Numbered from the whole stretch's first letter, positions 1-63,516 are shown. The stretch is DNA of 63,516 bases, filler included, from 12 parts of 12 records of this genome joined end to end with filler, not necessarily neighbours in it; one strand, 5' to 3'. A program made the numbers and translations. Notes: generated from the letters alone by a model not told the origin.

Positions 1-9526: not shown

Positions 9527-12500
9527 AAGCAGAGGACATTGCCGACGACGAGCATCGCAAAGAAGCTCAGGCCGCTGTATCCTCCGAGGCGCTGCAGCAA
9601 CTCTCTTCGCGTCTCTCGGAGCTGGATGCAGGGTTCGGAGCCCTAGCTGAGGCTGACGAAGGGACACCGCCTGAAAGCCAGACAAAAAAGCCGCGCGGTG
9701 CAAAAAAGAAGAAAAACAGAAAATACGCGGGCGGGCAGCGCGCCCAGAGTAGCCCACTATCGAATGCTGGGCAGCTGACTACGCTGGAGAAGTCCGTTTC
9801 CGCCACGCCAGACCAAGTGCATGGAAACTACGACGATCACAAGGTGGCTACTCCAACGCGGAGACCGGATGCGCAGCGCGCTGCGCGGCGCCTGCAGGTG
9901 CAGCAGCGGTGCGCTCGCATTGCGCAGCAAAGCATCGAGATGAGCCCTCGTGTGCTGGGGGCTCAAGCGACCGCAGCGACGTTATCGGCAGAGATAGGAA
10001 CTCCCCAGTCTTCGGATCACTATCGCAGGTCAGGCGGCCTCATTGCAGACGATCTCGTCGCACAAGTGCGAACGCTGCGGGGCGAGGAGCTGCTGGAACA
10101 CCACGAAGACGTTGCCGCTCAGAGCGTCCAAGCAGCTCCGCTGAATAGCAGCGCCGTACCTCGGGCATCACCCCGGGCATCGCCTCGGGCATCAGCTCAG
10201 AGGTCGCCGACCGCCTGGAGCGAAGGCCCACATCACACAGAGCTGCCAGATAGTGGCACATCTCGAAAGGTTAAGGACAAGCGAGCAAGGGTGGTTCCAA
10301 AGGTAGCGCATGGAGCCAGGTTTCTGCGACCGACACGCTCCGCGCAAGGGCGTATGGAGGAGCAAACAGCGGCAGCACGAGCGGTCGCCACCAAGCAGAA
10401 GCAGGCTCAGCGCAGGCTGCTCACTGCCGCTGAGCGCGGCAGACCGCGGGGGGCTGGCAAAGGTGAACCTACGCGTGATGCTCTGCAATGCGGGCACTCG
10501 CCGCGTGCAGAGGAACGGTCCCGTAGATTGCGCTCGCCAGCTCGACAGATGGAACACGTCACCAGATTGAGTGAGCCCAAGAATGTCCAAACTCGCAGCA
10601 CACGAGCGAACTCTGCCACAACGACTGCCCAGAAGAGTATTGTCTTCAACAGCGGCAGTCAGGCACAGAAGCTGACACCGCAGAGCTTTCGCCAGTCTCC
10701 TTTCAGTTCACTTGATGATGAGAGGAAGGAACAAGCCACAAAAACACGTCAGCTTTCCGCCCGGCGGCAGGCAATGCAGGTCGTTGCGAAGGAGCGCGAC
10801 ATCACCGCAGTGCGTCTAATGATATCGAACCATCTGCCTGCATGTGTACTACAATGTCATGTTTGCAGTGTCTCAGGGCCTGAGTGCGTTGTTGCAGGCA
10901 CAGCTATCGCAGCACTTGAAAGAGTGCCCTGATGTGGAACGGCGTCAGATTGTGGAGCGGCTCAAGGCTGCAGCTGCAGAGATAGAAGACGGAGACCATA
11001 ATTACAATGAGCAGCCAGAGCGACATCAGCCCAGCCAACAGAACACGATCGCGCCGGAGGCCAAGTTTACACAGCCGCGTGTCCAGACGATGCGAGAGCT
11101 GGAGCAAAAGGACAGGCCTGGCCGAAAGGGCTACCGCCGCTCGACCCGCCTCACCTCTCCTGACCCGAGCCCACGGCTGCTCTCACCAACAAGAGCAAGC
11201 GCTGCGCGCGCAGAAGTTGTTGCAGCACATCTCGCTAGTCTTGGGATGGGCGCGGAATGGATTGATGCGCCTCCTGGCGTAGGCCACTACGCACCAAAAC
11301 ACCAGACAGACCTGAGTGAAGTGACGAGGCCGAACAGGAGCCAGCAGGGATCCTTCTCCAAATCTGAAGATATCGAGATCGGCTCGAGCGGGCACTATAT
11401 TGTAACAGGAAAGCTTCGGCCGGTCTCGCCAGAGCAAGATGGTCTTGCAAGTGTCAGCATTCCTCAGCCGCATTCGCTGGTGCGCACTAAGTCTGATATT
11501 GCAAAGCATGTGTCGAAGCTCCACTCTTGGGACCAGCAGACGAAGTGTAAAAAAGAAGAGCTGACAGAAACGCACCACGCATCGTTCGCGACAAAACATA
11601 AGCAAGTCCTCGAGAGCTCGTTTCACAGCAAGCTGGGCCTCAGCAATGAAGGTGGTCAAGCTGCCGCAATGAAATCGCTTGCCCAACCGACAGACAGGAC
11701 ACGAGAGCAGGAAATTGCAGAGCAACAGGTCAGTTCGCTGCCATTTACACCGCAGCTGGATGCATCTTTTGCCGCAAAAGGTATTGGTCAGTCGACACCA
11801 GCTCAGGGCGATCAAGAGGACGAGGCCAGCGGAAGGAAGGCTGGCCGAGGCGGTCAAGGTGCACTGTCTGAGCGCCTTTCGTCCCCGCGCAGGGTCTCAG
11901 CAATGGCACACGACAAATGGGCACCGGACCAGGTGACTCGACGAGTTTGCATACACGTATCTCCATCCGATCCAGTGGGGACGATGTGTCGCTTCTGTCA
12001 ACCATCAGCCATCTCAGATCACAACTCATTGTATGATGATCAGCACAACATAACCGTCGGGCATGCAGGCCATCTGTCTTGGTCAATGGATCATGATGGG
12101 CATGTCAACGAAATCATGGAGAAAACGCGATCATTCTCAACAAAAGGTGCTGGGGAGCAGCATGTAGTGGACTTGCACGGGCACGAGACTGCATCTCGGA
12201 AGCAAAGGCCGCATCAAACCCAAGAAGAGATGCAAGCCTTCAACGCGCGTGAGCTTAGCGAAAAAGAGCTTAAGAGCTTGCTGCAGAGAGTGCGTGGCGG
12301 CAAACTGCCGAAGTGCGCGGCAACAAGCGACCTTCGGGCGAAGCAGGCGAAGGAAGTCTCGGCCATTAAGTCTAGCGGAGAAGACTACCTCGCGCTGAGG
12401 CTTCATAGTACGCACCAGACAATGCTCGAGAAGTTGGATTCTGCGCGAAAGGCACTCAAGCAGCGCGAAGAGGCCAGTACATCCTTCGTGCCAAAGCTGT

Positions 12501-13492
12501 CTCCAGGTTCGAGACGAATGATGTCCCCGCGCAAAGAGCATGCGCCACTGGCAGCATCTAGTCATGCAAAGACAAGCGAAGAGAGCAGCATGGCGGACGT
12601 GGCTGCGGTTGCACGGGAGTTGGAGGTCGGCCTTGCTGTTGAGCTTGATGAGCTGGAGGCCTTGGAAGCAGCCGAACTTGCGAGCATGGAAATGGCGGCC
12701 ACGCAAGAAGCTGATGAGGTGCACACCACTGACGCTGCTGTGGCCGAGCTGGTGGAGGTCAAGACGACGGCCAAGTCGAATGTGATCACAGTAACGTGTC
12801 CTGAGGGCTCCCAGTCAGGGAGTGTCATCATGGTCGAGATGGATGGACTAGAGATTGAAGTGGAGATACCGGAGGGCGTGGTCCCAGGTGGTGCATTTGA
12901 CATTGAGTTTGATGATGGCTCTGATGAGGACGATGAGACGCCAACGGCACCCGATTCTACCACCGTTGATGCATTGTCATCACTTGCATCTACTGAACAA
13001 AATGCAGCGATCGTGGTGCAGAGGCAGTGGCGTGGCTACCGCGTCCGTGCACGTCCTGCTTTGCCGAAGACCAGCCCTAAAATCTCAAATACCGACGAGA
13101 TTGAGCCTGCAAATGACAGTATCGGGCAGCTGCTCGGTCCACACAATTCCAATAGTAGGATGACGGCGCATGGTATCGATATACCAGCCTCAGCCAAAGA
13201 TCGTCGGGCATCGTTAGTGCTTGCATCGAACAGGATCGAAGGGCTTGAAGCGATGTTCAGCCAGTTGAAGGATGACCTCGCAGGACCAGGGTCGATCACT
13301 GCTGCGACAACCTCGGGGGGAACAGGAACGCAGCAGCCAACAGAACCTGCAAATGTATCTCCCAAGAAGGAGGAATTAGTGTTCTCAGAACTCGCAGGCA
13401 TACTTGACGCAAGCACTGATGACGACAGCAGTAGTGGTAGCGATGACAGCAGCCTCGATTTGCAGAGCCTAGGTGTGAAGGATGTGATGTAG
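9505..13492 (+). CDS. Large low-complexity/coiled-coil protein with IQ motif and a small beta-module (5'-partial)
   Basis: The frame is open from the contig start (poly-Q from a CAG repeat). Intron 10810-10897 (alternative acceptor 10876) joins the 9817 and 10844 ORFs. IQ-like AAIVVQRQWRGYRVR; module ITVTCPEGSQSGSVIMVEMDGLEIEVEIPEGVVPGGAFDIEF. Confidence 0.7.
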
Positions 13493-13988
13493 TCGACGGT
13501 TGACAGACGTCGGTGGACAGACGGGCGGTCATGGTGGCTGGGGACAGGGATTAGGCGGAGGAGCTCCTGACGGTGTGCTGTTCGACGTTGAACATTCGAC
13601 GACTTTGGCTCCGTTGACCCTGCTGCTGCGTACACTATTCGAATACAATCATGTTGTGCGCTCAATTATGCATGGCAAGCTGCGCAAGTGTGATGGCGCG
13701 TCATCTACTAGTAGATAGTGGGACAGTGCTAGATAGCAGACTGTTTCCCCAAGAGATGAAGGTAGACCACGAGCACGTGTGGAAACGCATAGGCGACTGA
13801 GCCGTGCTGCGTGGTGTGCCGAGAGTGGTGCTCGGAGAGGAGCCTTGGAAGTCTGTATTGTGTCGTGACAACGGCACCTCAAAGAGCGGTCAGAGTGTCA
13901 CACCGGCACTCATCACACCTTGGTCGTGTAGTCCGTACGCAGCACTCTGCACCATCCTACTGCACCTCACTTTCCACTGGGGACGAAG

Positions 13989-14487
13989 CTACTGCATGCT
14001 CTTAGCTCCTCGAGGGCGACCCCGCAAGATCTTGTCTTTTGCTTCAATCACAGGATGTTTCAGTCCGCGAGCGCCAAGCTCCCTCACTAGATCGTCCATT
14101 TTGCGTTCGAACGGTTCTTGTTGGAGCGTTTCGCCGAAGAGGCCGTACCATAACGACGCGCCCAGCAGCAAACCCAGCCAGCCGTCAGCTTCATAGCCCT
14201 CCCTGCCAAACACCATTGGCAGAAATCAAGTCACTTAGGAGAAGGCCCCGTGGGGTAAGAGACCGAGGTCTGATCTCTATCTACAAACTTGTCATGTTTG
14301 TGACGCTACTAGACGCAACTCTACTCACTGCATCAACAGCGGGACGCGGTCCTTCTTCTTTTGCATTCCATATTGTGCTTCCATGCGGCAGTTCGACGAC
14401 TCCTTGTAAGCACGAGAAACACCAATGAGCATGACTGCACAACCTTCAACAGCCAGTGCCATCGTATCGACGGTCGAGCCTTTCATT
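13989..14487 (-). CDS. TIR (TIR_2-type) domain protein, 3' part, 2 visible exons (5'-partial)
   Basis: Exon 14487-14329 gives MKGSTVDTMALAVEGCAVMLIGVSRAYKESSNCRMEAQYGMQKKKDRVPLLMQ. Intron 14328-14203 is GTGAGT...GGCAG. Exon 14202-13989 gives EGYEADGWLGLLLGASLWYGLFG...FERKMDDLVRELG. The YKES-x-NCRMEA and DGWLG motifs are typical of eukaryotic TIR_2 domains. Confidence 0.88.
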
Positions 14488-15057
14488 NNNNNNNNNNNNN
14501 NNNNNNNNNNNNNNNNNNNNNNNNNNNNNNNTTAATTAATTAANNNNNNNNNNNNNNNNNNNNNNNNNNNNNNNNNNNNNNNNNNNNGGCTGCGGGGTGC
14601 AATCTGGGCACTGCTGCATGAGATCCTCAAATCCTCCGATATTCCCGCCTCAAGCGCTGCATACATCGGCACCGCGGGCGCGGCGCCCCGGCGCTCTGCA
14701 TGCAGCGAGGACGACACTGCTGGTGCTGCTCGCTCGCGGCGTGCTTAGAAGTGACCACTACTCGAGTATGGACTCTGAATGTCTGAAAGTCTATAGTTAC
14801 GCTGCAAATTGAGCCATTAGAGCTCTACTGTCGGCTGTCTCGTTGATCGCGACGCGCGACACCAGCCGTCTCCGACGAACATAACAGTTGATCGATCTGT
14901 GACGTGTGAGTGCACTTTTAAGGACTCGTTGGCTCGTCAAATCGTTGATGTTGCTCCAAGACAGGGCAAGCTTTCCTGCATTTTGCACCTGATACACGGT
15001 GATTGGTTGATGCCACAGAGAGTACGGGACGGCTCGGCTGGTGTGTTTCGCCCCCAG

Positions 15058-16618
15058 ATGGCTGCGATGTCGCGGCAGGAGTGGCAGGCTGCCCACGCGC
15101 CGCAGCTCAGCAGCCAGGGCGTGCCTCCGCACCTGTGGCCTGCTCTGCAGGCGAAGCTCACGGGCCAGGTCTTTGATGCGGGGGAGCACCTGATGTTGGA
15201 TTGGGATGCGGATGGCACGGGCTGGCACGTGCTGGTCGCTAACCCAGACGGGCTGCGTGCCGAAGATCCGAACGCGATCTTTCTGGTAGACCACGCCTGG
15301 AGGTGCGCTGCGCAGCGTCTAAACTTTCGGGCGTTCTTCGCACCTGACAGGCGCGATGTGTGGCAGCTACACACGCGCCAGTGCACGGCATGCGCTGGAG
15401 CAGGTAGACGGCCTGCTCGGCCGTGTGGTTGGACTGCTGGACATGGAGGATGAGCAGGATGAACAGCAGGAAGAGGAAAGTGACGAGCTGAAGGCATCGT
15501 TGCTCAGTTCTGTCTTGAAACAAGGCCAGCCGGTATCGGAAACAGCTGTCGACATCCGAATGTCCACCATTCCGGAAGCGGGAAACGGTGCACACGCCAA
15601 GGTACAGATGGATGCTGGCATGTTTCTTGGCACATACGCTGGGGAGCACTTGAGCACGGCTGAGGCGCAGGCACGGTATCCGCGTGGCGATGCCTACTAC
15701 TTGCTTGCCGTGCCGGGCGAATCGGACGTGCTTGTCGACGCAGTCGATCCAAGCAAGTCCAACTGGTTGCGCTATCTTAACCACGCGAGAGGAGCAAAGT
15801 GTAACTGCGTAATGTTGGACGGTGGGCGGGTGCGCATCATCCCTTTGCTCACGGCAGCATTAGACATTCGCAACGCGTGCTGCTGATGTCGAACTGGGCC
15901 TGTGGGACTGGCGCAGGTGGTGACAAAACGCAGAGTCATGGCAGGTGACGAGCTGCTCTTCGACTACGGTCGTGCCTACTGGAAGAAGGCGTACTTTTTT
16001 GCTAACAGCTTCGCACAGACGCCCGCTGATGCTGTGGCTGAGAACAGTGCCGAGGCCTCCGAGTCTAGCGCGGCGCAAATCGACAAAGTCCTGGACCGTT
16101 TGAATCACGACCCGCGGCTGCTTCGCTGCTGCTACCGAGTTGTACCACAGCCTGACGGCGACGGCAGTTGTGACGACAATGGATTGGTCTACTTTCTCAT
16201 GGACGAAGTTGGCAGCCGTGTGCGGACTATCACGGATGATAAGCTGGCCACCGAGAGTGTCAGCAGTGACAGCAGCAAACAGCCAGGCCGAGGAGACTCG
16301 GGTGCCGAGCAATGTTGCGAGAGCGATGAAAGTCCGCAGGCCAAAGACGAAGCCAACGAGGCGAATGAATCCAGATTGGATAGGGTTTTGAAGCTCAACG
16401 TTGCTGAGGTGCCGCCGGAATCTATTGGACAGGAACAACCCGAGCCGGCAAGCGAAGACCCACAGCAGGCAGAGGCGGTAGAAACGAGACGACGCCCGAG
16501 CAAGATGGCCCGAGTAGGGATGGCGCTGCTACATCATATGAGTGAAGGAGTGATGTATAGCTTGCTCTGGCTGCGTGAAGACGCTGCTGAAGGCGCGGAG
16601 CTCATCAGCGTGGTGTAA
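15058..16618 (+). CDS. TTLL12-type N-terminal (SET-like) region with an inserted PR/SET domain; no TTL ligase domain; 3 exons
   Basis: TTLL12-like HAPQLSSQGVPPHLW...LTGQVFDAG...AIFLVDHAW, VYFLMDEVGSRV and YSLLWLRED. Inserted STIPEAGNG...GTYAGE...VDAVDPSKSNWLRYLNHAR...GDELLFDYG. Exons 15058-15302, 15367-15829, 15917-16618. Confidence 0.8.
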
Positions 16619-16687
16619 TGACCCATGCATTCAAATGAACATTACTCCACGTCCAGCCCCGTCGATCGGTTGACTAGATGTGCACAC

Positions 16688-17482
16688 TCATACCCGTCGA
16701 GTGTCGCCCTTACGAGTGTCGGTATCGAGCAGTCGTTGCTGCAACCCTGCGTCGAAAAGACCCGAGTCAGTCGCGTACTGCTGATGGTGACCACTCGGCC
16801 CCTTCCTAGACCCTGTTCCTGCCTCTGCCGCGCCCAACACATCCTCCAGCTGATGCAGGTGCTCATCCAGAGCAACAAAATCGCGGAATGCCTTCGTATT
16901 CCACGCAAGGCCGCCCGGGCCAGCGAGATGCCGAGCCCATCGATCAGCATAAGCTCGACGCAACTCCATCTGCTGTGGGTCCTCGCTACCGCGTCTCCGT
17001 GGTGGCCAGGTCAGCGACGCCAACGCGGGGTCCGCAACAGCACGTGCCTGCAGGGCACCGGTAAAGGCGAGGTCTTCGAACTGCGAGCAGCGCTTTTGAA
17101 CTGTCCAACGCACTGACTCCGGAGCATGCTCAGTGCCCCCGGCGACGGAGAAGCAGAGGTACGTCTGGGAGACTACCTTTGGCACGCTGACTGCCAGCAC
17201 CAACCCAATGGGCAGCGGTGATGGTGGTGGCGCTGGCGCTGGCGAAGCGGTCCCGCCAGCCCGGTTGATTCCAATGGGCGGCGGCGCGGTGCCCTGGCGA
17301 CAACGCTGGCAAAATATGCCAAGTATCACCAGCAGCACCGCGATGGTAGCAACGGCAGCGTAGATCGCCTCTGTCGAGAGCACATGCGGCGGATTGTGGC
17401 CGCTGCCGCCTGCACTGCCGTCCTCAGCGTGCACCGCCAAAGCACCTCTCCAATTCTCTTCACCTCCCAGCAGACCTGCCAT
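16688..17482 (-). CDS. Single-pass membrane protein with PX (phox)-like domain
   Basis: TM segment AIYAAVATIAVLLVILGIFC, a Pro-rich linker, then WTVQKRCSQFEDL...TWPPRR...MELRRAYADRWARHL...AFRDFVAL, which matches the PX pattern. Confidence 0.6.
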   Translation of the reverse strand: MAGLLGGEENWRGALAVHAEDGSAGGSGHNPPHVLSTEAIYAAVATIAVLLVILGIFCQRCRQGTAPPPIGINRAGGTASPAPAPPPSPLPIGLVLAVSVPKVVSQTYLCFSVAGGTEHAPESVRWTVQKRCSQFEDLAFTGALQARAVADPALASLTWPPRRRGSEDPQQMELRRAYADRWARHLAGPGGLAWNTKAFRDFVALDEHLHQLEDVLGAAEAGTGSRKGPSGHHQQYATDSGLFDAGLQQRLLDTDTRKGDTRRV

Positions 17483-17922
17483 GGCCTCGCCGTGGAGCCT
17501 CAGACTTGTAGTGATGTAGTCTCACGGAGAGTCAGTTTATACCCGCGGTACGGTACAGTGCACGACCGACGGCCGGAGCCGCTACGCACGTACGCCGTCA
17601 TGCACGCGGGGCGCGCGGCGAAAGCCCGAGAGCGCGCGGCGAGTTTGCAGTTTCGAGAAGCCGGCCAGGNNNNNNNNNNNNNNNNNNNNNNNNNNNNNNN
17701 NNNNNNNNNNNNNTTAATTAATTAANNNNNNNNNNNNNNNNNNNNNNNNNNNNNNNNNNNNNNNNNNNNTCCTGTGTATGTTTGACTTTTTCATACTGTT
17801 TACATATTTCCAATCTAACTCCGCCATTGATCCTACGAGTTTTCATCGGAGACCTGCTGCAGTACCCAGGTTCGAGGTTACGAATGCGCCGGCGCCGGCG
17901 TATCGTACATAGGCGCGTGTCT

Positions 17923-17940
17923 GCTAGCTAGCTAGCCCGG
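17923..17940 (+). promoter_or_regulatory. Candidate upstream element GCTAGCTAGCTAGCCCGG (copy 1)
   Basis: An identical 18-mer occurs at 54698-54715. Both lie 80-160 nt upstream of a + strand ATG on different contigs. Confidence 0.4.
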
Positions 17941-18095
17941 CGGTATAGCTGGCAGAGCGGCCGCGGCGAGTGGATCGCAACGAAGAGGGAACGAGCGAAG
18001 CTGCGCCTCGTGGGCGCGGATGTGACGGCCTGCCTCCGCCTGAGCTCGACGCAGCACGCTGACATATGACCGGCAAATAGAGCTCGATCAGATTG

Positions 18096-19648
18096 ATGTC
18101 AGTTGCCCAAAGGCGACGAGAAGCCGCCGCGCCGGAGAGCACCTGGGGACAGCGCTTCCTGGCGTCATGCAGCGCGGTTGGTCAGAAAGCGTGCACGGAA
18201 GTGGGGCGGCACCCGTTCAGGACGGTCTACATCTCCGCCGTGGCGCAGCGCGGCCGCAACTCACAGCTCTACCCGTTTCAGGGCCATTTCTCTGGCATCC
18301 TCTCGATCAACGAGCGCGAGGGCCCGATGGGCCTGCTCAAAGGTGCGGGGCCTCGTGTTGCAGCCGAAGGGCTACGAGTGCTGCTCGGTGCACCCGGCAT
18401 CGACGCCACTGCCATCGAGCTGGACGCACGCGCTCGCCGCCGCAAGGCGTTGCGGAAGTCGGGCGTGAGCGCGGAGGTCCTGAGCGCAGGCAATGAGCTG
18501 CTAATCGAGTTGGGACGCATGCTGATCGTGACTGGCATTACCCACCCACTGGAGCTCGTCGCGACGCGATTAATGACGGAGGACGACTCGATGTGCGTTC
18601 CCCTGCGACTGCCTGGATTCCTTGCACGTTTCTGACTTGACTCCGTCAAATCCCCGTGGTGATGGCCTTTGCCAGGTATGGAAACTTCTACGAAGCGGTG
18701 CGGGTGATATTAGAGGAGAGTGCTGCCGGTGACAGCTGGCTGGGCCATTTCGAGGGATTTTATCGCGGTTTTCAAGCAAGTCTGATGTTGCAAGCGGTTG
18801 AGCTACTGCGCGATCGGGTATGCACTTTCCAAGCCACACCTGTATCCACAAGCACGCCGGCATTGTTTAAAAACTGAGTAGACCTAGCGGTGCGATGACG
18901 ATGCCTGCTACAAAGTACCGAGTCTCGCTGCACTGCAGCTTTGGCTTTCTCTTTCAATCTCCATCCTTTACCCTTCCTTGCACACCCGAATGCAACAGCT
19001 GGTAGGCAACTGGAGGCAGCAGGTTGTGGACACGGCAGTCGAGTGGCTCGGCTACGTCCCCGATCCTGCCATCCCCGATGTGGACTCTGCAGGGTTCCCG
19101 GTACCCAACGACGAGTGGCTGCAGCAGCGGCAGCGCCGTGGTGCGTCTGCAGCTCCACAAGATTCAACCTGTTTCAGGACGCCGCATAGGTGCGGCGGAA
19201 ATTTTGTGCCCCACTGACTTTTCGGTGGGCTGACAGGAGACGAGTCCCTCCTGTGGCGCGCAACAAAGTTCCTTGTTGGGTTCGGAGGCATCGGTTTGGC
19301 GCGGATTTCTGTCTCAGTTTGTCGAACTCGGCTCGTTCTTGCCCATACACCGCACGAGACCGCCATGCAGGCGCTGCGCGAGGCAGCCCCTCTGACGGTG
19401 AAATCCAGCAGTGCTTTTGTTAGACTGATAGCGATGCGCTTGCTAACAGCGGCCTTGTTTCGGTTGCGCGACAGGCCCAGTCGCGAACCGAGCTAATGAA
19501 CATTGGGTGGGCAGTCGCGTGGGGTTGGTTGCCGATGACGCTTGCTGGTCTAGTCGTGCAGACAATTGCTTCTGCTGCTCTGAACGAAATGGCGACGGAC
19601 CAGATTGGAAAGTATGAGATTGCGAAGGCCAGCGCTGGTAGTAAGTGA
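18096..19648 (+). CDS. Divergent mitochondrial carrier family (SLC25-like) protein, 5 exons
   Basis: Carrier signatures HPFRTV...GLLKGAGPRV and THPLELVATRL...YGNFYEAVRVI...GFYRGF; the third repeat is degenerate. Exons 18096-18592, 18676-18817, 18999-19140, 19237-19397, 19475-19648. Confidence 0.75.
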
Positions 19649-19780
19649 GACAACGCCGTACTGAACTGTCTATGTGGTGGATGCATAGCAATATGTAACT
19701 ATGTAGTCGCGTCACACAACGCATGCGCTGCAATTCCTGACCTGCTAGGAGAAACGACTGTGAGTCTACAGCTGAGCCCG

Positions 19781-21511
19781 ATGCACACTGTCACGCCATT
19801 TGCGGACCAGGTACTTCACAGCGTGGTGCGAACAGCTCCGGTGGAGGCTCCGCTGAACAGGGAAGACAGAGAGACAGCAGAGATTTGCAAGGCAGGCCCA
19901 ATAGCATTAGAGTAGGTGGAGAGGTGGGAGAGGGGGTACGAGAAGGCGCCAGGGGCAGAGACCGTGACGGTAGCCGACTCTTCTACGGCAGTCTCTCGCC
20001 GCTGACTCCAACCGACAACCACGATCGCACAAATGTATCTGGTGGTCGGTCCGATTTGAAGAGTTCAACAAGCGATGGAAAATCCATCCGGAGAGGCGTC
20101 GAAGACAGAAGGCAGGCTGATGGCGTAGACAGCGTCAGTGCAGGGATTGATCGATCTGACAGCGGACAGCCTCAGAAAGACCTACTAGGTAGGAGTGAAG
20201 GAAGCCCAGGAATTGGATCTGGCAGTCGTCGCAGAGGAGAAGACTCCCTGTCGGGCGGGAGCAGCAGCGGTATAGCTGAACGGAGGCGGGTATGCTCGAT
20301 TTTCGACCCGGTGCGGAAGGTGTCGACAATTGATCAGCTGGCCAGCTCGGTAGACCACGCGCGGGAGCACGAGCACTTGGTGGTGGTGCTGTTAGCCAAT
20401 CCTTCTTGTGAGCTACCCCCGCCGACCACCCATACGTCACGCATATCATTTGTCAGTCAGCAATTACCTTACATGAATAATGATGCTTCTGTATTGTTTT
20501 GGTGTCCTTTGCCCAAAGGCCCAAAGTGTCGTGAGCTCGTCAAGCAGATGTCGCTCGTTGTTGTGGCAACCACGGAGCAAACTCCGTTCAGCGACGGCGG
20601 AAACTTTGACACGAGGCGGCAACCGCGCGGCTCTGGAGTAGAGGACATTGACGAGGAAGGAGCTACAGGACACGGCGGCAGACAACAACTACAGCCACAC
20701 GAGTCACAGCTTGCGACGTTTGCGCACATCCCATCCTCTGGTTCCGGGGGCCACTGTGCTCATTATATTTGTCCGATCACGGTGACTTTTGCACGTTGTC
20801 TGCAAACTCCCATCGAACTGCGTTCCGCTTGTCATTCGTAGTAATTTGATGACCTGCCTTTGCGCATGTGGCATAGGCACAACGAATGACCGACCCTGTG
20901 TGTGACAAGGATGGCCACGCCTACGAGCGTACGGCTATCTTGCAACGGCTGGCGAACGGCGCTTCTGTTTCACCCATTTCGAAAGCACCACTCACAGCAA
21001 CGGATCTGACGACTGACCACGCTCTAAAGTATTCCTTCGGACCAACCAAAATAGGTTCCACAGACACTTCAATTTGGAGCACAAACATCTTCAGTTTGTT
21101 TTACTGACCGTACTGCTCAATCATCGGAACAGGTATGCGATCAGCAACAGCCACCCATTTGGCAGCCCTGCCACGCGAGCATTGCGGCGCCAGTACCCTT
21201 CTCTGCCAGCACCCCCCGTTTGCGTCTTCCTTCGTCCACGCATCGTCGCACCGGGGGACCCAGCATTTGCCACCGAGGGGCCGCCGCACTTAGCTGGTAC
21301 CGGTGCTCCCGCCCCGGGTTCTGCTGAGCGACTTGGCGGAGGCAGCTCTGCCCTCGAGCAAGCAACTATGGTGCACCGTGTCTCTGGAGATGTGCAACTA
21401 CGTGCGCTGTTCGCACTACGCGAGCAGAAGGAGGATCCAGGTGGCCCGACGACCGAAGCAGTTCCTGAGAGGATGTTGCGCACATGCGAGCGGTTTCGCA
21501 TCCATGGATGA
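19781..21511 (+). CDS. Thioredoxin-fold protein (CPKC) with embedded U-box domain; start uncertain
   Basis: U-box HYICPIT|AQRMTDPVCDKDGHAYERTAILQRL...SPISKAPLTATDLTTDHALK|YAI. Removing intron 20408-20518 creates LVVVLLANPSCPKCRELVKQM. Other introns are 20782-20876 and 21029-21132. A possible first exon is 19781-19810, with intron 19811-19860. Confidence 0.7.
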
Positions 21512-21744
21512 GGAGAATCATAGCATATACTGGCTGACTGAATCATAGTTCCTACTATATATAGACTGAGCCAGTCTAAACCTGACATCACTGCTCAATC
21601 CTCGAGGTCAGGACGCTGCCATGGATGACCAAAGCAATGCATGGAACGCGATTATCACGTAGGCTACAATCATCTTTAGAAGACATGCCACAATCATGAT
21701 GTTGCTTAGTGTCAAGACCTGCTATGCGTTCGAGGGTAATTCGC

Positions 21745-22536
21745 TCACTCCAATTTTCTGCCGAACTCAGCCTCCTCTTCAGACAGCACAGTTGCTAACC
21801 CAGGCGCTTGCAACGGCAGCCACCACAGCCATCTCCGTCGGCCGAGCAGCTTGTCCAAGTTCTGCAATCGCCCTCCACAATCGAACGACATGCCTTTGAG
21901 TTGCTCTACATTCGAAATGTTGTGCATAGCTCGACTGAGATGTCCTGGAAGATAAACACCTGGCAAACCTGTTGTAATCAATGAGCCTAGCAGAGTCGTC
22001 CCCGCAGGCAGCATTAGCAGCACACCTTCGATGTCTAGCTCGGTTCTTAGCACAACCTGAGCTCTGATGACCTCGCTGCTCATTTTCACCATGAGTGCCG
22101 ACGCAATAAATTGGTATATCTGCCACAGCAGAAAGAACTTGTGGTTCGCAGCTCCGACACAGTTGTTGGCAAACACACAGAAATGATCAAACCGCAGCAC
22201 ACAGCGGTCGGCAACACGCGAGTGGTAAGCTCGGGATGGTTTCGCCTCTTCACACTCCTCGCACCGTCGCCCGTGCAAAGTTCCATCGCAATTGTACTGT
22301 CTGAGAAAGGCTTGCACCTGTGGCTCATCGACAAACCCAGGGGATGTCAATACTGTGCGGCAGTAACACCAGATGCCGAGACCCAAGGTGATGTGCCACA
22401 CAGCACACTCCCAGCACTCTGCAGTTGACCAGGCGGAGATGGACGGTGGCCGTGCCAAAGCCAGGCAGCTGAGGGTGCCTGAGTACAGTGTGGGCACGAT
22501 CAGTGCGAACAGGTATGGTCCGGTGATCCGTGGCAT
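21745..22536 (-). CDS. DHHC-family palmitoyl acyltransferase (DHFC variant)
   Basis: CEECEEAKPSRAYHSRVADRCVLRFDHFCVFANNCVGAANHKFF, four TM segments, a TSPG motif and a NISNVE (TTxE-like) motif. ATG at 22536. Confidence 0.9.
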   Translation of the reverse strand: MPRITGPYLFALIVPTLYSGTLSCLALARPPSISAWSTAECWECAVWHITLGLGIWCYCRTVLTSPGFVDEPQVQAFLRQYNCDGTLHGRRCEECEEAKPSRAYHSRVADRCVLRFDHFCVFANNCVGAANHKFFLLWQIYQFIASALMVKMSSEVIRAQVVLRTELDIEGVLLMLPAGTTLLGSLITTGLPGVYLPGHLSRAMHNISNVEQLKGMSFDCGGRLQNLDKLLGRRRWLWWLPLQAPGLATVLSEEEAEFGRKLE

Positions 22537-23298
22537 CGCAGTCCGAGCGCGGCAGCGTGAGCCAGCACGGCGGGCAGACACGCGCGTACGTAGCGCGACG
22601 AGATAGATCAGTACGTAGTACAAGGCTTTTTCATGCAGTCTCAGGGCGCGCCTGCGGCGCGACGCNNNNNNNNNNNNNNNNNNNNNNNNNNNNNNNNNNN
22701 NNNNNNNNNTTAATTAATTAANNNNNNNNNNNNNNNNNNNNNNNNNNNNNNNNNNNNNNNNNNNNGTAATGCGGAATTTGCCACGGTACGGCGATGAGAG
22801 CTCTCATCCCTGTATTGCGGCCACCTGGCTTAGAACTGGTATTTATGATGGCTGAAGTCGAAGAGATTTTGCAGTTCGAGGAGTGATTTCGGACACTTTC
22901 AACTGCATTTTTAAGTACGAGATCATGCCAGAAAATACCCGACCGTTGCTGCTCCCGCCGATCGCGAGGAAGAGGAGCACTTCCGCAATTGCCAATTCGC
23001 GGCACGCGCGTTTGACGCACGCGAGCCGTCTCGAGAAACAGAATTCGAGATTGTTGCAGCATTGTAGGAATTCCTATCAATACATTGATTCTGCAATATG
23101 CATCGGTGAAATCCACCCAAAAAGTACGGTACCTGTACAAGTTTCCCAGTGGGGGCGCCTCGCCATTCAAAATAAATCCCCGCGGTGCATACTAGATAGT
23201 ATTCTTCTTCATACAATTGTATAATACATGCATCTACCATCGCACGCGCGGCCGTGCGTGCGCGACGGATGGGTTTTGCGTGGCGGTAGCCTGAGTCT

Positions 23299-25392
23299 AT
23301 GGGTCTGGGTGTGCGCTGGAAGCCGCTGGTCGGCTTGATGCTGCTCGGCTCGCTGGTGCTGCTGCTCACTCGCCCGGACACCTCGATGCTGCCGGCTGCT
23401 TATCCAGGGTCACACGCACCGGCGGCGGATGAGTTCTCGGCGAGTTCTCGGCCCGCCGCGCCGCCGATGGGCAGCGCCAGCGTGTCCGCGCCCGTGAGCT
23501 GCACAGAGCCATGCCAGCACGGAGGTGTGTGTGTCATGCGGCTGTGCCGCTGTCCGCGTGGCTACGAAGGCTCGGCCTGCCAGACGCGGCTGCCCGCACC
23601 GCCCGCCGAGTGTGGCCCTGCAGCTGCAGTTTCTGGGAAAGTGGCCCAGCTCTGGGAAACAGCGGCGAGCAGCGATGGCCCATCGCGGTGCAAGCCGAGC
23701 TTCCTCATCATTGGCGCGGGCAAGTCTGGGACCTCCTCCCTGTACTACTATCTCGCCGCCCATCCGGCTGTCCACCCAGCTGTGCAGAAGCAGCTGCAGT
23801 TCTTTGACCATGGATACCCTGAAGGACACGTCTCCGGGACAGCGCTCCGTTCCGCGATGGAAACGTACTTCAGCCGCGGCTTCCCTGCAACGATGGTGCG
23901 TGGCGATGCAGCCAGCCTTTTAGACAGTACCGTCTAGGGCATATGACACCGGTGCGCTTGACTCGCCTAAGCTCCATGCTTGCGTGCGTGTCTCGCCCTG
24001 TGGCGTTGAGCAGCCTGACGGTCACATCACGGGAGAGGCCTCCCCGGGCTACATGGTCTACTCCGAAGTGCCTGAACGGATCAAAAGCCAGCTACCGGCC
24101 GTTCGGATTCTCGCCGTGGTGCGAGATCCAGTGACTCGTGCGTTCTCGTCCTACAAGTACAACTACCTCCGGAATCTCCCGCCGGGAGCGCTGCCGATAC
24201 CCTTCGGTGTCATGGTACGGACAACCGTCTGCCATGCCTTGCCTTCCGCATAGTCTGTAAGATTATCGTGGATCTCACGTATCCACAGGTGCGTTGGGAG
24301 ATAGACCGTGTGGTTAACCCGTGCCTAGCGAAGCATGGCTACAAAGATGGTGGGAGGCTGCCTGTCATTGACATCACACGGGACTGCTATGATGTCTTCC
24401 CAATCAAAGTGCAGTACAAGGAGGTAGGAGGAGCCATACCGCTGTGGACTCTCCTGCCCACACTCTGCGTCTAGTTGGCTGTGTTGGCAGCACATCTATT
24501 GCCGCGCATTCACATATTCACCGAATTGCGATCCGCAAATGCCTCGGTAGGTGCGCGATCGATCCAACCCTACCTACACGGAAGACCAGCTGCCACAGCG
24601 TCAGCGGTGCGCTCGTACAACAAATGCGCTACAGCTGTGTCCACGTGCATTCGCTCACCCGCCATCCCATAGCAATTTCACGAGAAGTTAGACAGGCTGT
24701 GTTATGTAGGCTGCGGCTGCATGCATAGAACAGTACGTTCTAGCTCCCCTTGTTGGTTTGGTATATAAGCTTGATGTCCCCCTGCGCTATAGGTTTGTGT
24801 ACAAGGGAATGGTTGGCCGCGGGCTCTACGCGCTGATGATGCAGCACTACTACCGCAGCTTTTCTCCTCACCAAATCAAGCTGGTCTGTACTGAGGCGCT
24901 CTCGACACCTGTCTCTGCGGCGGCACAGATGCGTGGGGTCGGTGAGTGGCTTGGCTTGCGCCCGGGCTTGGACGAGCCTGGCCACTACGACTTCACTGAC
25001 GCAGTCGCAGTTGGCAAGTACAACACTGGGGACAACACAGGCTACGAAAAAACCACCCCATGGGGCAATGACGCGGCTAGTAATGGAGAGGGGGACGAGG
25101 TGGAACCAGATCAGGTCCATCACAAAGTCCCAACGTTAGGCCACAACGCAGAGCTGATTTCGCTCGCGAAAATTGACGAAGGCTCCGAGCGGATGCTGCG
25201 AGGGTAAGACCCCCTCTCTTGTGATATCATTCTAACTTCTGACTTTTCAGCACCCAAGAGATTGGATAGGACAGGGCCTTTTAGTAGTATGCTCGTTGAC
25301 CTCGATGTAGGTTCTTCAAGCCCTTCAACGATCAACTGTTTGCGATGGCAAACCGGAACAAATGCGAGGAATGGCTCTCAAACACCCCATAA
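23299..25392 (+). CDS. Type II membrane sulfotransferase (heparan-sulfate 3-O/NDST-ST-like) with EGF-like domain, 6 exons
   Basis: Signal anchor; [14 protein letters not shown]...[12 protein letters not shown]; 5'-[26 protein letters not shown]; 3'-[18 protein letters not shown]; terminal [13 protein letters not shown]. Exons 23299-23895, 24014-24214, 24289-24423, 24551-24606, 24793-25203, 25311-25392. Confidence 0.85.
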
Positions 25393-25564
25393 CAATTTGA
25401 CCTGGGAGTAGCATTAGTAGTGTGGCATGGAAGGTCGAAGCAGAATTGCAATGGGTGTAATTCATTCGTGGGTGAGCTCGCGGACGGAGCTCTCGAGTAC
25501 AAATGATCATGCCTAGTAGCCAGATTAGTTGTGAAGCACAGATGCTACCGTCCTCTAAGCCCAG

Positions 25565-26958
25565 TCACACCGGATTGTGAGAGCCATCCCATGCAGACAG
25601 ATGCATTACTCTCCGATCTTCAGGGCCGAGTCCGCCGGTGGCTGAATGCCAAACCGACCAGTTGTCTGCCAGGACTATGTCCCCGGGCTCCCATGCATGG
25701 GCATAACATAGTGATGGGTCCACAGCCTTGCGCATCAGCCGCTCGAGTACCTACAGTGCGTGCATCAAGTTTGGCGCCAACGGTTTAAAAATCAGACATT
25801 GCGTGGCACAGGAGATTAGGAAACATCGAGCGGCTGTTCGATGGATGCACGCACTTCGCGGCTCTCGTCTATCGATAGATGTGTACCATCAGCGAGTTCA
25901 ATGTGCCACATGCAACGCGAATGAACCATGAATGCCTTGCGCCCAGTGGCATGGTGCGCCCACACTGCTGGTAGTGTCAGCATTTCCGGATCCTGCTGTG
26001 CGAACGCGGCATCGCTCTGCTCGTACTGCCTGCCAACTTCATTCACGACCCGCAGACCGTTCAAGGACATTGGCAGCCCACGCACCGCTTCGAACGGGTT
26101 CTGGCCATAGTGGACTGTGACGCTCTCGAGCCACTCCCGGTCGCTTGGATCTAGCATCTCGAACGCGCGGACGCCACTGGCGTAAACAGTAGATCCAGGC
26201 TGATAGATAAGTGGTTGTTCAAAGCCGTCGTAATACCACTCCAGCTCGCGGGTTTTGGGGGCCTCGAAGCACTGGAGCGCCGATACAAATGGTGGAGGCG
26301 CGCGATAGAAGGCACCGTCGATGTGCCACTGCAGGACACCACCACCAACAACCTGGGAGTTTCTCAAGTTCTTGTCCTTGCCACCAACGAAACCATCAAA
26401 ACCGAAGTGGTCATGGACCTGCGCCTGACCGAACGCAATTGTACCGCTGAACCCCGGTGTAATATCGACCTCGGCTTCTGACACATGAACAGACGGCGCA
26501 GGTGTGCCAGGTAGCATTACATCGCCCTCGACGTTGCCACCTCCTGTGCTCCCAATGACGCGGCTGAGGTCGCGCCACACACTCGGTGCGGACGGGTCGA
26601 AGCTGTGCGTAAAAGCAGCCAATTCTGCTGGGGTAAGCGACTGCTGATCCTTGAACACCAAGAGTAGGTGTGTGTGCAGCGCCTGCCTAATCGCTGCGAA
26701 CAGTGCTGGCTCCTTCAACGCTACAGCGAGGCTGGGGCATCTTACTACCGCACCGAACCCCGGCCCTGAGCCCAGTGGTGTGACGGAGAGGAGCTCAGAT
26801 CCACCTGAGCCAGCTGCAATCTCTGCGCTGCCGGCGCTGCACAGCACGCGTTGAGACTGCTCTCCAGACCTTTCCAAAGCACCGGTAAGCTCGCACAGGT
26901 GCTCCGCGACGGCTGCGAGGCGGCGTTGGGACGCACTGCCACGACCCATCCAAGCCAT
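25565..26958 (-). CDS. Fe(II)/2-oxoglutarate dioxygenase, TauD family, XanA (xanthine dioxygenase)-like, with PTS2, 2 exons
   Basis: HxD motif in WHIDGAFY. A second exon (25750-25565, absent from the ORF track) gives AHAWEPGDIVLADNWSVWHSATG...RRVMH. Intron 25854-25751. N-terminal RLAAVAEHL. Confidence 0.88.
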
Positions 26959-27260
26959 GTTCCCCTCCCAGGGCGGGACTGCCGGACTGCGTCCAGCGAG
27001 GGTCGAGCGCTGATCCTTGCGGCCACGCGGTACGCACGTCGGCGCGATACGTACCCGGTGCGTCGCTGCGAGCGTGCCGTCCGCCGTCGCACCGTGCGAG
27101 TGGCCACTGGTGCACTGCTGGCAGCGGCTGTGTATAGGCCTATTGCGCAGACGGGGGCACGCAGTCGCACGCGTCGGTGCGCCCGCGGGGATTCCCGCGG
27201 CGGCGGGGAATTTGATGACCTCATTCGCCTCCGCATCACGCCCTCACGCTTAGTGCATGT

Positions 27261-27278
27261 TAGATCTATATAGATCTA
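27261..27278. promoter_or_regulatory. Perfect 18-bp palindrome TAGATCTATATAGATCTA (tandem TAGATCTA)
   Basis: Upstream of the dioxygenase gene. Single TAGATCTA copies occur upstream of other genes at 9134, 32747, 50393 and 54263. Confidence 0.4.
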
Positions 27279-27471
27279 CTCGCGCGTGCTCCGGGATGGC
27301 ACGCCTGCGAGTGCCTTCCGATCCGCCCAACGGTAGAATACAGAATACAGTTGATAAAAAAATTACAAGTACAAACGGTGTTGCCACTCAGCAGCATGTC
27401 TCAGAAATAATCTAAACTATTTCCCTCGTAATGTCGAGTGCGAGGTTGACACACAAGGTGTCAGAGGTAGG

Positions 27472-27537
27472 GCGCTTTGTGGCAACTTCTAAGGTTAGAA
27501 ACTTGTTACCACAAGGTTAGAAGTTGGCACGAAGCGT
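27472..27537. repeat. Imperfect 21-bp inverted repeat (hairpin)
   Basis: The arm GCGCTTTGTGGCAACTTCTAA (27472-27492) matches the reverse complement of 27517-27537 (ACGCTTCGTGCCAACTTCTAA) at 18/21 positions. It lies in an AT-richer non-coding contig end. Confidence 0.6.
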
Positions 27538-28168
27538 GCCTTTTTGGCTAAAAATGACACCGTGCTTAACTATGTCACTTCACGACAGGGGTAAAACGGG
27601 CTTTGCATGAATTCATTCAGAATTCAGCGACTCNNNNNNNNNNNNNNNNNNNNNNNNNNNNNNNNNNNNNNNNNNNNTTAATTAATTAANNNNNNNNNNN
27701 NNNNNNNNNNNNNNNNNNNNNNNNNNNNNNNNNTAAAGCGCTACCTTGTCTTGTCTTGTCTTGCACCTTGCTAGCACAACCTTGGCCCAGTGGACCCGCA
27801 GATAGCCCTGCGTGAGCGACAGTTCTGGTGGCTAGCCCGGCGCGCCAGGCTCAATTGTTCTTTTCCCCCTCCAGGGGGAAAAGAACAAGACCAATTACGG
27901 GATGAAAATGAATTGCTGTGGGGGTCAAGCCCGCCCCGGCCGCGCCCCGGGGCGCGGTTGCCGGCGGCCGGTGGCGCCGGTCGCCGCGCCATCATCCGTA
28001 GGGCTACTATACGTAGCGCCGTCCCCAGGACCCGCCGCCTCCCCGGATGGGGATGCACCCGGCGTCGCACGCGACAGTCAGTTGCCAACTGCTTACGGGT
28101 ACCGGCCGGGAGTGGCATTGTCATCCGTGCATGGCCGCGTCGGATAAGCGCCCGCGGTGCAACTGCTG

Positions 28169-31100
28169 ATGGCTTCGGAGGTACCCGTTGGACTGGAGGT
28201 TGACAATTCTAGAACGCCGTCGGGTGGCATGGCTGTGACAGACGGGACTTGGGTGTACTCCGCACGTCGTCTAGACGGACCAGAAGAGCCGATGCAGCCG
28301 AATGGTGAAGCCCACCGGGACCGCCGTCGAGGACGACCACAATCAAGGACGTTGCTGGAGGCAGTCAGTGCGATGTCTTCAGGAGAAATGGCTGGGCAGC
28401 GCAGCAGTTTACCTGACTTCAACAGGCCTATACCACCTCGGGAGACAGCATTTGCCGGCGAGCAGCCACCCATTCCCGAAATCCCCCCTCCGGGAGTCCC
28501 ACGAGCGGCAGCAGTACCACTGTGTGGCTCGAGCGAACCGGTACTGTCCGCTGAGCCCTCGTCTCCACTGTCGGCTGCAACAGCGTCGTTGGGGGCAGTG
28601 AAGGTCCCAGCTTCGCCGGCTGACGCACCATTTGCGTTCGTTCGTGAAGTGCGCCCATATTTCCTCGACAAACCGCGGCTCAAACTGCAACATCGTGTTG
28701 GTGAGTTGCTATTTCACAGCGCCAACAGGCATGGCGTTGCCGACGGCATTGGGGCCAAAAGTGGAGGCTCCGAGAGGCGGAAAGTTGCCGTCGAGCTGGT
28801 GCATTGGCTGCCATTTGACGAGCCCGAATCAGGTCAGATCAAGCGCTGGAAAGCTCACGCGATCTGTACTCGATCATTTCAAGACACGCACGAGTCTCAG
28901 AAACGACGATCCGCTCCTACTGCATCCGCACAAAGCGACCAAGCTGCTGCAGACAAGATGCCGGTCCAAGGAGCCACACCGCGCGGGCAGAAGGAGTTCT
29001 ACCTACTGGCGATCCCAAAGGGCGAAATTGCAAAGCTGCAGGTGAGTGAGGAACCATAGATGATTTTCACGCATGTCTATCTAACCTGCTGGTCCACAAC
29101 CGCTCCGATAATATTGGTGCCCTGAAATGCGTCGATATTACAATTCCTGTGTGTGGTTCAGCTGAGCGCCGGTGACAAGCTGATGTTTCGGCAGCGCCTT
29201 CAGAGGAATACTGCCACTGAAGATGGCATTCAGATGATGGTGTGCTCGACTGCGACAGCTAGGCACATGGACAGCACAAGTTTCGCCAGTTCTTCTGCAG
29301 CGGTTGATACTGCAGCCACATCGTCCATTCCCGGCCGGCAGCAGCCACAGCAAAACGGCGAAGTACAGAACGTTCACATGTTAGAAAGCGGGCATCGTCT
29401 TGGCAATCAACGTGGCAAAAAGCGCTCCCGTGAGCGTCTGGAGAGCAACGAAGAGTACTCAGCGTCAGGAGCCAATATGGATACGACTATAGCGAGTCAT
29501 TCGGCGGGCAGACGTGTAATCGAAACTGTTCGTGATATCGACGAGCGCAAGCAGGAACTGGAGAACGGCTCCGGGATTCTGCTGAATGCATCTGAGCTTG
29601 CTGCGGTTGCCTCCTTGCATCGACACATCGGTGGCTCCTTCAAAGACAGGTGAGAAACTGATGGTTGGAACGTTCTGCAACATATCTCGATCTGCCAAGG
29701 CATAATCACTGCGTCATCATTACGTCGCCATCCTGGAATTTGACCGAGTTCTGTGTGGAGCAGGCCCCGTTTTGTTGTTCCCCCAGCGTTCGGAAAAGCA
29801 ATTTGTGCCCCGTCGACAGGACCACAGGTAGATAAGCGGAAAATTCACGTCTGCGTTCACTCGAGAGGCGGCATTTCGTCTATGGAGACAGTCATGACTG
29901 TAAGTCGCGTGCGCGCCAAAGCTGCCGCACGCCCTGCAGGAAGTGCACAACCAGAGACCTGGACTCTATCGCTCGCAAAGAAGGATGCAAGGAGACTGCA
30001 GCTCGCAGCTGGCGATCAGCTACGACTGAAACATGAGGGTGAACGCCATAGCCTTCGATTTAGTGCAGAGGTGTCGTCACCAGTAGCGTTGGCGACCAAC
30101 GCACTTGGAAGCAGTAGGAGCCAGAGACAGAATCCACGGCGATTGCTTCGGCGGTTTGCCACGAGCACGTGCACGCTTCCGAACCCTGAGCCACTTCAAA
30201 CTCAGACGGCCTGCAGTGACGATGCTACGCCGGTATCTATTGGGTCATTGCGGACGACAGCAGCACATGTCGCCATACCGATACAGATAAATGGTGTTGC
30301 CGACAGCAATGCTGACGTCTCGGCCCATTTAGCCCAACCACTGCTGTCATTTAGCAAGGCAGTTCTACCGACCTTTCTTAAGACTGGTCGATGCAAGCTT
30401 GCGGCGAGTGTAGGTGCGCAGATATGTTTCGGCGCTCACTCCGAGGACAAACCACTTGAGGTTACAGTGCTCGGCCAGTCAACTTGCCCGGGCACAGTGA
30501 GTATTGCTTCCGCTGGCGATGAAAGCAAGGGCAGCAGCAGCACGACGCCAGGAGTAGCCGCGGATGCTGCCGATGGTGGTGGCTGCAACGGTGCCACCAT
30601 GGTTATACGTGGATGTGTGTTCCGGGAGGTGATGACCACCACAGCCCGGGGTGCTCAGCAGATCTACCAGCTGACGTTCAGACAGAAAGACCTTAGGCAG
30701 CTCAATCTTTCCGTTGGTGATACGATGGAGTTCACCGCCCTCCCGGCCGAAACCAGTGGCGGGGCAGACGGTCACGCGGACACAAGGACCAACGACATGC
30801 GTTTCAAGATGCGGATACGATCATCACCTTCCACCGCCTGTGTTGCCGTAGAGGATCATGTAGCGCGAATGCAAGACAACCTGGGGCCTGCCGTGTGTTC
30901 TGTCGCCGGTGCGCTTGCCGCAGACAGAGGTGGTAGCGAGCAACCCAGCGCCCAGAGCTGGAAAACTAATGGTTCAGACGCGATGATCATGGTGTATGGG
31001 TCTGCTTGCCTCCAACCATGGTCTAAGCAGATCAGTGCCAACTTTTTGAAGGAGGGGCGACTCAAAGTGCCGAAGAACTGGGGAGCGAGCTTCCTGCTAT

Positions 31101-31708
31101 CGACGCAGCATGTGCAACAGGAACAAGGACAGGAGCATCTGCCTTCTCGTCGGTGTGCTGTTGCGTTGGAGCTGCAGGACGGAGAACTGCTCTCAGGGAC
31201 AGTGTATGCAGAGCTTCCAACACCCAAAGGCTGCCATTCAGATGATGGGCATGCAATGGTTGCACCTCTTGGATACGTGCTTTGGATTAAAAAGGCTGGG
31301 CTTGCAAGGCTGGCTGCCAGTGTTGGCGATGAGATTCACTTCGCGGTCAACAGCAGCACTTGGCAGCCATCGGGACAAACTGTTAGTAGCACATCAACGA
31401 GACTGAGCGGTGAGCTGAACGATATTGTCCGCAGAGAGCAAGCTTCGACCAGATATATGGAGCTGCCGCTGGCGTCGCAACCACGGCTGCGGGTGTGGAT
31501 CAAACCAGCCGAGAGCGCAGAGACGACGCCAAGAGCAGGACCACCAGAACCTCAGAGTCTGGCTCCTGCTTTGGTCACGATGGCTCCAGGAGTTGCTGTC
31601 GCACGGTGCCCTCTACGCGCTGGTCTTCCAGTAGTAGGCAGTCACCCGCTCCCAAGCAAACTGCTGGTATCAGCCGCAACGGCGGAGGCCATTATCCCAC
31701 AACCCTGA
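28169..31708 (+). CDS. Protein with four repeats of a B3/DNA-binding pseudobarrel-like domain, 3 exons
   Basis: Repeat starts: FVREVRPYFLDKPRLKL, LHRHIGGSFKDRPRFVVP, FSKAVLPTFLKTGRCKL, WSKQISANFLKEGRLKVP. Repeat ends: KLQLSAGDKLMF, RLQLAAGDQLRL, QLNLSVGDTMEF, RLAASVGDEIHF. Exons 28169-29041, 29162-29649, 29764-31708. NLS-like RGKKRSR. Confidence 0.65.
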
Positions 31709-31815
31709 TTGATGATGTCGACGGAAGAAGGTACTCGCAGCCTCCCGGTGCATGCAGCACTGCAGCGAGCGAATGCAGCCCATACGACGTTTCACCAACA
31801 AAATCGCAAAGGGGT

Positions 31816-32481
31816 TCATTTGTTCATTTCACCAGTAACTGTCTGCTTGCCCTTGAAACGTTTTCGCATATCCACCTGATCCGGACAGAACCAACGAGAG
31901 AGCCACAGAGACGAGAAAGAGAGAGAGAGACGCACGAAGAGAGCACGCGCAAGTAGCATCAGAGTCACAGCTGTCGAATGCGGGCTGTCAACCTCTGAGA
32001 AAAGTAGATACAGAAACGCAATGACTATACCTGCGAGCGGTTGCATAGTTTGACAGCCTCGTGCAGTGTCGCGCACTCCTCTGGCACGCCGGCCGCGTTC
32101 TTCCTCGCGCACTGCTTCAGCTCAGCGTTTCCGGCAGACGGTCCTTTTGATTTGAAGCAGTCCGAGTTCATGAGACAGAGAACATACCTATCGAATATCG
32201 CATCGCACGAGCCTCGAGCTTCGACCTCGTAGGCCTGATTGTTGAGCAGTGGCACCTGCTCCGACCAGCCACTCTCTCGATCAAACGGCCGTATGGCGAC
32301 ATCTTCCGGGGCAAGTTGGTAAACCACTGCATGACTGGGCCCAAGCAACTCTCTCGATCAAATGTCTGCAAGATAATTGGAAAGGCGGAAAGAGTGCACG
32401 ATTGAGCAGGTCTGGTACATCGTCATCCTTTGGCGCGCTGACCCCCGGCCGCTGCCCAGCTGCCCCTGCCGGCGCGCTCAT
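31816..32481 (-). CDS. COA5: Cytochrome c oxidase assembly factor COA5/PET191-like, 3 exons
   Basis: SCDAIFDRYVLCLMNSDC...QC...VPEECATLHEAVKLCNRSQ|VDMRKRFKG, matching the Pet191 Cys pattern and the C-terminal DMRKRFxG. Exons 32481-32419, 32255-32031, 31875-31816. Confidence 0.85.
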
Positions 32482-33057
32482 CGCAAGCCAGCCTCAGGAG
32501 CGCTCGCAGCGGCGGAGCAGGTCAAAGCTATGGCCTGTCCTCAGCGCTCACTGCAGTCCCTGCCAGGGGGCCCAGGGGCCTCGCAATCGAACGCAGCGCA
32601 GCTGGGCGTTTCAGCCGCGCTCACTGCGCCGTCGNNNNNNNNNNNNNNNNNNNNNNNNNNNNNNNNNNNNNNNNNNNNTTAATTAATTAANNNNNNNNNN
32701 NNNNNNNNNNNNNNNNNNNNNNNNNNNNNNNNNNCTGAGGCTTCAGTAGATCTAAAATCTCGGACGAAACGCAATAACCCGGCGGTTGTTGGGCGAGGGT
32801 GGGTGGTCGTCGGCCCGCCGCGGCGCAGCGGGCACGCGCTGCGCATGCGCGCATGCACCAGGGCGCCGGCGCGCACGCCGGGTGCGCGCACGCCGCGGTA
32901 TACCGGCGACGCGCGCGAGCATGCGTTGCGTCCGAGTTAGAGAGCGAGTAGTCCGTCACGTGACCGACCGACTCAGACACTCCGTCTTGGTGGCCAGCAG
33001 CAGACCCTCGGAGACAGCGTGAGCGCGACAGAGCGTGCAGTGCGGTCCGCCGCTGGT

Positions 33058-33738
33058 ATGCCAGCCTCAGAGACAGAGCAGACAGACAATCCGCTCGCAT
33101 CAAGCGATGCGTACCCAAGAGGGCGGCTCGGGGTAGTGAGTGACCCACAAGGACGCGAGGAGATCAAGGACGAGTGGAACTCGCCCATGCTCGCCCTGCA
33201 AGCGGACCAAATCTATTCCCGGCTGGAGGGAAGGTGGTCAGCACAGGCCGTGCAATGCACACTCAACTCAGCTATCGCTTTAACGATAGCCTTCGGGTCC
33301 GAGTTCATGAGCTTGGACCAGTTCAGCATCGTCGCGCGGCGGGCGTATCTCTGCGTCTCTGCTGCTTCATTCCTCTTGAATTTCAACGCCTCCTGCATCT
33401 TCGTCAAACTCATCACAGATCTCGGAAGAACACCGAACCACAGAATGCACGAGCTCGTGCGATATCACGACCTCAACAGTTCTGACATCGTCTATGGGCC
33501 TGGTTATATGATCCTACTAGTGCAGGTGGGGATGGCTTTCTTTGGTCTGGACATTTACGCTGGGGCTGCATACTGCGTGACCTTGGTGGCGACGATGGTC
33601 CTGATGACTAAGGCAGGAAACGCTATAGAGATGCCAAACCACTTTCAATACTCGGCCCCACCTGCCACGCAGTCGCATGCGGACCTGTCGAAGGAGGACG
33701 TGGTGCAGCTATTGCGCCAGCTACTCCGCGAGAGCTAG
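33058..33738 (+). CDS. Small multi-pass membrane protein of unknown function
   Basis: Intronless ORF with GC3-biased codons and about 4 hydrophobic segments (TLNSAIALTIAFG; AYLCVSAASFLLNFNASCIFV; YMILLVQVGMAFFGL; GAAYCVTLVATMVLM). Confidence 0.65.
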   Translation: MPASETEQTDNPLASSDAYPRGRLGVVSDPQGREEIKDEWNSPMLALQADQIYSRLEGRWSAQAVQCTLNSAIALTIAFGSEFMSLDQFSIVARRAYLCVSAASFLLNFNASCIFVKLITDLGRTPNHRMHELVRYHDLNSSDIVYGPGYMILLVQVGMAFFGLDIYAGAAYCVTLVATMVLMTKAGNAIEMPNHFQYSAPPATQSHADLSKEDVVQLLRQLLRES

Positions 33739-34129
33739 GGTTGGCTAGTGGGCGTGTCGGTGCAAAGGTGGAAGAGGAGCGTTGCACAACATTGAATGTG
33801 TCACCGGGCACAGGGCATGTGGGGGTATCTTCATTGCTTGGTAAACGTGACACGTTCCGTCTGCTGTATTGCCTGCTACCAGGCAACCCAGAGAGTGTAC
33901 GACACCCAGCTCTCGCCCACAGTCCAGCCACCAGCAGGCATCCACGGTACAATTCGAATAGTATGGTATTCGAATGGTTCTAGGTACATGCAAAAGCAGC
34001 ATTTGTCGATGTCAGATCCCATCGCTACCTCCGAACTTCTTTGTGGTGTGCCATCTGCTCTATGTCATGCCGAAGAGACATGGTCGAGGGCTAGACTAGT
34101 ACAAGCAGGTGGGTAATACACAAGTACAT

Positions 34130-35875
34130 TCACTGGAGGGTTGGTACCTTCCCTGGCCGCAGGCCAGCCTGCTCACTCACATGATCCAAGAAAGGTAGCA
34201 ACGACGCGGACGAGTCTAAGTCCATCTCGTTCGGCAGACCTTGCTTGCGGCGAATGTGCGCCGCAAGCGCACCGGCCGCGCCTGGATATTTCTCCACCGT
34301 GCTCATTGGATCGGCGATCGTGCGCACAGTGAAGCAGATGAACTTGGATTTCGGCAATCGGCGCAGCGTCTGAAACTCAATGCGGTGCCAAACCTTCTCG
34401 CGGATGTAGTCGTCACCACCTTCAGCGATGCGACCCCACATCCCTGGTAACCGTTTGCTGGGCAGCCCTCCCGTTGCTTCGGCCTGTTCTCCTACGTCAC
34501 TCTGCTCCTGTCGCTGCTGCCGTGCCTTGGCATCTGCGTCCCTCCTTGCCTTCGCTGCCTGCTTCTCCTCCCTGAGCCCCGGAACCACTCTATCTGCCCA
34601 GTCAAAGCCGTGGGACAGTACTCCAGACCATCCATCACCGTCATGGAAACCGTAGTTGTGACGATACCAGCTGATCTCCGGCGTCATTTCAGTGAAGAGT
34701 CTGTTCATGCCCCGCTGCAGATGAAAATACCACCGGTCGACGTTCGGGTTGTGGATGGACGCCATCGAACGTTTATGCCTCGGCTTAGCTTCGAACGAGA
34801 ACGTCGAAACTGCCGACAAGAAGATGTGTTGCTTGCCGCTGGGATGTTCCTCGATGTGATCGCTGAACTCATAGTCTGGGAACGGCGCGCTTCCGCTATT
34901 TGTCCTGGGTAGCGGAGGCAGGTCCACATGGTCAGAAGGCAACTCTTGCTCTTGCAACAGGTACACGTCCTCCTGAATGAGCAAGCCGAGCAGCCGCAGT
35001 GGCTGCTCAGCCCAGCTAGCGAGCTCAAAGCTGTGCCCGTATCCTTTGGTCGTGGTCGAGATTGTTCCTCCATCCTCACTCAGCTGAAAGCGGTGTGGGA
35101 AGTACTCCAGCAAGAACTCGATTGCCATGGCTAGCGTCTCTGCCTCGGCCGCAACAGCAGACGGATCTGTGACATATACGTCGCCATAGTCTTCGAGAAG
35201 AAGGGTGCGCCGCATATTCATCTCAAACGCGTACGTTGCTTCGTCGGAGAGGTGGAGCCAGTCACGCTCGATGTTCAGCACGCCGAGCGAAGACTTCTGC
35301 CGGATCATGTGGTTCACGGTGCGGGTGTCGGCCGGCGGCACTGGTGTGCCGGTCGACTCATCGATGCGGAGCAGCCGGTCAGCGACTGCCCACTGGAAAC
35401 GGAACGTCTCGAGGCCGGTCGCAACGAACTTCGTGTGCGGAAACGGTGACTTGAGGACCTCCGCGTCCGGAACGATGTCCTCATGTGGCAGGATTCCCTC
35501 CCAGAACCGCGAGGATACGCCCACCCCGTCCCACGCTGGCGCACTCACCGAGGAAGAGTCAGCAGGGGCAAGCCTGCCGATCCGGTACCGCGGCGCAAAC
35601 GCGGCGAAAATGGATTGCGAGTGGAGCTCGGTGAAGGCATCGGAGGCGTCCACCCCGGCGTGCCGGAGCAGGCCTCGCGCGCCGCCGGGATGCTGCTCCA
35701 GGAACGATGTAAAATCATACACATCACCGTGGAGCGCGACCCAGCAGCTCGAGCGGGTGCGGTGCTCCGCGACTTCCTCGAGCGTGTAAACTGGGAGCTC
35801 CCCCTCGGCGTCGGCACCCGCCGCTAGCTGCTGCGCCAGCGCCTCGATGCGTGCCACCACGCGCCCGCCGCCCAT
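34130..35875 (-). CDS. Cytochrome b5 - DUF3445 (heme-dependent oxidative N-demethylase alpha-like) fusion with PTS2
   Basis: b5 domain YTLEEVAEH...CWVALHGDVYDFTSFLEQHPGG...AGVDASDAFTELHS. DUF3445 motifs LLIQEDVYLL, SMASIH, MNRLF...WYRHNY and RIEFQTLRRLPKSKFICFTVRT. N-terminal RIEALAQQL. Confidence 0.82.
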   Translation of the reverse strand: MGGGRVVARIEALAQQLAAGADAEGELPVYTLEEVAEHRTRSSCWVALHGDVYDFTSFLEQHPGGARGLLRHAGVDASDAFTELHSQSIFAAFAPRYRIGRLAPADSSSVSAPAWDGVGVSSRFWEGILPHEDIVPDAEVLKSPFPHTKFVATGLETFRFQWAVADRLLRIDESTGTPVPPADTRTVNHMIRQKSSLGVLNIERDWLHLSDEATYAFEMNMRRTLLLEDYGDVYVTDPSAVAAEAETLAMAIEFLLEYFPHRFQLSEDGGTISTTTKGYGHSFELASWAEQPLRLLGLLIQEDVYLLQEQELPSDHVDLPPLPRTNSGSAPFPDYEFSDHIEEHPSGKQHIFLSAVSTFSFEAKPRHKRSMASIHNPNVDRWYFHLQRGMNRLFTEMTPEISWYRHNYGFHDGDGWSGVLSHGFDWADRVVPGLREEKQAAKARRDADAKARQQRQEQSDVGEQAEATGGLPSKRLPGMWGRIAEGGDDYIREKVWHRIEFQTLRRLPKSKFICFTVRTIADPMSTVEKYPGAAGALAAHIRRKQGLPNEMDLDSSASLLPFLDHVSEQAGLRPGKVPTLQ

Positions 35876-36457
35876 TGGCTCCTCTGGATCGTCACCTTGG
35901 ACGGGCGGGCGGCCGGACCGTCTGTCTGGCTTCTTTGTCGCAGGCGACAGTGAGGATCTACACAGGCTGCCGCTCTGACGGTCTCGATCAGCTCCAGCTG
36001 ATCACTGCAGCGCGGGTGCTTTGCGCTGCAGGACGGCGCGTTGGCGGGCCAGCCAGCCACACCTGATGGTCCAGACGCGCTCCGTGCCCACGCAGCCAGG
36101 ATAAGGCGTACTCAGACCCGGTACAGTAGTCGTATTGATATATATGAAATGCTATATATGTGACCCTGAATGCAACCCTAAACCCCACCAGCANNNNNNN
36201 NNNNNNNNNNNNNNNNNNNNNNNNNNNNNNNNNNNNNTTAATTAATTAANNNNNNNNNNNNNNNNNNNNNNNNNNNNNNNNNNNNNNNNNNNNCCCAGTA
36301 ACTCTGGAATCGTACTGTGTGAGCGAGTATGAGGGATAGGCAACAAAAATTGCCTATCATTCGACGTCGCACACAGTACGGGACGGCTCGACTGGCTGGT
36401 TGCGCCTGAGTGGTTCCCCACCTGAGCGCCTGCACCCGCTGCCGCTCGTGCCTGCAG

Positions 36458-37196
36458 GCCGGAGGAGAACTGCGTGCTGCGATCCGAGTATGTGGAAGAC
36501 AACATTACCACGAACGGCGTCGAGCGGCACCTGACGATGGCTAACGTACACATCGCTGATTCGCTCGGCTATGCACGTGAGTTGCTGGTCATCGGACCGT
36601 TCGGCTCGTTCGATGGCAGCAATATTACGTTCTCGCAAGACCCGCAAAGCACAGCCAACTCAGATGGCTCACCCTGCGTCGAAGTAAACGCGCAGGTCTC
36701 CGGGAGACCATACTTCAACTGTACGGATTGTGTCTTCAAGAACTGCAGCAGCATCGGGACGGGCGGTGGTGTCACTGCCGGACCCAACTCCCGGTTGACT
36801 CTTGTGCGGCCCAGGTTCGTCGACTGTTTAGCGGGTTACATTGGCTGGTCGCACACGCACAAACCTGGATTTGGCGATGGGTGCTACTGTGAAAATGCGG
36901 ACCCTAGCTTGTGCGTGGGATGCACGTGCAAGAGTGGGACGGCTGGAGGAGAGCCGGGATGGTACTGCGATAGCAAGCGCACCGGCAACAGCACTGGGAC
37001 ATGTGGCACTGTGCTGCAAGGCCTGTGCGGCAAAGCCAAGGCAAGCAGCCCAGGTGATTGCTTCATCTGTTGTGGATCGCACCAGCAGGCACTCCACGCC
37101 GCCGGGTGTGTGTCAAGCGATTTTGGCCAGTTCTGCGGCCGACCAGAGCGTACAGAATCATCTGGCTCAAGTCGATCTCGCCAGTCTACGAAATGA
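36458..37196 (+). CDS. 3' exon of a Cys-rich, probably secreted protein (beta-helix-like segment plus C-terminal Cys module), 5'-partial
   Basis: Acceptor CCTGCAG at 36457; FNCTDCVFKNCSSIGTGGGV...RFVDC; terminal module CGTVLQGLCGKAK...CFICCGSHQQALHAAGC...FC. Confidence 0.6.
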
Positions 37197-37537
37197 ATGC
37201 CACAAGTAGCGTTCTGTGAACGAAATTTTAGAGTGCCTTCACGGACTTCTGTTTGTGCAGGCGCGTTAGCCCGCAGCAGGCGTCAGTGGACTGCCCTGGA
37301 CAAGTCCTCGGCATGCATGATCGTGAAAATGACCGCACTGTGGATCATAGCAATCCGCTTGTCAACGATTGGCAAAGGGTATAGGAGCCGACTAATGGCC
37401 CGTGTCAATTTCAGCCTCTCCGGCTCGGAGCTCAAAGAGCCCATCGATGTGTACTCCTACTGCCCGGGCAAACCTACTGCCGAACGGTGTCGTGCACAAA
37501 AAAGTTGCATTGTTGTAATGTGCACATTGCTAGGTTA

Positions 37538-40500
37538 CTAGGTCCCAACGGTCTCCGACCTTTTCAGGGCCGCGTGCATGGCCGGGGTTGTCCGGATCTC
37601 TCCTCGGTTGCGGTACATGTCTTCCAAGACGGCATTCCTAATGGAAGGCATCAAAATGCCGACTTTGATGCGAGCTTGCCTACACGCTTCGTTCGTGTTC
37701 GGCAGTGGCTTGCCTGTCTTGCGCTCGCATACAGAGTAGAGAACCTCATGAAAGTTCACCTGCCCCATTATGAGCGTCATCATTGCCTCGTTCGCACGAC
37801 CAGCAGGCACGTCTCCCGCCAGGCGCGCCTCATTCAGTTTCAGCAAGCCTGCTTCAAACTCTTGACGGTCTATCTGCCCATCACCCTGCTCAGCGGCAGC
37901 ATGTTGCGCTTGCTCATCGTCGGCGATATCGCCGTCGAGCAATCGCACCATGGCACCGACTTCGCCGCGCGTGAGGCCACTGATAGAGCGCAGCCTTTCG
38001 TGCAGCCTGTCAGCTGTGAGGCTGACCGCGTCTTCCGATACCTTAGAGTTTGAGCTTTTTCGCAATCGCGCGCGTTTTTCGCGGCCATCTGTCTCAAAGA
38101 CGTGATCTAGAATCCGCCCGATTCTCGCCTTGACCCCATCATCTGTCTCGGCTTCTCGCACCTCTTCCAGCGTTTTGCCCAGTAGGTGATGGGTTGGGTC
38201 GCCGTTTGGTAGCTCAATCAGTCTGAACAGCCTGGCGTCGTAATCGTGCTCTCCGGCAAGCTCATCCATCCCCACCTGCGGTGGCAAGTCATCAAACAAC
38301 GCCTTCAGATCACTCAAGGCAATCCACCCCGTAGCTCTGGGATCGAATTTCTTCCACGAGTCTTGAAATTGACTGATGTGAGCAAGCGTGATGGGCAATC
38401 CAGCAGCTCGGCTGAGGTCTTCGAAAGACCCGATGACCACATTCACGAACATCTCGAGCGTAGTGAACATAATGATGAGGCTGAAGCTGAGGAAGAACAC
38501 TTGCGGCAGACCTGGGGTGCCGCACGTCCCTGCGTCCTCGTCACAGTACGGCGGCTGAACCATAGCCGCGTGAATGGTACATGTAATGCGATCCTTCGTG
38601 GCGACTCCAAGCAGGGTGAGAGCGGCTATAGGAGCACGTTCAAAGTTGGTATTCGGGCCAATGCAACCTGTGTGCTCAAGTTGGCCCATCAAATTCATCG
38701 CTAGGACGGCAAAAATGAAAAGGATTAGCCCGACCAAGATGCCAATGTACGCTAGCTGTGGCAGAGCTTGGTACAGGCACTTCATCACTTCATCCAGGCC
38801 AAGCGTCGACTTGCTGTCACCGAGCAGCTTGAAGATTCGGCCAATTCGTCCAATTACACGAGAGACACGGATAACTCGGAAAAGGCTAGAGGAGAAGAGC
38901 TCGACCCCAAACCAGGTGAAAATAAGATCTGCCCACGAGCCAACGACCACGAAGCAGTCAAATCGGCACCACGAGTCACCAAAATAAATGGAGAACCCAA
39001 ATGCAAACATCTTCAGAACCATCTCAACTGTAAAGATCAGTGTGAACACTATGTTTAGAGCTGCCTGTGCATCCGTCCACTCTTGCGGCTCCTGATAAAA
39101 AGTAGCCGCCATCATGATGCAATTCGCAATGATACAGCCGACAATGAAATGGTCGAACACCTTTTGCTCTACAAGATCGAACGCTTTTGCTTGCAGGCCT
39201 CCCCCACCTATCCCGGATTTGACCATCAGGCCCACATCCTTGTTTGGCTTGGCAAAAGCCAGCTGTCCCAGAATGTCAAGCCAATGTCTCTGATCCTTTG
39301 AAAGATCAGCCATGCCCTCCGATGCAAAGTCTACGTACTTGCCATATATCACACCAATGAACAGGTTGAGGAAGAAAAAGTTGACCAGCACGATGAACAC
39401 CGTGAAGTACAAAATGCGCCACGGCGCGTTCTCCCGGATTGGCTGCTGCCCAGGGAATTCGGGAGCATCGACGGCCAAATGTGCAGTGATGATCCAGTCG
39501 TTGCTGGTGCTCACTGTGAACAGAGTAAACATTCCGTTGGCCACGTTGTCGAAGTTATTGTGCGGACGCACCCACACGTTGTTCTGCAATGCTCCACCTT
39601 CGATGTAAGTTCCGACACACGTGTCGATGCCACTGACACCCACGCCATCTGTGCACCTGTGGAACCGACCTTTGAATGTGGACACGCCAAGAATCGCGTA
39701 GGCCACAAATATGATGACTGTAACAGTGAAGGTAGCAGAGAGGGCTTTGGTAGACTCAAGCAGACTATCGATGAGCACTTTCAACCCAGTCATTCTGTTA
39801 AACATTCGCAGAGCGCGAAGAGCGCGCAGTAATCGCAATGTGCGCAAAAATTTGATTTCTAGCGCACTCGCTAGATAATCGAGCCAGCTTACGACGACAA
39901 TCATGAAGTCTAGACGATTCCACCAACCCCTGAGATACGCAGTGTCCTCCCGAACAAAGCCAACAGCCACGATCCGGACGCACATTTCAACAGTGAAAAT
40001 GATGGTGAAAATCATGTCAAAGGTCAACAGGAGTATACCGTGTTGGCTGAGAGGATCCACGCCCGGATGGTCCATAGCCATCGTGATGCAGTTGGATACG
40101 ATGAGTAGCAAAATGAACCGGTCTGTGTTCTGAGACTCAGCAATCGCAATGCAAAGCTGCCTGAAACGACTCCCAGGCGAGAAAATACCACACGATTTAC
40201 TCGTTCCAAAATTCCCATCGTTAATGTCATAGACTTGTTCATCAGGATCGTCAGCCACGTCGTACTCGAAAGTCGAGACGTTGGTGTCGATTCGTGGGCT
40301 GGTTTTAAGCGGATTTTGGAAATCATCTTCAGATGGTGCAGCCTGAACGTCACCATCTCCGGTCTCATGGCTACTTATGACGTACACGTCGAGAATGATC
40401 ACGAGAAGCAGATTAAGCATGACCAACGCGCCTATCACTACCCACGCGATAAAGAAAATGGCAGACCAGCCACCAGTAGCACGAATTGCATCGTACATGA

Positions 40501-43500
40501 CGACTTGCCAAGAATCAAACGTGATAATCTGAAATGTAGTGGTCAACGCGATCGTGAACGAATCGTAGTGGGCGCGAGGCTTCTGCTCAAAGCTGTCGAA
40601 CTTGCCACCGAATAGTTGCATTCCGAGCACCGTGAAGATGAACATGAATAGACCAGCCAGTGAAGCAATGTACACCAAGCCAGCAACTGTTTTGACGCAC
40701 ACGCGGTACACTGGCTCGAGTTTCGGTAGAGTATAAATCAGGCGTAGAGGCCTCAGTACACGCATCACGATGAACACGTCGCTGAGACCAGCGTCGGACG
40801 CACTTTCTTCTGTTGCACCAGCAACGACCCACTGTGCAAAGTAGACAGCTACTATGTCCATAAGGCCAAACGTCACCATCACAAGGTCAGGGCGCGCGCC
40901 TGTTACAGCAAAAAACTCATCCCAACCAAAAGCCATCGATCTGGCCCACATTTCAAATGCGAACAAGAGTGTCAACCACACATTTGCGGTGTGCAGAAGA
41001 TCGGCATTATCACGAGTGATGTCATGATGATCGAGCGCAAGCACGAGTGTGTTGGCTACGATCATGGCGACGACAGCGTAACGGAATCCGCCACTTTGGA
41101 GGACAGCGCGCAAATTTTGTTTCCACGTTGGCATCGCGACTCCTGCCCCGCGAGCGATTCTGGTGGCAATCTCATCATCGAAGTTTTTCGCGTTGTCCTG
41201 AGTTGGTCTGAAGACACCCGCATCCGCAGTCATCGTATCTGAAACCAATTTCGAAATCTCTGGGGCGCCCTTGGATCTAATCGCGGCCTTGACTTTGACC
41301 CACTGCGACTCAACTGTTTCCTCGACTACCCAGGCAGCGAACTCATCGGCATCAACGTCGCCTGACTGTTTTGTATCAATTTCGTTAAACACCTGTTCGA
41401 TCTCTTCGTTACTAATGTGGTGCAGTCGCATCCCAATATCCCGACGCAGCAGCAATCCAAACTCGTCCTGTCCCATCCTGCAGTCGCCGTCTAAATCATA
41501 GTACTCGAACAGGTTGTTCCAGTCGTTGTCCGGCTGGAACAAGCGTAATTTCGCGCGAATTTGATCAACCTTCGGTAACTCCTCGTTTACCGTTCCGACC
41601 TGCGCGGCAGCAGTGTAGTTTAGGCAATAACGCAATGCAAACAGGCAGGCGACCAGCGAGGGACCAGCATGCAAGCAGCATCCGTACGTCAATTCCTGCG
41701 GTCGATTGCTACATCATCCCAGGAACGGGTTTGAGGCACGACGCCAGAAGCACGTTGGTTAGCTAACTTTGTTGTGACCACAGCGACACAGTGAGACGCT
41801 GGCTGGAAAAAGTCAGACTGTCGCGAGGTGCGCTCTTACTTGATGAAGGCTCCGTGTTTGTCCGACATCCATCCGCTCACGTAGCTGGGCAGCCAAGACG
41901 TCATCACCTCTGAGCCACGTGGTGAACTCGATCATATCAATGGTGCCACCACCATCTGTATCGATCTTGTCGAACAGGATCTGTAGTTTTTGTTCTGTCA
42001 TGAAGACGCCTTTGTCCTTCAAGATCATGTCCAACTCGTCACGGTCGAGCTCACCGCTGCCGTCTTCATCGACCATGTCAAACAGATCAGCCCCTTCATC
42101 AGCCACGGCCATCGCGATCTCGAATTTGGATTTGAGCACAGCAACGAAAAGATTGAAAAGGAAGTAGCCTCCGAAGACTGTTCCGAACAGAAAATACACC
42201 GTTGCGATATCACCGGTTACGTCCTGCATGATATGCATCACCTCTTGCCATGATGAAACGGTCACCATCTGCATGACTGGGATGCAGGCGCCCCCGAAGC
42301 TGTCGAAGTTCAGGACACCATCGTATGGATTGTCGTAGTGGAGTACACATACATCTTGCGCCCCGGTGCACGTCTTGCCCTCAAAGAGTGTTGCCCAGCC
42401 GCCTGAGCCCGTCGATGCACGATCACAGAAGGCCGCATTGTTGTTCACGACCAAGGCCTGCGCTGCAGCACATATCTCCTCTTCCCCTGGAACGCAGGTC
42501 TCAGTCGCTCGAGTGTCGACCGTAGTTTGACAGCGCTGAAGCATCACGCCCTGCCACAACTGCACTCCGACTACAGCAAATGTGAACACATAGATCAAGA
42601 CCATGATCGCCAATACCTGCATCTGTGGGATTGACATCAGGATTGTCGAGACCAGCCGCTTCAAGCCTGGAAAACGATTAATCGTGCGCAGAGGGCGCAA
42701 CAGCCGGAAGGCACGGATTGCACCACCACTCGAAGATGACTCGGAGAAGATGTAGGGTAGCCAGCTAGTCAGCACGACAACGGCGTCTAGAATATTCCAC
42801 GGCGACTGTAGATATGTGTGCGGGCCGTTGACCAGGCCCAAGGCGAAGATCTTCAAGCACATCTCGATCGTGAACAAGATATTCTGCGGACCAGTCAGGG
42901 GTAAGCATTTCGCACGCTCGGCCAAGACTGTAGCAAGGGAAGCGGCACTGGTGCTAGGACAAGCAAGGGTCCAACAGAACGCACAAAGCTCAGCTCCGCA
43001 GCGGTCATCCACTCTGGATTGTTCTCTGGACGCAGTGGATCCTCGAGCGCCATGAGCACGGAGTTGCAGCCGATCAGACCAAGCACGACGTAGTCGAAGG
43101 CAGACATCGAGACCAGTTTGATGGCGGCCAGTCGGGCTGGGTTCTCTAGCGCCAAGAAGCCGAGAGAAGAAGCCTCGAAAGCACCAGCCGGCAGGCCATT
43201 CGGCCTGGCACCCGCTCGTGCCTCTTCTTCGGCAGCTACCATCTCAGACTCTCGGACCTCCTCTAGGATCGGATCGACAAACTCTTTGAAGCCCTCGAAA
43301 TCCAGCTCGGGCTCTTCGCCAGCTAGCAGCTTGGTCTTCAGCTTGCTCTCGAGCATACGGTGGACTTGATCCTCCGACGTTGGCACTCCCAGGAGCTCAA
43401 CGAAGCGCGAGAGCTCTATCATGTCCAAGCCGCCGCTGTCGTCCGCGTCCAGCACGCGGAACATCTGTTCGACCGTGAGCACAGTGCCTGGCTCGACGAT

Positions 43501-43716
43501 CTCATCGTCAATGGACAGCTCTCTGCTTAGCACAGGCTTCAGCTTCGGCTGTTTCCGGGACCCGAAGCTTCCTTTGGAGGAGAGCACCGCCTGCGGCCCC
43601 GCCATCGTCTCCTCCGCTGCGATCCGCTTCGACTCTCGCAGCTGGCCGCTTGATGTTACCACTGGCAGTCCAGCCATTTCTACCACCCCGTCATCCATCG
43701 CGTCCATCACGTCCAT
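37538..43716 (-). CDS. Four-domain voltage-gated cation channel (Cav/Nav superfamily) with multiple EF-hands, 3 exons
   Basis: Four S4 segments: IRAFRLLRPLRTINR, MRVLRPLRLI, LRTLRLLRALRALRMFNR and FRVIRVSRVIGRIGRIFK. Four pore loops and S6 helices (LFNLFVAV, MLNLLLVII, FLNLFIGVI, LEMFVNVV). Exons about 43716-42985, 42883-41840, 41599-37538; the second intron boundary is less certain. Confidence 0.93.
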
Positions 43717-44388
43717 CCCCTCGGGTCACGAAACGCCCGTCTCCCCACCCATACCAGTCACTGGCAATGCCCCGGCGCGCCAGGAGCGAAAGTCGACCGC
43801 GCTGCTCTCGGGCTCCGCCTCCGCCTCGCTACACCATCTCCCAGCCGAGCCGTCTATCTATCTCGATCCATCACTGGGCAACCAGCGATGGCCCTCCACC
43901 CACACAGCAGCACGGCGTCCCCCCTCCAGGTGGACCACCCTCCCCAGCCAATCGTATGGCCCCAGTCAAATGTCTGGGACGATGATCATGAATGGGGCAC
44001 GGCTCCACCCCACACAGCACACCACTACAGCCATGCCTCGCCCACCCCCATCCACACCCCCCAGCCACCTCCCCAGCCAACTCTACGCACGGGAAAAGTC
44101 CGCTTTTTCGCCCCAGTCAANNNNNNNNNNNNNNNNNNNNNNNNNNNNNNNNNNNNNNNNNNNNTTAATTAATTAANNNNNNNNNNNNNNNNNNNNNNNN
44201 NNNNNNNNNNNNNNNNNNNNCGCTGTATCACGTCGGCCAGTATCGCTGTGCGCGGGGAACGAATCGAATGCGCGCGCATTACTGCCGCGCGCGCACCCGC
44301 CGCCGCGCGCGCGGGAACGCGCGCGCGCGGTTGTGCCGTGGCCAGCGGTCGACACGCGCTGCCGCTGCTGCACGTGAACGAAGAGAAC

Positions 44389-47110
44389 ATGGCAGCTGTA
44401 GACCTCGTGATTCGCAATGGCCGTATTGTGGACGGTACGGGCGCGCCGAGCTACATCGGGGATGTGGCAGTCGTCGATGGGAAGATCTCGGCGGTGGGGC
44501 CGAAGCTCGACGTGACGGCGGAGAAGGAGATTGATGCGACAGGCAAGATCGTGGCCCCCGCATGGGTGGACTGCCATACGCACTTGGACGCCCAGATCAT
44601 GTGGGACCCGTGGATGGCACCCGCTACGACGAACGGCATTGGTACTGTCGTGTTCGGCAACTGTGGATGCGGCTTCGCGCCATGCATCAAGGAGGACCGC
44701 AACTTCCTCATCGAACTCATGTAAAACGCCACCTGCTTGCAACGCTAAGCACATGATGCCACCCACAAGTAATGTCGCTTTACCCAGCGCTGCCACCTGT
44801 TGTGCCATAGGGAGGGCGTCGAGGACATCCCAAAGGCCTCACTGGAAGAGGGCATGGGTGATTGGGGGTGGGAGACGTTTCCACAGTGGTTGGACTACGC
44901 CGAGACGCTGCACACGGCGTGTGATTTCGCAGCACTGATCGCGCACGGTGCCGTGCGAACTTACGTGATGGGAGAGCGTGGCGCAGATCATGAAGAGGAG
45001 ACCACGCCTGGTGACCTGCAGGCCATGCACGCTGTTGTTCGACAGGCAGTCGAAGCTGGTGCCATCGGCTTCGCCTCCAACCGTGCGGATGGCCACCAAG
45101 ACATGAGTGGCAACCCAGTCCCTGGCACTTTCGCCAAGGACGACGAAGTCGTCACGATAGCAAAGGCGGTCAACGCTGCAGGTGGTGGCATCTTTGAGTG
45201 TGTCAGTGGCTTCCTGATGGACAATTCGCTCACGATTGCGTTGAAGGAGCGCGAGCTCTACGAGCAGATCTCGACTGCGGGCGGACCTAACATGCCTATC
45301 GTCTTCAACATCCACCCGTTCACAGAGGAGTGGAACAACGATACGCTCTCCTGGCTCACCAACTGCCACGCCAAGGGGATGCCGCTCTATGGGTGCACAT
45401 CCGTCAAGGCCATCGCGACCCTTGCATCTATGGAGTCGAATGTCAATCCCTTCATGGCTGCATCACCGACCTATCTCCAACTCTCTGTCCTTGACCGGTG
45501 CGCTTGCTCTCTCTGTATGATGCGCCCTGTTTGGCGACCGCTAACTTTGTATTCTGGACCAATCAGGGAGGAGCGTGTCGGTGAATTGTCGCGCCCAGAG
45601 GTGAAAGAAGCTGTGCTGAAAGAGTGTCACGCCGCCCGCGAGGAAGGACGCTGGCATGGTGGAGGCAGCGGGTACCCGATGGTGGAAGCACCGGGTGAGT
45701 GGATTGACTTCGGCACCTATGGTGAGTCATTCAGCATCTGCTACGCAAGAGCACAACCTTGTCATTGCCTTGTCATTGGATCCAGTATTGATTAGCCAGG
45801 TGGAGTGAGTGGTTGCCCCTGACTATACTGTGGATGCAAATGATGATTTGCTACGACCGAATGCAGAGCCACAGCCGGAGTACATGGTGAAAGAGATTGC
45901 TAAGCGTGAAGGCCGTGATCCGATTGAGTACCTTTATGATCACTTCCTCACCCGGGACGGCCGTGGAGCTATCTACCAGTGCGGTATTGGCTATGGCGTG
46001 AACACACCCTATGGTGCGAACACACTTGACGGTGCGTGTCCTTATACCTTGAGGCTATGCAATCTGTCTTGTCTGTTTCTCTCTAGCTTGGTACGCTGCA
46101 TGTTGATCGTCCACTGGTGCTGCCTTGATGTAGGCATGCGTGAGATGATGACGCACCCTTGCTGCGTCATCGGTCTTGCCGACTCGGGAGCACACGTTGG
46201 CGCCCAGACAGATAGCTGCAACGCCACGTATTTGATGTCATACTGGGTACGAGACCGCAACAAGCTCACGGGGCGTGATGGCATCGAGCTCGAGCAAGCG
46301 GTGTATCTGCATACGAAGGAGCCTGCTGACATCTGTGGTTTGACCGACCGTGGCGCGCTCCAGTGAGACAGTCGCACGCGTGCTTTGTCTCGCATATTCC
46401 TCTCCCCTGCTGCTCTTGATGAAGCCGACAGAGTCATTTAGTTTTCGTCTGTTCGTGTCTTCCCTGTCGAGCTCAGAGTGGGCCTCAAGGCAGACATCAA
46501 CGTCATCGACATGGAGAAACTGCGCATTCAGCACCCGTGTATGCACTCAACACAGCGTTGCTCGCATTGTCCGTTTGATGCACGTGCACATCTGCAGTTA
46601 GATCACCACTGCCATTTCGTGTGATGGACCGGTGGACATATTTTTCTGCGCAGACGTTGCTTACGAGCTGCCGACGGGAGCTAAGATCTGGACGCAAGAT
46701 GTAATTGGGTACGATTACACTATCATCTCTGGCGTCATCACCTTCAAGGACAATGTCAAGACGGGGGCATTGCCGGGTGGACTCATTCGCAATCCACGCA
46801 CGCAACATGTTCGTGATGCAGGGGCGGTGTCTGGTGAGTGCACGATATTGGCACCACTCAGTATTGACTGCGATGTGCGATTGAACACGATTGATTATTC
46901 TGTGTCTTGATGATTTTGCTTCGTTGTGCACCATCCTGTCATGCAGAGGTCGATCTTGACTTTGTCATGGCACAGCGCGGCCCAGCAACGCGTCCACTGA
47001 TCGGCCGTGGTGACGTGGGTGGTATGGGCGCAAGTCAAATTGGTCGCCGTTTCCGTGAGGAGCTTGCAGAGGCGGCGAAGCAGCTGAACCTGCAGAAGGC
47101 CAACCTCTGA
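44389..47110 (+). CDS. N-acyl-D-amino-acid deacylase family amidohydrolase, up to 8 exons
   Basis: DLVIRNGRIVDGTGAP...VAPAWVDCHTHLDAQIMWDP...GTVVFGNCGCGFAP...M|EGVEDIP; IGLADSGAHVG; DRGALQVGLKADINVID. Introns 44721-44810, 45498-45566, 45722-45866, 46032-46133, 46363-46476, 46539-46653, 46834-46946. Confidence 0.9.
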
Positions 47111-47949
47111 GGCTCGACATGACTGTGTGCAGGTGTGTGCACGTGTCTTATCTTACAGCTGTAAATATATGTACCTCGTAGTGCACACTAGACCCAGCTA
47201 CTAGCATGGTTGCAGAGTCTATCATCTGGCTATGAGAAATCCGTGCATAGTCCAATTTTCCGATAAGTTATTGCCTTTTGCGTCTCGCTTAGAGGCAGAC
47301 ATTAGGAACTAGGGGTCTTGCATTGATCGTGGCCTACCCATTCCACCAGCATCTGCACCATGCACCCGCAAGGTAGCGAGGTGGCTGCGGCTGACGTGAC
47401 GCTGAGAATTGCCAGAGTAGTAGAGAAAGCAGATGGCACGGTAGGTATCTTCTACGAGTCGAACGTTCTTGAGTTACACTCAGATATATTCCCGCGGTAT
47501 CATAACGGGTCTATTCGGCGCGCGGTGCGCGGCGCCTCGCGGCCCGCGCGCGCGCGGCGGCCGAGGGCGGCGGCCGGCGCGGGCAGCGCGTGTGGCCGGC
47601 GTGTGGCATGGGGCCTCCGAACGAAACGTAGCCGTTACGNNNNNNNNNNNNNNNNNNNNNNNNNNNNNNNNNNNNNNNNNNNNTTAATTAATTAANNNNN
47701 NNNNNNNNNNNNNNNNNNNNNNNNNNNNNNNNNNNNNNNCTTACAATATGGGCACTGTGCAGTCTCATCCGAGGCATATAAGGCGCTTCGAACCGCGCGC
47801 TTCGCGCCCGCGCGCGCGCCACCATGGGCAGCCGCTAATTCGACTTATATTCTGTGAGATGACATGACAGGGCAGCGACGCTAAGCTTCTGTCACCACGC
47901 TGTTCCTACAGTCACAGAGCGTGTCATTGCCTCATGCTTGTAGACGCTG

Positions 47950-50268
47950 CTAAGCTAAATTTACCAGCACAACGGCCACATCGCCTACCTCCACTACTAC
48001 CCGCATCGAGTTGTTAGCTACCACAAGTGGTAAGCCGTTTTTGGTTGCAAGCGTGGCGCTTGAGACCGTCCCGTAGGCTTCCTTCAGCCGTAGCATTGTC
48101 ACTAGACGCTTGCTACCGTCAATCTGCGCCATCGCCGCTGGCTGCTTGCTGACGCCATTGTTGTTGACTATTGTCACTTGCCAACCTTTGGATGTGCGAC
48201 CCAACGCCATCTCGAGCTGCTGCAACATGTCGTCACCGCGAGAGTCCACGAGTTCAAAAGGCAATATATCTGTCGCCAATCGTTTAAGCAAGTGTTCGAT
48301 TATACCAAATCGTTCCAAGACGGTGGCAGATTCTAGCAACAGGGTGATAACGCAGCCACTACCGACATTATGCTTCAGTGCGATTGGTACCACTGTGTCA
48401 TTCTCAAAAGTCCCCTCTAGTAGCACGGATGCGGTCGTCAACGCTACTCCACGAAGTCCAAGTGGCCGTGGTGGCAGAATTGGTTGCTGTCCCCATGTGG
48501 GACAACCGATATCGTTGCTCTCGGCTGGCTGACATGGGAGGCACTCCACGCGTTGTGTTATTGCTTCTTCGCACTGTTTTTGGGTCGCGAACCACCGGCA
48601 TGCTGCGTTGCTTACTCGGCAGCACTTGTCTGTATGACTCCAGCCCGCGCTACGCGTTGGGTCCCCACCAGTTTTTATATACCAGCTAGCCTGTGGTGCT
48701 GCAGATTGTGCAACGCAGAATGGGCGTGAGTTGTTTGCGAGACCAGGGCGTCCAGGCGTATTGTTATGCCACGAGGTCTCCAGATCCCGCACCGCCTTGA
48801 GCTTTGGCTGCAGCTCCATGTTGTTGCTAAACGTAGCCCCGATTAGACGAGCAGTGATATCTACATCTGCAGCCAGTTGCGATGCGAATACAACGGCTGT
48901 ACCTCCGTCCGTAATCCACTGTTCCAGTAGAGCCACCTTCGGGGTACAGAGCGACACGTTGCCAGCAGCGATAAACACTCTGTACAGGTGCAACGAATCA
49001 GTAAAATTGTACTCAGACAGAATATCAAATGAGTCTCCGTACGGTGATGGCACCAAGTAGTTGGACTCTGCGCCCAGGCCTTTCGATTTGATCTTCCAGC
49101 TTCCGGGCCACAGCGACTGCATGAGACTCCATGCCACTTGATCAGATCCAGTGAGCTCAAACATATTCCAGGTGCGTGGCCCGTCATGGCCAAGTACGAG
49201 CCCGAGGCCAAAGCCGTGTGCATGCTCGAGTACGACAGCAAACGGTACGTATGGAATTGCTCGCTCGTGAATACCTTTTACGAATTCGCTGAACGTACGG
49301 GCCTGCTCTCCAAGTGGCGAGAGGGGCAGGACGCCGTCAGTACTCCCGTGCTCCAGAAACAGATTCACACCTCCCGCCTCTATGATTAGATGGTTGGCAC
49401 CAGACAAATACGAAAGGTACCATGATCGCTTGAACAATGACAGAGAGTGCCCCCCGGCGCCACCGGCTGCTGAGGCTGGACCCCATGGCCGCTTACTGCT
49501 GTAGTCAGTGATAAACCCTTCATCCCACGGGGACACATCGATTGCCCAAGGTAGATTATATTGGCGCCCTGCACCTCGTGTCAGTGCAAAGTGCGCCTGA
49601 ATACTATTGATATTCTCTTGAATCTCCGCAGCAACCACTGCAGTATGGCCACGTTGGACACCAAAGCCTGCATAAAAGTAGTGCCCGATCAGGTTGAACA
49701 CAGAGGCAGCTGCTCCTGGGGCAGAGGTGGCTTCGGATAGCCTGCAGTCGTAGTATGCATTCATCCTGGCCATCGCTTCGAGCTTCGTGCTCGGTACAAT
49801 GCCTTTCTGCGCCAGAGATGGCAAGGTTAGGTTAACACAGGGGCTCGAGCTGAAGTGTGGATACACAAAAGTTTGAAATTCGTAGCCCCACTCGCCAATG
49901 CCTCCCATCGCACTATCTCCGACCGTCTGACCGAGGCCATTGCACTCCAGTCCTGGTGTCAGCAGATCGCCAAAGTGTTTGCTGGCTTCGACAACCGCTG
50001 TCTTATTGAAGAGCGTGTCACAGCACGAAGCAGCCACAACCCACGTCCGGTTCGTTCTATCGTACGGCAACGGTAGAAATTGCAGGCCGCCAAACGATGA
50101 GAACGGCAGTGGGCTGAACCGAACGAGCGTCGGGTCATAATTGCGACTAGTTTGCAGAGGACCATGGAGGCCGTCGGGACGAATACCACTTGCACTACTG
50201 CAGTCGAGATACAGACACACAGCAGCCAGCAACTTCACCAACGGTTCTATAGAAGGTCGCAGCACCAT
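47950..50268 (-). CDS. Secreted protein, possible glycoside-hydrolase-like TIM barrel plus GATase-like/beta domains
   Basis: Intronless ORF of about 770 aa with a signal-peptide-like LVKLLAAVCLYLDCSSASG. Blocks GEWGY, AEIQENINSIQAHFALTRGAGRQYNLPW and GHSLSLFKRSWYLSYLSGA; LEQWITDGGTAVV resembles the GH42 middle domain. The fold call is inference. Confidence 0.65.
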   Translation of the reverse strand: MVLRPSIEPLVKLLAAVCLYLDCSSASGIRPDGLHGPLQTSRNYDPTLVRFSPLPFSSFGGLQFLPLPYDRTNRTWVVAASCCDTLFNKTAVVEASKHFGDLLTPGLECNGLGQTVGDSAMGGIGEWGYEFQTFVYPHFSSSPCVNLTLPSLAQKGIVPSTKLEAMARMNAYYDCRLSEATSAPGAAASVFNLIGHYFYAGFGVQRGHTAVVAAEIQENINSIQAHFALTRGAGRQYNLPWAIDVSPWDEGFITDYSSKRPWGPASAAGGAGGHSLSLFKRSWYLSYLSGANHLIIEAGGVNLFLEHGSTDGVLPLSPLGEQARTFSEFVKGIHERAIPYVPFAVVLEHAHGFGLGLVLGHDGPRTWNMFELTGSDQVAWSLMQSLWPGSWKIKSKGLGAESNYLVPSPYGDSFDILSEYNFTDSLHLYRVFIAAGNVSLCTPKVALLEQWITDGGTAVVFASQLAADVDITARLIGATFSNNMELQPKLKAVRDLETSWHNNTPGRPGLANNSRPFCVAQSAAPQASWYIKTGGDPTRSAGWSHTDKCCRVSNAACRWFATQKQCEEAITQRVECLPCQPAESNDIGCPTWGQQPILPPRPLGLRGVALTTASVLLEGTFENDTVVPIALKHNVGSGCVITLLLESATVLERFGIIEHLLKRLATDILPFELVDSRGDDMLQQLEMALGRTSKGWQVTIVNNNGVSKQPAAMAQIDGSKRLVTMLRLKEAYGTVSSATLATKNGLPLVVANNSMRVVVEVGDVAVVLVNLA

Positions 50269-50842
50269 TGCTAACGAACGCGTAATCGAGGCACCCGAAG
50301 CAACGCGTGAACACGAGAATCCCGCCCCGCACCGCTCGCTCGGAGCGCGAGGGACGGCGCCGCTATTCATACCCCCGCCGGGCCGCCTACGATAGATCTA
50401 GCGCGGCGCGCCTGCCGCCTCCCGCGCGCGGCACCGACGCCGCCCGCGCGCGCCGGCGCCTGCCCTCGCGCTCATGCATGCATGCCTAGACAGTAGCTAC
50501 CAGTAGCAGTACACAGGCGTACCGGGCGGTGTACATGTCCGGTACCTCGCGTGCCTACTAGTATACCGCGTTTACCATCGCAGCTGAGATATGCAACTGT
50601 CTCACTGCTAAGAAACACTCGCTACTTGCAGCGCGCCGGTGGCAGCAGCTCAGCAGCTGGCCACCTGAGATCTGTAAATTTAGCACTCCGTCACCAGGCA
50701 TTGATTCCAGGGTGCTGTACAATGCAAACGCGCTGCTGGTGAAGCCACGGTAACTAGCCTGCAGGGCCTAGAGTGGACAGGCTGTGTGCGCGCGCGATCT
50801 GCGACCGTGGTTTTCGTGCACGCCGAGACGGTGCCTGTAATT

Positions 50843-52503
50843 ATGGTCGAGCTGGGGGATGCCGAGGGCCTCAGCGGTACATCGCCGCTGGATGTTGATG
50901 GAATGGCAGAGGTTCGTTCTACGCGGGGGCGAGAGCCTATGTCAGTTGAAATCGTGTCCCGTGCATCGGAGATTCGTGATACTGCTAGCTTGCGGGATGC
51001 GATGGTGGTGTTCTGCGACCTCACCACTGTCCCGCTCGTGACTGCTGGGCTTGCGCACGGGGCAAAAGAGGCGAGGATACTGTCGGATGTGCAGACAGTC
51101 GCAGACTACGCTGCAGAGCACTTCCGATTCCCGACTCAGCGTGTAGTTGGAGGGACTGTGCCGGTAGTCGACCCGGACACGACTGACAGGGAGCCGCTGA
51201 GTGACCAGGAGTTTGCGGAAGTATCCGAGGCGTTTGTAGAGGCTTGCACAGAGAAGGAAACAGCTGACCGAGCGGTACAACGGTTGGCTCGAATCGAAAA
51301 ATTGCTTCAAAAATCGTTTGCAGCGCCCTACAAGTCGCTTGGCCGCCTCTCGAACCCAGCGCGGAGCACCGCGGCGTTGAAGAAGCAGCAGGCAGCTGCG
51401 GCGGCTTCGTTCGCAAACGCGTCCGTCACTGTTGCCAAACTCGAGCGGGTCGTGCAGACTCGCTCCAAACCTCGCGAGCCGATTCCTGCGGACTTGTGGG
51501 CAGAATGGCGGATGCCAGTAGCAACAAAGTACCACGCGCTGATGAGCAATCGTGTACTGCTGCTATCCGACACAGGTGGGGCTGCAGAAGCTCTGGCGCC
51601 ACTGGTTTCAGCGAAACGACTGGTCCTGTGCTGCTTCGCAAACTTAGACTCGGTCCGTGAACGTGTATTGGCCTGGTGGAGCTCTATTTCGACAATTGAT
51701 GCTCACCAACACCCAGACATCAACACTCGCGTCATACTGGTATGTGGCTCAGAGCCTGCAATACCGGCGAAGGAACCACGGGAGGCAGCTCTCACCGTGC
51801 GAGTCAAAGTCACCGTGCCGGTGGGGGCTACGGGAGGCAACACAATGAAGATCACGGCCAACGGAGGGATTAACCACGAGGTGACGATCCCAGATGGTCT
51901 CTCAGAAGGGTACGCGAACGTTCGGATCCAAGCTGGGGCCATAGTGGATTTGGCGTTGCGTTATGAAACCACTCAGAACGGGCTCCGTGATGACTGTTCC
52001 GTGCTGTGTTGTGCCGCAGGGAGCCATTCGACGCAGATATCCCGCTTCCGGGCGATGGCAACGTCACTGATAGCTCGACCCAGGGGCCGACGAGCAATGC
52101 CGAGCAGGATGAGGGCGGGCTCGCGCCTGCGGAACTACTGGCGGGGGTGTTGCTGTTCCAGCTTATGCAGTGTGCGGACGTCGAAATGTCTGACTTGAGT
52201 CCGGACGGGCTGACCCGTCATGCACTGCGCGCTGTGATTGAGGCGAGCAGGCATCCTGGCACGGCAGGTCGCGGTGAAGAAGGCCAAGAACAAGGCTGGG
52301 GGCGGTTGCGTGGCGTGCTGGAGCGCCAGGTTGTATGGCAAGGGTTGGCTGAGACTCAGGCTGACGTGGCGGAGCTGTGCGTGGTGGGACAGTACACTAC
52401 TGTGCCGTCATATGCTCAACGCGACGGCGTGTTCCGTGCGGATCCACTAGCTGGGATGAGCGTGGATCTACGGTTTGACGAATCGATTCGCCACAAGCTG
52501 TGA
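50843..52503 (+). CDS. Degenerate 2-phosphosulfolactate phosphatase (ComB)-fold protein with insertions, 2 exons
   Basis: Ordered ComB-like blocks MVVFCDLTTVPLVTAGLAHGA, RVLLLSDTGG...LVLCCFANLDSV, RVILVCG, AELLAGVLL and QADVAELCVVGQYTTVP. Intron 51910-52019. Confidence 0.6.
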
Positions 52504-52521
52504 CATGACGCGTGTTGAGAA

Positions 52522-52548
52522 AGAGAGAGAGAGAGACAGACAGAGAGA
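52522..52548 (+). repeat. (GA)n/(GACA)n microsatellite in a 3' intergenic region
   Basis: AGAGAGAGAGAGACAGACAGAGAG; a similar GA tract lies at ~31910-31930. Confidence 0.7.
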
Positions 52549-52929
52549 ATTGGTAGCGTATCGCGGATACGCATTGGATGTCTTTCTTCACTGTCGTCTC
52601 CCCATGGAACAGTGAAAGAACATCACTTTCTGTTCTGTATACCACCAAGCAAGCAATCACCATTGGCGTCGTGGGCATCGCAGTTGCCCGACAAACTTAT
52701 ATCGTCGTATTGGAGTGTCACAGTATGAAAGAATCACTGAGCTCTCGTGCGTCGGACTCCTCTGATCAGCTCAAGTCGACACTTCATTCAGAGCATCGTT
52801 AGTTTGTGAATTTGACCCACATTGTAAGATGCGGTCTGACGATATATTATGATTGTGGTGTGCACACGCCTTGAATGCACAGGCTGCAAGCTCTCGGCGA
52901 GTCTTGTCTGAATCCATCCTATGAATCTC

Positions 52930-54076
52930 TCATGCCTCCAGTACGATAGCCCCCTGGTTGCTCTCCTTTTCGTCTTGTGCAAGCGTCGGTTTTTCCCCAC
53001 CCTTCGCCTGGTCTGCAGCGTCTGAATCGGGACCTACATTGTTCTCTGTTTCCGCTCCCACCACTTCCGCTACAGGTTTTGCCAGGTCTTCAATATCAAA
53101 CTCTCTAGCTACCCCATTCTCATCAATAGCGTCGTGTAGATGGCAGGTTGATTTGGTTGGACACGCGGCACAGGTGTGTCCACAAGGCATTTCTGGATTC
53201 GTAGCAAGATGCTGCTCTAGCAGCTGCGAGGATAGCAAATGCAAGTGCATGAGATCCGAGTAGAGTGAATACGCACGAATCGGGGACCTCTCTCAGAGGC
53301 TTGTGCAAACAGATAATATGGATGCGGGAGGATCCCAAGCGCACCGGGGCGATCTCGGCCCATCGTGCAGCGAGCTCTGCCCCTGTCCGAGTCTCGAGCT
53401 CCTCCGGCACCTCCTTTCCTGCGGTAGTCGTTGCCGCACGACTCTCGATAGCCGCTGCATGCAGCTGGAAGGACTTTTTATCCCAGTCCTTCTCAGCGGC
53501 GCCATCTTTTGCCACCAACGACACAAGGGCCTGATCGGTTTCGCTGAGACCCGGCAGCTGCGGCGCATCGCCGCTGTCGAGGCAGTTCTCTGGGTGTGCG
53601 CCATTGGGCTGAGTGTCTGCCCCGCCGCAAGAACAGCTGTGCCCGGCGTCGTCGCCCTCTTCTGGCTTGGGCTTGTCTGTAAGTCTCAGCTGGTCGGTTC
53701 GTGCTGCCGCGTCTCGTCCGACATCGAGCTTTAGGGTCCATCGCCCTCGCTCTGGGAGAAACCCTGTGATCTCGCCACACATTCCCGCCAGCGGACCGCA
53801 GTCTGCACCGACGACCTCTACTCGGGCGAACGGCTCGAACGGTGTTCGCTCTAGCTGCTCCGCCTTTGCCGCGCACACGCGGCCGTCTGCCAGCTGCAGC
53901 GCCCAGCGCTCGCGATCGACCATGTATTCCTGCAGCGTGCCGAACAGCTTGCCCTGATACGAGACAAAGTCCCCCGGCCGAAGGGCAGCAGCAGCCGGCG
54001 CCTCCTCATCCGCCTGCTTCGGCCTCTCAACCGTCGCTTCCGGCTCCGGCTCCACCCCCTCTTCCGGCGTCGCCAT
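52930..54076 (-). CDS. Protein with two SH3/KOW-like beta repeats and a C-terminal Cys cluster, 2 exons
   Basis: Repeats GDFV...GTLQEYMVDRERWALQLADGRVCAAKAEQL and FARVEV...GEITGFLPERGRWTLKLDVGRDAAARTDQL. Intron 53344-53224. C-terminal PCGHTCAACPTKSTCHLH...DIEDL. Confidence 0.65.
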
Positions 54077-54697
54077 TCCTTCTTCCCCGGGGGCCGTGTC
54101 CAACTCCGTCCCGCTGAGCCTGCGATGCTACGCCTACTAGTACGGTGTGGAGCGGCGTGGCTGTGGCGCTCAGCCGCCGTGCTGTGTCGTCCACAGCCTG
54201 TGGACGACACAGCACGCACCCGCGGCAGCGGCACGGTGCCAAGCTGATCGTCAGACCCCCGGTAGATCTAGCTAGAAATTTCTGATTACAATCTCGTTTT
54301 AATGAATCCCGTAANNNNNNNNNNNNNNNNNNNNNNNNNNNNNNNNNNNNNNNNNNNNTTAATTAATTAANNNNNNNNNNNNNNNNNNNNNNNNNNNNNN
54401 NNNNNNNNNNNNNNACCCGGCCGGTTTCCGGGGAGATCGCTGACCATGCTTCCTCTCTGAGGAATGCGGGCGCGGCACCCGCCACTGATCTTCGCGCGAG
54501 TCATTTTCAGCCCGCGCGCGGACGACCACGCGACCCCGCGCGCGCGGACCCCTCCGCCGCGGCGCGGGCGGCGCGCGGACGCGCGCGCATGCATGCGGAG
54601 TCCTGTGCGGAGTCCCAGGTGCGCCATACGCACTGCCAGGTACAAGTTAGTGTACAGTCCCGGTACAAGCTACGATCGCGCTACAGCAGATCTAGGC

Positions 54698-54715
54698 GCT
54701 AGCTAGCTAGCCCGG
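54698..54715 (+). promoter_or_regulatory. Candidate upstream element GCTAGCTAGCTAGCCCGG (copy 2)
   Basis: Identical to 17923-17940; upstream of the ABCA ATG at 54794. Confidence 0.4.
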
Positions 54716-54793
54716 TATCAGCGGTCCGTCGATCAGCTCGGCCCTCTCCGCGCGGCGCTGCGCAGGACTCACAGCGGGCTGAGCTGCTGCGAC

Positions 54794-57700
54794 ATGTCAC
54801 GTTCCACCGGCACGATCCAGACCGCCAGCAGTACCACCGACCAGTCGATCGAGACAAGGCACCCCAGTGCCATCATGGTAACGCAGCAGTCTGAGCCGCG
54901 GGCTCCGATGCGCCGCTCGTGGCTGGGGCAACTCGCCGAGATGCTGCGCAAGTCTGCGCTGATCAAGAAGCGCCGTCGGAAAGCTACGTTGCAAGAGCTG
55001 GGATACCCGGCCTACTTTATCATGATCCTGTGGCTCATCAAGACGTCGCTCCCAGGGGGCGTGGACTACCCTGCCGCGATTTTCTCGTCGTCGGTGCCGA
55101 TCGAACAGCCGGGGCCGCTCACGTGCCGCTGGCACACCCCGAGCCATGGCAGTTTCATCCCAGGCTGCGACAGCACCAACGCCACCGCCACTGGAAGGAA
55201 TGGAACGTGGGGCGGCAGTGTTTCGTTAGGGTACGTGAACACAAGCGCACCGGCGGAGGTGCTCGCACAAAAAGCAGTCGCGGCGCTGGGCCCCCGCGCC
55301 AGAGCTATCGGGTTCACGTCAACAGCAGCTATGGAGTCCTATGCACTGGCTCTGCAAACCAACGACGCGGCACAGCTGGACGTGGCAAAGCTGTTCTACG
55401 GCGTGGAATTTTCGGACGACACGCTGAGTTACACGTTGCGCTTCATGCCACAGCCACCTGGAGTTGGCGTCCCTGCCGCTGTGGCTGGCACTGTGTTGGA
55501 TGCAACCGATTGTCGACCGTACTGGAAGCAGTTCGACAGGCCTGGCACCAGCAGTGCTCAGGGACAGGGCACTTATAGCCAAGGCAACACAGAGTTGGAA
55601 TCCGCGCTACCCACAACTTGTGCATCCCTGAAATACCTCACGGACGGATTTCTTGATCTGCAAGTCGCGCTCGATCGAGCCGTGCTACAGTCAAAGCTAG
55701 GTGAAACAACGAGCTTACAAGTGCAGGTGCAGCCCCTACCTAGGGTCGGCTTCCAGACAAACTTTGCAAGCCAATCAACAGCTCTTCGGTCGATATTCTC
55801 GATATATCTTGTGCTCCCTCTGACCTCACCAGTTCGTTGGATGATCACCTTTTTGGTCGAGGAGAAAGAGCAGAAAATCAAAGAAGGAATGCTCATGATG
55901 GGTTTGCACTACTCTGTTTTCTGGGCAGTGAGTACACGATACTTGCGCTTGCTCAGTTTACTCGCACTTTTTCTTTTCCCAGCTGACACGCCGCTACTGT
56001 GCCTCTGCGCAGTGTTGGGGGATCACGTACGCGATTGTCAGCGGGATCATCAGTCTTGTCGTCGCAGCAGCCATGCACTTAACCGGCATGCTTGTTCAGA
56101 GCTCGCCGGTTGTAGTCTTCATTTTGCTCTGGTCGTATGGAATTTCGACCATTCCGTATTGTTTTGCTATGTCAACGTTCATTTCCAATCAACGCACAGG
56201 TGGGCCACTCGCGAACATGCTCGTCAACCTGTTCGCGCTACCGTTCGTGTATGTTGTGGCGGTCCACGGCACAGACGATGCGCTCTCTTCCGCTGAGCTC
56301 TGGTTGTCGTCGTTGCTGTCTCCACTGGCGTTCTGCCTAGGCATGGATGCCGTCTGGACATTTGATGGGGGTTATGCAGGCTCTGAGGGCATGAATCTTT
56401 CTACCATTAACGTTCCGGGACCACTCGGTTTCAGCATGCTCGACTCGCTAAAGATGCTGTGGTTGGATACCCTCTGGCTCAGTCTGCTTGCACTGTACCT
56501 GGATTCTGTTGTGCCGCAAGAATTTGGAAGTTATCTGCCCCCGAACTTTCTTTGCACCTCGCGATGGTGGACTCACCGCTATCACCAGTCGCTTTTCCGC
56601 GAAGAAAAACGGGACCTTCATGAGCCGCTCTATGGCTCTCACGAAGGCTCTGCATTGGAGGTAGCCGACGAGGACGACGACTGTGCTCGCGAGGCCGTGG
56701 ACGAAGATGCCGAGAGCACCAACGTTGTAGTGCACTTGCATCGCGTGACGAAGATCTTCCGCAAGCAATGGCTGCGTGAGTCCGACGACGACACGCTCGC
56801 TGTAGATCGTGTCAACTTAAACCTGGCCACAGGCGAGATATTTTCACTTTTAGGTCACAATGGTGCCGGCAAGACGACGCTGATGGGAATTATGACTGGG
56901 CTGCATGAGCCAACATCTGGCAGCGCAAAAATCCATGGTTTTGACGTGCAGCATGACATGACTGCAATCCGACAGGCACTCGGCGTATGCCCTCAGCACG
57001 ACATTTTGTTCGATGACTTGACCGTGTTTGAACACATTCGGCTGTTCGCGTCGATCAAAGGTGTTGCAGGGTCTCAGATCCAGGAGCAGGCAGAGAAATG
57101 GCTAGCAAATCTAGGGCTTATGGAGAAGCTACATGCTGTAAGTTTGCATAGTGCTGGTGGAAGTATCCTATCTGCATGCTCTGACAACCAGCAGCTGGTT
57201 TCTCACGGGAGCTCCGTGTTGCACAGATGGCAAATACGTTAAGTGGCGGGCAAAAACGTCGGTTGAGTGTTGCTCTTGCCATGATTGGTGACCCGACGGT
57301 TGTAGTCCTTGACGAACCGACGACAGGGCTCGATCCAGGAGCGAGGAGGGAAGTGTGGGGTTGCCTGAAAGAAGCACGCCGCGACAGGCTGATTGTTCTG
57401 TCGACACACTTCATGGACGAGGCGGATCTTCTTGCGGATCGCAAGGCCATTATAGCACATGGCAAACTTCGATGTGTTGGATCGTAAGAACTGCTATCTG
57501 CTGCCGTGTCCTGGCTGGTTTGAGCCGTTGCCGTATGCTGAATGTTTTGAGGAGGCACTGCTGACTACTTTGCAACTGTTTGCGTAGGTCGCTATTTTTG
57601 AAATCGCACTTTGGACTTGGTTACTCACTCGAGCTCACCAAAACCGATAGCTCGACTCCAGTTGCACCTATTCAGCAGGTGGTTGCATACTACGTGCCAA

Positions 57701-60700
57701 ATGCGAGCTTAGCTGCAGAGACTGCGGCGACCATCGAGTTCACACTACCTGTGGATGCGATCTCAAAATTTGCCACTCTCCTTGCCAAACTTGAATCCGA
57801 GCTGGTGGCATTGCGCTGCAAATCGTATGGTATCAGTGCTGGCAGTTTGACGAGTGTCTTTATGAGATTTGCCGACGGCGGAGATCTGGCAGGTGCTGCG
57901 ACCAGTAACGTAAGCGGCAGGCCTGCTGAAATCGAGCCGACATACGAAGACATCGACGGTCCACTTAGTGCACAGCCGACTGCTGCACCGAGTGTCCTCG
58001 TTCAGCTAAAGGCCATGATTTACGCAAAATCTGCGATTACTATGAAGAACAAGAGGGCGTTCATGTTCGCTATATTGCTGCCTTTGGTCCTCATCTTCCT
58101 GTCGTCAAGAGTTGGTAAGCCCGGCAAAATGTTGCTTCCACAGGATCAGAGCTTGACCTTTCTGCCAGATGCTCTTCGTGGGTCGATCAAGGACACACTG
58201 CCAATCGCGCTGTCACAAACCGCGCAAGACGAGTTTGCCCATGTGCAGAAATGGTTAGAGGAAAGTACTGGCTTGCAGGTCGTTTGCTACGATGGTTCAG
58301 CTACCTGCTCTCGTGCGACCGGACAACAAATTGCCACGAGCTACCTTAACAGTGATCGGCAGCGCCAAAATTGGGGGGCTGTCGTCTTGTTCGAGCACAC
58401 GGACGTGCACCACGTTAAAACAGAAAGCACTTGGCAGTACACAATCATGCCCAACCTTCTGGAAGTCCATGTGCTGCCCACAATAACAAATCTGATCAAC
58501 AGTGCGATCCTCAAATCCGACGCCAATACGCAAAGTCTCGACCTGAAGGCGACATCTCGTTCCTACGCTTCAAAGCCAAGCGATCAGCTGCCGTTCAGCT
58601 CTGGAAACATTTTTTTCGCGATCGCATTAGCAGCTCCAGCTACCACGTTCGTGGCTTTCATCGTACGTGACAAGGAGCTGAGGACTCGCCATCAATTGAG
58701 TGTGATGGGTCTGCCTTCGTCGGTCTACTGGTTGGGGGTGTTTGTGCACGACAGCTGCTTATATTCCGTCACAGCCCTCGGCTCGATCGTCATCATGGTC
58801 TTAATGGGAACGGAACCGATGGGAGGGCAGGCGCTTGGGCCATATACAGTTCTGATCTGCCTCTTTGTTCCGACGATGGTGCTTTTCTCGTACATGCTAA
58901 GCTATCTGTTTAAGACACATCTCCTCGTCTACCAGACTGTTCCGCTTTTTCTTCAGCTTACTACGATAGGTGCTCTCGTCGCATCCTCTGTGCTGCTGGC
59001 GCTGCCAAGCACGCATGACACGGCAGTAACGCTCAACAGAATTTGCATGTTTCTGCTCCCACACTACACGGTAGTTGGAGCGTCGACATTCATGCAACAG
59101 CAATATCTAGAGGACAAGCAGCTTGGCCGCGAGAGCTCTTACTGGGAAAACGATCAAGTCCAGCAAGCATTGGCAGCTTATGCAATAATGATACCCGTAT
59201 TTTTTGCTTCTCTTGTAGCACTGGACAGGCGGAAAAGTTGCAGCCGACAGAGCGTAGATATTACCAACAGCTCTGCAGACACAGCTTCTGAGGTAGATGC
59301 AGATGTGCAGGCAGAGGAGGCTCGAGCAAATGACCCGTCAACGTCGTACGCGATTCGAGCTCGGAACCTGCACAAGTCATATGAAGTGGCCGACAAAGAC
59401 AAGAGCAAGGGCAAAAGAAGGCTCATGGCAGTGAATAACCTATCTTTAACTGTGAGCGAGGGCGAATGTCTCGGATGTGAGTCGACCACAGTCACTGTGC
59501 AGTCGTGCCACTACAATCGCGGGGTGTCTTGTAAAAATTAGTTCTAATTGAGACCTGTCGTCTCCGTGCAATTTGCAGTGCTGGGTCCGAATGGGGCCGG
59601 GAAAACGGTATGCATACCAATCACCTCCTCTACAGCATGCATCTACAATGCTGTGTACTAATTGTGTTTCTCTATCCATATGGTGTACTATGCAGACCGC
59701 AATTCGTATGCTCACTGCAGAAGAGTCAATTGGTGGAGGTGAGGCTTACGTAAACAGCTACAACGTTGCAACAAAGGCTCATCGGTGCTGGCAGAGTCTT
59801 GGCTTCTGTCCGCAGCATGATGCCCTATGGCCTGAGCTTACCACGCGGCAGCACCTCGAGCTGTACGCAGCGGTTAAAGCAAGTCCCCCTGGTACAGCCG
59901 CTAGGATGTTGCAGTTGTTGGACCTAGCGGATCATGCCGAGAAGTTGAGCAGCGAACTCAGCGGTGGAAACCGCAGAAAACTGAGCGCTGCAATCGCTCT
60001 GGTCGCGCAACCAAAGGTGTCGTTTCTTGACGAGCCGTCCAGCGGGTAAGCCACACCTCTCCACATTATTGCCGGGCGTCTCTAGCGGGCAGTATCGCCG
60101 TGTTAGATAGTGGATGCTTGTGATTTGTTGCTGGAGTGTCTCGATTAGCGTGCATACGTTTTAGGCTCGGCAGTGGAAAACCAATTTGCCTTTCTGCTTT
60201 GGTGCAGTATGGACGTTGCAACACGAGAACACATGTGGCAAGTGATTTTGAGAAGCCTTCGAAACAGCTGCGTGGTTCTCACAACGCACAGTACCTACTC
60301 CGTACTAAATTAGTGTACAACTCTTCCTGTATCCTCTCTCTGTGTCACTCTTATACACTAATGTTGGAGCAGGTATGGAGGAGGCAGATGCCCTGTCGAC
60401 TCGCATTGCGATCATGACCAACGGTAAGATCCGCTGCATTGGCAGTTCACAAGAGCTCAAAGCCAAGTACGGCCAGGGGTACCAGCTGGAATTACAGCTA
60501 CGCTCTATGGCGATGATGGAGACAGTCGTGCGATTCGTCAAGGAGCGATGGTCCGGAGAGCTCACCGAGAGTTTTGGCAACCGTCTGCTTTTCACACTGC
60601 CTCCAGCAGCACCTGGTGAACCCTTAGTTGCTTCCGGGCTGTTCGGTGAGGTGGAGACCGCGCGGAACGAGTGGGGTGTTGTGGAGTACGCTGTATCGCA

Positions 60701-60761
60701 GCCAAGCCTGGAGCAGATATTTTTGAAGTTTGCGCAAGACCAGCGGCCTGCAGAAGACTAA
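54794..60761 (+). CDS. Full-length ABC transporter, subfamily A (ABCA), 8 exons
   Basis: Two TMD+NBD halves. Walker [10 protein letters not shown] and GPNGAGKT|T; signatures LSGGQKRRL and [17 protein letters not shown] and [16 protein letters not shown] and TTHS|MEEA; terminal SQPSLEQIF. Exons 54794-55927, 56013-57137, 57227-57483, 57588-59476, 59579-59607, 59696-60045, 60208-60290, 60373-60761. Confidence 0.95.
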
Positions 60762-61115
60762 GCCAGTTTTAGTAGCGCGCAGAAAGAGCGCACTGCACGT
60801 GTATTGGTGAGCGAAATTGAGATTTCAAACTACAGCTTGATTATCAGGTGTTTTGTATAATTGCTACTTTCTTCGACTCTATTTAAGTGGGCACGAGCAC
60901 TGCTTTGCGCTTGTTGTTGATGGTCCAACGGTTCCGCATCGACTCCTCGCGACGCGTCTCGATACCGTTGGCTCGGAGCGCAGCACGCACAGTCGACTGG
61001 GCAGATACCGACGCCTGGACCACCAAAGGGACAGCCACGCACGCAATTAGCGAGAATTCGTTTTCTTCTTAAGTCAAACCAATTCTCCGTAAATGTGCAT
61101 GAGCCAGACAATGAG

Positions 61116-63327
61116 TTACTGCGGAGCAGAAGTGTCAACACGTGCCTCTAGCAGGCTCCACTTGGCAATATCGTCGTTCCAGACCTCTTTCACGCCGTAT
61201 TTCTCATCTGCATCAGCGAGAAAACTTTCCCACGCCTGCCTCTTTGCGCCGGGGCCACCAGTAAACACGATGGCAGAGTCTAAATCGAGTGTTTTGATCG
61301 CTATCGGGATACTCTCGGTGTGTGGATGGCCGTGATTATCGGCGCACGCCGGCGAGGGGCAGGTAAAGTTAAAAGTATGGTCAGGTGGTTGGGTATGCCC
61401 CAAGCGGTCAATAAACTGACCAGCGCCGTTGCTTGCTACGAACACATTGTGTGTCAGTGCGTAACCTTCGATAGGCAGGCCGCCTTTTCCTGGCCACAAT
61501 GACAACCCAAATTTTGCTTCTGTGAGAGCTGTGCGCTATGCTTTATATAGACATCGATCAAGCAAAACGGCGTTGCGTACCCGCCGACGGCCACAGGATC
61601 AGTTCAGCTGCCTGAGAGGCAGCTGCGTGCCATACCTGTTCCGCGCAATATTAGATCGACTCCTGTTGTTAATAAATACTGCTATCTATCTCTGGGTGTT
61701 TCCCTAGTGTTGAACGGAGCAGATAAGGTACCTCTGGAAAATCGAAATCCCAACAGATCAAGATAGCCACGCGACCAAAGTCCGTCTGCACATAATCAAA
61801 CGCATATCAGCTGTCATACCTGTGTCACGGCAGACAGGCTCATTGGTGACAAATTGCGCCCCTCACGTCAAAAACAGGCACCCCAAGGTTGCCGGGCAGC
61901 ACTCCTTCATTGACCTCGCCGGTCGAGGGAGGAAAAATCTCCGCAGTGGGGAAGGTTTTCCGATACTTTCCAACCTGCCTGCCAGCACGATCGAGCAAAA
62001 TTGCGGTGTTGTACATCGGACCAGCATCCTGCGAAGCTTCGGCGCTCACCAGTTCGTAAAATGGGCAGACCACGTAGGCGTTCGTCATGCGCGCCGCACG
62101 AGCACAGGCGGTGGCATGCGGCCCACGACAACTGTTGCCATCATCGCCATCAGTCCCGTCGCAGACCTCAGCGTTCGAACCGTTGTATAAAAAGCATTCT
62201 GGGAAGAGGATCGCGTCCAGGGGCACACTGGATGCCTGCCTTGCGGCCAGCGCGAGCGAGACCGCGGTCTCATCTGTCATCGAGTAACGGTTCGCAGCGC
62301 CTGAGATGATGTTGGCGATGACTGCCTTGCGTGGTGGCGCAGCGCTCGATGGTGGCGTCGTATGTGCGAACAACTGTGCGTCCAGGTAGTTCGGCGCGTC
62401 TGAAGAGAGCGAATTGCTCGCTGTCTGACTCGGTGGCAGCCGATCCAGCTGCAAACGCGCCGACGCGCCGGCTAGCAACACCTCACACGTAGCATTGGCA
62501 TCTACTTCTTCTGTGACACCACGGGGAGACGGAACGACGGAGCAGGTGGAGGGCAGCAGCGAAGCCTCCTCTGCTGGTGGCACTGTGGCGGCGTTGCCTT
62601 TCCATGGGTCCGCGATCGAGCTGCGCCCCTGCTGCGGTTTGAAGTTTTCGCGCTCAAATCCTAGTGCAAACTCTGCAAGCTTCCCTGGGCACGTGCCGTT
62701 GTGCCGGGGATCGTACGAAGAATTGAGGAAGCAGTTGGCTCGAACCCTATCGCATAGATTCATCGTGAGCGGGATCGCCGCCGTGTAGTTCGCGATGAAC
62801 GAGGGCATCTGCAGCGCATGCTGGCGCAGCGCATCGACAAGCGCCTGCTCGCCAAACTGCGCATTTAGGAACGCGAAAGCCCAGCACTTGCGTCCGAGGG
62901 TGTCGGGCGCCTCGATGCGGACACCCGGCTGCCGAGGCATGTCGTAGTACTGCACCTGGAAAACCAGCCAGGTCCAAAAGAAGTTGCCCGTCGTTGAAAC
63001 AGCCGCCGTCTGCATGGTGTTCAGCCAACCGACGGTGTCTCGTGCATACGTGGTGTTCAGGCACGCGTCAGGGCTCTTCAGCGCCACAAGGATCTGTACC
63101 ATGTACACGGCCTGGCTGGGCCAATCTGTCGCAGCACCGTTCCGCTGGAAGTCGCCGCACCACGAGGTGTTGGCCTGCGTGAGCGACGAGCAGAGCATCT
63201 CCCGAGATTTCTCTAGCTTCGCATCGGACGCCGCGCAATCGCTCCCGCCGCCACTGCCACCGCTCACGGCTGCCGCGAGCAGGCCTAGCTGGAGCAGCAC
63301 CAGGCGCGAGCGACGTGCCACCATCAT
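61116..63327 (-). CDS. Secreted carbon-nitrogen hydrolase (nitrilase superfamily) with an unknown Cys-rich N-terminal domain, 4 exons
   Basis: Signal peptide RLVLLQLGLLAAAVSG. Catalytic triad E (ILFPECF), K (GKYRKTFP) and C (AILICWDFDFPE, in a small exon). Exons 63327-61867, 61785-61732, 61635-61581, 61489-61116. Confidence 0.85.
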
Positions 63328-63516
63328 CGGCACCGCACGCAGAGCCGCGTCGTCGCGCCGCGCAGCGCGCCGGCCGCGCGCGCGCGGTCCGCCGGATCCG
63401 CGGACCGCGCCGCGGCGCGCGTCTGCACGCGCGCGCGGGACCATGCACTGGCGCGGCGACCAGTACGGAATTCCACCCGGCGCTTGATCGCGACCGCAGG
63501 TCGATGATGCAATCCC

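Follow-up and report, generated by a model that had tools for sequence, protein, structure and literature searches.

What kind of channel is encoded by a four-repeat gene whose selectivity ring reads S/D/N/D, and is such a ring real? The question is raised by a minus-strand locus in the window, by which we mean the whole stretch of DNA analysed (63,516 nucleotides, filler included, from 12 parts of 12 records joined end to end). The original prediction had described a four-domain voltage-gated channel there, with Lys and Arg beside the repeat-IV ring Asp and the conserved Trp lost, and its four pore motifs are all present on the minus strand where it had placed them (Table 1). The reading we favour, with somewhat better than even confidence, is a picozoan four-repeat channel with a remodelled filter that is weakly Ca2+-selective and tuned by EF-hands.

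Table 1. Features of the channel gene, in order of translation (window coordinates).
Feature	Position	Strand	Remarks
Whole gene	37538..43716	-	ATG at 43716, stop codon 37540-37538; 3 exons, 1945 aa
Exon 1	42985..43716	-	244 aa: cytoplasmic N-terminal region with one EF-hand-like loop, then repeat I S1
N-terminal EF-hand loop	43414..43449	-	DADDSGGLDMIE; EF-hand_7 E 0.0036, weak, under curated cut-off
Intron 1	42884..42984	-	101 nt, GT..AG; links two differing reading frames
Exon 2	41840..42883	-	348 aa: repeat I S2-S6 and I-II linker EF-hands 1, 2; Ion_trans E 5e-43, EF-hand_7 E 1e-9
S4, repeat I	42674..42718	-	Four in-register Arg
Pore motif, repeat I	42248..42262	-	TVSSW; ring residue Ser454
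I-II linker EF-hand 1 loop	42035..42070	-	Pfam EF-hand_7, alignment
I-II linker EF-hand 2 loop	41927..41962	-	Gly at loop position 5
Intron 2	41600..41839	-	240 nt, GTAAGA..CAG; in-frame stop inside
Exon 3	37541..41599	-	1353 aa: EF-hands 3, 4, repeats II-IV, C-terminal tail; three Ion_trans stretches E 2e-135, EF-hand_7 E 3e-10, weak GPHH
I-II linker EF-hand 3 loop	41462..41497	-	Pfam EF-hand_7, alignment
I-II linker EF-hand 4 loop	41342..41377	-	Lys at loop position 3 in the window
S4, repeat II	40733..40765	-	Three in-register Arg; positions aligned to Cav1.1 R1, K5 are Ile, Tyr
Pore motif, repeat II	40508..40522	-	TFDSW; ring residue Asp954; +1 is Ser
S4, repeat III	39794..39856	-	Lys/Arg run at each third position
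Pore motif, repeat III	39494..39508	-	TSNDW; ring residue Asn1292; +1 is Asp1293
S4, repeat IV	38828..38881	-	Six basic residues; one-residue register step at Gly
Pore motif, repeat IV	38585..38599	-	TKDRI; ring residue Asp1595 between Lys1594 and Arg1596; conserved Trp replaced by Ile
Proximal C-terminal EF-hand-like region (Cav/Nav kind)	38264..38371	-	Pfam GPHH E 5.8e-4, 20.1 bits against a cut-off of 26.8; lead only

The four-domain architecture was borne out by domain matches, solved structures and modelling. Four tandem 6-TM Ion_trans repeats (Pfam PF00520) lie in one polypeptide, one on exon 2 and three on exon 3, and a PDB sequence search places Cav3.1 (6kzp, E 2.5e-138) as the closest solved relative, followed by Cav1, Cav2, Nav1 and NALCN. 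An AlphaFold2 model, built for repeats II-IV with repeat I left out (pTM 0.72), matches Cav3.2 and Cav1.2 (9ayg, 8hlp) at TMq 0.70-0.76. The S4 sensors had been called intact; charges are indeed present in all four, but repeat II is reduced to three in register because two of its aligned positions have lost theirs. In the alignment and the model, the S6 Asn residues are intact, as are helices P1 and P2. Cav3 and Cav1/Cav2 have in common with the window channel the four 6-TM repeats, the S4 sensors and the P1-turn-P2 pore loops; its III-IV linker looks Cav-like by eye, and its C-terminal GPHH match, weak and below the cut-off, is to the IQ-associated region of Cav. It differs from them in its ring (S/D/N/D versus EEDD or EEEE), in Ser rather than Asp at II+1, in the lost Trp and K/R flanks of repeat IV, in the four EF-hands of its I-II linker and in overall sequence (identity about 25-32%).

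In a MAFFT alignment of the pore loops with chimpanzee Cav1.1 (P0114, TMEGW/TGEDW/TFEGW/TGEAW) and mouse Cav3.1 (P0056, TLEGW/TQEDW/SKDGW/TGDNW), the S/D/N/D residues fall in the E/E/E/E columns of the former and the E/E/D/D columns of the latter. The model gives repeats II-IV a re-entrant P1 helix-turn-P2 helix pore loop, that of repeat IV without the Trp, in which each motif forms the four-residue turn (loops 208-211, 546-549 and 849-852; block pLDDT 86-92). Neither the alignment with Cav1.1 and Cav3.1 nor the model of repeats II-IV revealed a register shift that would restore a canonical ring, and S/D/N/D matches none of EEEE, EEDD, DEKA, DEEA or EEKE, as had been proposed. The loss of the repeat-IV Trp, together with the flanking Lys and Arg, might distort or close the filter.

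We compared the channel with each familiar class. The E/E/E/E ring with Asp at II+1 of Cav1/Cav2 is absent, as is the E/E/D/D ring with the same Asp of Cav3. Nav1/Nav2 channels (D/E/K/A or D/E/E/A) have a repeat-II loop one residue shorter, a gap that the window channel lacks; the Nav-like P0113, P0204 and P0253 in our survey read D/(E)/E/A with CGE-W. The NALCN type (E/E/K/E or E/K/E/E, with Asp at IV+1) is set aside by a ring without Lys, by Arg at IV+1 and by far weaker matches to NALCN structures (E ~1e-45). TPCs, which carry two 6-TM repeats per chain and dimerise, do not appear among the 56 PDB sequences at E <= 1e-20, and four repeats are present here.

Judged by sequence comparison, the window channel belongs to a lineage-specific clade with a remodelled pore filter. 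Its pore motifs are identical or retained across a 17-sequence subclade A that includes it (FastTree 0.996, IQ-TREE SH-aLRT 100) and spans 42-90% identity: the repeat-I ring residue is Ser in eight of nine informative sequences and Thr in the ninth, repeat II has Asp in 16/16, repeat III keeps Asn-Asp in 17/17 and repeat IV keeps TKDR in 15/15. Subclade A sits in a monophyletic superclade of 30 sequences (FastTree 1.0, SH-aLRT 98.9), throughout which repeat I lacks Glu, repeat II has Asp, and repeat IV has Asp with no aromatic following. The acid before the repeat-III Trp is kept across subclades A-C (G-E-W in the relatives of A), and subclade D reads T/D/D/D. Among 166 four-repeat channels outside the superclade, S/D/N/D occurs in none; at repeat IV, the +2 residue is Trp, Tyr or Phe in all 163 informative channels, of which two have a basic residue beside the ring position and none has one on both sides.

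A literature search found no published description of an S/D/N/D ring. Non-canonical rings are nonetheless described as common in protist four-repeat channels, including T/E/N/D, D/D/D/D, R- or H-containing rings and S/S/K/E (PMC5824947) and RSDD, SESE and TEND (PMC6259924), so the oddity of S/D/N/D is less surprising than the original prediction implied. The closest likeness is to green-algal x/E/N/D rings, to which repeat I likewise contributes a small residue, polar or apolar, repeat II an acidic one, repeat III Asn and repeat IV Asp; they include Chlamydomonas T/E/N/D (PMC5824947; PMC6259924, citing Verret 2010), in accounts that report no functional characterisation, and A/E/N/D in [Myrmecia] bisecta (KAK9823801.1, P0156). 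These channels differ in having Glu in repeat II, in keeping the repeat-IV aromatic (TTDDW, TTDNW) and in lacking K/R flanks. Their grouping with the picozoan superclade is unreliable (FastTree 0.68, not sister in IQ-TREE), so the similarity may be convergent. The prasinophyte R/S/D/D channels (WSC XXIX, Pozdnyakov 2018; P0220 in our survey reads the same) likewise show, in a marine picoeukaryote, a conserved, lineage-specific ring that involves a basic residue, and are listed in surveys whose text on them gives no measured ion selectivity. Their basic residue lies within the ring, in repeat I, they belong to another clade and other organisms, and the same accounts mention no EF-hand linker.

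The second unusual element is the I-II linker, where a calmodulin-like set of four EF-hands replaces the usual sequence; in Cav1.1 and Cav3.1, unrelated sequence aligns at this position. In Cav1/Cav2 this linker carries the Cav-beta interaction domain. Most superclade members have all four; the loops persist through subclades A-C, whereas subclade D lacks them. The EF-hand 4 loop of the window protein may be degenerate, because its position 3 is Lys. Conservation of the N-terminal loop extends to P0008, P0010 and P0015. EF-hands are also fused to voltage-gated cation channels in plant and diatom TPC1 and in EhEukCatB1. Those of plant TPC1 occupy the cytoplasmic linker that joins 6-TM repeats I and II and are described as required for Ca2+-dependent gating (PMC11085791), and EhEukCatB1 is described as Ca2+-dependent, with currents that need Ca2+ (10.1101/2020.04.29.068528). 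By analogy, the window channel may work like these proteins, with Ca2+ bound to its built-in EF-hands tuning gating directly. The parallel is partial: TPC1 combines two repeats with two EF-hands and EhEukCatB1 a single repeat with a C-terminal EF pair, whereas the window protein has four repeats and 2+2 EF-hands and resembles Cav more closely in sequence than it does TPC.

As to what passes through the pore, the "novel or relaxed ion selectivity" first proposed for this ring was deduced from its residues, and we make the same kind of argument more specifically: this is probably an S/D/N/D channel with weak Ca2+ selectivity and built-in Ca2+ modulation. Depolarisation would shift the four S4 sensors and open a pore whose ring would offer no more than two carboxylates, with a further one at III+1 and two basic side chains in the vicinity. 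With so few ring carboxylates and basic side chains close by, Ca2+ should bind much more weakly than in an EEEE ring. Cations would then pass with weak Ca2+ selectivity, through a monovalent-permeable or non-selective pore in which Ca2+ might perhaps block. This reading draws on the scheme of Spafford 2023 (PMC10120453), which links a neutral, non-glycine HFS+1 residue to sodium permeability and an HFS+1 Asp to Ca2+ selectivity or block.

The III+1 Asp gives the best of the alternatives its footing. Since that residue is kept in 17/17 and related subclades also carry an acid there, the working ring may be x/D/D/D, with three carboxylates. It is possible, though doubtful, that the channel still prefers Ca2+ through a filter made up of the Asp residues at II, III+1 and IV, and an outer site supplied by the Glu at I+4; these groups could form a good Ca2+ site, and the pore would behave like other rings with three carboxylates, for example Nav2 D/E/E/A or subclade D T/D/D/D. 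Nav2 with its D/E/E/A ring passes Ca2+. Nav2 has also been called non-selective (PMC10120453). In that source, Asp at HFS+1 is associated with Ca2+ selectivity or strong block, in a repeat that differs by lineage, but the scheme as given there locates this Asp in repeat II or repeat IV alone and not in III (Spafford 2023, PMC10120453). In the window channel repeat II, the site of the animal Cav HFS+1 Asp, has Ser, and Lys at IV-1 and Arg at IV+1 put positive charge beside the ring in 15/15.

The same basic residues, found on both sides of the repeat-IV Asp in this clade only among the channels surveyed, could instead take the role of the Nav1 Lys in an independently arisen Na+-selective channel, with the repeat-II HFS+1 Ser acting as in bacterial Nav, a reading we consider quite unlikely. 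TFDSW resembles the one-domain TLESW type, and a neutral, non-glycine HFS+1 residue is associated with sodium permeability, with Lys setting high Na+ selectivity (PMC10120453). However, the Lys and Arg occupy -1 and +1 rather than the ring position, the III+1 Asp points to Ca2+ interaction, and replacing the one-domain ring Glu with Asp is reported to make the pore non-selective (PMC10120453; EhEukCatB1 E305D, 10.1101/2020.04.29.068528).

Very unlikely, in our view, is a non-conducting or barely conducting voltage and Ca2+ sensor that keeps the pore as a mere scaffold, even though the otherwise universal IV+2 aromatic is gone, the ring charge is low and sizeable EF-hand modules lie in the cytoplasm. 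No part of the protein is more rigidly conserved than the pore loops, the S6 Asn residues and pore helices are preserved, and an invariant TKDR would be needless for a scaffold.

The gene itself is genuine, transcribed and selectively maintained. DNA contigs from two different studies (X1 and X2) cover all four motifs with no differences from the window, and an RNA contig (X15) spans TKDRI, also without differences; all of this comes from assembled contigs, not raw reads, and the sample that best covers the locus at the DNA level may be the very one from which the window derives. The original prediction was right that this is no pseudogene, but the undamaged reading frame that it described is not continuous, and both introns must be removed to obtain the protein. 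Intron 2 is spliced in the X15 metatranscriptome contig (depth 2.3, the one spliced contig in our thin RNA support), which joins 41840 to 41599 and skips 240 nt. No spliced RNA contig was seen for intron 1, into which an RNA-library contig (X14) extends 66 nt; between strains, this intron varies by five single-base changes and a 1-nt deletion. The gene model is collinear with relatives' proteins over both junctions and agrees with the layout of locus L001, a 73-78% identical relative that has a break at the position matching intron 1 and different frames either side of intron 2. Against L001, dN/dS is 0.086 for exon 2 and 0.091 for exon 3, and the 40 variants listed of 52 comprise 24 synonymous, 10 non-synonymous and six non-coding changes. 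The splicing of intron 2, the low dN/dS (~0.09) and the 24 synonymous changes among 34 coding variants together argue against a pseudogene. That the ring is an artefact of sequencing or assembly error, pseudogenisation or a mis-registered alignment is a negligible prospect: the window does consist of joined short binned contigs and the frame is interrupted twice, but the interruptions are GT..AG introns, the independent contigs agree, the same motifs recur in L001 and in 15 other proteins, and both the identities flanking the motifs (FTVST, FQxxT) and the model fix the register.

The only named members of the superclade are the Picozoa single-cell genomes COSAG01, COSAG02, COSAG05 and SAG31, and a gene on a neighbouring contig encodes a protein that shares 85% identity with one from COSAG03. 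On the basis of that one gene of a binned, concatenated assembly and of the channel's own relatives, the source metagenome bin is most likely picozoan, an uncultured marine protist. We speculate that the weakly Ca2+-selective, EF-hand-tuned channel favoured here triggers flagellar responses. Still broader, and unlikely in our estimate, is the idea that Picozoa evolved their own class of excitable-membrane channel, in which a low-charge filter (polar-acid-polar-acid, with Lys/Arg next to the repeat-IV Asp and the Trp missing) would confer monovalent selectivity and the calmodulin-like four-EF-hand linker would confer direct gating by Ca2+. If true, fast voltage signalling of the Na+ or K+ type would have arisen independently outside animals, and its coupling to Ca2+ entering by other channels would drive the flagellar behaviour of Picomonas described as 'jump, drag, skedaddle' (PMC3608682).

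The four pore motifs named in the original prediction, TVSSW, TFDSW, TSNDW and TKDRI in repeats I to IV, lie in the window at exactly the coordinates given there, and four Ion_trans repeats (Pfam) identify the protein as a four-domain voltage-gated channel. When the protein is aligned by MAFFT to chimpanzee Cav1.1 (P0114), mouse Cav3.1 (P0056) and 35 other channels, Ser454, Asp954, Asn1292 and Asp1595 share columns with the E/E/E/E and E/E/D/D rings, and identities on the flanks (FTVST and FQxxT, for example) rule out a shift. An AlphaFold2 model of repeats II–IV only (916 aa, 32-row alignment; pLDDT 76, pTM 0.72) places TFDS, TSND and TKDR in a turn of four residues that links the P1 helix to P2 (block pLDDT 86–92), with the P2 helices opening with Trp in repeats II and III and Ile in repeat IV. 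Given the flanking identities and these turns, we reject a register shift to a canonical ring; S/D/N/D stays in register and no canonical ring is recovered. Foldseek matched the repeats II–IV model to Cav3.2, Cav1.2, Cav3.3, Nav1.7 and Nav1.8 at TMq 0.70–0.76. By sequence, the closest solved relative is Cav3.1 (E 2.5e-138), followed by Cav1, Cav2 and Nav1, with NALCN structures a far weaker match at ~1e-45.

We looked for relatives by word seeding and, exhaustively, with HMMER, and scores fall steeply after a small set. From an alignment of 198 four-repeat channels (the window protein, 37 first hits and 160 added), a gap filter left 196 sequences for the tree, with P0118 and P0123 excluded for >45% gaps. 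The window channel sits within a superclade of 30 sequences on a long stem (FastTree support 1.0; SH-aLRT 98.9 in IQ-TREE on 58 of the 196 sequences) and, inside it, within a subclade of 17, here called A (FastTree 0.996; SH-aLRT 100). Across subclade A, where identity is as low as ~42%, repeat I carries Ser in eight and Thr in one of the nine informative sequences, repeat II carries Asp in 16/16, repeat III carries Asn-Asp in 17/17 and repeat IV carries TKDR in 15/15; P0015 was left out of the repeat-IV count, as its predicted protein stops 23 residues past the P1 helix. Rings in the sister subclades are x/D/(G-E)/D, A/D/N/-, A/D/(G-E)/D and T/D/D/D, and the aromatic residue after the repeat-IV Asp is missing in every superclade member that covers repeat IV. 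The 166 surveyed channels outside the superclade include 102 with EEEE, 16 with EEDD and 13 with EDEE, and none has S/D/N/D. Repeat IV in these outside channels has W, Y or F two positions after the ring residue in all 163 informative cases, with a basic residue beside the ring residue in 2 of the 163 and on both sides in none.

Unusual rings have precedent among protists. Pozdnyakov et al. 2018 (PMC5824947) write of 'a great variety' of protist four-repeat filters, among them T/E/N/D and D/D/D/D in Chlamydomonas, rings with Arg or His in Micromonas and Ostreococcus, and S/S/K/E in Phytophthora; RSDD, SESE and TEND are given in PMC6259924. Our survey re-finds R/S/D/D (P0220), S/E/S/E (P0231) and two rings of the x/E/N/D type, A/E/N/D ([Myrmecia] bisecta, P0156) and S/E/N/D (P0226); P0201 from Pedinophyceae sp. 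has G/E/D/D, yet groups with these x/E/N/D channels. The green-algal x/E/N/D rings resemble that of the window channel, but they keep the repeat-IV aromatic and lack the K/R flanks. Their placement as sister to the superclade is unsupported (FastTree 0.68, absent in IQ-TREE). Our literature search found no paper on an 'SDND' selectivity filter, although a comparable ring could stand in the surveys' figures and supplements, and none on voltage-gated channels in Picozoa. The ring is non-canonical, as had been proposed, but less exceptional than was supposed, since odd protist rings are on record.

Marine metagenomes and metatranscriptomes from 13 studies contain the channel stretch. Assembled contigs of the DNA runs X1 and X2, which belong to different studies, and of the RNA runs X14 and X15 show zero differences across all four motifs where compared, and TKDRI is covered without difference by an X15 RNA contig. 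On this agreement across studies and with RNA, we reject sequencing error as the origin of the filter. Of 40 variants listed, with 12 more beyond them, 24 are synonymous, 10 non-synonymous and 6 non-coding, and a 93%-identical strain contig beside repeat IV has 10 of its 11 listed differences at third codon positions. A scan of six metagenome loci gave one close relative, L001, with 73–78% protein identity to the window channel and four identical motifs; the other five (L002–L006) are weak or partial matches at 26–46% identity. Nei–Gojobori dN/dS against L001 comes to 0.086 in exon 2 and 0.091 in exon 3; dS is close to saturation.

The gene is carried by three open frames on the minus strand (see table), and the spliced product of 1945 aa is stop-free. 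An X15 metatranscriptome contig joins 41840 straight to 41599, so intron 2 is removed in RNA. No spliced intron 1 was found among the RNA contigs examined, and an X14 RNA-library contig reaches 66 nt into it. L001 breaks at both intron sites, with exons 2 and 3 in different frames, and the relatives' proteins run collinear and gap-free across both exon junctions; together with strain variants (five single-base changes and a 1-nt deletion at position 42920, common to X1, X2 and X14), these sequence comparisons support intron 1. The same variants show non-coding positions of the population diverging far faster than coding sequence. Stretches lacking RNA contig cover were left uninterpreted, and contig depth was not taken as expression level. 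The predicted undamaged reading frame is in fact broken by two introns, the second with an in-frame stop, but the gene is intact: with dN/dS of ~0.09, intron 2 spliced in RNA and synonymous-rich variants, we reject a pseudogene.

Features of the channel gene and of other open frames in the window
Feature	Position	Strand	Remarks
Exon 1	43716-42985	-	ends at GTGCGT donor
Intron 1	42884-42984	-	101 nt; links two different frames
Exon 2	42883-41840	-	starts after CAG acceptor; GTAAGA beyond its end
Intron 2	41600-41839	-	240 nt; in-frame stop inside
Exon 3	starts 41599	-	after CAG
Repeat-II S4	40733-40765	-	
Contig of the channel gene	36294-44120		
Cys-rich frame	36426-37193	+	256 aa; cut by contig end
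Open frame of 1784 aa	2-5353	+	runs off window start; no Pfam family at E <= 1e-5
ORF	10823-13489	+	no Pfam family
ORF	29744-31705	+	no Pfam family
ORF	47953-50397	-	no Pfam family
ORF	50705-52195	+	no Pfam family
Intron-less 623-aa ORF	34133-36001	-	cytochrome b5 (Pfam E 2e-23) fused to haem-dependent oxidative N-demethylase alpha-like (7e-36)

The I–II linker is filled by two EF-hand pairs, one on either side of intron 2 (Pfam E 1e-9 and 3e-10), and the N-terminus has one more EF-like loop, the fifth. In the alignment, subclades A–C keep all four linker loops, which subclade D, Cav1.1 and Cav3.1 lack. In the window channel, loop position 3 of EF-hand 4 is Lys and position 5 of EF-hand 2 is Gly, so some of the four may not bind Ca2+. 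The Protein Atlas returned only generic Ion_trans/EF-hand clusters, which we treat as leads; in its cluster 1 of Ion_trans plus EF-hand proteins, the commonest labelled phylum is Oomycota. Outside this clade, P0106 bears EF-hand and PDZ domains together with an EEEE ring. Fusion of EF-hands to four-repeat channels may be recurrent.

The S4 sensors had been described as intact, which holds for repeats I, III and IV; repeat II has only three in-register Arg, with Ile and Tyr at the positions of Cav1.1 R1 and K5. These first and fifth charges are also lost in the related P0005, P0008 and P0013, and the more distant clade members P0016–P0018 retain the first. Judged from these residues, the repeat-II sensor may carry a smaller share of the gating charge in the window subgroup. 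S6 Asn is found in all four repeats, and, judged by eye, the III–IV linker looks Cav-like (LSKDQRHW), without an obvious IFM-type motif.

Picozoa are a widespread marine lineage that is essentially uncultured. The only named superclade members come from EukProt Picozoa single-cell assemblies: P0012 and P0118 (COSAG02) and P0298 (COSAG01; TVSSW/TYDSW/TGNDW/TKDRA) in subclade A, P0292 (COSAG05) in subclade B and P0025 (SAG31) in subclade D; the COSAG and SAG labels are given as picozoan in bioRxiv 10.1101/2025.05.06.652364 and PMC10268365. The cytochrome b5/N-demethylase-like gene, on a neighbouring contig of the bin, has 85% identity to a Picozoa COSAG03 protein and, in a homology search, 89% to an unnamed NCBI-sourced protein. 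On the COSAG03 match and the named channel relatives, the bin is most likely picozoan, an assignment based on binning and a few genes. Between 5482 and 54414 the 63.5-kb window has 22 N-runs that form 11 linkers (for example, 44121–44220), each of the six-frame-stop form N44-TTAATTAATTAA-N44, joining 12 short contigs of ~3–9 kb; the window is thus a binned or concatenated assembly, and gene order across linkers is meaningless. A Pfam scan of 10 long window ORFs found no housekeeping markers, and five of them have no Pfam family. The Cys-rich frame lies near the start of the channel's contig, convergent with the channel's 3' end. Matches in a tblastn search of the window for channel paralogues were only the gene's own internal repeats.

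The channel scaffold has four sensors and four pore loops, is under strong purifying selection and is transcribed in the sea. Channel identity, ring and gene intactness bear out the original prediction, in which the novel or relaxed ion selectivity is a putative property. Its ring would offer two carboxylates (repeats II and IV), with a third one position outward in repeat III that is conserved in subclades A–C and may be the working repeat-III ligand, and two conserved basic side chains would flank the repeat-IV Asp. Spafford (PMC10120453) associates a neutral non-glycine residue directly after the ring position (HFS+1) with Na+ permeability, and an Asp at that position with Ca2+ selectivity or block; in one-domain channels, Asp rings are less selective than those of Glu. 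The window channel has Ser at HFS+1 in repeats I and II, Asp in III and Arg in IV, and so appears, on these residues, to mix the signals and to fit none of the four classes. We favour a weak-field filter as the likeliest reading, one that would be non-selective or pass monovalent ions and might be blocked or modulated by Ca2+. As rival readings, the channel could instead be a Ca2+-preferring pore built on three carboxylates, a Na+ channel of independent origin or a sensor that does not conduct. In the proposed weak-field pore, Ca2+ at the built-in EF-hands would adjust gating, by analogy with plant TPC1, in which inter-repeat EF-hands gate by Ca2+ (PMC11085791), and EhEukCatB1, which is reported to require Ca2+ (preprint 10.1101/2020.04.29.068528). 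More speculatively, the channel could be linked to motility of the jump, drag and skedaddle type described for Picomonas (PMC3608682).

Overall, we describe a picozoan four-repeat clade marked by an S/D/N/D ring, possibly x/D/D/D in effect, to which two further marks are linked: a Trp-less, K/R-flanked repeat-IV loop and a four-EF-hand I–II linker. Non-canonical rings in protist four-repeat channels were already known, and because such diverse filters are on record, nothing is overturned. The worth of the clade is comparative and biophysical. The selectivity rules for four-repeat channels come almost wholly from animal Cav, Nav and NALCN and from bacterial one-domain channels, and here a naturally conserved filter breaks several of them together, with only two ring carboxylates, Asp at HFS+1 in repeat III, basic residues (Lys, Arg) next to the Asp of repeat IV and no repeat-IV Trp, which makes it a ready-made test case for those rules. 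The four EF-hands in the I–II linker would, in turn, equip a Cav-type scaffold with direct sensing of Ca2+.
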